DNA of 64,000 nucleotides. Origin: Squalus acanthias (Eukaryota). This document shows, one piece after another, positions 1-64,000 of this stretch. The first letter of the stretch is position 1. Each line of letters opens with the position of its first letter. Both the position numbers and the translations under genes were made by a program. Location of the stretch: the NCBI GenBank assembly GCA_030390025.1, contig JASTWF010000331.1:310001-374000 (forward strand). The letters are read 5' to 3'. The notes below the pieces were generated by a model. That model was not told where the DNA came from. It searched no databases and saw only the letters and a list, made by a program, of their open reading frames with translations.

Positions 1-64
1 GACAGAGAGCGAGAGAGACAGAGAGAGGGAGAGGGAGAGGGAGAGGGAGACAGAGACCGAGAGA
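1..64. repeat. GA-rich microsatellite
   Basis: (GA)n/(GAGAGG)n run at the window start. Confidence 0.9.
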
Positions 65-87
65 ACTAGAGTAGTTTAGAATAGTTT

Positions 88-1266
88 AGATGGACTTCAG
101 TAAGGCTTTTGACAAAGTCCCGCATGGGAGACTGGTCAAGAAGGTAAGAGCCCATGGGATCCAGGGCAATTTGGCACATTGGATCCAAAATTGGCTTAGT
201 GGCAGGAGGCAGAGGGTAATGTTCGAAGGTTGTTTTTGTGACTGGAAGCCTGTGTCCAGTGGTGTACTGCAGGGATCGGTGCTGGGTCCCTTGCTGTTTG
301 TAGTGTACATTAATGATTTAGATATGAATGTAGGAGGTATGATCAGTATGTTCGCAGATGACCCGAAACTTCGTGGAGTGGAAAATATCGATGAGGGAAG
401 CCTCAGGCTACAGGAAGATATAGACGGGTTGGTCAGATGGGCAGAACAGTGGCAAATGGAATTTAAACCTGAAAAGTGTGAGGTGATGCATTTTGGGAAG
501 ACTAACAAGGCAAGGGACTACACAATGAATGGTAAGACCCGAGGAAGGACAGGAACCTTGGTGTGCATGTACATAGATCCCTGAAGGCAGCAGGAAAGGT
601 GGATAAGGTGGTTAAGAAGGCATATGGAATAGTTGCCTTCATTAGACGAGGCATAGAATAAAAGAGCAGGGAGGTTATCATGGAGCTGTACAAAACGCTG
701 GTTAGGCCACAGCTGGAATACTGTGTGCAGTTCTGGCCGCCACACTATAGGAGGGATGTGATTTCATTGGAGAGGGTGCAGAGGAGTTTCACCAGGATGT
801 TACCTGGTCTGGAGTGCTTCAGCTATGAAGAAAGACTGGGCTATGAAGAGAGACTGGACAGGCTGGGGTTGTTTCCTTAGAGCAGAGAAGGCTGAGGGGG
901 GACCTGATTGAGGTGTACAAAATTATGAGGGGGCATAGATAGAAATGAACTTTTCCCCTTAGTAGAGGGGTCAATAACCAGGGGCCATAATTTCAAGGCA
1001 AGGGGCAGGAGGTTTCGAGGGGATTTGAGGAAAAACTTTTTCAACCAGACGGTGGTTGGAATCTGGAACTCACTGCCTGAAAGGGTGGTAGAGGCAGGAA
1101 GCAATACTACATTCAAGAAGCATTTAGATGAGTACTTGAAACGCCACAGCATACAAGGCTACGGAACAGGTGCTGGAAAATGAGATTAGGATAGACAGGG
1201 CTTGATGGCCGGCACGGACACGATGGGCCGAAGGGCCTCTTTCTGTGCTGTATAACTCTATGACTC
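88..1266 (+). mobile_element. CR1 LINE, 5'-truncated 3' fragment (RT and tail), degenerate
   Basis: MDFSKAFDKVPH, QGSVLGPLLF, FADD and VRPQLEYCVQFW motifs with frameshifts; ends in a TATAACTCTATGACTC tail. Confidence 0.93.
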
Positions 1267-1525
1267 CGGATTACTACCAGTGGCATGTGCTAGTGAGTAC
1301 AGAAATAGGAAGGTAGAGCAGATGAATGCGTGGCTGGAGAGATGGTGTAGGGGGGGAGTGCTTTAGATTCCTGAGGCATTGGTTCCGTTTCTGGGGAAGG
1401 TGGGACCTCTACAAGCCAGACGGGTTGCACCTCAACGGGAACGGGACCACTCTCCTCTCGGGGAGTTTTGCTAGTGCTGTTGGGGAGGGTTTGAACGAGC
1501 TTGGCAGGGGGATGGGAACCTGAGG
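1265..1525 (+). mobile_element. CR1 ORF1 (SGNH esterase-like) C-terminal fragment
   Basis: SGLLPVACASEYRNRKVEQMNAWLERWC followed by (frameshift) FWGRWDLYKPDGLHLN, typical of CR1 ORF1. Confidence 0.8.
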
Positions 1526-1827
1526 GTAAAATCAGAAGGGAGAAAAGCGAAGCTGGAAATAGACGATAGGGGTTCAGATTGAAGATTAAACTATTACCGT
1601 GATTTGATTTAAATGGAAAGGAGGGATTCACAAGTGGAAGAATGTTGGTCTGAAGATTTCTGGGTTCATCTGAGAAAAATGAAGCAAATACAAGAGAATT
1701 AAAGTCTGTTCTGCATATTCTTACTGAGATTTGAATGAGCTTTAGGCCTGAGTTTCACTGTCTGTGTGCACAAGAGTGAAGGATTCCATCAAACAAAGAT
1801 TATAATTTAGATTCGAATGGATCACTT

Positions 1828-1960
1828 GGATGAGGGGGTTGTCCCATGAGGAGAGATTGAGTAGACTAGGGCTATATTCGCTAGAGTTTAGAAGAATGAG
1901 AGGTGATCTCATTGAAATGTATAAAATTCTTGATGAGCATGACATGGTAAATGCTGAGAG
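1828..1960 (+). mobile_element. CR1 ORF2 C-terminal fragment
   Basis: MRGLSHEERLSRLGLYSLEFRRMRGDLIEMYKIL. Confidence 0.85.
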
Positions 1961-3084
1961 GAAGTTAAAGTTAAACAGAACCTGCTCCAAAGACACAAGA
2001 GATGCAGAAGTGGAATGTGTGGTAACACCTTCTGCCTCATCAGGTCTGGAAACCATGTTTTTTTTTATATTCCACGATCTCCTGTCTTTACAATAAACAC
2101 TCAGCATCCTGTGTAGTTCAGAACAGATTAACAGATCACGAAAAGTATGTCCCTTGCCAGAGTGCTGCCCTGGGCCATCCATGGATTAGCATGTCAATGG
2201 ACAGGCCCCCTAGGGAGCAAAGCCAACATGTCAATGGCTGAAGGGGTAGAGTCTGCAATCTGCTGACCTTGGGGTGGGCGATTTCCCAGTCCCAATCCCT
2301 CCCCCTCCAGGAGAAGGGCCATCTCTCTCATTCTGCTGTGTGTGTTTGTTGTGCTGTGTGTAAATTATCTCTGTCTCAATCTTTAACTCCTTAGATTCTC
2401 TGGTTTCTAACCGCGGTTTGTTTGTAATGGGATGTTGCTGAGAGATTGTCTGTGTAACTGAGAGAGGGAGCCCTGGGCTCTTGCTGTGCTTTTATTTTCA
2501 TTGCTTTGTTTCTTAACCAATCTCTTTTCTCTCTCTCTTCTCCCAAGGATATTTATTATATTTGCAAAGCTGTAACACGATGCAGAGAGAGCGAGAGCGC
2601 TTTGTGACGAGGAATACCCGGGATAAGAGCTTCCTCCGCAGTGGACAATCCCAGGCCTTGGCCAGACGCTTCACCCAATGGGCCCACGTGAGTTTGGGTC
2701 TGTTTATTACCCCGGGCGTTCATTTTCTCTCGGGGAGCCTGGGATTCTGGGGCCTCGGGTTAACTTGTTCCTGCTGGATTGTGGACCTTGAGTTTTCAAC
2801 AGGTTTAAAGCCCCGGCCTTGCAAAGTGGCACAAACACGTTAACCCCTGGTGCGGGACAAAGAGGCCCCAAGAGGAAATTAAAGTCCTCAACGCGAACCC
2901 GTGTTATATTTCCACAATAATGCGCGTGTTTTGGGCAGGGCGATTAATTTGAGGGTTCAATGAGATGCGCGGCAGCCATTTTAATTCAGGTTACTGTGGT
3001 TCCGAGTGTGGATTTATTACAGTGTCTATTTCACTCCAGCTTTCTCTGTCTCTCTCCAGCTTTCTCTGTCTCTCTCTCTCCATC

Positions 3085-3198
3085 TTTCTCTTATGTGGCT
3101 CGATGTCAAATTTTGTTTTCTAACACTCCTGTGAAGCGCCCTGGGAGGTTTCACTACATTAAAGGCTCTATATAAATATAAGTTATTGTTGTTGTTAT
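3085..3198 (+). mobile_element. L2/SINE-type 3' tail fragment (second copy at about 4075-4183)
   Basis: GTGAAGCGCC..GGGA..TTT.ACTAC.TTAAAGGC.CTATATAAAT..AAGTT(GTT)n end motif. Confidence 0.65.
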
Positions 3199-3364
3199 TT
3201 CCCTCCCGCTTTCTCGTGCTCGCGCTCGCTCTCTCTGTTTTTGCAAAGCAACCACATTTTTCCACCTTAGCATATAAAAAAATGCCGCCCACAGCAATGG
3301 GATTTGTCGTGATTTTAAATGGTAGACAGAAACATTTCAGAGTACATTTCAATCAAGATTAAAG

Positions 3365-3750
3365 CTGAGATAGAGGGAAAGAAACAGAGAGAGAGGGAGT
3401 GAAAGAAAAAGATCAGAGATGGGGAGCTAGATAGGAACAGAGAGAGAGGGAGCGAGAACACGAGAGGGAGAGAGAGAGAGGAACAGAGAGAGAGAGAGAG
3501 AAGTAGATTGAACAAGAGAGGGAGAGATGGGGAGAGAACAAGAGAGGGAGAGAGAGAGGGAGGGACAGCGAGAGAGAGAGAGAGAGGGAGAGAGAACAAG
3601 AGAGGGAGAGAGAGAGAGAGGGACAGCGAGAGAGAGAGAGAGAGAGGGACAGAGAGAGAGAGAGGGACAGAGAGAGAGAGAGAGGGAGAGAAGAAGAGAG
3701 GGAGAGATGGGGAGAGAGAGAGAGAGAGACAGCGAGAGAGAGAGGGACGC
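3365..3750. repeat. GA-rich compound microsatellite
   Basis: Purine-rich (GA)n tract; source of the SLSL/RERE ORFs. Confidence 0.9.
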
Positions 3751-4809
3751 AGACGGAGGTGACTGTTAAATGCCAGAAGTGGGAGATGCACTGGAACATT
3801 GAATGTACGCACAGCACCAATTCTGGGCCGAGCAGATACTGGGGGGGCAGGGAGAGGGAGAGGCACGGCGATCGCCAGCGTTTGTGTTTACATAATGAGG
3901 CAGGCGGCGACTTTAATATGTGTCCCAAAGGAATCCCTGTTTAAAGAGAGGTTCGCACTTTCTGGGGAGTGAGGGGAGGTCCCCAGGCTTGGAATACACA
4001 CCGGGGGCGGGCTACAGCGGACGCTCCTTCAAACAACCCTCCTTGACCAAGCTTTTGCTCACCTGCCCTAATTTCTCCTTATGTGGCTCGCTGTCAAATT
4101 TTTTGGTCATACAATACTCCTGTGCAGCGCCTTGGGACGTTTTACTACGTTAAAGGCGCTATATAATTACAAGTTGTTGTTGTCTCTATTTCTCTCCTCT
4201 TTCCCTGTGTCTCTCCCTCTTTGACTTTCTCAATTTCTCGATTTAGCCCTTTAACAAGTAAAAATGGCGCCCACAGCAATGTGATTTGTCGTTATTATAA
4301 ATGGTGAGCCAGAAACATTTCAGAGTAAATTTCAAACAAGATTAAATCTCAGATTGGGAGAAATAAAAGTGGGAGAAAGAAAGAGAGACAGAAACAGGGA
4401 GAGAGAGTCAGAGGGAGAGAGACAGCGAGAGTTGACTGGGGTTAAACACACAGGGAGAGACAGGCTTTGGGGGGTGGGGTCCAGTGTGTCGTCACTGCCC
4501 CGCTCCCAGCCTCTGCAGACAAGACCCTCTGTTACACCCTTCCAGAATCTCAAGATTCAAAAGTTATTCCCGGGATGGTGATTTTAACAAGTGTCCCAAA
4601 GGAATCAGCAGCTTAATCCCGGTTTAAAGAGAGTTTCGCACTATCTGGGGAATGAGGGGATGTCCCCAGGCTTGGCACACACACCCCGTGTGGACAGAGA
4701 TAGGGACAGGGAGAAGGAGAGAGAAATATAAATACACTGGAATATAAATGCACGCACACTGAAATTTACACAGGTACACAGAAAATATACACGCAAACTG
4801 AAATATACA

Positions 4810-5790
4810 CTGAGGAGAAATTTCTTCACCCAAGTGGTTGTGAATAATTGGAATTCTTTACCCAGAGGACTGCGGAGAAAATAATCAGAGAAAGGATAAA
4901 TGATTAGGTAAAATTAAAGGATCTTTATCTGAATGCACGCAGCATTCGTAACAAGATGGACGAGGTGACGGCACAAATAGAAATAAATGGGTATGATAGG
5001 CAGAAAGGAAAAGGAGGTGGGGTAGCTCTGTTAATAAAGGATGAGATCAGTGCAGTGGTGAGGAAAGATATTGGCTCAGAAGCTCAAGATGTAGAATCAG
5101 TTTGGGTGGAGATAAGAAATAGTAAGGGTAAGAAGTCACTGGTGGGAGTAGTATACAGGCCCCCTGACAGCAGCTATACTGGGGGCTTGTAAGAAAGGTA
5201 CTGTAATAATCATGGGCGATTTTAATCATCATATAGATTGGACAAATCAAATTGGCAAGGGGTAGCCTTGAGGACGAGTTCACAGAGTGTATTCGAGATG
5301 GTTTCTTAGAGCAATACGTTGAGGAACCAATCAGGGAGCAGGCTATTTTAGATCTGGTAATGTTTAATGGGACAGGATTAATTAATGATCTCATAGTAAA
5401 GGATCCCCTCGGAAAGAGTGATCGTAGCATGGTAGAATTTCAAATTCAGTTTGAGGGTGAGAAACTTTGGTCTGAAACTCGTGTCCTGAACTGAAATAAA
5501 AGGCAATTACAAGGGTATGAGGACAGAGTTGGCTTAAGTGGACTGGGAAAATAGATTAAAGGGTAAGACGGTAGATCAGCAGTGGCAGACACTTAAGGAC
5601 ATATCTCAAATCTCAGCAGAGATATATTCCAGTGAGAAAGAAAGGCTCTACGAGAAGGATGCACCGTCCGTGGCTAACTAAGGAAGTTAAGGATGGTATC
5701 AAATTGAAAGAAAAGGCAGACAATGTTGCGAAGATTAGTGTTAGGCCAGAGGATTGGGAAATGTTTAGAAACCAGTAAAGGATGACAAAT
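4810..5790 (+). mobile_element. CR1 fragments (short 3' piece, then ORF2 APE endonuclease), degenerate
   Basis: YLNARSIRNK, GGGVALLIK, LVGVVYRPP, IMGDFN and ILDLV..DPLGKSD motifs with deletions. Confidence 0.88.
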
Positions 5791-6119
5791 CAGCAAAAAA
5801 AAATACACTCACAATTTCCTTGGTCAGAGCTGTGTGTTTTTTTAATTCATTGTTTGCTTTGTTTTAATCAATTTTCATTTCTCTCTCTCTCTCTCCAGAA
5901 GCTGCAACGTGACGATGCAGAGAGAATGTGTTTTGGGAGCTGGAATCCTTGGAGAAGAGCTTCCTTCAGAGGGGAGTGACTGAGGCCCCTCAGCACAGGC
6001 TGTCCCCAATGTGTCTGTTTAACACCCCGGGGATTCATTTCCATCGCTTACTCCCCCAACCGCCCAATGTAACTTGTACATATTTCTGCAACACCCTCTC
6101 TCTCTCTCTACCTCTGTAG

Positions 6120-7395
6120 AAAAGGCGCTTAAGATGGCATACTAGATACTTTCCTTTATTAGCCGAGGAATATGGAATACAAGAGCAGGGAGGTTATGCT
6201 GGAACTGTATCAAACACTAACTAGGCCGCAGTTAGAATACTGTGTACAGTTCTGGTCACATTACAGGAAAGATGCGATTACTCTAGAGAGGGTAGAGAGG
6301 AGATTTACGGCACAGACACGATGGGCCGAAAATAGGAGGTGATTTTAACTACCCCAATATTAACAGGGATAACATTAGCGTAAAGTGTATAGAGGGTGCG
6401 GATTTCCTAAAAGGCATCCAGGAGAACTTTTTTAGCCAGTATGTAGCAAGCCCAACAAGGGAGGGGGCAGTTCTGGACTTAGTTTCAGGGAATGAAGCTG
6501 GGCAGGTAGAAGGCATATCAGTGGGGGAGCATGTTGGTGCTAGTGACCATAATTCTGTTAGATTTAAGGTAGTTATGGAAAAGGACAATGACAGACCAGG
6601 AATAAAAATTCTAAATTGGGGAAAGCAAATTTTGCTCAGCTCAGAGGGGATTTAGCCATAGTGGACTGGAAACAGCTACTTGAAGGTAAATCAGTGTCAG
6701 AGCAGTGGGAGCCATTCAAGGAGGAGATCTGGAGAGTTCAGAGCAAACATGTGCCCTTAAAGAAATAAGGTGGGACTAACAAATCTAGAGTCCTGGATGT
6801 CTAGAGACATAAAGGGTAGGATAAAGAAAAAAAAGGGAGGCGTATGACAGATACCGAGGGCTAAATACTGCAGAATATTTAGAGGAATACAGAAAGTGCA
6901 GGGGTGCAATTAAAAAGGATATAAGGAAAGCAAAGAGAGAGCATGAAAAATTCTTGGCAAGTAAAATCAAGGAAAACCCAAAGATGTTTTATGAATATAT
7001 TAAGAGTAAGAGGATAACTTAAGAAAGGGTAGGGACTATTAGAGATCATGAGAGTAATTAATCTGTGTGTGGAGGCAGGAGATGTCAGTAGGGTTCTTGA
7101 TGAATACTTTGCATCTGTTAAGCGAAGCAAAAGAGGAAATAGCAGAGGCTCTGACCATCATTTTCCAATCCTCTCTGGCTTCAGGTGTGGTGCCAGAGGA
7201 CTGCTAATGTGGTACCCGATGTTTAAAGAGGGAGAAACGGATAGACCGAGTAATTACAGGCCAGTCAGTGGTGGGAAAATTATTGGAAAGAATTCTGAAG
7301 GACAGGATAAATCTTAATTTATAAAGACACGGATTTATCAAGGATCGTCAGCATGGATTGGTGGGATAGGCTCGAAGGGGTGAATAGCCTCCTAC
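6120..7395 (+). mobile_element. Mosaic of degenerate CR1 ORF2 fragments
   Basis: RPQLEYCVQFW, GDFNYP, PTREGAVLDLV, SDHNS and NYRPVS motifs joined by deletions. Confidence 0.85.
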
Positions 7396-7714
7396 ATCAA
7401 CCAATGTTTGTGTCTCTCTTCTCTGTTCAGGGGTCAGAGACACCCAGCTCAGGTTTTGATTCCCTGTAAACTGATGGGGGAGGGGGGGAACACCTTCCTG
7501 CAGTGAGGAATACATTTAGAGCTGGGATCGTACTGTGCACAAAGGTTGGGAATGCCAGTCAGCCTCTGCATGTCTCCATCTCTTGCTCCACTTCTGCCCC
7601 TCTGATCTCGAATGCCCCCCATCTCAGTCTCTCTCCTCCTGTATCCCCAGGCTTCTCAATCTCTCTCCAATTAGGTTCCAGACACTCATTATACAGCCAC
7701 CGAGTGAGCGGCGA

Positions 7715-9420
7715 GAGACATTTTGTGCTTGGTGTGGAGGGGCAGCCATTTTGTGCTTGGTGCGGGGGGGGGGGGGGGGGGCGGTGCAGCCATTTGTGTT
7801 CGGTGCGGGGGAGTGTTTTACAGAGTTTGTGTTTATCTGGACATGAATTAAACCAAATTAAAGAGGGTCGTGAGTTGGAGCCACACCAGGTAAGTGAGTC
7901 ACACAAGGGGCAAAATAGAGTTTCACCAGCAGTGGGGAGGGAGATTGACAGGGCGGGGGGGGGGGCATTATACATGGATGGAGATATATGGGGGTCTTCT
8001 ATAGGGAGCTGTGGAGTTTCACCAAGGGGCAGGAGGGAAGGAGTTTCACAGAGAGGGAGAGATACAGGGGGGAGTGCACAGTCGAGATGGCTGAATTATA
8101 CAGGGGGAGTATTGTACAGGAGTGGCATACGGATGGGTTATACAGTGGGGGGGGAGGGAGGAGATTATACTGGGGCGGTGACGGGGAATTATACGTGGGT
8201 GGGTGGAGGAGATAAGCGTGGGGGGATGGAATTAAATGGGGCTATTCTACAACTGGCTGGGTGGAATTCACAGGGTGATTAAAAGGGGCATTTCATAGCG
8301 GGGGAAATTGTACACGGAGATTAAACGGAGAATAGCAGTGGGGAATTTTACGGGGGGAGCTTCACAAGGGGATGTAATATACAGCGCTATTATACCGGGG
8401 GAGGGTGGGGTTAAATAGGGTGTAGTATACCAGGGGGTAGGGGTGGAAGATTCACACGAGTGTAGTATAGACCAGTGGTGTGGGTGTTTCAACAGAGCGC
8501 AGCTTCACCCGGTGTATTATACGGTGGGTGGAGAGAGTGTTTCACGGGGGGGTTATATAGGGTGGAGGAGTTTCATGGGGATATTATACAGGCCACAGGA
8601 TATGGGAAGATGGAGATATATGGTGGGGGGGAGAGAATTAGACAGTGGAGGGGAGGACATAACAGGCAATAAAAAAGGGCAGTTCACTGGGCTGGAGTTA
8701 GGATAAACAGGATATACAGGGGCGGGGATTAGACAGCGGAGGGGAGGAATTAGCAGGGGCAATGAAAAGGGGCAGTTGACAGGGCTGGAGGTAGGAAGAA
8801 ACAACGTTTGGTGCGGGGGCAACCATTTTGTGCTCGGTGCGGTGAGGCAGCCATGTTGTGCTCGGTGCGGTGAGGCAGCCATTTTGTGCTCGGTGCGGTG
8901 AGGAAGCCATTTTGTGCTCGGTGCGGCAGGGGGGCAGCCATCTTGACTCGTGCGGTGGGGGGCAACCATTTTGTGCTCGGTGCGGAGATGCAGCCATTTT
9001 GTACTCGGTGCGGGAGGGGGCAGCCATTTTGTGCTCAGTCTGGGGGCAGCCATTTTGTGCACGGTTTGGGGGGAGTGTTTTACAGAGTTTGTGTTTATCT
9101 GGACATGAATTAAACCAAATTGAAGAGGATCGTGAGTCGGAGCCATACCAGGTAAGTGAGTCAAACAAGGGATAAAATAGAGTTTCACCAGCAGTGGGGA
9201 GGGAGATTGACAGGGCGGGGGGTGCATTATACATGGATGAAGCTTTATGGGGGTCTTCTACAGGGGGCTGTGGAGTTTCACCAAGGGGCAGGAGGGAAAG
9301 TGTTTCACAGAGAGGGAGAGATACAGGGGGGAGTGTACAGGGAAATGGCTGAATTATACAGGGGGAGTTATTGTACAGGAATTATACAGGGGGAGGGCAG
9401 GAGATAAGCGAGGGGAATTA
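7715..9420. repeat. Direct duplication (about 7715-8120 and 8810-9420) within a G-rich low-complexity region
   Basis: GGGAGTGTTTTACAGAGTTTGTGTTTATCTGGACATGAATTAAACCAAATT...CCAGGTAAGTGAGTCA present twice. Confidence 0.85.
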
Positions 9421-9769
9421 TGCCAGTGGGGGGAATTCACACAGCGACTAAACGGGGCATTTCAAAGCGGGGGAAATTATTGGTGGAGAGTTTCATGGTG
9501 GGGGCAGCTTCACGAGGGTGAAATCTGCAGGGGTATTATAGGGGGCTTGGGCGGGTTTAAGGGGGTGTAATATAGGGGGGAGTCAGAGAGCTATAGTTAT
9601 GGGGGCATTATACAGGGCATAGTGTGAGGGGGTTGGAGATAACGGGTGGGATTAGAGTGCCACAGAGGGGGGGGAGCAAAACATGGGGGGAGCAAAACAG
9701 GGGGGGGGGGAAACAGGGGGGGAGCAAAACAGGTGGGGGCTAAACAGGGGGGGCAAAACACGGTCCGAA

Positions 9770-10790
9770 ATTGGCTCTGTGACAGAGAGTACTGGTGAGC
9801 GGTTGTTTTTCAGACTGGAGGAAAGTATGCAGTGGTGTTCCCCAGGGGCCGGTACCAGGGCCACTGCTTTACTTGATATATATTCATGACTTGGACTTTC
9901 AAAATTTGCAGATGAAAGAAAACTTGGAAGAATAGTGAACAGTAAGGAGTATAGTGATAGACTTCAAGAAGACATAGACAGGCTGAGTGAATCGGTGGAC
10001 ACCTGGCAGATGAAATTTAACGCAGAAATGTGCAAATGATTCATTTCGATAGGAAGAATGAAAAGAGGCAATATAAACTAAAGGTACAATTCTGAAGGGG
10101 GTGCATGATCAGAGCAACCTGGGGTTATATGTGCACAAATCGTTGAAGGTGGCAGGGTAGGTTGAGAAAGCAGGATCCTGGGCTTCATAAATAGAGGCAT
10201 AGAGTAGAAAAGCACGGAAGTTATGATGAACCTTTACCAAACACTATTTCGGTCTCAACTGCAGCATTGTGTCCAATTCATGGCACCGCACTTTAGGAAG
10301 GATGTGAAGGCCTCAGTGAGGATGCAGAAAAGATTTACAAGAATGGTTCCAGGTATGAGGGACTTCAGTTACATGGATAGCCTGGAGAAGCTGGGGTTGT
10401 TCTCCTTAAAGCAGTGAAGTTTGAGAGGAGATTTGATAGATGTGTTCAAAATGATGAGGTGTATTGTCAGAGTAGATAGAGGGAAACTGTGCCCATTGGC
10501 GGAAGAGTCGCGAACCAGAGGACACAGCTTTAAGGTGATTGGCAGAAGAACCAAAGACGACATGAGGAAAAAAATATAATGCAACGAGTGGTTATGATCT
10601 GGAATTTTCTGCCTGAAAAGGTGGTGGAGACAGATTCAATCGTGGCTTTCAAAAGGGAATTGCATAAGTACGTGAAGTAAAAATGATCAGGGCTACGGGG
10701 ACAGGGAAGGGGAGTGGGTCTCGTTGAAGTTCTCTTGCAGATAGCTGGCACGGCCCCTACAGGTCGAATGGCCTCCTTCTATGCGGTAAA
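9770..10790 (+). mobile_element. CR1 LINE 3' fragment, degenerate
   Basis: KFAD, WQMKFN, QLQHCVQF and LEKLGLFSL motifs plus a CR1-type tail. Confidence 0.88.
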
Positions 10791-10799
10791 TTTATATAA

Positions 10800-10980
10800 T
10801 TTTATTATTGTCCTTTGCAATGGAATAGCACTTTACAATCTAATAGATCTTTTCAATATAATAGTCCTTTACAATGGAATAGCAACTTGCAACATAATAG
10901 TCCTTTGCCATGAAATAGCACCTTGCAATGGAATAGTTCTTTGCAATGGAATAACACTTTGCAGTATAATTGCTCATTGC
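10800..10980. repeat. Degenerate ~18-bp minisatellite (CTTTGCAATGGAATAGCA-like)
   Basis: About 10 diverged copies. Confidence 0.7.
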
Positions 10981-11259
10981 GGTGGACTGTGATTTAAATG
11001 GGCACCACTTGTGTTGCAGGATGGGGTCTCGCCCGCTGCTTTGTGCCATTGTCTGCAGCCGCTCACAGGCTGTGCTGCTGCTCACACATACCCAGGGAGG
11101 CAGCACATGGTGCAGGAAGGAAGGAAGGAAGGAATGGCGGCTGCAGCTCGCCAGCTTGGCTCCTGTTGTGAGTGAGCGAAAGTGGAGCTCAGGACCAAAA
11201 GGGGCTGGGGGATTGGAGGGGGTGAAATGCATGTAGGGGGTGATTGACGCCCCAAGAGA

Positions 11260-12735
11260 TGGGCATGGAGGGAGGGAGAAAAGAAGCAAATAAAAACAAG
11301 AATAAATAATAGTAATAATAACATATGTTCTTTACTTCTGTAAATGAAATGACTGCATCCTGTGATTTGAGTGGAGTGGAATAAAATGAATGGAAAGATC
11401 CCACAGCAGCTTTTGCTCTGAAAACACTCCATAAACATTCCCCAACAGAGCCCAGTCCAGAAAAAAAACAATTGGATTATTCTGAAAACAATAATAAAAT
11501 AAATATAATATATATATACTTTGTTTTTACAGAAGTCTTGCCTTGTCTTAGTTGGGTTGGGAATTAAAGGCAGAGTAAGGTCCCACAGCAGGATATGCTC
11601 TGACACTTCCCACAAACATTCCACGATAAAGTCCAGTCAAGAAAAAATTCAAATGGCTTTTTGTGTATATGTAGCTTTGATTTTTACAAGTATTGAAAGA
11701 ACGGCAAAGTAAGATCCCACAGCAGTGCAGTCTGGAATGAAATCAGTATGATCCAATGGTGTATATTTTCTGTTTTTTCAGATATGAGATGCAGTACCAA
11801 TGCACACGGCAGATAAATTGAACACAGACAAGCCCTGCTTACACACCAGCTTTTGCTCTCGGTCTCTCTCTCACACACACACATTCACACAAACACAGGC
11901 CAGCCTGCAAAATTGCCACACAACACTGTCAGCAATGAAAGAAAGTTGATTTCTCTCATTGCTCTGCTGTGTTTGGCAGTTTAAAAGTAGAAAAAAACAC
12001 TTTCCTTATCTTAATTTTTCATTTTGCGGCCTACAGAATTAGGCTTTCTATTCTGCATCAAAAGCAAAATACTGTGGATGCTGGAAATCTGAAATTAAAA
12101 CAGAAAATGCTGCAAATACTCAGCAGGTCAGGCAGCATCTGTGGAGAGAGAGAGAAACAGAGTTAATTCAGCTTGATGACCTTTTGTCAGATTCTGGCAA
12201 GTTTCTGATGACAGGTCATCGAACTGGAACGTTAACTATGTTTCTCCCTCTCTCCACAGACGCTGCCTGACCTGCTGAGTATTTACAGCATTTTCTGTTT
12301 TGATTTCTATTCTGCCTGTTGTCTTAATTCATATGTCTCTCTCATTGCCTGCCTGCCTTGTCTTGATTTGAGTGGAGTGGAATAAAAAAAATGCAAAGAT
12401 CCCAGAGCAGTTTTTATTGTCAGACTGTCCACAAAAGACATGTTTCAGTATCTCACTGACTGACTGTCTGTCTTGAAGTGAAGTGAAGTGAAATAAAGTG
12501 CAATAAAGTGACTCACAACAGCATTACCTGTGGACCAGGCAAGAATGAAATCAATCGGGTTTAATAAAACAACAGCAGTTAATAAGACAGCAGTCCACAT
12601 CTCACACAAACACCAGCTTTTGCTCTCTCCTTCTCTCTCTCTCATTCACACACACAAACACACACCCTGGCCAGCCTTCAGAGGAATCAATGCCGTGTTG
12701 GAAAATTAAAACCAAAAATACACTTTTCTGCATCT
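11260..12735. repeat. First (more diverged) copy of the ~1.8-1.9-kb macrosatellite unit
   Basis: Colinear with the units at 22412-36480; cut off by the Gypsy LTR at 12736. Confidence 0.85.
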
Positions 12736-12962
12736 TGTGGCGGATCACCACGTATAACGAGCATAATCCACTCTTCCCATCTGTGGACAAATTTCCAGCC
12801 CCTTCCCTTTAAGGCAGAAGGGGGCGGGGCCTCAGGTTTTACCCAGAGAATTCTGGGAGCTTTTCAGTCTCAGCCATTTTGAGTGCCATGCAGTGAATTA
12901 AAGTTTCTTGTTTTCCACATTTGGATTCAGCCTCCATTCATGTTTCGCGGCAGCCTCAACAT

Positions 12963-12976
12963 TGGTGACCCCGACG
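12963..12976 (+). promoter_or_regulatory. Primer binding site, tRNA-Trp
   Basis: TGGTGACCCCGACG, 1 nt after the 5' LTR; complementary to the vertebrate tRNA-Trp 3' end. Confidence 0.9.
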
Positions 12977-13001
12977 CTCAGAAAGTATTCCGAGCACTGC
13001 A

Positions 13002-13370
13002 ATGGCGGACACGAACGCAGTTTCTGTGAAACTGCCGGAGTTTTGGGAAAACCAGCCCGAAGCCTGGTTTCTCCAAGCCGAATCCCGATTTCGGCTGCGA
13101 AATATCACCACAGATGTGACCAAGTACGACTATCTCGTCACATCACTCGGTAGCGCCGCAGTTTCCAAGGTTTAGACAAAGCTGCAGAACCCACCAGAGG
13201 AAGGCAAGTACGCACATCTCAGGACAGTGCTCCTTAAAAAATTTACGGCCTTGGCATATCAGCGAAACTGCCACCTCCTCGAACTTCCAGGCCTCGGTGA
13301 TACCTCACCGTCAGACCTCCTCTCCCACATGCTCTCCCTCACTGACGAGAGCCCACCCGGATCCCTCTTC
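13002..13370 (+). pseudogene. gag: Gypsy gag N-terminal remnant
   Basis: MADTNAVSVKLPEFWENQPEAWFLQAESRFRLRNIT..; in-frame TAG at about 13172. Confidence 0.8.
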
Positions 13371-13371
13371 C

Positions 13372-14232
13372 ACACGCTGGCCTGAGGCAATTCCACTGAC
13401 CTCTACCACCACCGCCGACATCGCCAGAGCCTTCATCAGCACCTGGGTCGCACGGTTCGGCGTCCCCTCCGACATGACGTCGGACAGAGGTCCGCAATTT
13501 ACCTCTGAACTCTGGACCGCCGTCGCACGCAATCTCGGGGTGACCATTCACCACACCACAGCATACCACCCCCAAGCCAACGGACTGTGTGAGCGGTTCC
13601 ACAGATCCTTGAAGGCATCTCTTCGAGCCAGCCTCCAAGATGGCACCTGGACCGACCGACTTCCGTGGATCCTCCTCGGCCTGTGCACTGCGGTTAAAGA
13701 AGACCTCCACGCATCGGCAGCAGAGCTCCTGTACGGTCAGCCGCTGCGCGGACACGGCGAGTTCCTGCCCACTGCCACGACACCCTGGTCAGCCGACCAG
13801 CAACGCCACGACTTCGCCTCACCGGCGCTGCAGTTCACCCCGGTGCCCATTGCCCGACATTGCGAATCCACCTCACATGTCCCACTAAGCCTGCACCAGG
13901 CACGGTTTGTTTTCATCTGGCACGACGCCCACCGCAGACCTCTTCAACCCCCGTACGACGGACCCTACAAGGTGCTACAGGCTGGGGACAAATTTTTCAC
14001 CCTGCAAGTGGGCGACAGGAACGAAAAAGTGTCGGTTGACCGACTCAAGCCAGCACACTCGGAGCCCGGTGAGCAGGTCACTGTAGCTCATCCCCTTCCA
14101 CGCGGCCGACCTGCCCTCAAGCCGGTTCACGCATCTGCTCCACGCCCGGCCGTTCCACATCCACCGGCGTCCTACAAGAGCCGCTCCGGCCGGCCCATCA
14201 GACAACTGCACCGTCTCGTCCACACCTCCTAA
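13372..14232 (+). pseudogene. pol: Gypsy integrase core and C-terminus (N-terminus and first catalytic D lost)
   Basis: TRWPEAIPL, SDRGPQF, YHPQANGLCERFHR and YDGPYKV (GPY/F) motifs. Confidence 0.9.
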
Positions 14233-14483
14233 GCGGATTCTGGGTTGAGCTGTGTGGCGGATCGCCACCTAAAGGAGCATTATCCACTATTCCGTCTGTG
14301 GACAATATATCGAGCACCTTCCCTTTAAGGCACCTTACCTTTAAGGCAGGAGTGGGCGGGGCCTCAGGGTTTTTCAAGCGAATTCTGGGAGCAGTCATTT
14401 TGCACCATGCAGTTGTGTTAAAATGTCTCTTGTTTTCCACACCTGGATTCAGCCTTAATTCTTGTTTCGCGGCAGCCTCAACA

Positions 14484-17400
14484 AGGTGATGTATTAGTTT
14501 GAGGTGCTGTTTTAGTTTGAGGGGCTGTATTAGTTTGAGGGGCTGTATTAGATTGAGGGGCTGTATTATTTTGAGGGGCTGTATTAGTTTGCAAGGCTGT
14601 ATTAGTTTGAGGATCTGTATTAGTTTGAGGGGCTGTAATAGTTTGAGGGACTGTATTAGTTTGAGGGGCTGTATTATTTTGAGGGGCTGTATTAGTTTGC
14701 AGGGCTGTATTAGTTTGAGGGGCTGTATTAGTTTGAGGGGCTGTATTAGTTTGAGGGGCTGTATTAGTTTGAGGATCTGTATTAGTTTGAGGGGCTGTAA
14801 TAGTTTGAGGGGCTGTATTAGTTTGAGGGGCTGTATTATTTTGAGGGGCTGTATTAGTTTGAGGGGCTGTATTAGTTTGAGGGGCTGTATTAGTTTGAGG
14901 GGCTGTATTAGTTTGAGGGGCTGTATTAGTTTGACGGGCTGTATTAGTTTGAGGGACTGTATTAGTTTGATGGTCTGTATTAGTTTGAGGTGCTGTCTTA
15001 GTTTGAGGTATTGTATTAGTTTGAAAGGCTGTATTAGTTTTAGGGACTGTATTAGTTTGAGGGTCTGTATTAGTTTGAGGGGCTGTATTAGTTTGAGGGG
15101 CTGTATTAGTTTGAGGGGCTGTATTAGTTTGAGGGGCGGTATTAGTTTGAGAGGCTGTATTAGTTTTAGGGGCTGTATTAGTTTTAGGGGCTGTATTATT
15201 TTGAGGGGCTGTATTAGTTTGCAAGGCTGTATTAGTTTGAGGGTCTGTATTAGTTTGAGGGGCTGTATTAGTTTGAGGGGCTGTATTAGTTTGAGGGGCT
15301 GTATTAGTTTGAGGGGCTGTATTAGTTTGACGGGCTGTATTAGTTTGAGGGACTGTATTACTTTGATGGTCTGTATTAGTTTGAGGTGCTGTCTTAGTTT
15401 GAGGTATTGTATTAGTTTGAAAGGCTGTATTAGTTTGAGGGACTGCATTAGTTTGAGGGTCTGTATTAGTTTGAGGGGCTGTAGTAGTTTGAGGGGCTGT
15501 ATTAGTTTGAGGAGCTGTATTAGTTTGAGGGGCTGTATTAGTTTGTGGGGCTGTATTAGTATGAGGAGCTGCATTAGTTTGAGGTACTGTATTAGTTTGA
15601 GGGTCTGTATCAGTTTGAGGGTCTGAATCAGTTTGAGGTGCTGTATCAGTTTGGCTGGCTGTATTAGTTGTGAGGTACAGTATTAGTTTGAGGTGCTGTA
15701 TTAGTTGGAGGGGCTGCATTAGTTTGAGGTGCTGTATTCGTTTGAGGTGCTGTGTTAGTTTGAGGGGCTGTATTAGTTTGAGGGTCTGTATTATTTTGTG
15801 GGGCTGATTAGTTTGAGGTTCTGTATTAGATTGAGGAGCTGTATTAGTATGAGGAGCTGTATTAGTTGAACGTACTGTATTAGTTTAAGGGCCTGTAATA
15901 GTTTGAGGTACTGTATTCGTTTGAGGGGCTGTATCAGTTTGAGGAGCTGTATTAGTTTGAGGGGTTGTATTAGTTTGAGGAGCTGTACTCGTTTTATGTA
16001 CTGTATTAGTTTGAAGGGCTGTATTAGTTTCAGGGCCTTTATTAGTTTGAGGTACTGTATTAATTTAAGGGGCTGTATTAGTTTGAGGGTCTGTATTAGT
16101 TTGAGGTAATGTATTAGTTTGAGGGGTTGTATTAGTTTGAATACTGTATTCGTTTGAGGGGCTGTATTAGTTTGAGGGTCTGTATTAGTTGGAGGTACTG
16201 TATTAGTTTGAGGGGCTGTATTAGTTTGAGGGGCTGTATTAGTTTGAGGGGCTGTATTAGTTTCAGGGGCTGTATTAATTTGAGGGGATATATTAGTTTG
16301 AGGTGCTGTATTAGTTTGAGGGGCTGTATTATTTTGAGGGGCTGTATTAGTTTGCAAGGCTGTATTAGTTTGAGGATCTGTATTAGTTTGAGGGGCTGTA
16401 ATAGTTTGAGGGGCTGTATTAGTTTGAGGGGCTGTATTAGTTTGAGGGGCTGTATTAGTTTGAGGGGCTGTATTCGTTTGCAGGGCTGTATTAGTTTGAG
16501 GGGCTGTATTAGTTTGAGGGGCTGTATTAGTTTGAGGGGCTGTCTTAGTTTGAGGATCTGTATTAGTTTGAGGGGCTGTAATAGTTTGAGGGGCTGTATT
16601 AGTTTGAGGGGCTGTAATAGTTTGAGTGGCTGTATTAGTTTGCGGGGCTGTATTAGTTTGCAGGGCTGTATTAGTTTGAGGGGCTGTATTAGTTTGAGGG
16701 GCTGTATTAGTTTGAGGGGCTGTATTAGTTTGACGGGCTGTATTAGTTTGAGGGACTGTATTACTTTGATTGTCTGTATTAGTTTGAGGGGCTGTATTAG
16801 TTTGAGGGGCTGTATTAGATTGAGGGGCAGTATAATTTTGAGTGGCCGTATTAGTTTGCCAGGCTGTATTAGTTTGAGAGTCTGTATTAGTTTGAGGGGC
16901 TGTATTAGTTTGAGGGGCTGTATTAGTTTGAGGGGCTGTATTAGTTTGAGGGGCTGTATTAGTTTGAGGGGCTGTATTAGTTTGAGGGGCTGTATTAGTT
17001 TGAGGGACTGTATTACTTTGATGGTCTGTATTAGTTTGAGGTGCTGTCTTAGTTTGAGGTATTGTATTAGTTTGAAAGGCTGTATTAGTTTGAGGGACTG
17101 TATTAGTTTGAGGGTCTGTATTAGTTTGAGGGGCTGTAGTAGTTTGAGGGGCTGTATTAGTTTGAGGAGCTGTATTAGTTTGTGGGGCTGTATTAGTATG
17201 AGGAGCTGCATATGTTTGAGGTACTGTATTGGTTTGAGGGTCTGTATCAGTTTGAGGGTCTGAATCAGTTTGAGGTGCTGTATCAGTTTGGCTGGCTGTA
17301 TTAGTTTGAGGGGCAGTATTAGTTTGAGGGGCTGTATTAGTTTGAGGAGCTGTATTTGTTTGAGGTACAGTATTAGTTTGAGGTGCTGTATTAGTTGGAG

Positions 17401-20400
17401 AGGCTGTATTAGTTTGAGGGGCTGTATTAGTTTGAGGGGCTGTATTAGTTTGAGGGTCTGTATTATTTTGTGGGGCTGTATTAGTTTGAGGTTCTGTATT
17501 AGTTTGAGGAGCTGTATTAGTATGAGGAGCTGTATTAGTTTAACGTACTGTATTAGTTTAAGGGCCTGTAATAGTTTGAGGTGCTGTATTAGTTTGAGGG
17601 GCTGTATCAGTTTGAGGAGCTGTATTAGTTTGAGGGGTTGTATTAGTTTGAGGAGCTGTACTAGTTTTATGTACTGTATTAGTTTGAAGGGCTGTATTAG
17701 TTTCAGGGCCTTTATTAGTTTGAGGTACTGTATTAGTTTGAGGGTCTGTATTAGTTTGAGGTAATGTTATAGTTTGAGGGTCTGTATTAGTTTGAGGGGC
17801 TGTATTAATTGGAGGGGATATATTAGTTTGAGGGGGTGTATTAGTTTGAGGTACTGTATTAATTTGAAAGGATGTATTAGTTAGAGGGATTGTATTAGTT
17901 TGAGTGGCTGCATTAGTTTGAGGGGGTGTATTAGTTTGAGGGACTGTATTAGTTTGAGGGGCTGTATTAGTTTGAGGTGCTGTATTAGTTTGAGGTACTG
18001 TATTAATTTGAAATGCTGTATTAGTTTGAGTAGCTGTATTAGTTTGAGGGTCTGTATTAGTTTCAGGGATTGTATTAGTTTGATGGTCTGTGTTAGTTTG
18101 AGGGTCTGTATTAGTTTCAGGGATTGTATTAGTTTGATGGTCTGTGTTAGTTTGAGGGTCTGTATTAGTTTCAGGGTCTGTATTAGTTTGAGGTACTGTA
18201 TTAGTTTGAGGGGCTGTATTAGTTTGAGGAGCTGTATTAGTTTGAGTGTCTGTATTAGTTTGAGGGGTTGTATTAGTTTGAGGGTCTGTATTAGTTTGAG
18301 GGGCTGTATAAGTTTTAGGGCCTGTATTAGTTTCAGGGGCTGTATTAGTTTGAGGGTCTGTATTAGTTTGAGGGGCTGTATTAGTTTGAGGTGCTGTATT
18401 GGTTTGAGGAGCTGTATTATTTTGAGGGTCTGTATTAGTTTGAGGTGCTGTATTAGTTTGAGGAGCTGTATTAGTTTGAGTTTCTGTATTAGTTTGAGGT
18501 GTTGTATTAGTTTGAGGGACTGTATTAATTTGAGGGGCTGCATTAGTTTGAGGGCCTGTATTAGTTTGAGGAGCTGTATTAGTTTGAGGGGCTGTATTAG
18601 TTTGAGGGGCTGTATTAGTTTGAGGTTCTGTATTAGTTTGAGGTGTTGTATTAGTTTGAGGTACTGTATTAGTTTGAGGGGCTGCATTAGTTTGAGGGGC
18701 TGTATTAGTTTGAGGGCCTGTATTAGTTTGAGGAGCTGTATTAGTTTGAGGGGCTGTATTAGTTTGAGGGGCTGTATTAGTTTGAGGGGCTCTATTAGTT
18801 TGAGGGGCGCTTTTTGTTTGAGGGGCTGTATTAGTTTGAGGGACAGTATTAGTTTGAGGGGCTCTATTAGTTTGAGGGGCGCTTTTTGTTTGAGGGGCTG
18901 TATTAGTTTGAGGTGCTGTATTAGTTTGAGGGGCTGTCTTAGTTTGATGTACTGAATTAGTTTGAGGGTCTGTATTAGTTTGAGGTACTGTATTTGTTTT
19001 AGGGTCTGTATTAGTTTGAGGGGCTGTATTAGTTTGAGGGGCTGTATTTGATTGAGGGGCTGTATTATTTTGAGGGGCTGTATTAGTTTGCAAGGCTGTA
19101 TTAGTTTGAGGGGCTGTATTAGTTTCAGGGGCTGTATTAATTTGAGGGGCTATATTAGTTTGAGGTGCTGTATTAGTTTGAGGGTCTGTATTAGTTTGAG
19201 GGGGTGTATTAGTTTGAGGTACTGTATTAATTTGAAAGGCTGTATTAGTTTGAGGGACTGTATTAGTTTGAGTGGCTGTATTAGTTTGCGGGGATGTATT
19301 AGTTTGAGGGGCTGTATTAGTTTGAGGTGCTGTATTAGTTTGAGGTACTGCATTATTTTGAAATGCTGTATTAGTTTGAGGAGCTGTATTAGTTTGAGGG
19401 TCTGTATTAGTTTGAGGGATTGTATTAGTTTGATGGTCTGTATTAGTTTGAGGGGCTGTATTAGTTTGAGGTGCCGTATTAGTTTGAGGAGCTGTATTAG
19501 TTTGAGGGTCTGTATTAGTTTGAGGGATTGTATTAGTTTGATGGTCTGTATTAGTTTGAGGGGCTGTAATAGTTTGAGGTGCTCTATTAGTTTGAGGAGC
19601 TGTATTAGTTTGAGGTACTGTATTATTTTGAGGGTCTGTATTAGTTTGAGGGGCTGTATTAGTTTGAGGTACTGTATTAGTTTGAGGTGCTGTATTAGTT
19701 TGAGGGGCTGTCTTAGTTTGATGTACTGAATTAGTTTGAGGAGCTGTATTTGGTTGAAAGTCTGTATTAGTTTGAGTTGATGTATTAGTTTGAGTGGCTG
19801 TATTATTTTGAGGGCCTGTATTATTTTGAGGGGCTGTATTAGTTTGAGGGGCTGTATTAGTTTGAGGGGCTGTATTAGTTTGAGTTGCTGTATTAGTTTG
19901 AGGAGCTGTATTAGTTTGAGGAGCTGTATTAGTTTGAGGGGCTGTATTAGTTTGAGTTGCTGTATTAGTTTGAGGGGCTGTATTAGTTTGAGGGGCTGTA
20001 TTAGTTTGAGGGGCTGTATTAGTTTGAGGTGCTGTATTCGTTTGAGGAGCTGTATTATTTTGAGGGTCTGTATTAGTTTGAGGGGCTGTATTAGTTTGAG
20101 GTGCTGTATTAGTTTGAGGAGCTGTATTAGATTGAGGGTCTGTATTAGTTTGAGGGGTTGTATTAGTTTGAGGTACTGTATTAGTTTGAGGGGCTGTGTT
20201 ACATTGAGGTACTGTATTAGTTTGAGGGGCTGCATTAGTTTGAGGGCCTGTATTAGTTTGAGGAGCTCTATCAGTTTGAGGGGCTGTATTAGTTTGAGGG
20301 GCTGTATTAGTTTGAGGGGCTGTATTAGTTTGAGGGGCTGTATTAGTTTGAGGGGCTGTTTTAGTTTGAGGGTCTGTATTAGTTTGAGTCGCTGTATTAG

Positions 20401-22411
20401 TTTGAGGGTCTGTATTAGTTTGAGGGGCTGTTTTAGTTTGAGGGGCTGTTTTAGTTTGAGGGGCTGTTTTAGTTTGAGGGGCTGTATTAGTTTGAGGGGC
20501 TCTATTAGTTTGAGGGGCTGTATTAGTTTGAGGGGCTGTTTTAGTTTGAGGGGTTGTATTAGTTTGAGGGTCTGTATTAGTTTGAGGGGCTCTATTAGTT
20601 TGAGGTGCTGTATTAGTTTGAGGTGCTGTATTAGTTTGAGGTGCTGTATTAGTTTGAGGGGCTGTCTTAGTTTGATGTACTGTATTATTTTGAGGGCCTG
20701 TATTATTTTGAGGGACTGTATTAGTTTTAGGGTCTGTATTAGTTTCAGGGGCTGTATTAGTTTGAGGGTCTGTATTAGTTTGAGAGGCTGTATTAGTTTG
20801 AGGTGCTATATTGGTTTGAGGAGCTGTATTATTTTGAGGGTCTGTATTAGTTTGAGGTTCTGTATTAGTTTGAGGTGTTGTATTAGTTTGAGGTGCTGTA
20901 TTAGTTTCAGGGGCTGCATTAGTTTGAGGGCCTGTATTAGTTTGAGGAGCTGTATTAGTTTGAGGGGCTGTATTAGTTTGAGGGGCTGTATTAGTTTGAG
21001 GGGCTCTATTAGTTTGAGGGGCGCTTTTTGTTTGAGGGGCTGTATTAGTTTGAGGGACAGTATTAGTTTGAGGTGCTATATTAGTTTGTGGGGCTGTCTT
21101 AGTTTGATGTACTGAATTAGTTTGAGGGTCTGTATTAGTTTGAGGGGCTGTATTAGTTTGAGGTGCTGTATTGGTTTGAGGAGCTGTATTATTTTGAGGG
21201 ACTGTATTAGTTTGAGGGTCTGTATTAGTTTGATGGGCTGTATTAGTTTGAGGTACTGTATTAGTTTGAAAGACTGTATTATTTTGAGGGGCTGTATTAG
21301 TTTGAGGGGCTGTATCAGTTTGAAGGTCTGTATTTGTTTGAGGAGCTGTATTAGTTTGATGGACTGTATTAGTTTGAGGGGCTGTAATAGTTTGAGGCAC
21401 TGTATTAGTTTGAGGGTCTGTATTAGTTTGAGGGTCTATTAGTTTGAGGAGCTGTATTAGTTTCAGAAGCTGTGTTAGTTTGAGGGTCTGTATTAGTTTG
21501 AAGGTCTGTATTAGTTTGAGGCACTGTATTAGTTTGAGGGGCTGTATTAGTTTGAGGGTCTATTAGTTTGTGGAGCTGTATTAGTTTGAGAAGCTGTATT
21601 AGTTTGAGGGGCTGTATTAGTTTAAGGAGCTGTATTAGTCTGAGGGGCTGTATTAGTTTTATGGATTGTATTAGTTTGATGGGCTGTATTAGTTTGCGGG
21701 CTGTATTAGTTTGAGGTGATGTATAAGTTTGAGGTACTGTATTAGTTTGAAAGGCTGTATTATTTTGAGGGGCTGTATTAGTTTGAGGAGCTGTATTAGT
21801 TTGAAAGGCTGTATTATTTTGAGGGGCTGTATTAGTTTGAGGGGCTGTATCAGTTTGAGGATCTGTATTAGTTTGAGGGGCTGTATTAGTTTGAGGGTCT
21901 ATTAGTTTGAGGAGCTGTATTAGTTTCAGAAGCTGTGTTAGTTTGAGGGTCTGTATTAGTTTGAAGGTCTGTATTAGTTTGAGGCACTGTATTAGTTTGA
22001 GGGGCTGTGTTAGTTTGAGGAGCTGTATTAGTTTGAGAAGCTGTGTTAGTTTGAGGAGCTGTATTAGTTTGAGAAGCTGTATTAGTCTGAGGGGCTGTAT
22101 TAGTTTGAGGGGCTGTATTAGTTTGAGGGTCTGTATTAGTTTGAGGGGCTGTATTAGTTTGAGGGGCTGTATTAGTTTGAGGGGGTGCATTAGTTTGAGG
22201 GGTCTGTATTAGTTTGAGGGGCTGTATTAGTTTGAGGGGCTGTTTAAGTTTGAGGGGCTGCATTAGTTTGAGGGCATGTATTAGTTTGAGGAGCTTTTTT
22301 AGTTTGAGGGGTTGTATTAGTTTGCGGTGGTGTATTAGTTTTATGTACTGTATTAATTTGATGGGCTGTATTAGTTTGCGGTTGTGTATTAGTTTGAGGA
22401 TCTGTATTAGT
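14484..22411. repeat. 18-bp satellite (TGTATTAGTTTGAGGGGC)n, ~440 copies
   Basis: Continuous ~7.9-kb tandem array. Confidence 0.98.
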
Positions 22412-22477
22412 TGCAGTACCAATGCACATGGCAGGTAACTTGAATACAGACAAGCCCTGCATGCACACCAGGTTTTG

Positions 22478-22518
<41 letters not shown>

Positions 22519-25500
22519 GCCAGCCTTAAAATTGCCACAAATCACTGTCAGCAATGAAGGAAAGTATATTGCTATCCTTCATTTTAAACTGCTGAACAGA
22601 GCAGCACAAACAGACAGTTTTCAGGATTTTATCTTTTCAGTTTGCGGCCTACAGAAACAGGCTTTCTATTCTAATTCAAAAGCATATGCTGTTGATGTGT
22701 GAAATCTGAAATAAAATCAGAAAGTGTCGGAAATACTCAGCAAGTAAGGCAGCATCTGTGGAGAGAGAGAGAGAAACATAATTGATGTTTCAGCTCGATG
22801 ACATTTTTGTCAGATTCTGGCAAGATTTTCACGAAAGGTCATCAAGCTGAAACATTTACTCTGTTTCTCTGTATCTCCACTGATGCTGCCTAATCCGCTG
22901 AGTATTTCCAGCATTTTCTGTTTTTATTTTTATTCTGCATGTTGTTTTGATTTCATGTGTCTCTCTCACTGCCTGCCAGCCTGCCTGCCTTGTCTTGATT
23001 TGAGTAATGTGGAATAAAAAGAATGCAAATCTCCCATTGCAGCATTAATTTTCAGACAGTCCACAGACATTTTTCAGTATCTCACTGACTGACTGTCTGA
23101 ATTAAGTGAAGTGAAATGAGATAAAGTGCAATAAAGTGTTACACAACAGCATTACATGTGGACCAGAATGAAATCAATAGGGTTTAATACAACAACAGCA
23201 GGTAATAAGACAGCAGACCACATCTCGCACAAACACCAGCTTTTGCCCTCTCTCTCTCACACACACACTCACAGCCTGGCCAGCCTGCAGAGGGATGACT
23301 GCCGTGTTGGAAGATTAAAACCAAAAAGACACGATTCAGTATCTTATCTTTTTACTTTGTGACCTACAGAAACAGGCTTTCTGTTCTGCAACGTGCCTTT
23401 TGATTTCAGGACTCTCTCGCTCTCACTGACTGTCTGTCTGTCTGTCCCTCACACAGAAAAAAATCAAATGGAGTACTCTGAAAATAATTTTAAAAATATA
23501 TTATGTACGTTTTTTTTTACAAAAGTCTTGTCTTGTTTGGGTTGGGCTGAAGGGGAGAGTAAGATCCCACTGCAGGATATGCAATAAAACACTCCACAAA
23601 CATTCCCTTACAAAGTCCAGTCCAGAAAAATATCAAATGGCTTGATGTATATATGTAGATTTGCTTTTAGAAAATTCTTGAAAGAAAGGCAAAGTAAGAT
23701 CCCACAGCAGCACAGTCTGGAATGAAATCAGTATGATCTAATGGTATATACTTTCTGTTATTTACAGACATGAGATGCAATACGAATGCACACGGCAGAT
23801 AACTTGAACACAGACAAGCCCTAAATTTTGCTGTCTATCTCTCTCTCTCTCTCTAACACACTCACACACACACAGGCCAGCCTGCAAAATCGCCACAAAT
23901 CACTGTCAGCAATGAAAGAAAGTTGATTTCTATCATTGCTCTGGTCTGTTTGGCAGTTTATACGCAAACAGAGATTTTTCAGGGTTTTATCATTTCAATT
24001 TGTGGCCTACAGAAACAGGCTTTCTATTCTGCTTCAAAAGAAAATGCTGTGGATGTGGGAAATCTGAAATAAAAACAGTAAATGCTGGAAATACTCGGCA
24101 GGTAAGGCAGCATCTGTGGAGAGAGAGATAAACAGATTTAATGTTTCAGCTCGATTACCTTTTATCAGATTCTGGCAAGTTTGTGATGAAAGGTCATCGA
24201 GCTGAAACATTTACTCTGTTTCCCTGCCTCTCCACTGATGCTGCCTAACACACTGAGTATTTCCAGCATTTTCTGTTTTTATTTCTATTCTGCATGTTGT
24301 CTTGATTTCATGTGTCTCTCTCACTGCCAGCCTGAAAGCCCTTTTCTTGATTTGAGTAGAGTGGAATAAAAATAATCCAATGATCCCAGACAGCTTTTAA
24401 TGTCAGACAGTCCACAATGACATTTTTCAATATCTCACTGACTGACTGTCGGTCTTGAAGTGAAGTGAAATGAAATAAAGTGCAATGAAGTGATACACAA
24501 CAGCATTACATGTGGACCTGGCCAGAATGAAATCAATAGGGTTTAATACAACAGCAGGTAATAAGACAGCAGACCACATCTCACACAAACACCAGCTTTT
24601 GCCCTCTCTCTCTCTCTCTCACACACACTCACAGCCTGGCCAGCATGCAGAGGGATGACTGCCGTGTTGGAAGATTAAAACCAAAGAGACACTTTTCAGT
24701 ATCTTATCTTTTCATTTTTTGGCCTACAGAAGCAGGCTTTCTATTCTGCTACTTGCCTTTTGATTTCATGTTTCTCTCGCTCTCACTGTCTGTCTGTCTG
24801 TCACTCACACAGCCTCCCTCCCACCCACATTGAACTAAAATTTACAGTAACATCACTCACACCCTCACCCAGACTCTGCAATTGGCAGACACACAGATAC
24901 CCACGCACATACATACACACTCACACAGACTTCAATTTGCAGAAACTCCCACTCACACAATTATTTTGAAAAATGTGGAGCCTGGGAGTGTGAATTTTTG
25001 ATGATGTCCTTTCCTGGCTGTGCGGCTAGGTTTGATGATGTCAATCCAAAAGAACGAAGTGAAGCCGAGGCCCCAGAAATCTGGGTCCCCCAGAGGAAAT
25101 GAAAGCACGGGAGGGTGAAAAGAAGTAAATACAATCAGGAATAAATAATAATATATATACTTTACTTCTGATAACTAAATGTTTGCCTGTCTGTGGTTTG
25201 CCTGGAGTGTAATAACATGAATGGAAAGATCGCAAAGCAAGTTTTGCTCTGAAAAAATCCCAAGCACATTCCCCAATAAAGCCCAGTCCAGAAAAAAATC
25301 AAATGGATTATTCTGAAAATAATTCAAAAAAATATAATATATACTTCTTTTTTTAAATGTCTTGTTTTGTTTGGGTTGGGCTGAAGGGGAGAGTAAGATC
25401 CCACAGCAGGATGTGCCATGAAACACTTCACAAACATTCCCCGATGAAGTCCAGTCCAGTAAAATATCAAATGGTTTGATGTATATATGTAGATTTGCTT

Positions 25501-25695
25501 TTTACAAAATTCATGAAAGAAAGGCAAAGTAAGATCCCACCACAGCGCAGTCTGGAATTAAATCAGTATGATCTAATGGTGTATACTTTCTGTTGTTTTC
25601 AGACATGAGCTGCAGTACCAATGAACACAGCAGATAACTTGAACACAGACAAGCCCTGCATACACACCAGCTTTTGCTGTCTGTCTCTCTCTCTG

Positions 25696-25728
<33 letters not shown>

Positions 25729-25886
25729 CCAGCCTGCAAAATTGCCACAAATCACTGTCAGCAATGAAAGAAAGTTGATTTATTTTATTGCTCTGCTCTG
25801 TTTGGCAGTTTAAAAGCAAACAGACAGTTTTAAGAATTTAATCTTTTCATTTTGCGGCCTACAGAAACAGGCTTTCTATTCTAAAT

Positions 25887-26137
25887 CAAAAGCAAATGCT
25901 GTGGATGTAGGAAATCTGAAATAAAAACAGAAAATGCTGGAAATACTCAGCAGGTAAGGCAGCATCTGTGGAGAGAGAGAGAAACAGAGTTAATGTTTCA
26001 GCTCGATTACCTTTTGTCAGATTCTGGCAAGGTTCTGACGAAAGGTCATCGAGCTTAATCATTTACTCTGTTTCTCTGTATCTCCACTGATGCTGCCTAA
26101 CATACTGAGTATTTCCAGCATTTTCTGTTTTCATTTC
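25887..26137. mobile_element. ORF-less hairpin of two inverted Penelope pLTR ends (one per unit; others at about 12059, 22677, 24036, 30448, 32218, 34414)
   Basis: Arms GAAATAAAAACAGAAAATGCTGGAAATACTCAG... and ...CTGAGTATTTCCAGCATTTTCTGTTTT are homologous to the pLTR at 29580-29718; flanked by TTTCTATTCTGCAT-like direct repeats. Confidence 0.82.
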
Positions 26138-27126
26138 TATTCTGCATGTTGTCTTGATTTCATGTGTCTCTATCACTGCCTGCCTGCCTGTCTGCCTTGT
26201 GTTGATTTGAGCAGAGTGGAATAAAAAGAATGCAAAGATCCCAGAGCACATTTTATTGTCAGACAGTCCACAAAGACATTTTCAGTATCTCACTGACTGA
26301 CTGTCTGTCTTGAATTGATTGAAATGAAATAAAGTGCAATGAAGTGATACACAACAGCATTACATGTGGACCAGGCCAGAATGAAATCAATAGGGTTTAA
26401 TACAACAACAGCAGGTTATGAGACAGCAGACCACATCTCACACAAACACCAGCTTTTGCCCTCTCTCTCTCTCTCACACACTCACAGCCTGGCCAGCCTG
26501 CAGAGAAATGACTGCCGTGTTGGAAGATTAAAACCAAAAAAACACTTTTCAGTATCTTATCTTTTCACTTTGTGGCCTGCAGAAACAGGCTTTCTAATCT
26601 GCTACTTGCCTTTTGCTTTCATGTCTCTCTACCTCTCACTGACTTTCTGTCTGTCTGTCACTCAAACAGACACCCACCCACCCACATTGAACTAAAATTT
26701 ACAGTAACATCACACACCCACTCACACAGACTCTGCAATTGGCAGACACACAGACACCCACGCATGTAGACATGCTCACACACTCTGCTATTTACAGACA
26801 CACAGACACCCACTCACATACAGACTCACTCACAGTCTCTGCAATTTGCCTGGACTCACCCTCACACACACAACCATTTTGAAAGATGTGGAGCCTGGTA
26901 ATGTAAATTTTTGATGATGTCCCTTCCTCGCTCTGCGTTCATGTTTGACGAGGACAATCAAACAGGGAGAAGTGAAGCCGAGGCCCAAGAAATCCAGGTC
27001 CCCGAGAGGAAATGAAAGCCCGGGAGGGTGAAAATAAGTAAATACAATCAGGAATAAATAATAATAAATACAGAAAACGCTGGAAAAACTCAGCAGGCCA
27101 GGCAGCATCCGTGGAGAGAGAAAGAG

Positions 27127-27163
27127 AGTTGACGTTTCAGGTCGATGACCTTTCATCAGAACT
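27127..27163 (-). ncRNA. Minimal type I hammerhead ribozyme (inverted pLTR copy)
   Basis: Exact reverse complement of 29583-29619. Confidence 0.83.
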
Positions 27164-27415
27164 GGGAAGAGCTGGAAATCAAATAGATTTAAGGCCAGGG
27201 TAAAGCTGGGAAAAGGGGGAGGGGATAAAGGAACAAAGGAGGAGATGAAGAGACATTAAGAGACATTAAGAGATATGCAAGGCTAGAGGTGGTGTTAATG
27301 TGACAGATTAAGGCTGAATGAAGTGTGAAATCTACTGGCAGAATGAAGGACAGCTGCCAGCTTCTAGGAGGAAAAAAAAAGGTGGGGGGGACAAATAAAA
27401 GGGTGGATAAAATAT

Positions 27416-29305
27416 TTCTCTGCTCCCCTCACTCACTCCAACCTACCTCCCTCTGAACTTGCAGCACTCCATTCTCTCCGATCCAACCCTGACATTGTCA
27501 TTAAACCTGCTGACAAGGGTGGCGCTGTTGTTGTTTGGCGAACCGACCTCTACCTAGCGGAAGTTGAACGCCAACTCTCTGACACCTCCTCCTACCTCCA
27601 CCTGGACCATGACCCCACTACCGAACATCAAGCCACCGTGTCCAAGACTGTCACTGACCTCATCTCCTCTGGAGATCTTCCCCCCACGGCCGCCAACCTC
27701 ATAGTTCCCCAACCCCGCACAGCCCGCTTCTACCTCCTTCCCAAGATCCACAAACAGGACTGCCCCGGTAGACCCATCGTTTCAGCCTGTTCTTGCCCCA
27801 CGGAACTTATCTTTTCCTATCTCGACTCTATTTTTTCTCCCCTTGTCCAGTCTCTTCCCACCTACATCCGCGACTCTTCCGATGCCCTCCGCCATTTTAA
27901 CAGTTTCCAGTTTCCCGGCCCCAACCGTCTCCTCTTCACTATGGACGTACAATCCCTCTACACCTCCATTCCCCACCAGGATGGCCTGAGGGCGCTCCGC
28001 TTCTTCCTTGAACAGAGGCCCAACCAGTCCCCATCCACCACCACCCTCCTCCGCCTGGCTGAACTTGTTCTCACATTGAACAACTTCTCCTTTGACTCTA
28101 CCCATTTCCTCCAAATTAAAGGTGTTGCTATGGGTACCCGCATGGGTCCTAGCTATGCCTGCCTTTTCGTGGGATATGTGGAACACTCTTTGTTCCAGTC
28201 CTACTCGGGTCCCCTCCCTCACCTCTTTTTCCGGTACATTGATGACTGTATCGGTGCCGTCTCCTGCTCTCGCCCTGAACTAGAACATTTCATTCACTAT
28301 GCTTCCAATTTCCACCCTTCCCTCACCTTCACATGGTCCATCTCCGACTCTTCTCTTCCTTTCCTCGACTTCTCCATCTCCATCTCTGGGGATAGGTTAT
28401 TGACTAACATTCACTACAAGCCCACCGACTCCCACAGCTACCTGGACTACACTTCCTCCCACCCCGCCTCCTGTAAGGACTCTATTCCATTCTCCCAGTT
28501 TCTCCGTCTCCGCCGCATCTGCTCTGATGATGCCACCTTCCATACCAGTGCTTCCGACATGTCTTCCTTTTTCCTCAACCGAGGATTCCCCTCTACCGTG
28601 GTCGACACGGCCCTCGACCGTGTCCGTTCTATCTCCCGCACATCTGCCCTCACCCCTGCCCCTCCCTCCCGGAACCACGATAGGGTTCCCCTTGTCCTCA
28701 CCTTTCACCCCACCAGCCTCCACATTCAACGGATCATCCTCCGCCATTTCCGCCACCTCCAGCGTGATCCCACCACCAAACACATCTTCCCCTCACCTCC
28801 CCTTTCAGCATTCCGCAGGGACCGCTCCCTCCGCGACACCCTAGTCCACTCCTCTACCACCCCCAGCACCCCTTCCCCTTCGCCCGGCACCTTCCCGTGC
28901 ACGCGCAGGAGATGCAACACATGCCCTTATACCTCCCCTCTTCCCACTGTCCAGGGCCCCAAACACCCCTTCCAGGTGAAACAGCGATTTACTTGTACTT
29001 CCTGCAATTTAGTATACTGTATTCGCTGCTCACGATGTGGACTCCTCTACATTGGGGATACCAAACGCAGATTGGGTGACCGCTTTGCGGAACACCTCCG
29101 TTCAGTCCGTAAGGGGGACCCCGAGCTCCCGGTGGCCTGTCACTTTAATTCACCGCTTCACTCCCACTCTGACCTCACCGTCCTCGGCCTAATACACTGT
29201 TCCACGGAAGCTCAGCGTAAGCTCGAGGAACAGCACCTCATCTTTCGTTTAGGCACGCTACAGCCCTCTGGACTCAATATCGAGTTCAACAATTTTAGAT
29301 CATAA
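27416..29305 (+). CDS. PLE RT + GIY-YIG endonuclease ORF, open but lacking its 5' end
   Basis: PADKGG, MDVQSLYTSIPH, GVAMGT, RYIDD, C-x4-C-x2-C linker and LVYCIRC..LYIGDT motifs; no internal stop. Confidence 0.92.
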   Translation, partial: FSAPLTHSNLPPSELAALHSLRSNPDIVIKPADKGGAVVVWRTDLYLAEVERQLSDTSSYLHLDHDPTTEHQATVSKTVTDLISSGDLPPTAANLIVPQPRTARFYLLPKIHKQDCPGRPIVSACSCPTELIFSYLDSIFSPLVQSLPTYIRDSSDALRHFNSFQFPGPNRLLFTMDVQSLYTSIPHQDGLRALRFFLEQRPNQSPSTTTLLRLAELVLTLNNFSFDSTHFLQIKGVAMGTRMGPSYACLFVGYVEHSLFQSYSGPLPHLFFRYIDDCIGAVSCSRPELEHFIHYASNFHPSLTFTWSISDSSLPFLDFSISISGDRLLTNIHYKPTDSHSYLDYTSSHPASCKDSIPFSQFLRLRRICSDDATFHTSASDMSSFFLNRGFPSTVVDTALDRVRSISRTSALTPAPPSRNHDRVPLVLTFHPTSLHIQRIILRHFRHLQRDPTTKHIFPSPPLSAFRRDRSLRDTLVHSSTTPSTPSPSPGTFPCTRRRCNTCPYTSPLPTVQGPKHPFQVKQRFTCTSCNLVYCIRCSRCGLLYIGDTKRRLGDRFAEHLRSVRKGDPELPVACHFNSPLHSHSDLTVLGLIHCSTEAQRKLEEQHLIFRLGTLQPSGLNIEFNNFRS

Positions 29306-29582
29306 CCTCAGCTCCAATCACATTTATATTTTATTTTATCCACCCTTTTATTTGTCCCCCCCACCTTTTTTTTTCCTCCTAGAAGCTGGCAGCTGTCCTT
29401 CATTCTGCCAGTAGATTTCACACTTCATTCAGCCTTAATCTGTCACATTAACACCACCTCTAGCCTTGCATATCTCTTAATGTCTCTTAATGTCTCTTCA
29501 TCTCCTCCTTTGTTCCTTTATCCCCTCCCCCTTTTCCCAGCTTTACCCTGGCCTTAAATCTATTTGATTTCCAGCTCTTCCC

Positions 29583-29619
29583 AGTTCTGATGAAAGGTCA
29601 TCGACCTGAAACGTCAACT
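29583..29619 (+). ncRNA. Minimal type I hammerhead ribozyme
   Basis: AGTT-CTGATGA-A-AGGTC-ATC-GACCT-GAAA-CG-TC-AACT. Confidence 0.85.
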
Positions 29620-32600
29620 CTCTTTCTCTCTCCACGGATGCTGCCTGGCCTGCTGAGTTTTTCCAGCGTTTTCTGTTGTTATTTCGGATTTCCAGCATCT
29701 GCAGTATTTTGCTATCGTATAAATAATAATATATCTACTTTACTTCTGTTAATTAAATGTCTGCCTGTCTGTGGTTTGCCTGGAGTGTAATAACATGAAT
29801 GGAAAGATCGCAAAGCAAGTTTTGCTCTGAAAAAATCCCAAGCACATTCCCCAATAAAGACCAGTCCAGAAAAAAATCAAATGGATTATTCTGAAAATAA
29901 TTTAAAAAACATAATATACTTTTCTTAAATTTCTTGTTTTGTTTGGGTTGGGCTGAAGGGGAGAGTAAGATCCCACAGCAGGATGTGCCATGAAACATTT
30001 CACAAACATTCCCCTATAAAGTCCAGTCCAGAAAAATATCAAATGGCTTGATGTATATATGTAGATTTGCTTTTTTTCAAAATTCTTGAATGAAAGGCAA
30101 AGTAAGATCCCACAACAGTGCAGTCTGGAATTAAATCAATATGATCACATGGAGTAAACTTTCTGTTTTTTTCAGGCATGAGCTGCAGTAACAATGCACA
30201 CGGCAGAGAACTTGAACACAGACAAGCCCTGCATATACACCAGCTTTTGCTGTCTGTCTCTCTCTGTCACACACACACACTCACACAGGCCAGCCTCCAA
30301 AATTGCCACAAATTACTGTCAGCAATGAAAGAAAGTTGATTTATTTCATTACTCTGCTCTGTTTGTGAGTTTAAAAGCAAACAGACAGTTTTCAGTCTTT
30401 TATCTTCTCTTTTTGCGGCCTACAGAAACAGGCTTTCTATTCTATATCAAAAGCAAATGCTGTGGATGGAGGAAATCTGAAATCAAAACAGAAAATGTTG
30501 GAAATACTCAGCAGGTAAGGCAGCATCTGTGGCGAGAGAGAGAAACAGAGTTAATGTTTCAGCTCGATTACCTTTTGTCAGATTCTGGAAAGGTTCTGAC
30601 GAAAGGTCATCGAGCTGAAACATTTACTCTGTTTCTCTGTATCTCCACTGATGCTGCCTAACATACTGAGTATTTCCAGCATTTTCTGTTTTTATTTCTA
30701 TTCTGCATGTTGTCTTGATTTCATGTGTCAACTCTCACTGCCTGCCTGCCTTGTCTTGATCTAAGTAGAGTGGAATAAAAAGAATGCAAAGATCCCAGTG
30801 CAGCTTTTATTGTCAGACAGTCCACAAAGACATTTTTCAGTATCTCACTGACTGACTGTCTCTCATGAAGGGAAGTGAAATGAAATAATGTGCAATAAAG
30901 TGATACACAACAGCAATACATGTGGACCAGGCCAGAATGAAATCAATAGGGTTTAATACAACAACAGCAGGTAATAAGACAGCTGACCACATCTCACACA
31001 AACACCAGCTTTTGCCCTCTCTCTCTCACACACACACACTCACAGCCTGGTCAGCCTGCAGAGGGATGACTGCCGTGTGGGAAAATTTAAACCAAAAAAA
31101 CACTTTTCAGTATCTTATCTTTTCACTTTGTGACCTACAGAAACAGGCTTTCAATTCTGCTACTTGCCTTTTGATCTCATGTCTCTCTCGCTCTCACTGA
31201 CTGTCTGCCACTCACATAGTCTCCCTCCCACCCACATTGAAATAAAATTTACAGCAAGATGACACACACTCACACAGACTCTGCAATTTGCAGATACTCT
31301 CACACACACATTTATTTTGAAAGGGATGCACCCTGGGATTGTCAATTTTTGATGATGGTCACTTTCTGGATGTGCGTCCATGTTTGATGAGGAAAAACAA
31401 ACAGGAATAAGTGAAGCCGAGGCCCCAGAAATCCCGGTCCCCGAGAGGAAATGAAAGCCCGAGAGGGTGAAAGGAAGTAAATGCAATCAGTAATAAATAA
31501 TAATATATATACTTTACTTCTGTTAATTAAATGTCTGCCTGTCTGTGGTTTGCCTGGAGTTTAATAAAATGAATGGAAAGATCGCACTGCAGCTTTTGCT
31601 CTGAAAACATCCCAAGCACATTCCCCAATAAAGCCCAGTCCAGAAAAAAATCAAATGTATTATTCTTAAAATAATCTAAAAATATAATATATACTTTTCT
31701 TTAACAAATTTCTTGTCTTGTTTGAGTTAGGCTGAAGGGGAGAGTAAGATCCCACAGCAGGATGTGCCATGAAACACTTCATAAACATTCCCCTATAAAG
31801 ACCAGTCCAGTAAAATATCAAATGGCTTGATGTATATATGCAGATTAGCTTTTTACAAAATTCTTGAATGAAAGGCAGAGTAAGATCCCACCACAGCGCA
31901 GTCTGGAATTAAATCAGTATGATCTAATGGTGTATACTTTCTGTTCTTTTAAGACATGAGCGGCAGTACCAATGCACACGGCAGATAACTTGAACACAGA
32001 CAAGCCCTGCATACACAGCAGCTTTTGCTGTCTGTCTCTCTTTCTCACACACACACACGCCAGCCTGCAAAACTGCCACAAATCACTGTCAGCAATGAAA
32101 GAAAGTTGATTTCTATCATTACTCTGCTCTGTTTGGCAGTTTAAAAGCAAACAGACAGTTTTCAGTCTTTTATCTTTTCAGTTTGCGGCCTACCGAAACA
32201 GGCTTTCTATTCTGCATCAAATGCAAATCATGTGGAAGTGGGAAATCTGAAATAAAAACAGAAAGTTTTGGAAATACTCAGCAGGTAAGGCAGCATCTAT
32301 GGAGAGAGAGAGAAACAGAGTTAATGTTTCAGCTCGATTACATTTTGTCAGTTTCTGGCAAGGTTCTGACGAAAGGTCATCGAGCTGAAACATTTACTCT
32401 GTTTCTCTGTATCTTCACTGATGCTTCCGAACATACTGAGTATTTCCAGCATTTTCTGTTTTATTTCTATTCTGCATGTTGTCTTGATTTCATGTGTCTC
32501 TCTCACTGCCTGCCTGCCTTGTCTTGATTTGAGTAGAGTGGAATAAAAAGAATGCAAAGATCCCAGGCAGCTTTTATTGTCATACAGTCCACAACGACAT

Positions 32601-33553
32601 TTTCAGTATCTGACTGACTGACTGTCTGTCTTGAAGGGAAGTGAAATGAAATAAAGTGCAATGAAGTGATACACAACAGCATTACATGTGGACCAGGCCA
32701 GAATGATATCAGCAGGGTTTAATACAACAACAGCAGGTAATGAGACAGCAGACCACATCTCACACAAACACCAGCTTTTTCCCTCTCTCTCTCACACACA
32801 CACACTCACAGCCTGGCCAGCCTGCAGAGGGATGACTGCCGTGTTGGAAGATTAAAACCAAAAAGACACTTGTCAGTATCTTATCTTTTCACTTTGTTGC
32901 CTACAGAAACAGGCTTTCTGTTCTGCAACGTGCCTTTTGATTTCATGACTCTCTCGCTCTCACTGACTGTCTGTCTGTCTGTCCCTCATACAGTCGCCCT
33001 CCCAACAACATTGAACTAAAACTTACAGTAACATGAAACACACACTCAGACAGACTGTCCAATTTGCAGACACACAGACACCCACGCACATACAGAGGCA
33101 CTCACACAGTCTCTGCAATTTGCAGAAACTCACCCTCACACATCCATTTTGAAAGATGTGGAGCCTGGGAGTGTCAAATTTTGATGATGGTCCCTTCCTG
33201 GCTGTGCGTCCATGTTTAATGAGGACAAATAAACAGGAAGAAGTGAAGCCGAGGCCCCAGAAATCCGGGTCCCCGAGAGGAAATTAAAGCCCGGGAGGTA
33301 GAAAATAAGTAAATACAATCAGGAATAAATAATAATATATATACTTTACTTCTGGTAATTAAATGTCTGCCTGTCTGTGGTTTGCCTGGAGTGAAATAAA
33401 ATGAATGGAAAGATCGCACAGCAGCTTTTGCTGTGAAAACATCCCAAGCACATTCCTCAATAAAGCCCAGTCCAGAAAAAAATCAAATGGATTATTCTGA
33501 AAATCATTAATAAAATATAATATATACTTTTCTTTAACAAATGTCTTGTCTTG

Positions 33554-33897
33554 CTTGATACAGATACAGAACGTGACTTGACATCATGGCCGGTCTTTCC
33601 AGGTGTTTTTTTTTAAAAAGACGAACACAAGAACCAACACAAATAGACAGGATATGCAGCCAGCAGGTGTTTTGACACGTTGGACCCCCTGGGACACATC
33701 TCATTGTCTTGGCTGTGCTCTTAGTGTGTCTTTGATGTAGGGAAAGATTTGAATAGATTTTTACTGTGTTTGTATTGTGAATTCTGGGAGATTCTCTCAC
33801 TGCAACTCTACCTGAGGAAGGAGCGAACAGCTCCGAAAGCTTGTAAAATTAAATAAATCTGTTGGACTATAACCTGGTGTTGTGCGACTTCTCATTT
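33554..33897 (+). mobile_element. Solo/5'-truncated PLE pLTR insertion with hammerhead at 33809-33845
   Basis: TAC-CTGAGGA-A-GGAGC-GAACA-GCTCC-GAAA-GC-TT-GTA followed by the same tail as 58350-58390; TTGTCTTG direct repeat on both sides; absent from the other units. Confidence 0.82.
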
Positions 33898-34218
33898 TTG
33901 TCTTGTTTGGGTTCGGCTGAAGGGGAGAGTAAGATCCCACAGCAGGCTGTGCCATGAAACACTTCACAAACATTCCCCAATAAAGTCCAGTACAGAAAAA
34001 TATCAAATGGCTTGATGCATATATGTAGATTTGCTTTTTACAAAATCTTGTAAGAATGGCAAAGTAAGATCCCACCACAGCGCAGTCTGGAATTAAATCA
34101 ATATGATCTAATGGTGTATACTTTCTGTTGTTTTCAGACATGAGCTGCAGTAACAATGCACACGACAGATAACATGAACACAGACAAGCCCTGCATACAC
34201 ACCAGCTTTTGCTGTCTG

Positions 34219-34254
<36 letters not shown>

Positions 34255-36565
34255 AGGCCAGCCTGCAAAATTGCCACAAATCACTGTCAGCAATGAAAGA
34301 AAGTAAATTTCTATCATTACTCTGCTGTTTGGCAGTTTAAATGCAAACAGACAGTTTTCAGTCTTTTATCTTTTCAGTTTTTGGCCTACCGAAACAGGCT
34401 TTCTATTCTGCATCAAATGCAAATCCTGTGGAAGTGGGAAATCTGAAATAAAAACAGAAAGTTTTGGAAATACTCAGCAGGTAAGGCAGCATTGGTGAGA
34501 GAGAGAGAAACAGAGTTACTGTTTCAGCTCGATTACCTTTTGTCAGATTCTGGAAAGGTTCTGAGGAAAGGTCATCGAGCTGAAACATTTACTCTGTTTC
34601 TCTGTATCTCCACTGATGCAGCCTAACATACTGAGAATTTCCAGCATTTTGTTTTTATTTCTATTCTGCATGTTGTCTTGATTTCATTGTCTCTCTCATT
34701 GCCTGCCAGACTGCCTGCCTGTCTACCTTGTGTTGATTTGAGTAGAGTGGAATAAAAAGAATGCAATGATCCCAGACAGCTTTTATTGTCAGACAGTCCA
34801 CAAAGACATTTTCAGTATCTGACTGACTGACTGTCTGTCTGTCTTGAAGTGAAATGAAATAAAGTGCAATGAAGTGATACACAACAGCATTACATGTGGA
34901 CCAGGCCAGAATGAAATCAATAGGGTTTAATACAACAACAGCACGTAATGAGACAGCAAACCACATCTCACACAAACACCAGCTTTTGCCCTCTCTCTCT
35001 CTCTCACACACACACTCACAGCCTAGCCAGCCTGCAGAGGGATGACTGCCGTGTTGGAAAATTAAAACCAAAAAGACACTTTTCAATATCTTATCTTTTC
35101 ACTTTGTTGCCTACAGAAAAAGGCTTTCTATTCTGCTACTTGCCTTTTGCTTTCATGTCTCTCTCCCTCTCACTGACTCTCTGTCTGTCTCTCTCACACA
35201 CACACAGACACCCTCCCACACACATTGATATAAAATTTACAGTATCATGACACACACACTCACACACACTCTACAAATTGCAGAAACACAGACACCCACT
35301 CACTAACAGACACAATTACACAGTCTCTGCAATTTGCAGAAACTCACACACACACATCCATTTTGAAAGATGTGGAGCCTCGGAGTGTCAATTTTTGATG
35401 ATGTCCCTTCCTGGCTGTGCGTCCATGTTTGACGAGGACAATCAAACAGGACGATGTGAAGCCGAGGCCCAAGAAATCCAGGTCCCCGAGAGGAAATGAA
35501 AGCCCGGGAGGGTGAAAAGAAGTAAATACAATCTGGAATAAATAATAATATATATACTTTACTTCTGTTAATTAAATGTCTGCCTGTCTGTGATTTGCCT
35601 GGAGTGTAATAAAATGAATGGAAAGATCGCACTGCAGCTTTTGCTCTGAAAACATCCCAAGCACATTCCCCAATAAAGCCCAGTCCAGAAAAAAATCAAA
35701 TGGATTATTCTGAAAATATTTAAAAAAATAAAATATATACTTATTTTTAACAAATGTCTTGCCTTGTTTGGGTTGGGCTGAAGGGGAGAGTAAGATCCCA
35801 CAGCAGGATGTGCCAAGAAACAATTCACAAACATTCCCCAATAAAGTCCAGTACAGAAAAATATCAAATGGCTTGACGTATATATGTAGATTAGCTTTTT
35901 ATAAAATTCTTGAATGAAAGGCAAAGTAAGATCCCACCACAGTGCAGTCTGGAATTAAATCAATATGATCTAATGGTGTATACTTTCTGTTGTTTTCAGA
36001 CATGAGCTGCAGTACCAATGAACACGGCAGATAACTTGAACACAGACAAGCCCTGCATACACACCAGCTTTTGCTGTCTGTCTCTCTCTCTGTCACACAC
36101 TCACACTCACACACACACACACACACACACACAGAGCCAGCCTGCAAAATCGCCACAAATCACTGTCAGCAATGAAAGAAAGTTGATTTCTTTCATAGCT
36201 CTGCTCTGTTTGGGAGTTTAAAAGCAAACAGACAGTTTTCAGTGTTTTATTCTGCAGGTTGTCTTGATTTCTCTCACTGCCTGCCAGCCTGCCTTGTCAC
36301 ACACAAACTCACAGCCTGGCCAGCCTGCAGAGGGACGTCTGCCGAGTTGGAAGATTAAAACCAAAATGACATACAGACAGATTCTGCAATTTGCAGAAAC
36401 TCACATTCAGACAGACTCTGCAATTTGCAGAAACTCACACTCAGTCTCACATCCATTTTGAAAGGGCTGCAGCCTGGCAGCGGCTGAGTCACGTGACCCT
36501 GTGGCTGGGCCTCTGACATCACAATGGGCGATGACGCGATTAGCTCGAGCGGGAATCCGTTAAAT

Positions 36566-36656
36566 TCAATTAACGCCCACTATCAATCCGGGTCTTGTTC
36601 CCCGCAGTAACTCCAGCTGTTTCTCTCCGGATGAACTGAACCGATTGTTCCCCAGA
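36566..36656 (-). CDS. NLR terminal coding exon
   Basis: Acceptor TTTCAG; phase 2; LGNNRFSSSGEKQLELLRGTRPGLIVGVN-TGA. Confidence 0.85.
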
Positions 36657-36825
36657 CTGAAACAGATTAAAGATTAAACAGGAAATAAACAGATTGAACA
36701 TCAGTGTAAATAACCGCGAGATTGGGGTTAATATTTCAATAATAATTACAGACAAATATTACCCACAGTGACTGAATCCCATTGATATTTTATTTATTAC
36801 ATTAAACATTAACACAAACACTCAC

Positions 36826-36993
36826 TCGATCCACTTCAGACTCCGGCAGGTCAGTATGAGGCGGCGGAGAGCGGGGACAGATCGGTCTGTGAAGGAGTTT
36901 GATTCCAGGTCCAGATCCGTCAGTGAGCGGATTGTACTGAGAGCGGAGGCGAGATCCTCGGCACCAGAATCTGTGAGACCGACACCACCCAGC
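36826..36993 (-). CDS. NLR LRR exon (168 bp)
   Basis: CCCCAG acceptor, GTGAGT donor; LGGVGLTDSGAEDLASALSTIRSLTDLDLESNSFTDRSVPALRRLILTCRSLKWI. Confidence 0.92.
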
Positions 36994-37134
36994 CTGGGGA
37001 TCAGAGAGAGAAATAACAGGAATCAGAGTCAATCCCCAGAGTTTATTAATAACACTATTACTGATACTAATAATAATGTTCAGTGTCAGACATCCAGTTA
37101 TTATAAACACAATCTCACACAGTCTGGTACTTAC

Positions 37135-37305
37135 CCCAGTTTCTGTATTTTACAGTCCGGGTTCCTCAGAGCCGCAGACACTAGTTTCACTCCTGAATCT
37201 CCCAGTTTATTAACACTCAGGTCCAGATCCGTCAGTGAGCGGATTGTCCTGAGAGCGGAGGCGAGATCCTCGGCACCAGAATCTGTGAGACCGACATACC
37301 ATAGA
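37135..37305 (-). CDS. NLR LRR exon (171 bp, two RI-like LRRs)
   Basis: AG/GTAAGT boundaries; LWYVGLTDSGAEDLASALRTIRSLTDLDLSVNKLGDSGVKLVSAALRNPDCKIQKL. Confidence 0.95.
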
Positions 37306-37446
37306 CTGGGGATCAGAGAGAGAAATAACAGGAATCAGAGTCAATCCCCAGAGTTTATTAATAACACTATTACTGATACTAATAATAATGTTCAGTGTCA
37401 GACATCCAGTTATTATAAACAAAATCTCACACAGTCTGGTACTTAC

Positions 37447-37617
37447 TGCAGTTTCTGTATTTTACAGTCCGGGTTCCTCAGAGCCGCAGACACTAGTTTC
37501 ACTCCTGAATCTCCCAGTTTATTATCACCCAGGTTCAGATCTGTCAGTGAGCGGTTTGTACTGAGAGCGGAGACAAGATCCTCGGCACCAGAACCTGTGA
37601 GACCGACAGTCCGCAGA
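37447..37617 (-). CDS. NLR LRR exon (171 bp, two RI-like LRRs)
   Basis: AG/GTAAGT boundaries; LRTVGLTGSGAEDLVSALSTNRSLTDLNLGDNKLGDSGVKLVSAALRNPDCKIQKL. Confidence 0.95.
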
Positions 37618-37758
37618 CTGGGGATCAGAGAGAGAAATAACAGGAATCAGAGTCAATCCCCAGAGTTTATTAATAACACTATTACTGATACTAATAATAA
37701 TGTTCAGTGTCAGACATCCAGTTATTATAAACAAAATCTCACACAGTCTGGTACTTAC

Positions 37759-37845
37759 TGCAGTTTCTGTATTTTACAGTCCGGGTTCCTCAGAGCCGCA
37801 GACACGAGTTTCACTCCTGAATCTCCCAGATCATTTTCGTTCAGA
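37759..37845 (-). CDS. NLR LRR exon (87 bp)
   Basis: Pyrimidine tract + TTTAG acceptor, GTAAGT donor; LNENDLGDSGVKLVSAALRNPDCKIQKL; phase 2 matches the NACHT exon donor. Confidence 0.93.
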
Positions 37846-37949
37846 CTAAACACAAACAGAGAGAAACAAACTGAATCAAAGCCCGGATCTGATAAAATTT
37901 TCTCTCTCGGATATTACAGCAATCACTGAAAGTATTTCAGGGCATTAAT

Positions 37950-40900
37950 TACCCAGTTTCCCCCCGCGATTTCCCCCATGGGCGGGTCGGGTGGGGCCAG
38001 GGACGGTAGCGTGCCGGGCCGGGGGGGCCAGGTCGGGTGGAGTCGGTGGCGGGTCGGGTGGTGCTGGGGGCGGTGGCGGGTCAGCTGGGGCCGGGGGCGG
38101 GTCGGGTCGGGGTGGGGTCAGGGTCAGTGGAGGGTCGTGGCCTCGCTCTGGAGAATTGCAGGAAGCGGGCTTGATGACCTCATTTGATGACGCACACATT
38201 GAGTTTGCCCATTGTGATGTCAGTGTTCTACAGTATTGAGGTTCTACAAACACTGACAACATTGGCACAGAGGAGCTCGGCTGCACCCAGGCTCTCCCAG
38301 AACTCCCTCTATATGGTTATGGAGGGAGCCGCAGCACGCAGGGAGGTTCTCTTCACTTCCAACGGGCGGAATAGACCAACACAGCCTGCTTGCACATTGC
38401 ACAGTGAGGCTCAAGCAGGGATGTAGTCGGGAGGATCAGGCTGCAGTGGTACAAACCTTTCAATTATCTCAGTAGATCACAAAACGTTACTGCAAAGCCA
38501 CACTCAACCTCATTCTGCTGTGTCACTGATCATATCCCCATCACTCTGCCTTCCCTACTCTACTCCTGCACATTCTTACTCACAACTTACCTTGCACCTC
38601 CACCCATCCCACTCTCTCTAAATTATCACATGTCCATCTCACTAGCCACCCCACACACTCACCCTCGTCCTACTCCAATCATACCAAATAACAACACACA
38701 AGGGTAGGCAATTGTGTGTTTTAGCCAATGTTCATGTGAAGCTTCTGTTAATTCTTTTTATTAGTTTATGGGATCTGGGTGTCGCTGGCAATGCCAGCAT
38801 TTATTGCCCATATCTAGTTGACCTTGAGAAGGTGGTGGTGAGCCACCTTCTTGAAGTGCTGCCGTCTGTGTGGTGATGGTACTCCCACAGTGCTGTTAGG
38901 TAGGGAGTTCCAGGAATTTGACCAAGTGACGATGAAGGAACGGCGATATACTTCTAAGTCAGGATGGTGTGTGATTTGGAGGGGAACTTGCAGGTGGTGG
39001 TGTTCCCATGCTGCTGCTGCCCTTGTCCTTCTAGGTGGAAGAGGTCACAGGTTTGGGAGGTGCTGCCGTAGAAGCCTTGTCGAGTTGTTGCATTGCGTCA
39101 TGTAGATGGTGCACACTGCAGCCAAGTTGCGCTGGTGGTGGAGGGATTGAATGATTAATGTGGTGGATGTGGTGCCAATCAAGCGGGCTGCTTGGTCCTG
39201 TGATGTTGGGGACCTCAGGAGTAGGCCGATATGGATCATCCACTCGGCACTTCTGGCTGAAGATGGTTGCAAACGCTTCAGCCTTGTCTTTTGCACTGTC
39301 GTGCTGAGCTCCACCATCATTGAGGATGGGGATATTCATGGAGCCATCTACTCCCGTTAGTTGTTTAATGATCCACGACCATTCACGTCTGCATGTGGCA
39401 GAACTTCAGACCTTAAGACCTTAAACCTGATCCGTTGATGGTGGGATCGCCTAGCCCTGTCTATAGCACGCTGCTTCTCTTTTAGCATGCATGTAGTCCT
39501 GTGTTGCAGCTTCCCCATGTTGGCACCTCCTTTTTAGGTACGCCTGGTGCCGCTCTTGGCATGCTCTTCTACACTCGCTGTTGAACCAGGGTTGGTCCGC
39601 TGGCAATGTTAGAGTGAGAGATATGAGGTTACAAATTTTGGCGGAATACAATTCTGCTGCTGCCCCACAGCGCCTCATGGATGCCCAGTTGTGAGCTGCT
39701 AGATCTGTTCTGAATCTATCACATTTAGCACGGAGGTAGTGCCACACAACACGATGGAGGGTGTCCTCAGTGTGAAGATGGCTTCGTCTCCACAATGACT
39801 GTGCGGTGGTCACTGCTGCCACGGACAGATGCATCTGCGACAGGTAGAGTGGTGAGGACGAGGTCAAGTATGTTTTACCCTCACCACCTGCCGCAGGCTG
39901 GCTGGCTGTTATATCCTTCAGGACTTGGCCAGCAGTGGTGCTACCGAGCCACTGTTGGTGGTGGACATTGAAGTCCCCCACCCAGATTACATTCTGTGCC
40001 CTTGCTACTTCCAAGTGGTGTTCAACATGGAGGAGTACTGATTCATCAGCTGAGGGTGGGTGGTAGGTGGTAATCAGCAGGAGGTTTACTTGCCCATGTT
40101 TGACGTGAGTCATGAGACTTCATGGGGTCCGAAGTCAATGTTGAGGACTCCCAGGGACACTCCTTCCCCCGACTGTATACCACTGTGCCACCACCCCTGG
40201 TGTGTCTGTTCTGCAGGTGGGACAAGACATAACCAGGGATGGTGATGGAGAAATTCGGGACATTGGCTGAAAGGTATCATTCTGTCAGGCTGTTGCTTGA
40301 CTAGTCTGTGCGACAGCTCTCCCAATTTTGGCAGAAGTCCCCAGATGTTGGTGAGGAGGACTTTGCAGGGTTGACTGGGCTGGGTGCACTGTTGCCCTGT
40401 CCGTAGCCGGTGCCGAATGGTCATTTTGTTTCATAGCTGTTACTTACTAGGCCATTTCAGAGGGCAGTTAACAGTCAACCACATTGCTGTGGGTTTGGAG
40501 TTACTAGCCCAGTGACATTACCACTACGCTACCGTTCCCTAATGGGGTGTCAAACATTGTAATCTTTATTTTCAACTCTTTCCGTTTTTCAACAGATTTG
40601 TCTGCACCTTTGGATGTGGCTTTGTGAGTTGCAGTGAATGGTGAGACATAACAGAACTCCCCGCAATGCTGCTGAGTGTGACAGGAATGGTTTGGGCATT
40701 GTAGGGATGCTTTGTGTTGTTGGTGTGGGCTGGTGCCAACCTGGCGCATCATGTGTCATCCAGGGCGTACAGGGTCAAGTGAAGACAACCTGGCCAAAGT
40801 GAGGCCATCTCTGGTGCCCCGGGCAGCAATGTGGTCGGGTGTTGATACCCTCTGTGCTGTGCAGCATCAGGAGTTGCGGAACAGGTTGGTGTTGTTGTTG

Positions 40901-41540
40901 GTGCTGCTGGTGTGCCTGGTGCTGCAGGTGTTGGGGCTGATCGTGGCTGGGACTCTGAGGCCCAAGGTGAGACAGTATAAACCATACCCGTGCTGATATA
41001 ATAGATGGCAGGTGAACTTGAGATGTCAGAAGCAATCTGTCACTGGTGAGAGAGATTGTTCCATTGGGGGGACACTGGATAAAGAGTTTGCTCCAAACAC
41101 TTGCAGCCTGCATAAAGCTCAATCTGTCTTCCAAATGCAGTAAGCAACAGCGTCTGTGCTTGGAAAGTGAACAGCTGTGAGATGGGAGCTTTTATAGCAC
41201 ATTTCCAGCTGTCAAGTAATGAGATGATTCCATGGCCTTTCAACTCCCGCCCTGCTTACCTGACGTGATCCCCGAGCAGCCTGGACCACGTGGGCGACCT
41301 GGTAAACTCAGAAGGTGAGCAGAAAATAGTTGTTAATCCTTTGTTAACAAGGTCATAATGACCTGAATTGCCTCCCCTGCCGCAACATGTCGGGTCTGCT
41401 AAGCGCCGACAGACCCGACATTTGGGAAAGGCGCGTGGCGGCGGGTTGACAGCGGGGTCCAGACCTGCTGGGGAAAAATCCATTTTCCCAATTGACCCGC
41501 CACTGATCGCGCCCGCTGACCCTTGCGAAATTCCCCCCTC
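37950..41540. mobile_element. Probable degenerate PIF/Harbinger-like element (Myb/SANT remnant at about 38280-38480), interrupted by a LINE
   Basis: APRLSQNSL..AARREVLF..GRNRP and VVGRIRLQWYKPFNYLSRS resemble Harbinger Myb/SANT proteins; boundaries uncertain. Confidence 0.4.
38755..40538 (-). mobile_element. Degenerate non-LTR retrotransposon (APE endonuclease retained, RT largely deleted) with tRNA-like 5' head
   Basis: LLITTYHPPS..VGDFNVHH, PWFNSEC and KDKAEAFATIFSQKC motifs; head GGAACGGTAGCGTAGTGGTAATGTCACTG. Confidence 0.75.
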
Positions 41541-41924
41541 ACTGGGAATGTATCTCACTGTGTCCAACTGCCCATATATTCAGGGACTGTCCGTAACTGT
41601 ATTTATTAACTAAAGTGCTAACTGTATGAAGCCTTTAAATGTCCCTCAGTCCGGTCTCATTCCCTGATGATCAGAATTACCCTCCTGGAGCTCAGTGTCA
41701 TGTTTGGAGAAACTTGTCTCATTTCTGCTGCTCCTTAATTCCCGGAGTTTCTGGGAATGGGGCGATTTTCCCCAGAATTAAATGATAAAGCGGTGATTCC
41801 CTGTACTTTATACACTGCGCATTATATTAATCTGTATAATATCTTGGGGTGAGTTATATTGTGAAACGCTAACTGCTGCTGTAAAATCAGTCCCCCAGGA
41901 TTTTATATAACACGGAGAATTTAT

Positions 41925-43232
41925 TCTGAAATAAAAACAGGAAATGCTGGAAATCCCCAGCAGGTCAGGCAGCATCTATAGAGAGTGAAACAGAGTTAAT
42001 GTTTCAGGTCGAGGACCCTTCGTCAGAACTGGAAAAAGTTACAGATGTAACAGATTTTTAAGCAAGTGTCGGGGCCGGGAAAGGTGGGGGGAGCGGAGGA
42101 AAGAACAAAAGGGAAGGTCTGTGATAGGGTGGAAGACAGGAGAGATTAAAAGACAAAAGGGATGACGGTGCAAGCAAAAGGTGATGGTAATGGGACAAGT
42201 TAAGAAACAAAAGATGAATCTAGATGAGGTGTGAATGGCAATGGCAGAATCATCAACAGCTGTCATGCGAGAGAAAAAAAGGGAAAAGGAAAAACAATAA
42301 TGAAAAAAATAAAATAGGGGCCGAGTTTATAACCTGAAATTGTTGAACTCGATGTTGAGTCCAGAAGGCTGTAAAGTTCCTAATTGAAAGATGAGGTCTG
42401 TTCCTCGATCTTATGTTGTACTTTGTTGGAAGAGTGTAAGAGGCCGAGAATAGAGAGATCCGAGTGGGAGTGGAGCAGAGAATTAAAGCGATAGGCGACC
42501 AGAAGCTCGGGGTCACACTTACGGACTGAGCGGAGGTGTTCCACAAAGCGGTCACCCAATCTGCGTTTGGTCTCCCCAATGTAGAGGAGACCGCATCATG
42601 AGCAGCGAATAGAGTTTAATAAATTGCAAGAAGTAGAAGAAAATCGCTGTTTTACCTGGAAGGAGTGTTTGGGGCCCTGGACAGTGTGAAGGGAAGAGGT
42701 AAAAGGGAAGGTGTAGCATCTCCTGTGCTTGCACGGGAAGGTGCCGTGGGAAGAGGGAGGGGTGTTGGGCTGATTGAGGACTGAACCAGGGTGTCGTGCA
42801 GGGAGCGGGCCCTGCGGAATGCTGAAAGGGGAGGGGAGGGTAAGATGTGTTTGGTGGTGGTATCACGCTGGAGGTGGCGGAAATGGCGGAGGATGATCCG
42901 TTGAATGCGGAGGCTGGTGGGGTGAAAGGTGAGGACAAGGGGAACCCTATCGTGGTTCTGGGAAGGAGGGAAAGGGGTGAGAGCAGAAGTGCGGGAAATA
43001 GAACGGACATGGTCAAGAGCCGTGTCACCATGGTAGAGGGGAATCCTCGGTTGAGGAAAAAGGAAGACATGTCGGAAGCACGAGTATGGAACGTGGCATT
43101 GTCAGAGGAGATGCGGCAGAGACAGAAAAACTGGGAGAATAGACCAGGGTCCTTACAGGAAGCGAGGTGGGAGGAAGTGTATTCCAGGTAGCTGTGGGAG
43201 TCAGAGGACTTATAGTGAATGTTTGTCAATAG
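41925..43232 (-). mobile_element. Degenerate 5'-truncated Neptune-type PLE related to 27067-29718; hammerhead remnant at 41994-42030
   Basis: LLTNIHYK..DSHSYL.YTSSH and GIY-YIG remnants with frameshifts; pLTR with CTGACGA..GAAA. Confidence 0.9.
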
Positions 43233-44119
43233 CAGCAATAGAGTTTATTCTGTCCCGTTACAAGTTTCAAATGTCCATGTGCTCCTAGTTTATAGGGGAG
43301 GGGAGTCTCTCACTTTATTCCCATTAAACTGGCTCTACATTTATTTCAGGTGTAACTGGCCCGACAGTTAAGGGGGAATTTTCGGAACTTCCCTCCCCGA
43401 GCGGGGCCTCACACACAGGGGGCGGATTATTGGAAATTCCCGGCTTCACTGCCCCCAGTTTACCCAGGAGCCGCCCGCTGTTTGCGAGGCCCCACCGCTG
43501 GCCGGTGTGTGTCTGTACTCCGGTTAGATTGGAACCTTTTCACCGGCAGGTTTAAGATCCTGAATAGCAATCTTTACTCAATGTTCAGGACTGTGAATAA
43601 TTGTAAACATTTACAGCTGAAAGAATTCCCGATTCCCCAATATTCCCAATCCAGGAAACTACCCCCTCGACAGGACACACCCTGCACGGTATTGGAGTAA
43701 ATATCGAACTGTTAGTGATTTAAACTCGGGTTTCTCTCCTGTTCCCAGTTGAAATGGTGGATATGCAAAACATTTTAAATTAATTTTATCTTTACTGCCG
43801 GATTATATTGTATGTTTACATTCCGTTGTCCAGCCTTATTAAATATGATTTATTGTAATTAAATTATCAGACTCTCAGTGGCATGTATTTGCTGATCCGA
43901 TAAAGATTGTAAAATCCCTACTTGTTCACAAGGATCCATTTTAGATTCTCCAGTCCTTAGGGAATTACTGACCGATCCTCTTATTATTGGTCATATTTGT
44001 GTTGAATCTGCTTCTCACTGGTTTAACTGAACTGTTTGTTTCCCTACATTACGGAGCAACAGCACAATCCGTGACTGTTCTACAATTCACCCAACAGTTA
44101 GAGACAAATAAACAGTTAC

Positions 44120-45857
44120 CTCAACACCCGACATTTGTGCAGTTCGGGTCCCAGCCGCTGGAGTCCCTCACACTGAATGGAGCAGCCTCCGAGATTGAGT
44201 TCTTTTATTGTATCACAGAGTCCAATGACATGAGACAGGACCGCACAGTCAATCGGGGTCAATGTCAATCCACGAAATGTAAGTGATTTCACTGATCCCA
44301 CTGTTTTCCGAGCCAGACCTTTATTCTGAGACTCAAACAGGTAGTGGAATGTGTTCAGGAGGTTCCTTTTACCAGTTTCATTCCCTGTGTTCCTAATCTG
44401 TCCTTCAACCTTCTCCATCACCCAGTCAATCACTCGGCAGGTGGTTTGATGAAGAAAAGGACCCAGAAACTCCTCCAGGGGCCGAGCTGCCTGTGGGGAG
44501 GAGAGACCAGCAACAAAACGGAGAAATATCTCAAATCGCCCATCTTCCTTGCTGTGGGCTTCTCTGAGGAGGTTCAGGGTGTCCCCGGGATCTGGAGTCA
44601 GGAATTGTGTGAGTGCGGCTACAAACTCTTGGATGGTGAGGTGCGGGAATGTGTACACCACGCTCTGGGCAGAATCATCTCTCTCCAAAAGTTCCATCAT
44701 GAACCCAGACAGGAACTGGGAAGGTTGCAGATTGTACTTGATCAAATCTCCGTTTCGAAACACAATCTTCTTCTTGGAGACTCCTGTGAAGGCCATCTCA
44801 CCAAGCTTCAGTAGCACATCACGGGGGCTTTCAATCTCTCGGCCATGGTTTTTCAGAATGTTGTAAATATAGTAGGAATATAGTTGGGTGATGGTCTTGG
44901 GAACTCGCTGCTGATTCCTGTCTCTTTGTGTAAAGAAGGGACCCAGTGACAGACCGAGGATCCAGCAGTAGGAAGGGTTGTAGCTCATGGTGTACAGGAT
45001 ATCGTTCTCTTTCACGTGTTTGAAAACAGCTGCTGCCACCGCCTGATCTTCAAAAAACTTGTTGAAATATTCCTTCCGTTCTTCACCAACAAATCCCAGG
45101 ATTTCAGCCCAGACACTGATCTCAGCCTTTTCCAATAAATGTAATGCAGTGGGGCGGCTGGTCACTAGCACTGAACATCCTGGGAGCAGCTTGTGCTGTA
45201 TTAAACTGTACACAATGTCAGATACTTCACACCAGTCTTCAGGATCTGTGCACATGTGCTGAGGTTCTGTATTTCTCCGATTGTCAGCAAAATTGATCAC
45301 GTCCTTGAATTCATCCAAACCATCGAATATAAACAGCAATCCCTCTGGGTTCTTCCAGAGCTCTCCAAGATTATTCCCAAAGTAAGGATACAGATCCAGT
45401 ATCAGATTCCTCAGGTTTATTCGAAAGTTAATAGCGTTCAAATCCCGGAATTTAAAACTGAAAACAAATTGAAAGTGTGGGTATATTTTCCCAGTGGCCC
45501 AGTCATGAACAATTTTTTGTACCATTGTTGTTTTTCCAATCCCCGGGACTCCGCTCACTGCTCCTGAACTCCCAGAATTGGATTCTCTCCGGGAAAAACT
45601 GCTGTGGAACAATTGATCAGTTCGGATTTTCTCCAGTTCTCCCCGGAGGTGTTCCTCTCTCCACTCTTCATGGTCTCGGCCTCTTGCCAGCAGTTCATGT
45701 TCTACAAGTGTCCGATCTCGAACAGTAGAAATGACCGTTAACTCAGCGTATCGATCAACCAGCTGGAAAATCTTAACCTTCTCCTTTATTAGGATAGTGT
45801 TCACTCTCAGTGTTTCAGTTTGTTCCCGGAGTGTGTCCTTGTGTTTCTGCTGTACAT
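44120..45857 (-). CDS. NLR NACHT exon (NLRC3/NLRP3-like; NACHT-WH-HD2 plus first LRR)
   Basis: Walker A GVPGIGKT, Walker B LLFIFDGLDE, sensor VLVTSR, FPHLTIQEF, FEIFLRFVAGL; acceptor AG at 45859-45858, donor GTAACT at 44119. Confidence 0.96.
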
Positions 45858-46069
45858 CTTCAATTAGAATAGTCAGAAAGTGACTATTATTTGTATTGAC
45901 ATAAATACAACTTCTCAATACTATTTCACTATTCAGTAAAATATTGCAAGATTTAATTGGCAGTTTCGATAGAGATGCGTGTAGAAATTAAAACTCAGTT
46001 AGTAGCTGAGAAATGTTTCAAATCCTCACTTGATTCTAATATTAACTGGGAAATAGGGCACAGGATATC

Positions 46070-46452
46070 AGTGGGATATGGACAGAGTGCGAACGGTCAA
46101 GTGTCCCACTGTTATTGTATCAGACTTTGGGCAGGTTATCTAGGGCATTGTGTGAATTGGGAGTGGGACAGACTGTGAATGGTCAAGTGTCCCACTGTTA
46201 CTGTATCAGACCTTGGGCAGGTTATCTGGGGCATTGTGTGAATTGGGAGTGGGACAGACGGTGAATGGTTAAGTGTCCCAATGTTACTGTATCAGACCTT
46301 GGGCAGGTTATCTGGGGCATTGTGTGAATTGGGAGTGGGACAGACTGTGAATGGTCAATTGTCCCACTGTTACTGTATCAGACCTTGGGCAGGTTATCTG
46401 GGGCATTGTGTGAATTGCGAGTGGGACAGTCTGTGAATGGAAGGATGTTCCA
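46070..46452. repeat. 86-bp minisatellite, ~4.5 copies
   Basis: GCAGGTTATC recurs at 46131, 46217, 46303 and 46389. Confidence 0.93.
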
Positions 46453-49400
46453 CTCAGCGTTCTACTCATTCGTTCGACTATTCTTTGTGCTAATTTCACT
46501 AAAATTATGAAGATAAACAATAACTTCCTAGTCACCCTGAACATTGTACATTTCTCACATTTCTACACGGATTAATGTTCTACTGTGTGAACATAAGTAC
46601 ATTTTCCCAGATCGGAAAAACCTCTTTCCGACATCTTATTTTGTGCTGAGAAGCGATAACATTTTGCTATTACGCATGTCTCCATCTCTTTCCCTACACT
46701 TTATGGTGAGACCGAATTCTAGGGGTCCAGAAACCCTGAATATGCAGCTCAAGGAAATGTAAGATCCCAGAGATTCTGTGTGGCACATGGGTGATGTGTA
46801 TTAAGATTTGCTGTATATTGGAAGAGTAGCTGAAGTGTATGATGCTTCACAGTGTATCAGGATACTGCCAGGTGTGTATGGGGTTTCACAGTGTATCAGG
46901 ATCCTGCAAGGTGTGTATGGGGTTTCACAGTGTTATCAGGATCCTGCCAGGTGTGTATGGGGTTTCACAGTGTATCAGAATCCTGCCAGGTGTGTATGGG
47001 GTTTCACAGTGCATCAGAATCCTGCCAGGTATGTATGGGGTTTCACAGTGTATGACGATCCTGCCAGGTGTGTATGGGGTTTTCACAGTGTATCAGGATC
47101 CTGCCAGGTGTGTATGGGGTTTCACAGTGTATCAGGATCCTGCCAGGTGTGTATGGGGTTTCACAGTGCATCAGGATCCTGCCAGGTGTGTATGGGGTTT
47201 TCACAGTGCATCAGGATCCTGCCAGGTGTGTATGGGGTTTCACAGTGTATCAGGATCCTGCCAGGTGTGTATGGGGTTTCACAGTGTATCAGGATCCTGC
47301 CAGGTGTGTATGGGGTTTCACAGTGTATCAGGATCCTGCCAGGTGTGTATGGGGTTTCACAGTGTATCAGGATCCTGCCAGGTGTGTATGGGGTTTCACA
47401 GTGTATCAGGATCCTGCCAGGTGTGTATGGGCTTTCACAGTGTATCAGGATCCTGCCAGGTGTGTATGGGGTTTCACAGTGTATCAGGATCCTGCCAGGT
47501 GCGTATGGGATTTCACAGAGTATCAGATCCTGCCATGTGTGTATGTGGTTTCACAGTGTATCAGGATCCTGCCAGTTGTGTATGGGGTTTCACAGTGTAT
47601 CAGATCCTGCCAGGTGTCTATGTGGTTTCACAGTGTATCAGAATCCTGCCAGGTGTGTATGGGGTTTCACAGTGCAACAGGATCCTGCCAGGTGTGTATG
47701 GGGTTTCCCAGTGAATCAGGTTACGCCCAGGTGTTTATGGGATTTCACAGTGCATCAGGATCCTGCCAGGTGTGTATGGGGTTTCACAGTGCAACAGGAT
47801 CCAATCAGGTGTGTATGGGGTTTCACAGTGAATCAGGTTCTAGCCAGTGGTGTATGGGCTTTCACAGTGTATCAGGATCCTGCTAGGTGTGTATGGGGTT
47901 TCACAGTGTATCAGGATCCTGCCAGTTCTGTATGGGGCTTCACAGTGTATCAGGATCTTGCCAGGTGTGTATGGGGTTAAACAATGTATCAGGATCTAGA
48001 CAGGTGTGTATGAGGTTTCACAGTGTATCAGGATCCTGACCGGTGTGTATGGGGTTTCACAGTGTATCAGGATCCTGCCAAGTGTGTATGGGGATTCACT
48101 GTGTATCAGGATCCTGCCAGGTGTGTGTGGGGTTACACAGAGTATCAAGATCCTGCCAGGTGTGTATGGGGTTTCACAGTGTATCAGGAACCTGCCAGGT
48201 GGGTTTGGGGTTACACAGAGTATCAAGATCCTGCCAGGTGTGTATGGGGTTTCACAGTGTAACAGGATCCTGCCAGGTTTTTATGGTGTTTCACAGTAGA
48301 TCAGGAACCTGCCAGGTGTGTATGACTTTTCATAATGTATCAGGATCCTGCCAGGTTAGTTTGGGGTGACACAGTGTATCAGGATCCTGCCAGGTGTGTA
48401 TGTGGTTTCACAGTGTATCAGGATCCTGCCAGGTGTGTATGGGGGTTTAATAGTGTATCAGGATCCTGCCAGTTGTGTATGGGTTTTCACAGTGTATCAG
48501 GATCCTGCCAGGTGTGTATGGGGTTTCACAGTCTATCAGGATCCTGCCAGGTGTGTATGGTGTTTCACAGTGTATCAGGATCCTGCCAGGTGTGTATGGG
48601 GTTTCACAGTGTATCAGGATCCTGCCAGGTGTGTATGGGGTTTCACAGTGTATCAGGATCCTGCCAGGTGTGTATGGGGTTACACATTGTATCAGAAACC
48701 TGCCAGGTGTGTATGGGGTTTCACAGTGTATCAGGATCCTGCCAGGGGTGTATGTGTTTGCTCAGTGTATCAGGATCCTGCAAGGTGTGTATTGGGTTTC
48801 ACAGTCTATCAGGATCCTGCCAGGTGTGTATGGGGTTTCACATTCTATCAGGATCCTGCCAGGTATGTATGGGATTTCACAGTGTATCAGGATCCTGCCA
48901 GGTGTGTATGGGGTTTCACAGTGCAACAGGATCCTGGCAGGTGTGTATGGGGTTTCACAGTGAATCAGGAACCTGCCAGGTGTGTATGGGGTTTCACAGT
49001 GTATCAGGATCCTGCCAGGTGTGTATGGGGTTTCACAGTGTATGGGGTTTCACAGTGTATCAGGATCCTGCCAGGTGTGTATGGGGTTTCACAGTGTATC
49101 AGGATCCTGCCAGGTGTGTATGGGGTAACACAGTGTATCAGGATCCTGCCAGATATGTATGGGGTTTCACAATGTATCAGGATCCTGACAGGTGTGGATG
49201 GGGTTTCTCAGTGTATCGGGTTCCTGTCAGGTGTGTATGGGGTTTCAGTGTATCAGGATCCCGCCAGGTGTGTATGGGGTTTCACAGTGTATCAGGATCC
49301 TGCCAGGTGTGTATGGAGTTTCACAGTGTATCATGATCCTGCCAGGCGTGTATGGGGTTTCAGAATGTATCAGGATCCTGCCAGGTGTGTATGGGTTTTC

Positions 49401-49937
49401 ACAATGTATCAGGATCCTGCCAGGTGAGTTTGGGGTTCCACAGTCTATCAGGATCCTGCCAGGTGTGTATGGGTTTTCACAATGTATCAGGATCCTGCCA
49501 GGTGTGTATGGGTTTTCACAATGTATCAGGATCCTGCCAGGTGAGTTTGGGGTTACACAGTGTATCGGGATCCTGCCAGGTGTGTATGGGGTTTCAGAAT
49601 GTATCAGGATCCTGCCAGGTGTGTATGGGTTTTCACAATGTATCAGGATCCTGCCAGGTGTGTATGGGGTTTCAGAAAGTATCAGGATCCTGCCAGGTGT
49701 GTATGGGTTTTCACAATGTATCAGGATCCTGCCAGGTGTGTGTGGGGTTACACAGAGTATCCAGATCCTGCCAGGTGTGTATGGGGTTTCACAGTGTATC
49801 AGGAACCTGCCAGGTGGGTTTGGGGTTAAACAGAGTATCCAGATCCTGCCAGGTGTGTATGGGGTTTCACAGTAGATCAGGAACCTGCCAGGTGTGTATG
49901 GGTTTTCATAATGTTTCAGGATCCTGCCAGGTGAGTT

Positions 49938-52767
49938 AAGAACATAAGAAATAGGAGCAGGAGTAGGCCAATCGGCCCCTCGAGCCTGCTCCGCCATTCA
50001 ATAAGATCATGGCTGATCTGATCCTAACCGCCAATCTACTATCTATCACAGAACCATCTCCTGCATCTAACAGAATTGCACCCACGAAATAGGAGCAGAA
50101 TCAGGCTACACGGTCCCTGGGCCCGCTCCACTACCCACAGGGCCATGACCGATCCGAACCTAGACTCATGTCCAAATTCCTGCCCGCTCCCCGTAACCCT
50201 TAATGCCCTTTACTTCTAGGAAACTGTCTATTTCTGTTTTAAATTTAATTAATGTTGTAGCTTCTACAGCTTTTTGTGGCAGCATATTCCATGGACCTAC
50301 CACCCTCTGAGTGAAGTAGTTCCTCCTCATCTCAGTTTTGAAAGAGCAGCCCCTTATTCTAAGACTATGTCCCCTAGTTCTAGTCTCACCTGTCATCGGG
50401 AACATCCTCCCCGCATCCACCCGATCCAACCCCTTCACAATCTTATATGTTTCAATAAGATCGCCTCTCATTCTTCTGAACTCCAATGAGTAGAGTCCCA
50501 ATCTACCCAACCTCTCCTCATATGACCACCCCCTCATCCCCGGGATTAACCGAGTGAACCTTTTTTGCACTGCCTCGAGAGCAAGGATGTCTTTCCTTAA
50601 GTAAGGACACCAAAACTGTATGCAGTATTCCAGGTGCGGTCTCACCAATACCTTGTACAACTGAAGCAATACCTCCCTATTTTTATATTCTATCCCCCTA
50701 GCAATGAAAGCCAACATTCCATTTGCCTTCTTAATCACTTGCTGCACCTGCATACTAACCTTTTGAGTTTCGTGCACCAGGACCCCCAGATCCCTTTGCA
50801 CTTCAGTACTCTCCAGTTTCTTGCCATTAAGATAATAAATTGCTCTAGGATTTTTCCTGCCAAAGTGCATCACCTCACACTTTCCAGTGTTGTATTCCAT
50901 CTGCCAAATCTCTGCCCACTTACTTAACCTGTCTATGTCCCCTTGCAGGTTTTTTATATCCTCCTCACTCACTACTTTCCCTCCCATCTTTGTATCATCT
51001 GCAAATTTTGATATGTTACACTTGGTCCCTTCCTCCAAATCGTTAATATAGATTGTAAAGAGTTGGGGACCCAGCACTGACCCCTGTGGAACACCACTAG
51101 TTACTGATTGCCAGTCTGAGAATGAACCATTTATCCCAACTCTTTGCTTTCTGTTGGATAGCCAATCCTCTATCCATGCCAGAATATTACCCCCAATCCC
51201 GTGATTTTTTACCTTAAGCAATAATCTTTTGTGTGGCACCTTGTCAAATGCCTTTTGGAAGTCTAAATACACTACGTCCACTGGTTCCCCTTTATCCACT
51301 CTATATGTTACTTCCTCAAAGAACTCCAGCAAATTTGTCAAACATGACTTCCCCTTCGTAAAACCATGCTGACTTTGTCCTATTAAATTATGATTATCCA
51401 AATGTCCTGTTACTGTTTCCTTAATAATGGACTCCAAAATTTTACCTACCACAGATGTTAGGCTAACCGGTGTATAGTTACCAGCCTTCTGTCTACTGCC
51501 CTTTTTAAATAAGGGTGTTACATTAGCAGTTTTTCAGTCTGCCGGGACCTCAGCGGAATCCAGGGAGTTTTGAAAAATTATTACCAATGCATCTACAATC
51601 CCTACCGCCACTTCCTTCAAGACTCTAGGATGTAAGCCATCAGGTCCAGGTGCTTTATCCGCCTTGAGTCCCATTATTTTACCGAGTACCACTTCCTTAG
51701 TGATTTTGATCGTGTTTAGCTCCTCTCCCCCTATAGCCCCTGTTTGTCCAGTGTTGGGATATTCTTAGTGTCCTCTACTGTAAAGACTGATACAAAATAT
51801 TCATTCAGTGTTTTTGCCATCTCCATATTTCCCAACATTAATTTCCCGGTCTCATCCTCTAAGGGACCAACATTTACTTTAGCCACCCTTTTTCTTTTTA
51901 TATAACTATAAAAACTCTTACTATCTGTTTTTATATTTTTTGCTAATTTACTTTCATAATCTATCTTCCCTTTCTTAATCAATCTTTTTGTTATTTTTTG
52001 CTGCCTTTTAAAATTTTCCCAATCCTCTGTCCTCCCACTAGATTTCGCTACCTTATATGCCCTTGTTTTTAGTCGAATACTATCCTTAATTTCTTTACTT
52101 AGCCACGGATGACTGTCCTTTCTTTTACACCCTTTTCTTTTCAGTGGAATATATTTTTTTTGGAAGTTGTAAAATAACTCCTTGAATGTACACCACTGAT
52201 CATGTGTCGTCTTACCCTTTAATCTATTTTCCCAATCCACTCTACTCAATTCCGCTCGCATACCTTCATAGTCTCCTTTATTCAAGCTTAGCACGCTTGT
52301 TTGAGATCCAACCTTCTCACCCTCTAATTGAATATGGAATTCAACCATGTTATGGTCACTCATTCCAAGGGGATCCTTTACTCGGACATTTTTAATTAAT
52401 CCTGTCTCGTTACACAGGACCAGATCTAAGGTTGCTTGCCCCCTGGTCGGTTCAGTTACATACTGCTCAAGAAACCCATCCCTAATACACTCAATGAACT
52501 CATCCTCAAGGCAGCCCTGCCCCATTTGATTTGTCCAATTAATATGATAGTTAAAATCCCCCATAATTATAGATGTTCCCTTATTACATGCCTCAACTAT
52601 TTCCTGATTGATACTCCGTCCAACAGAGTTGCAACTGTTCGGAGGCCTATAGACTACGCCCACTAGTGTTTTTTTCCCCTTATTATTCCTTATCTCCACC
52701 CAAACTGTTTCATTATCATGATTTTTTGACCCAATATCATTACTCTGTATTACAGTGATTCCTTCCT
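49938..52767 (-). mobile_element. Young 5'-truncated CR1 LINE (most of ORF2)
   Basis: EN (YRPP, GDFN, SDH) and RT (DFQKAFD, QGSVLGP, FADD); 1-bp frameshift at about 51740 and TGA at 51536-51534; TTCTTATGTTCTT tail. Confidence 0.96.
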
Positions 52768-55700
52768 ACAGTGTATCAGGATCCTGCCAGGTGTGTATGT
52801 GGTTTCACAGTGTATCAGGATCCTGCCAGGTGTTTATGGGGTTTCACAGTGTATCAGGATCCTGCCAGGTGTGTATGGGGTTTCACAGTGCATCAGGATC
52901 CTGCCAGGTGTGTATGGGGTTACACAGTGTATCAGGATCCTGCCAGGTTTGTATGGGGTTTCACATTCTATCAGGATCCTGCCAGGTGTGTATGGGGTTT
53001 CACATTCTATCAGGATCCTGCCAGGTATGTATGGGGTTTCACAGTGTATCAGGAACCTGCCAGGTGTGTATGGGGTTACACAGTGTATCAGGATCCTGCC
53101 AAGTGTGTATGGGGTTTCACAGTGTATCAGGAACCTGCCAGGTGTGTTTGGGGTTTCACAGTGTATCAGGATCCTGCCAGGTGTGTATGGGGTTTCACAG
53201 AGTATCAGATCCTGCCATGTGTGTATGTGGTTTCACAGTGTATCAGGATCCTGCCAGCTGTGTATGGGGTTTCACAGTGTATCAGATCCTGCCAGGTGTC
53301 TATGTGGTTTCACAGTTTATCAGAATCCTGCCAGGTGTGTATGGGGTTTCACAGTGCAACAGGATCCTGCCAGGTGTGTATGGGGTTTCCCAGTGAATCA
53401 GGTTACGCCCAGGTGTTTATGGGATTTCACAGTGCATCAGGATCCTGCCAGGTGTGTATGGGGTTTCACAGTGCAACAGGATCCAACCAGGTGTGTATGG
53501 GGTTTCACAGTGAATCAGGTTCTAGCCAGTGGTGTATGGGCTTTCACAGTGTATCAGGATCCTGCTAGGTGTGTATGGGGTTTCACAGTGTATCAGGATC
53601 CTGCCAGTTCTGTATGGGGCTTCACAGTGTATCAGGATCTTGCCAGCTGTGTATGGGGTTAAACAATGGATCAGGATCTAGACAGGTGTGTATGAGGTTT
53701 CACAGTGTATCAGGATCCTGACCGGTGTGTAAGTCTTTTCACAGTGTATCATGTTCCTGCCAGGTGTGTATGGGGTTTCACAGTGTATCAGGATCCTGCC
53801 AAGTGTGTATGGGGTTTCACTGTGTATCAGGATCCTGCCAGGTGTGTGTGGGGTTACACAGAGTATCAAGATCCTGCCAGGTGTGTATGGGGTTTCACAG
53901 TGTATCAGGAACCTGCCAGGTGGGTTTGGGGTTACACAGTGTATCAAGATCCTGCCAGGTGTGTATGGGGTTTCACAGTGTAACAGGATCCTGCCAGGTT
54001 TGTATGGTGTTTCACAGTAGATCAGGAACCTGCCAGGTGTGTATGACTTTTCATAATGTATCAGGATCCTGCCAGGTTAGTTTGGGGTGACACAGTGTAT
54101 CAGGATCCTGCCAGGTGTGTATGTGGTTTCACAGTGTATCAGGATCCTGCCAGGTGTGTATGGGGGTTTAATAGTGTATCAGGATCCTGCCAGTTGTGTA
54201 TGGGTTTTCACAATGTATCAGGATCCTGCCAGGTGTGTATGGGGTTTCACAGTCTATCAGGATCCTGCCAGGTGTGTATGGTGTTTCACAGTGTATCAGG
54301 ATCCTGCCAGGTGTGTATGGGGTTTCACAGTGTGTCAGGATCCTGCCAGGTGTGTATAGGGATTCACAGTGTATCAGGATCCTGCCAGGTATGTATGGGT
54401 TTACACATTGTATCAGAAACCTGCCAGGTGTGTATGGGGTTTAACAGTGTATCAGAATCCTGCCAGGGGTGTATGTGTTTGCTCAGTGTATCAGGATCCT
54501 GCAAGGTGTGTATTGGGTTTCACAGTCTATCAGGATCCTGCCAGGTGTGTATGTGGTTTCACATTCTATCAGGATCCTGCCAGGTATGTATGGGGTTTCA
54601 CAGTGTATCAGGATCCTGCCAGGTGTGTATGGGGTTTCACAGTGCAACAGGATCCTGGCAGGTGTGTATGGGGTTTCACAGTGAATCAGGAACCTGCCAG
54701 GTGTGTATGGGGTTTCACAGTGTATCAGGATCCTGCCAGGTGTATATGGGGTTTCACAGTGTATGGGGTTTCACAGTGTATCAGGATCCTGCCAGGTGTG
54801 TATGGGGTTTCACAGTGTATCAGGATCCTGCCAGGTGTGTATGGGGTAACACAGTGTATCTGGATCCTGCCAGATGTGTATGGGGTTTCACAGTGTATCA
54901 GGATCCTGACAGGTGTGGATGGGGTTTCTCAGTGTATCGGGTTCCTGTCAGGTGTGTATGGGGTTTCAGTGTATCAGGATCCCGCCAGGTGTGTATGGGG
55001 TTTCACAGTGTATCAGGATCCTGCCAGGTGTGTATGGAGTTTCACAGTGTATCATGATCCTGCCAGGTGTGTATGGGGTTTCAGAATGTATCAGGATCCT
55101 GCCAGGTGTGTATGGGTTTTCACAATGTATCAGGATCCTGCCAGGTGAGTTTGGGGTTCCACAGTCTATCAGGATCCTGCCAGGTGTGTATGGGGTTACA
55201 CAGTGTATCAGGATCCTGCCAGGTTTGTATGGGGTTTCACATTCTATCAGGATCCTGCCAGGTGTGTATGGGGTTTCACATTCTATCAGGATCCTGCCAG
55301 GTATGTATGGGGTTTCACAGTTTATCAGGAACCTGCCAGGTGTGTATGGGGTTACACAGTGTATCAGGATCCTGCCAAGTGTGTATGGGGTTTCACAGTG
55401 TATCAGGAACCTGCCAGGTGTGTTTGGGGTTTCACAGTGTATCAGGATCCTGCCATGTGTGTATGGGGTTTCACAGAGTATCAGATCCTGCCATGTGTGT
55501 ATGTGGTTTCACAGTGTATCAGGATCCTGCCAGGTGTGTATGGGGTTTCACAGTGTATCAGATCCTGCCAGGTGTCTATGTGGTTTCACAGTGTATCAGA
55601 ATCCTGCCAGGTGTGTATGGGGTTTCACAGTGCAACAGGATCCTGCCAGGTGTGTATGGGGTTTCCCAGTGAATCAGGTTACGCCCAGGTGTTTATGGGA

Positions 55701-56199
55701 TTTCACAGTGCATCAGGATCCTGCCAGGTGTGTATGGGGTTTCACAGTGCAACAGGATCCAACCAGGTGTGTATGGGGTTTCACAGTGAATCAGGTTCTA
55801 GCCAGTGGTGTATGGGCTTTCACAGTGTATCAGGATCCTGCTAGGTGTGTATGGGGTTTCACAGTGTATCAGGATCCTGCCAGTTCTGTATGGGGCTTCA
55901 CAGTGTATCAGGATCTTGCCAGGTGTGTATGGGGTTAAACAATGTATCAGGATCTAGACAGGTGTGTATGAGGTTTCACAGTGTATCAGGATCCTGACCG
56001 GTGTGTAAGTCTTTTCACAGTGTATCATGTTCCTGCCAGGTGTGTATGGGGTTTCACAGTGTATCAGGATCCTGCCAAGTGTGTATGGGGTTTCACTGTG
56101 TATCAGGATCCTGATGCGGAGATGCCGGTGTTGGACTGGGGTGGACAAACTTGAGAGGTCGCACAACACCAGGTTATAGTCCAACAGTTTTATTTGAAA

Positions 56200-56237
56200 T
56201 CACCAGCTTTCGGAGCTATCGCTCCTTCCTCAGGTGA
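56200..56237 (-). ncRNA. Hammerhead copy with G at the cleavage-site position (predicted inactive)
   Basis: Reverse complement of 58301-58338 except for C56204. Confidence 0.7.
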
Positions 56238-56497
56238 AGTAAATTGGATACAGAATCGCCAGAGCATATATAGATGGAAAACAAAGCATGTGTACTTTAC
56301 AATTGCAGACCAATAAATTAAATCATCCTGACTATCTGCCGAGGTGTGATAAAGTTAATTAAGTCAGCCAGGAAGGTACCACATCAAAAGATATAGCAAG
56401 ATACAACTGAGACAATGAGGTGTAGTCGCAGGGGTTCTAACGTGTCAAAAGCTGCCGTCTGTATGTAAAACGAAAAGCTTTAAAAAAAAAAATTTTA

Positions 56498-57967
56498 ATC
56501 GTACAGGGAACCCCCAGCTTCTGTCGCGACACTACAGACTTCTTACAGAAACTCAGCACCCACGGACCAGTTGAACCAGGAACACTCCTTGCCACGATGG
56601 ACGTATCGGCACTCTACACCAGTATCCCCCACGATGACGGCATCGCTGCAACAGCCTCAGTACTCAACATCAACAACAGCCAATCTCCAGACGCCATCCT
56701 ACAACTCATCCGCTTCATCCTTGACCACAATGTCTTCACCTTCGACAACCATTTTTTTACCCAAACACACGGAACAGCCATGGGGACCAAATTCGCACCC
56801 CAATACGCCAACATCTTCATGCACAAGTTCGAGCAAGACTTCTTCGCTGCACAGGACCTCCAGCCAACGCTGTACACCAGATACATCGACGACATTTTCT
56901 TCCTTTGGACCCATGGCGAAGGATCACTGAAAAGACTACACGATAACATAAACAAGTTCCATCCCACCATCAAACTCACCATGGACTACTCCTCAGAATC
57001 GGTTTCATTCTTGGACACACGAATCTCCATCAAAGACGGACGCCTCAGCACTTCACTCTACCGCAAGCCCACGGACAACCTCACGATGCTCCACTTCTCC
57101 AGCTTCCACCCTAACCATGTTAAAGAAGCCATCCCCTATGGACAAGCCCTGCGAATACACAGGATCTGCTCAGACGAGGAGGAACGCGATGGACACCTAC
57201 GGACGCTGAAAAACGCCTTCGTAAGAACGGGATATGACGCTCGACTCATCGATCGACAGTTCCGACGGGCCACAGCGAAAAATCGCATAGACCTCCTCAG
57301 AAGGCGAACACGGGACACAACCAACAGGGTACCCTACGTCGTCCAGTACTTCCCCGGAGCGGAGAAACTACGACATGTTCTTCGCAGCCTTCAACATGTC
57401 ATCGATGACGACAAACACCTCGCTAAGGCCATCCCCACGCCTCCACTACTTGCCTTCAAACAGCCGCCTAACCTCAGAAGTACCATAGTTCGCAGCAAAT
57501 TACCCAGCTTTCAGGATAACAGCGACCACGACACCACACAACCCTGCCATGGCAAACTCTGCAAGACATGCCAGATCATCAACACAGATACCACCATCAC
57601 ACGTGAGGACACTACCCACCAGGTACATGGTACATACTCATGTGACTCGTAAAACGTTGTCTACCTCATACGTTGCAGGAAAGAATGCACCGCGGCATGG
57701 TACATCGGCGAGACCATGCCGACACTGAGACAACGTATGAACGAGCACCGCGCAACAATCGCCAGGCAGGATTGTTACCTCCCAGTCGGGGAACACTTCA
57801 GCAGTCAAGGACATTCAGCCTCGGATCTGCGGGTAAGCGTTCTCCAAGGCAACCTTAGAAACACACGACAACGCAAAATCATCGAGCAGAAACTGATAGC
57901 CAAGTTCCGCACTCATGAAGACGGTCTCAATCGGGATCTTGGGTTTATGTCACGATACATGACGTGA
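56498..57967 (+). pseudogene. PLE RT + GIY-YIG ORF with one premature stop
   Basis: MDVSALYTSIPH, GTAMGT, RYIDD and CHGKLCKTC motifs; TAA at 57650-57652, then in-frame NVVYLIRC..WYIGET. Confidence 0.92.
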
Positions 57968-58300
57968 TCCGGACTCGAGTCGTCGTTAGCTTGTTCACAG
58001 ATGTGATTCCCAGTAAAAAAGTAAAAATTTTCCCAGTAAAAAAGTAATTTTTTTTTAAAGCTTTTCGTTTTACATACAGACGGCAGCTTTTGACACGTTA
58101 GAACCCCTGCGACTACACCTCATTGTCTCAGTTGTATATTGCTATATCTTTTGATGTGGTACCTTCCTGGCTGACTTAATTAACTTTATCACACCTCGGC
58201 AGATAGTCAGGATGATTTAATTTATTGGTCTGCAATTGTAAAGTACACATGCTTTGTTTTCCATCTATATATGCTCTGGCGATTCTGTATCCAATTTACT

Positions 58301-58338
58301 TCACCTGAGGAAGGAGCGATAGCTCCGAAAGCTTGTGA
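58301..58338 (+). ncRNA. Minimal type I hammerhead ribozyme
   Basis: TCAC-CTGAGGA-A-GGAGC-GATA-GCTCC-GAAA-GC-TT-GTGA. Confidence 0.82.
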
Positions 58339-61300
58339 TTTCAAATAAAACTGTTGGACTATAACCTGGTGTTGTGCGACCTCTCAAGTTTATCAGGATC
58401 CTGCCAGGTGTGTGTGGGGTTACACAGAGTATCAAGATCCTGCCAGGTGTGTATGGGGTTTCACAGTGTATCAGGAACCTGCCAGGTGGGTTTGGGGTTA
58501 CACAGAGTATTAAGATCCTGCCAGGTTTATATGGTGTTTCACAGTAGATCAGGAACCTGCCAGGTGTGTATGACTTTTCATAATGTATCAGGATCCTGCC
58601 AGGTTAGTTTGGGGTGACACAGTGTATCAGGATCCTGCCAGGTGTGTATGTGGTTTCACAGTGTATCAGGATCCTGCCAGGTGTGTATGGGGGTTTAATA
58701 GTGTATCAGGATACTGCCAGTTGTGTATGGGTTTTCACAATGTATCAGGATCCTGCCAGGTGTGTATGGGGTTTCACAGTCTATCAGGATCCTGCCAGGT
58801 GTGTATGGTGTTTCACAGTGTATCAGGATCCTGCCAGGTGTGTATGGGGTTTCACAGTGTATCAGGATCCTGCCAGGTATGTATGGGTTTACACATTGTA
58901 TCAGAAACCTGCCAGGTGTGTATTGGGTTTCACAGTCTATCAGGATCCTGCCAGGTGTGTATGTGGTTTCACATTCTATCAGGATCCTGCCAGGTATGTA
59001 TGGGGTTTCACAGTGTATCAGGATCCTGCCAGGTGTGTATGGGGTTTCACAGTGCAACAGGATCCTGGCAGGTGTGTATGGGGTTTCACAGTGAATCAGG
59101 AACCTGCCAGGTGTGTATGGGGTTTCACAGTGTATCAGGATCCTGCCAGGTGTGTATGGGGTTTCACAGTGTATGGGGTTTCACAGTGTATCAGGATCCT
59201 GCCAGGTGTGTATGGGGTTTCACAGTGTATCAGGATCCTGCCAGGTGTGTATGGGGTAACACAGTGTATCTGGATCCTGCCAGATGTGTATGGGGTTTCA
59301 CAATGTATCAGGATCCTGACAGGTGTGGATGGGGTTTCTCAGTGTATCGGGTTCCTGTCAGGTGTGTATGGGGTTTCAGTGTATCAGGATCCCGCCAGGT
59401 GTGTATGGGGTTTCACAGTGTATCAGGATCCTGCCAGGTGTGTATGGGGTTTCAGAATGTATCAGGATCCTGCCAGGTGTGTATGGGTTTTCACAATGTA
59501 TCAGGATCCTGCCAGGTGAGTTTGGGGTTCCACAGTCTATCAGGATCCTGCCAGGTGTGTATGGGTTTTCACAATGTATCAGGATCCTGCCAGGTGTGTA
59601 TGGGTTTTCACAATGTATCAGGATCCTGCCAGGTGAGTTTGGGGTTACACAGTGTATCAGGATCCTGCCAGGTGTGTATGGGGTTTCAGAATGTATCAGG
59701 ATCCTGCCAGGTGTGTATGGGTTTTCACAGTGTATCAGAATCCTGCCAGGTGAGTTTGGGGTTCCACAGTCTATCAGGATCCTGCCAGGTGTGTGTGGGG
59801 TTACACAGAGTATCAAGATCCTGCCAGGTGTGTATGGGGTTTCACAGTGTATCAGGAACCTGCCAGGTGTGTTTGGGGTTACACAGAGTATCAAGATCCT
59901 GCCAGGTGTGTATGGGGTTTCACAGTGTATCAGGATCCTGCCAGGTGTGTATGGTGTTTCACAGTAGATCAGGAACCTGCCAGGTGTGTATGGGTTTTCA
60001 TAATGTATCAGGATCCTGCCAGGTGAGTTTGGGGTTACACAGTGTATCAGGATCCTGCCAGGTGTGTATGTGGTTTCACAGTGTATCAGGATCCTGCCAG
60101 GTGTGTATGGGGGTTTCACAGTGTATCAGGATCCTGCCAGGTGTGTATGGGGTTTCACAGTGCATCAGGATCCTGCCAGGTGTGTGTGGTGTTTCACAGT
60201 GTATCAGGATCCAGCTAGCTGTGTATGGGTTTTCAGTGCATCAGGATCCTGTCAGGTGTGTATGGGGTTTCACAGTGTATCAGGATCCTGTCAGGTGTGT
60301 AAGGGGTTTCACAGTGTATCAGGATCCTGCCAGGTGTGTATGGGGTTTCACAGTGTATCAGGATCCTGCCAGGTGTGTATGGGGTTTCAGATTCTATCAG
60401 GATCCTGCCAGGTGTGTATGGGGTTTCACAGTCTATCAGGATCCTGCCAGGTGTGTATGGGGTTTCACAGTGTATCAGGAACCTGCCAGGTGTGTATGGG
60501 GTTACACAGTGTATCAGGATCCTGCCAGGTGTGTATGGGGTTTCACAGTGTATCAGGAACCTGCCAGGTGTGTTTGGGGTTTCACAGTGTATCTGATCCT
60601 GCCAGGTGTGTATGGGGTTTCACAGTGTATCAGGATCCTGCCATGTGTGTATGTGGTTTCACAGTGTATCAGGATCCTGCCAGGTGTGTATGGGGTTTCA
60701 CAGTGTATCAGATCCTGCCAGGTGTGTATGGGGTTTCACAGTGTAACAGGATCCAGCCAGGTGTGTATGGGGTTTCACAGTGTATCAGGATCTAGCCAGT
60801 GTGTATGGGCTTTCACAGTGTATCAGGATCCTGCCAGGTGTGTATGGGGTTTCACAGTGTATCAGGATCCTGCCAGGTGTGTATGGGGCTTCACAGTGTA
60901 TCAGGATCCTGCCAGGTGTGTATGGTGTTAAACAGTGTATCAGGATCTAGCCAGGTGTGTATGAGGTTTCACAGTGAATCAGGATCTCGCCAGGTGTGTA
61001 TGGGTTTCACAGTGTATCAGGATCCTGCCAGGTGTGTATGGGGTTTCACAGTGTATCAGGATCCTGCCAGGTGTGTATGGGTTTCACAGTGTATCAGGAT
61101 CCTGCCAGGTGTGTATGGGGTTTCACAGTGTATCAGGATCCTGCCAGGTGAGTTTGGGGTTCACAGTGTATCAGGATCCTGCCAGGTGTGTATGGGGTTT
61201 CACAGTGTATCAGGATCCTGCCAGGTGTGTATGGGGTTTCACAGTGTATCAGGATCCTGCCAGGTGTGTATGGGGTTTCACAGTGTATCAGGATCCTGCC

Positions 61301-64000
61301 AGGTGTGTATGGGGTTTCACAGTGTATCAGGATCCTGCCAGGTGTGTATGGGTTTTCACAGTGTATCAGGATCCTGCCAGGTGTGTATGGGGTTCACAGT
61401 GTATCAGGATCCTGCCAGGTGTGTATGGGGTTTCACAGTGTATCAGGATCCTGCCAGGTGTGTATGGGGTTTCACAGTGTATCAGGATCCTGCCAGGTGT
61501 GTATGGTGTTTCACAGTAGATCAGGAAGCTGCCAGGTGTGTATGGGTTTTCATAATGTTTCAGCATCCTGCCAGGTGAGTTTGGGGTTACACAGTGTATC
61601 AGGATCCTGCCAGGTGTGTATGTGGTTTCACAGTGTATCAGGATCCTGCCAGGTGTGTATGGGTGTTTCACAGTGTATCAGGATCCTGCCAGGTGTGTAT
61701 GGGGTTTCACAGTGCATCAGGATCCTGCCAGGTGTGTGTGGTGTTTCACAGTGTATCAGGATCCAGCTAGGTGTGTAAGGGGTATCACAGTGTATCAGGA
61801 TCCTGCCAGGTGTGTATGGGGTTACACAGTGTATCAGGATCCTGCCAGGTGTGTATGGGGTTTCAGATTCTATCAGGATCCTGCCAGGTGTGTATGGGTT
61901 TTCACATTCTATCAGGATCCTGCCAGGTATGTATGTGGTTTCACAGTGTATCAGGAACCTGCCAGGTGTGTATGCGGTTTCACAGTGTATCAGGATCCTG
62001 CCAGGTGTGTATGGGGTTTCACAGTGTATCAGGAACCTGCCAGGTGTGTATGGGGTTTCACAGTGTATCAGGATCCTGCCAGGTGTGTATGGGGTTTCAC
62101 AGTGTATCAGGATCCTGCCAGGTGTGTATGGGGTTTCACAGTGTATCAGGATCCTGCCAGGTGTGTATGGGGTTTCACAGTGTATCAGATCCTGCCAGGT
62201 GTGTGTGGTGTTGCACAGTGTATCAGGATCCTGCCAGGTGTGTATGGGTTTCACAGTGCATCAGGATCCTGTCAGGTGTGTATGGGGTTTCACAGTGTAT
62301 CAGGATCCTGCCAGGTGTGTAAGGGGTTTCACAGTGTATCAGGATCCTGCCAGGTGTGTATGGGGTTTCACAGTGTATCAGGATCCTGCCAGGTGTGTAT
62401 GGGGTTTCACAGTTCTATCAGGATCCTGCCAGGTGTGTATGGGGTTTCACAGTCTATCAGGATCCTGCCAGGTGTGTATGGGGTTTCACAGTGTATCAGG
62501 AACCTGCCAGGTGTGTATGGGGTTACCCAGTGTATCAGGATCCTGCCAGGTGTGTATGGGGTTTCACAGTGTATCAGGAACCTGCCAGGTGTGTTTGGGG
62601 TTTCACAGTGTATTCTGATCCTGCCAGGTGTGTATGGGGTTTCACAGTGTATCAGGACCTGCCATGTGTGTATGTGGTTTCACAGTGTATCAGGATCCTG
62701 CCAGGTGTGTATGGGGTTTCACAGTGTATCAGATCCTGCCAGGTGTGTATGGGGTTTCACAGTGCAACAGGATCCAACCAGGTGTGTATGGGGTTTCACA
62801 GTGAATCAGGTTCTAGCCAGTGGTGTATGGGCTTTCACAGTGCATCAGGATCCTGCTAGGTGTGTATGGGGTTTCACAGTGTATCAGGATCCTGCCAGTT
62901 CTGTATGGGGCTTCACAGTGTATCAGGATCCTGCCAGGTGTGTAAGGTGTTAAACAATGTATCAGGATCTAGACAGGTGTGTATGAGGTTTCACAGTGAA
63001 TCAGGTTCTCGCCAGTGGTGTATGGGCTTTCACAGTGTATCAGGATCCTGCAAGGTGTGTATGGAGTTTCACAGTGTATCATGATCCTGCCAGGTGTGTA
63101 TGGAGTTTCAGAATGTATCAGGATCCTGCCAGGTGTGTATGGGTTTTCACAATGTATCAGGATCCTGCCAGGTGAGTTTGGGGTTCCACAGTCTATCAGG
63201 ATCCTGCCAGGTGTGTATGGGTTTTCACAATGTATCAGGATCCTGCCAGGTGTGTATGGGTTTTCACAATGTATCAGGATCCTGCCAGGTGAGTTTGGGG
63301 TTACACAGTGTATCGGGATCCTGCCAGGTGTGTATGGGGTTTCAGAATGTATCATGATCCTGCCAGGTGTGTATGGGTTTTCACAATGTATCAGGATCCT
63401 GCCAGGTGAGTTTGGGGTTCCACAGTCTATCAGGATCCTGCCAGGTGTGTGTGGGGTTACACAGAGTATCCAGATCCTGCCAGGTGTGTATGGGGTTTCA
63501 CAGTGTATCAGGATCCTGCCAGGTGTGTATGGTGTTTCACAGTAGATCAGGATCCTGCCAGGTGTGTATGGGTTTCACAGTGTATCAGGATCCTGCCAGG
63601 TGTGTATGGTGTTTCACAGTGTATCAGGATCCTGCCAGGTGTGTATGTGGTTTCACAGTGTATCAGGATCCTGCCAGGTGTGTATGGGGTTTCACAGTGT
63701 ATCAGGATCCTGCCAGGTGTGTATGGGGTTTCACAGTGCATCAGGATCCTGCCAGGTGTGTATGGGGTTTCACAGTGTATCAGGATCCTGCCAGGTGTGT
63801 ATGGGGTTTCACAGTGTATCAGGATCCTGCCAGGTGTGTATGGGGTTTCACAGTGTATCAGGATCCTGCCAGGTGTGTATGGGGTTTCACAGTGTATCAG
63901 GATCCTGCCAGGTGTGTATGGGTTTTCACAGTCTATCAGGATCCTGCCAGGTATGTATGTGGTTTCACAGTGTATCAGGATCCTGCCAGGTGTGTATGCG

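Follow-up and report, generated by a model that had tools for sequence, protein, structure and literature searches.

Human NLRP3 and the other NLRPs carry LRR exons of exactly 171 bp, each encoding two LRRs that alternate between 28 and 29 residues in a ribonuclease-inhibitor-type fold; the exon border falls at a constant place within the beta-sheet, and this modularity permits in-frame exon skipping, as described in the accessible part of that work (Hoss et al. 2019, PMC6642158). In the WD-repeat NLRs of Podospora (het-d/het-e; HNWD), concerted evolution of the repeats takes place within and between the loci of the family, repeat number is variable, and a few interaction-surface residues per repeat are under positive diversifying selection, according to the available sections (Paoletti, Saupe and Clave 2007, PMC1805685). 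In the ROCO genes of Ectocarpus, LRRs are located on single short exons in repetitive exon-intron arrays, the exons are shuffled, and sites of the concave face are positively selected, as the accessible text states (Zambounis et al. 2012, PMC3341825). The zebrafish NLR-B30.2 family (NLR-C) has hundreds of members shaped by gene conversion, in which NACHT is encoded by one large exon and LRRs by single exons, as given in the part of the paper at hand (Howe et al. 2016, PMC4852459). For sharks, a whale shark genome paper describes an NLRP-related expansion (PMC8455134); in its accessible sections, as in the NCBI shark models, genes are named or counted without an analysis of LRR hypervariability or intron uniformity. 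Concerted homogenisation coupled to diversifying selection is already known from fungal NLR WD repeats (PMC1805685) and from the LRR exons of a brown alga (PMC3341825), and no description of a vertebrate or shark NLR with such a regime was found in the literature covered, which did not extend to subscription journals.

We analysed a window of 64,000 nucleotides (the whole stretch of DNA under study) from Squalus acanthias. The genome is of shark type, and the LRR-encoding end of a gene in this window belongs to one member of a very large family of NLRP3-like NACHT-LRR genes. These innate-immune sensor genes number in the hundreds and are annotated in many sharks. The gene itself is an ordinary member of the family and its exon architecture is textbook, the 171-bp, two-LRR, phase-2 exon being the standard NLRP/ribonuclease-inhibitor module that human NLRPs also use (PMC6642158). 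Unlike the human NLRPs, which are few genes and whose LRR exons and introns are not reported in the available part of that source to form a homogenised pool in which strand positions are hypervariable, the shark family has hundreds of copies, a variable unit number and near-identical introns. The HNWD genes differ in having a WD40 propeller, in numbering only ten, and in that RIP has been proposed as an extra source of mutation (PMC1805685, accessible sections), whereas the shark units are LRR repeats with an intron in each unit and one variable codon split by that intron. The Ectocarpus ROCO genes belong to a brown alga, have 72-nt exons with one LRR, a GTPase partner domain and spare LRR copies inside introns, and uniform introns are not stated in the text available (PMC3341825). 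In zebrafish NLR-C, positive selection was described for the C-terminal B30.2 and not for the LRRs (PMC4852459, in part), whereas the variation in the shark family lies in the LRRs. Unlike zebrafish NLR-C, the shark family has no B30.2 exon, the gene ending in a tail exon of ~30 residues, and no Pfam Fisna in the NACHT exon. The zinc-finger minisatellite of PRDM9 resembles the shark arrays in its tandem near-identical units in a vertebrate gene, its hypervariable contact residues and its variable unit number, but PRDM9 is a single gene whose product binds DNA, and a single exon contains the whole array.

Results

Identity and exon-intron organisation of the gene

The gene lies on the minus strand and its features are listed in the direction of transcription (a slash marks a splice border).

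44120..45857, minus strand: large NACHT exon (NACHT, winged-helix, HD2 and first LRRs), from the open frame 44116-45987 and Pfam; 5' acceptor at 45857 predicted from sequence letters rather than RNA, donor read as AG/GTAACT
37846..44119, minus strand: long intron of 6.27 kb that separates the NACHT exon from the first short LRR exon (E0)
39451-40119: retroelement-like open frame inside the long intron
38024-38137: G-rich minisatellite of 21-27 nt in the long intron, just upstream of the LRR exons
37759..37845, minus strand: E0, first short LRR exon, 87 nt, corresponding to the 3' half of the unit (acceptor tttag/TCTGAAC, frame and translation)
37618..37758, minus strand: in-array intron 1, 141 nt, GT..AG, phase 2, identical to intron 2
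37447..37617, minus strand: LRR exon E1, 171 nt, two LRRs (28 and 29 residues)
37306..37446, minus strand: in-array intron 2, 141 nt, GT..AG
37135..37305, minus strand: LRR exon E2, 171 nt
36994..37134, minus strand: in-array intron 3, 141 nt, GT..AG, 1 nt off introns 1 and 2
36826..36993, minus strand: E3, last LRR exon, 168 nt, its 5' 88 nt homologous to the unit and its 3' 80 nt unique
36657..36825, minus strand: last intron, non-repeated, 169 nt
36566..36656, minus strand: terminal coding exon, ~30 residues, with one further LRR-like strand, tail and stop (tblastn of P0016 residues 939-963 and reading frame)

Pfam matched the open frame at 44116-45987 to NACHT (6.2e-38; 130.7 bits, cut-off 26.7), NOD2_WH (8.9e-14) and NLRC4_HD2 (2.5e-16). 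Two of the three marks of the NLRP-like branch are present, namely a NACHT with helical and winged-helix extensions (by Pfam) and a C-terminal LRR domain of ribonuclease-inhibitor type, the exons translating to LRRs of 28+29 residues. The annotated shark homolog P0016 matches Pfam LRR_6, and the solved structures nearest to it are NLRP3 (E about 1e-104) and, for the LRR part, ribonuclease inhibitor (E 4e-73). SPRY/B30.2 and Fisna had no Pfam match in the NACHT exon or in P0016, and a tblastn search of the 64-kb window with P0016 residues 1-152 gave no match to an N-terminal death-fold (PYD or CARD), the exons of which may lie outside the window. There were 1683 protein relatives, and the best 120 of these are all shark models named 'NLRP3/12-like' or 'NLRC3-like', 82-89% identical, many of them differing in length by steps of 57 residues. 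The shark models named 'NACHT, LRR and PYD domains-containing protein 3-like' belong to this family as well (identity over the NACHT exon 82-89%), with the same exon products including the C-terminal tail, which is common to annotated shark proteins. At the DNA level, the 312-nt unit had at least 171 matches (40 of 508 candidates scored) and the NACHT exon at least 73 (71 of 754 candidates scored). The frame of the window copy is open from the NACHT exon through the stop codon.

The borders of the span 36826-37845 coincide exactly with the end of the last LRR exon and the start of the first short one. Its repeat unit of 312 bp, a 171-bp two-LRR exon plus a 141-nt phase-2 intron, was recovered by Tandem Repeats Finder as a 312-nt period with 3.0 copies and 96% matches at 36905-37829. 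Because the introns follow the second codon base, the exons are symmetric, and like the modular exons of RI type in the accessible part of PMC6642158 they are 171 bp long, hold two LRRs and have their border inside a beta-strand. The split codon encodes repeat position 1, the final strand residue in an AlphaFold model of P0016, which has the same exon architecture as the window gene and stands in for its protein. E3 ends at a phase-2 donor (GA/GTGAGT) that overlaps an in-frame TGA and is kept in all 34 aligned paralogs. The long intron measures 6270 nt here and 6501 nt in the closest paralog, as compared to 2607-2921 nt in eight other paralogs.

Support for the splice junctions came from public reads, of which runs X8 and X6 are RNA by guess only, and X1 and X7 are DNA runs. 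Contigs of X8 and X6 join exons at the predicted junctions, and those of X8 pass from one 171-nt exon directly into the next. Joints skipping exactly the 141 nt of in-array intron 3 (CT..AC on the plus strand) were found in two contigs of X8 and four of X6, and joints skipping the 169-nt last intron in one contig of X8 and two of X6; none of either length was present in the DNA runs X1 and X7. The intron is covered by contigs from four public runs, which stem from three or more coded organisms, and the variable letters are mainly in exons. In run X1, two intron positions showed a second letter, at 24% and 51% of the depth. As a side observation, introns had a much lower contig depth than exons in the putative RNA runs X8 and X6 but in neither X1 nor X7; contig depth cannot rank parts of a gene, and we do not count this as evidence.

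Uniform introns and variable exons within the gene

E1 and E2 differ at 15 of 171 nt (0-based exon positions 3, 4, 7, 8, 23, 42, 44, 57, 62, 75, 82, 88, 92, 169 and 170). By codon reading, 12 of these differences are non-synonymous and three, at positions 3, 42 and 75, synonymous, and 9 of 56 whole codons are changed in addition to the trailing split codon. Compared with 0 or 1 difference in the 141 nt of the introns, the contrast is significant (Fisher test, p=1.8e-4 and p=1.2e-3, respectively). A sequence-only reading of this stretch had described introns 0-1 nt apart, exons differing at 15 nt with three synonymous changes and 10 of 57 amino acids, and a unit made of a symmetric phase-2 LRR exon and an intron; direct comparison, exon lengths and phase bear this out, the tenth residue being that of the split codon. 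It had also placed many of the changes in or next to beta-strand segments, and the variable residues are indeed the x positions of the xxLxLxx motif. For the invariant sequence that it singled out, the emphasis needs correction, as the conserved stretch is continuous from exon position 93 to 168 and then runs on into the intron, while variable bases adjoin both intron borders.

Uniformity of the unit across the family

We compared 38 paralogous arrays with 116 clean introns from more than 20 contigs; as the 38 are the best matches to the window's own unit, the sample is biased toward one subfamily. Intron diversity was 0.019 overall, with the same value within genes (0.0190; 150 pairs) and between genes (0.0190; 6520 pairs), and 41 of the 116 introns share one identical sequence. 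The uniformity that had been noticed in the three introns of the window gene is therefore real, but it characterises the sampled subfamily as a whole rather than this gene. Synonymous diversity in the 50 scaffold codons was 0.0195. Non-repeat DNA adjoining the arrays in the same genes had a diversity of 0.05-0.15, and flanks were more diverged than introns in 275 of 276 gene pairs. The NACHT exon differed by 0.049 (0.062 at third codon positions) and the first 800 nt of the long intron by 0.054, as compared to 0.019 in the in-array introns. After removal of CpG columns, the values were 0.015-0.018 for in-array introns, 0.049 for the long intron, 0.133 for the 3'UTR and 0.070 for the 145 nt upstream of E0. 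Two alignments were left out, that of the last 1000 nt of the long intron (an insertion in the window copy and its closest paralog) and that of the segment -300 to -146 upstream of E0 (a minisatellite, poorly aligned at 0.34). The terminal exon falls into two deep classes (Fst 0.48), whereas the in-array introns between the same classes gave an Fst of -0.12. Diversity in the repeat units is thus below that in the non-repeat DNA of these genes (0.019/0.0195 vs 0.049-0.15).

The intron genealogy is star-like (Tajima's D -2.68; 85 segregating sites, pi 2.68 nt). Uniformity extends to the last intron, which is not repeated (median 0.020-0.024; Tajima's D -2.35). Diversity is evenly spread over the 141 sites without unconstrained patches. 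A search of Rfam over 36500-38100 with E up to 1 returned no RNA family, and therefore no sign of an RNA hosted by the introns. Among six further regions, two had usable whole introns (three had none, and the disrupted partial intron of L056 was left out); in these two more distant, stop-bearing copies, the introns were 4-6% off the consensus and 8% apart within a gene.

Hypervariable codons and selection

Variation in the exon is concentrated in six of 57 codons (repeat positions 1, 3, 4, 29, 31 and 32), located in or just after predicted beta-strands, and scaffold residues are nearly invariant. Five of the six positions of highest entropy fall among the 10 xxLxLxx positions of the 57 (p=3e-4; Mann-Whitney p=5e-6), and exon-wide dN/dS was 1.88 (counting methods); an absence of concave-face enrichment together with a dN/dS of at most 1 had been named beforehand as evidence against selection on surface residues. 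In the six hypervariable codons pN was 0.43. Their pN/pS reached only 1.4, since synonymous sites linked to them vary strongly as well. Diversity stood at 0.45 in the third base of the position-2 Leu codon, and pS in codons 31-32 was 0.66-0.75. Adjacent variable codons form haplotypes, and 73 distinct six-residue signatures were present in 77 exons. Restricting the analysis to the 31 arrays whose LRR modules are intact left the selection pattern as it was. In the P0016 model, the LRR part has a pLDDT of 88-96 and shows strand-helix repeats, with predicted strands at repeat positions 56-57-1 and 27-29; its NACHT part, with a pLDDT <50 for 490 residues, was not used. In other sharks, positions 1, 3, 4 and 32 again lead the entropy lists, and scaffold identity is mostly higher within than between species (0.90 in this genome, 0.67-0.82 to others).

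Unit number and exchange between units

The 38 arrays contain 2, 3, 4, 5 or 6 introns in 15, 10, 6, 4 and 3 genes, respectively, in agreement with the copy-number change that symmetric exons had been expected to allow. In two arrays (L038 and L045), near-identical units lie two positions apart, as duplicated two-unit blocks. Variable codons are linked only when adjacent; linkage bridges neither the intron nor 70-85 nt of exon. An apparent linkage of codon 1 to codons 2-3 across the intron was rejected as an artefact, because the third base of the split codon sits in the downstream exon; the upstream two bases of that codon by themselves were not associated with codons beyond the intron (p 0.15-0.87).

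Conversion would be proved directly by a 171-nt unit common to two otherwise diverged loci, but a search of the arrays revealed none; the sole pair of identical arrays (L037/L047) looks like one locus assembled twice. Exchange between loci therefore rests on diversity patterns. Three features of the HNWD type, units more uniform than the rest of the gene, a repeat number that varies between paralogs and a few positively selected surface positions, are present in the shark arrays. For the fourth, exchange, intron distances are equal within and between genes and Fst in the introns is -0.12, yet no unit is shared by diverged loci. The earlier proposal of conversion or unequal crossing-over combined with selection is thus favoured by the family data in so far as scaffold and introns are homogenised and diversity is kept at surface codons, while ongoing conversion is its conjectural part.

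Discussion

Concerted evolution of the exon-intron unit, combined with diversifying selection on the concave face, is in our judgement the best reading of these data and probably the correct one. Under this reading, the whole unit (introns, scaffold codons and their synonymous sites) would act as one pool within the sampled subfamily, in which unequal crossing-over would alter unit number and exchange of units within and between loci would hold neutral sites at about 2% diversity, while the non-repeat DNA next to the arrays would meanwhile have drifted to 5-15%. Diversifying selection would keep or create variation at six solvent-facing positions per exon (the x of xxLxLxx on the concave sheet), and the three short variable segments of each unit may reassort freely, so that almost every unit, and hence every gene, would show a different concave surface. 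The likely outcome is a repertoire of cytosolic sensors that is encoded in the germline and covers many binding specificities, if the concave face binds ligands here as we assume from other LRR proteins. We infer that exchange, rather than constraint or youth, lies behind the uniformity. A star-like genealogy and a uniform last intron are, however, not predicted by simple neutral exchange at equilibrium, whereas constraint or a recent spread would predict both.

Purifying selection might act on the introns and on the scaffold synonymous sites (e.g. for correct splicing of near-identical tandem exons), with surface codons under ordinary diversifying selection and a true neutral divergence of 5-8%. 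We regard this as unlikely, even though it accommodates the low diversity and the excess of rare variants in both in-array and last introns (D -2.68 and -2.35; median 0.020), the two stop-bearing distant copies whose introns are 8% apart within a gene, as if released, and a surface-codon omega that, against a neutral level of 5-8%, would by our own arithmetic be an ordinary value of about 6-10. It would require selection on two kinds of sites to match by coincidence, intron diversity (0.019) being equal to scaffold synonymous diversity (0.0195). The even spread of diversity over the 141 intron sites and the lack of an Rfam family at E up to 1 also argue against it. Furthermore, the 7 of 38 arrays with a frameshift or stop belong to the same low-diversity pool (introns 0.0198 in intact arrays, 0.019 overall), and the species-specific scaffold states of other sharks show that more than one scaffold is workable.

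It is less probable still that the LRR units of the subfamily spread very recently from one ancestor, their surface codons since changed by strong positive selection on point mutations without ongoing exchange. The star-like genealogy, the 41 of 116 identical introns and the failure to find a unit common to diverged loci would suit such a burst. But divergence is 3-8 times higher in the flanks, the NACHT exon and the 3'UTR, which makes the genes older than the LRR introns they contain; synonymous sites in or beside variable codons are highly diverse (0.45; pS 0.66-0.75), adjacent variable codons being arranged in haplotypes; and, by our own arithmetic, a neutral level of 1.9% would need an omega of about 20-30.

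A more far-reaching version of exchange would have the near-identical introns kept as homology tracts that drive the exchange of LRR surface cassettes among hundreds of loci, a germline cassette-shuffling repertoire and an innate parallel to the assembly of lamprey VLRs or to Ig gene conversion in the chicken, perhaps accompanied by somatic exchange or regulated exon skipping; we consider it very doubtful. Nothing in the data points to exon skipping or somatic variation. VLR-like assembly completes an incomplete germline gene somatically from flanking cassettes; the germline array of the window gene is already complete and open.

That the family consists largely of pseudogenes, with exon differences reflecting relaxed constraint, is highly improbable. 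A frameshifted exon or a stop occurs in 7 of the 38 arrays, and 48 of the 73 NACHT-exon matches listed contain stops, many with the same stop pattern; but variation is confined mostly to 6 of 57 codons with a nearly invariant scaffold, the 31 intact arrays give the same result, spliced forms exist in contigs of two putative RNA runs, and the window copy has an unbroken frame that extends from its NACHT exon up to the stop. Finally, identical introns produced by repeat collapse or polishing have next to no probability: tandem near-identical repeats are error-prone and L037/L047 and C3377/C252 look like duplicate assemblies, but the same unit anatomy recurs in 38 arrays on more than 20 contigs, and in four public runs from at least three coded organisms that cover the intron the variable letters are mainly exonic, which excludes an assembly collapse and likewise a single conversion tract, the two causes named at the outset.

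If concerted evolution with diversifying selection is the right explanation, it has a practical side, since arrays with identical 141-nt introns would be easily collapsed or mis-spliced in assemblies and gene models. It would also provide a vertebrate case in which homogenisation of repeats and diversifying selection coexist, with an intron included in the repeat unit, and the six defined positions per exon would be candidates for ligand specificity. Sharks would then carry, beside full adaptive immunity, hundreds of cytosolic NLR sensors with differing LRR concave faces, in contrast to zebrafish, where the expanded NLR family varies in B30.2, as far as described in the accessible part of PMC4852459.

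Structure of the gene and its repeat unit

The array lies on the minus strand, in sequence of vertebrate type with abundant interspersed repeats, and Tandem Repeats Finder gives a period of 312 nt for 36905-37829 (3.0 copies, 96% matches). All junctions of the gene are in phase 2, and its parts are as follows.

Features of the gene, in gene order
44116-45987, minus: NACHT open frame, 623 codons, with NACHT, NOD2 winged-helix and NLRC4 HD2 domains
44120|44119, minus: donor of the NACHT exon, phase 2
6.27 kb, minus: long intron following the NACHT exon
37845-37759, minus: first LRR exon, 87 nt
37758-37618, minus: in-array intron 1, 141 nt, GT..AG
37617-37447, minus: LRR exon, 171 nt
37446-37306, minus: in-array intron 2, 141 nt, GT..AG
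37305-37135, minus: LRR exon, 171 nt
37134-36994, minus: in-array intron 3, 141 nt, GT..AG
36993-36826, minus: last LRR exon, 168 nt
36825-36657, minus: last intron, non-repeated, 169 nt
36656-36566, minus: terminal exon, about 30 codons

Exons for the N-terminal part of the shark homologs (residues 1-152 of P0016, an annotated shark homolog protein) were not found within the 64-kb window. The long intron measures 2.6-2.9 kb in eight of nine other paralogs, as against 6.27 kb here. It carries a minisatellite of 21-27-nt units at 37960-38140, some 120-300 nt ahead of the first LRR exon, G-rich on the plus strand and hence C-rich on the gene strand; no part of the paralogs aligns less well than the stretch homologous to it (apparent divergence 0.34).

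Introns 1 and 2 match exactly and intron 3 is one base off, whereas the two 171-nt exons differ at 15 bases (3 synonymous by codon reading), which changes nine whole codons and the trailing split codon; the sequence-only reading had given these intron and exon counts, and every number is correct. Fisher tests of exon against intron differences gave p=1.8e-4 and 1.2e-3. Thirteen of the 15 differences fall within exon positions 3-92 and two in the final two exon bases, and the invariant tract is therefore one unbroken piece that spans exon 93-168 and continues through the intron, both intron borders being lined by variable bases.

Splicing was examined by comparing contigs from four public runs with 36400-37305; X8 and X6 are only presumed to be RNA, and X1 and X7 are labelled DNA. 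Two contigs of X8 and four of X6 contain joints that omit exactly the 141 nt of intron 3 (CT..AC on the plus strand), one and two contigs, respectively, contain joints omitting the 169-nt last intron, and three contigs of X8 pass directly from one 171-nt exon to the next. Exon-exon joints in this interval were absent from X1 and X7.

Immediately downstream of the gene, 30000-36400 contains about four tandem copies of a 1.8-2.2-kb unit, 66-96% alike, together with CA microsatellites, and a 34-nt mini-repeat lies at 36369-36444. Two long satellite-like blocks, 14200-22600 and 46800-64000, have several open frames on each strand, the latter block being broken by retroelement reverse-transcriptase frames at 50166-52765 (minus) and 56441-57652 (plus). 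Other retroelement frames lie at 90-584, 13120-14232 and 27368-29305.

A shark NLRP3-like family

In its own 3.7-Gb assembly the NACHT exon has at least 73 matches (71 of 754 candidates scored) at 88-95% protein identity, 48 of the 73 listed containing stops, and the 312-nt unit at least 171 (40 of 508 candidates scored). Among public proteins, the best 120 of 1683 relatives all prove to be gene models from sharks, 82-89% identical and from nine species; most carry the NCBI name 'NACHT, LRR and PYD domains-containing protein 3-like'. These species represent five shark orders. The lengths of many of the models step by multiples of 57 residues. Among solved structures, P0016 is closest to NLRP3 and, in its LRR part, to ribonuclease inhibitor. 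In NLRP3 and most NLRs, LRR exons are described as being, as a rule, 171 bp long, encoding two LRRs and having their border in the beta-sheet (PMC6642158). Given this rule, the annotated shark models and the NLRP3 relatives, the gene and exon architecture was already known, and the window gene is an ordinary representative of an annotated family, its exon structure being textbook. An expanded NLRP-related family is also described for the whale shark genome (PMC8455134).

The family is clustered, since one contig (C29, 20.9 Mb) has at least 15 LRR arrays of the subfamily in its first 20 Mb and three NACHT exons lie on the window's own contig. Many further copies sit on small contigs. At least 23 NACHT-exon copies on different contigs have a common set of in-frame stops (three TGA and one TAA, with or without one TAG), which suggests that a dead copy may itself have been amplified.

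Diversity within and around the array

The family-wide sample comprised 38 arrays with 122 introns and 84 internal exons, taken as the best matches to the window's unit; six introns with indels and seven exons not of 171 nt were left out, giving 116 introns and 77 exons. The near-duplicate array C252, matching C3377, was removed, and the duplicate pair L037 (C20:58.19 Mb) and L047 (C2857:0.36 Mb) was kept in the counts. Introns and exons are identical or nearly so within both pairs, each of which is probably one locus assembled twice or a very recent segmental duplicate.

Nucleotide diversity was 0.019 in introns and 0.083 in exons, the latter made up of a mean of 0.42 for 18 bases in six codons and 0.044 for the remaining 153 bases. 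Intron distance was the same within genes as between genes (0.0190 in both), array position had no clear effect, and 41 of the 116 introns have one identical sequence. Synonymous diversity in the 50 scaffold codons, those outside the six hypervariable ones, was 0.0195, the same as in introns, and the introns are therefore no better conserved than silent sites in the exons: uniformity extends over the whole unit apart from particular codons.

Divergence by region
145 nt upstream of the first LRR exon: 0.074-0.078
First 800 nt of the long intron: 0.054
NACHT exon, all positions: 0.049
NACHT exon, third codon positions: 0.062
Unique half of the last LRR exon: 0.07-0.08
Terminal exon: 0.21
3'UTR: 0.15
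In-array introns, same genes: 0.019

Flank divergence exceeded intron divergence in 275 of 276 gene pairs, and removal of all CpG-containing columns changed little (introns 0.015-0.018 versus flanks 0.049-0.133). Terminal exons sort into two deeply separated classes of 17 and 13 genes (Fst 0.48), between which the in-array introns are not differentiated (Fst -0.12). These classes are also invisible in the 3'UTR, and one is tied almost exclusively to short arrays (two introns in 11 of 13 genes). The non-repeated last intron is fairly uniform too (mean 0.043, median 0.024), and the uniform zone is therefore the entire LRR module, beyond its tandem part.

Position of the variable codons

With the 57-residue repeat numbered from the split codon, amino-acid entropy is highest at positions 3, 32, 1, 4 and 29 (3.06 to 1.64 bits), followed by 13, 56, 11, 31, 34 and 27. 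Of the six top positions, five coincide with x positions of the two xxLxLxx motifs, which have ten such positions in all (p=3e-4; Mann-Whitney p=5e-6). An AlphaFold model of P0016, which has the exon architecture of the window gene, was built from an 18-homolog alignment (pLDDT 88-96 across the LRRs) and places strands at repeat positions 56-57-1 and 27-29, so that the variable residues are, in both LRRs, the last strand residue and the two residues that follow the next leucine. In ribonuclease-inhibitor-type LRRs, side chains at such strand positions point to the concave surface, from which it follows that the variable side chains should lie there.

By the Nei-Gojobori method, the 76 stop-free exons gave pN 0.095 and pS 0.052 over the whole exon (ratio 1.88), with pN 0.43 in the six variable codons and a ratio of 2.6 in the other 50. 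The pattern is unchanged in 31 arrays with an intact LRR module, and positions 1, 3, 4 and 32 again lead in most of eight other shark species, for which the samples were smaller. Synonymous sites in or beside the variable codons are also very diverse (0.45 at the third base of the position-2 leucine; pS 0.66-0.75 in codons 31-32). The earlier placement of variable sites at the beta-strand segments is borne out by the xxLxLxx enrichment, and the core proposal of a homogenised scaffold with diversified surface residues holds at family scale in the diversity data of the 38 arrays. A modular diversification system that includes exon skipping or somatic change would be a more speculative extension of that proposal.

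Steady exchange and its alternatives

We moderately prefer steady exchange (concerted evolution) over constraint on the introns of working copies or the recent spread of one LRR module, because intron diversity equals silent-site diversity and because scaffold states are species-specific in other sharks. Either alternative, however, fits the counter-evidence about as well as steady exchange does: no unit common to otherwise diverged loci was found, the sample consists of best matches to the window's unit, and the intron genealogy is star-like (Tajima's D -2.68, and -2.35 for the last intron), with values near zero for exons and 3'UTR. Moreover, in run X1 two intron positions have other letters at 24% and 51% of depth, and in two more distant copies that carry stops the introns depart from the consensus by 4-6% and, within a gene, from each other by 8%.

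Comparable systems and reassortment of segments

The fungal het-d/het-e WD-repeat NLRs combine uniform units in variable number with exchange both within and between loci and positive selection at a few surface positions (PMC1805685). In a brown alga, LRR-per-exon arrays are described that undergo shuffling and are under selection at the concave face (PMC3341825). For the zebrafish NLR family, PMC4852459 reports selection on the B30.2 domain and not on the LRRs; in the shark family it is the LRRs that vary. The full-text literature covered, outside which subscription journals lie, yielded no account of such a regime in a shark or other vertebrate NLR.

Array length varies: 15, 10, 6, 4 and 3 genes have two, three, four, five and six introns, respectively, and in two six-intron arrays near-identical units stand two positions apart, which points to duplication of a two-unit block. 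Adjacent variable codons are strongly associated (z=6.8 for codons 3-4, z=12.8 for codons 31-32); no association was detected across the intron (two upstream bases against downstream bases, p 0.15-0.87) or across 70-85 nt of exon. Linkage is confined to adjacent codons, and each unit thus has three short variable segments that reassort freely. Six-residue signatures number 73 among 77 exons, and the variation has the look of old short haplotypes that were retained and reshuffled against a homogenised background, not of recent point mutations arising in young copies.
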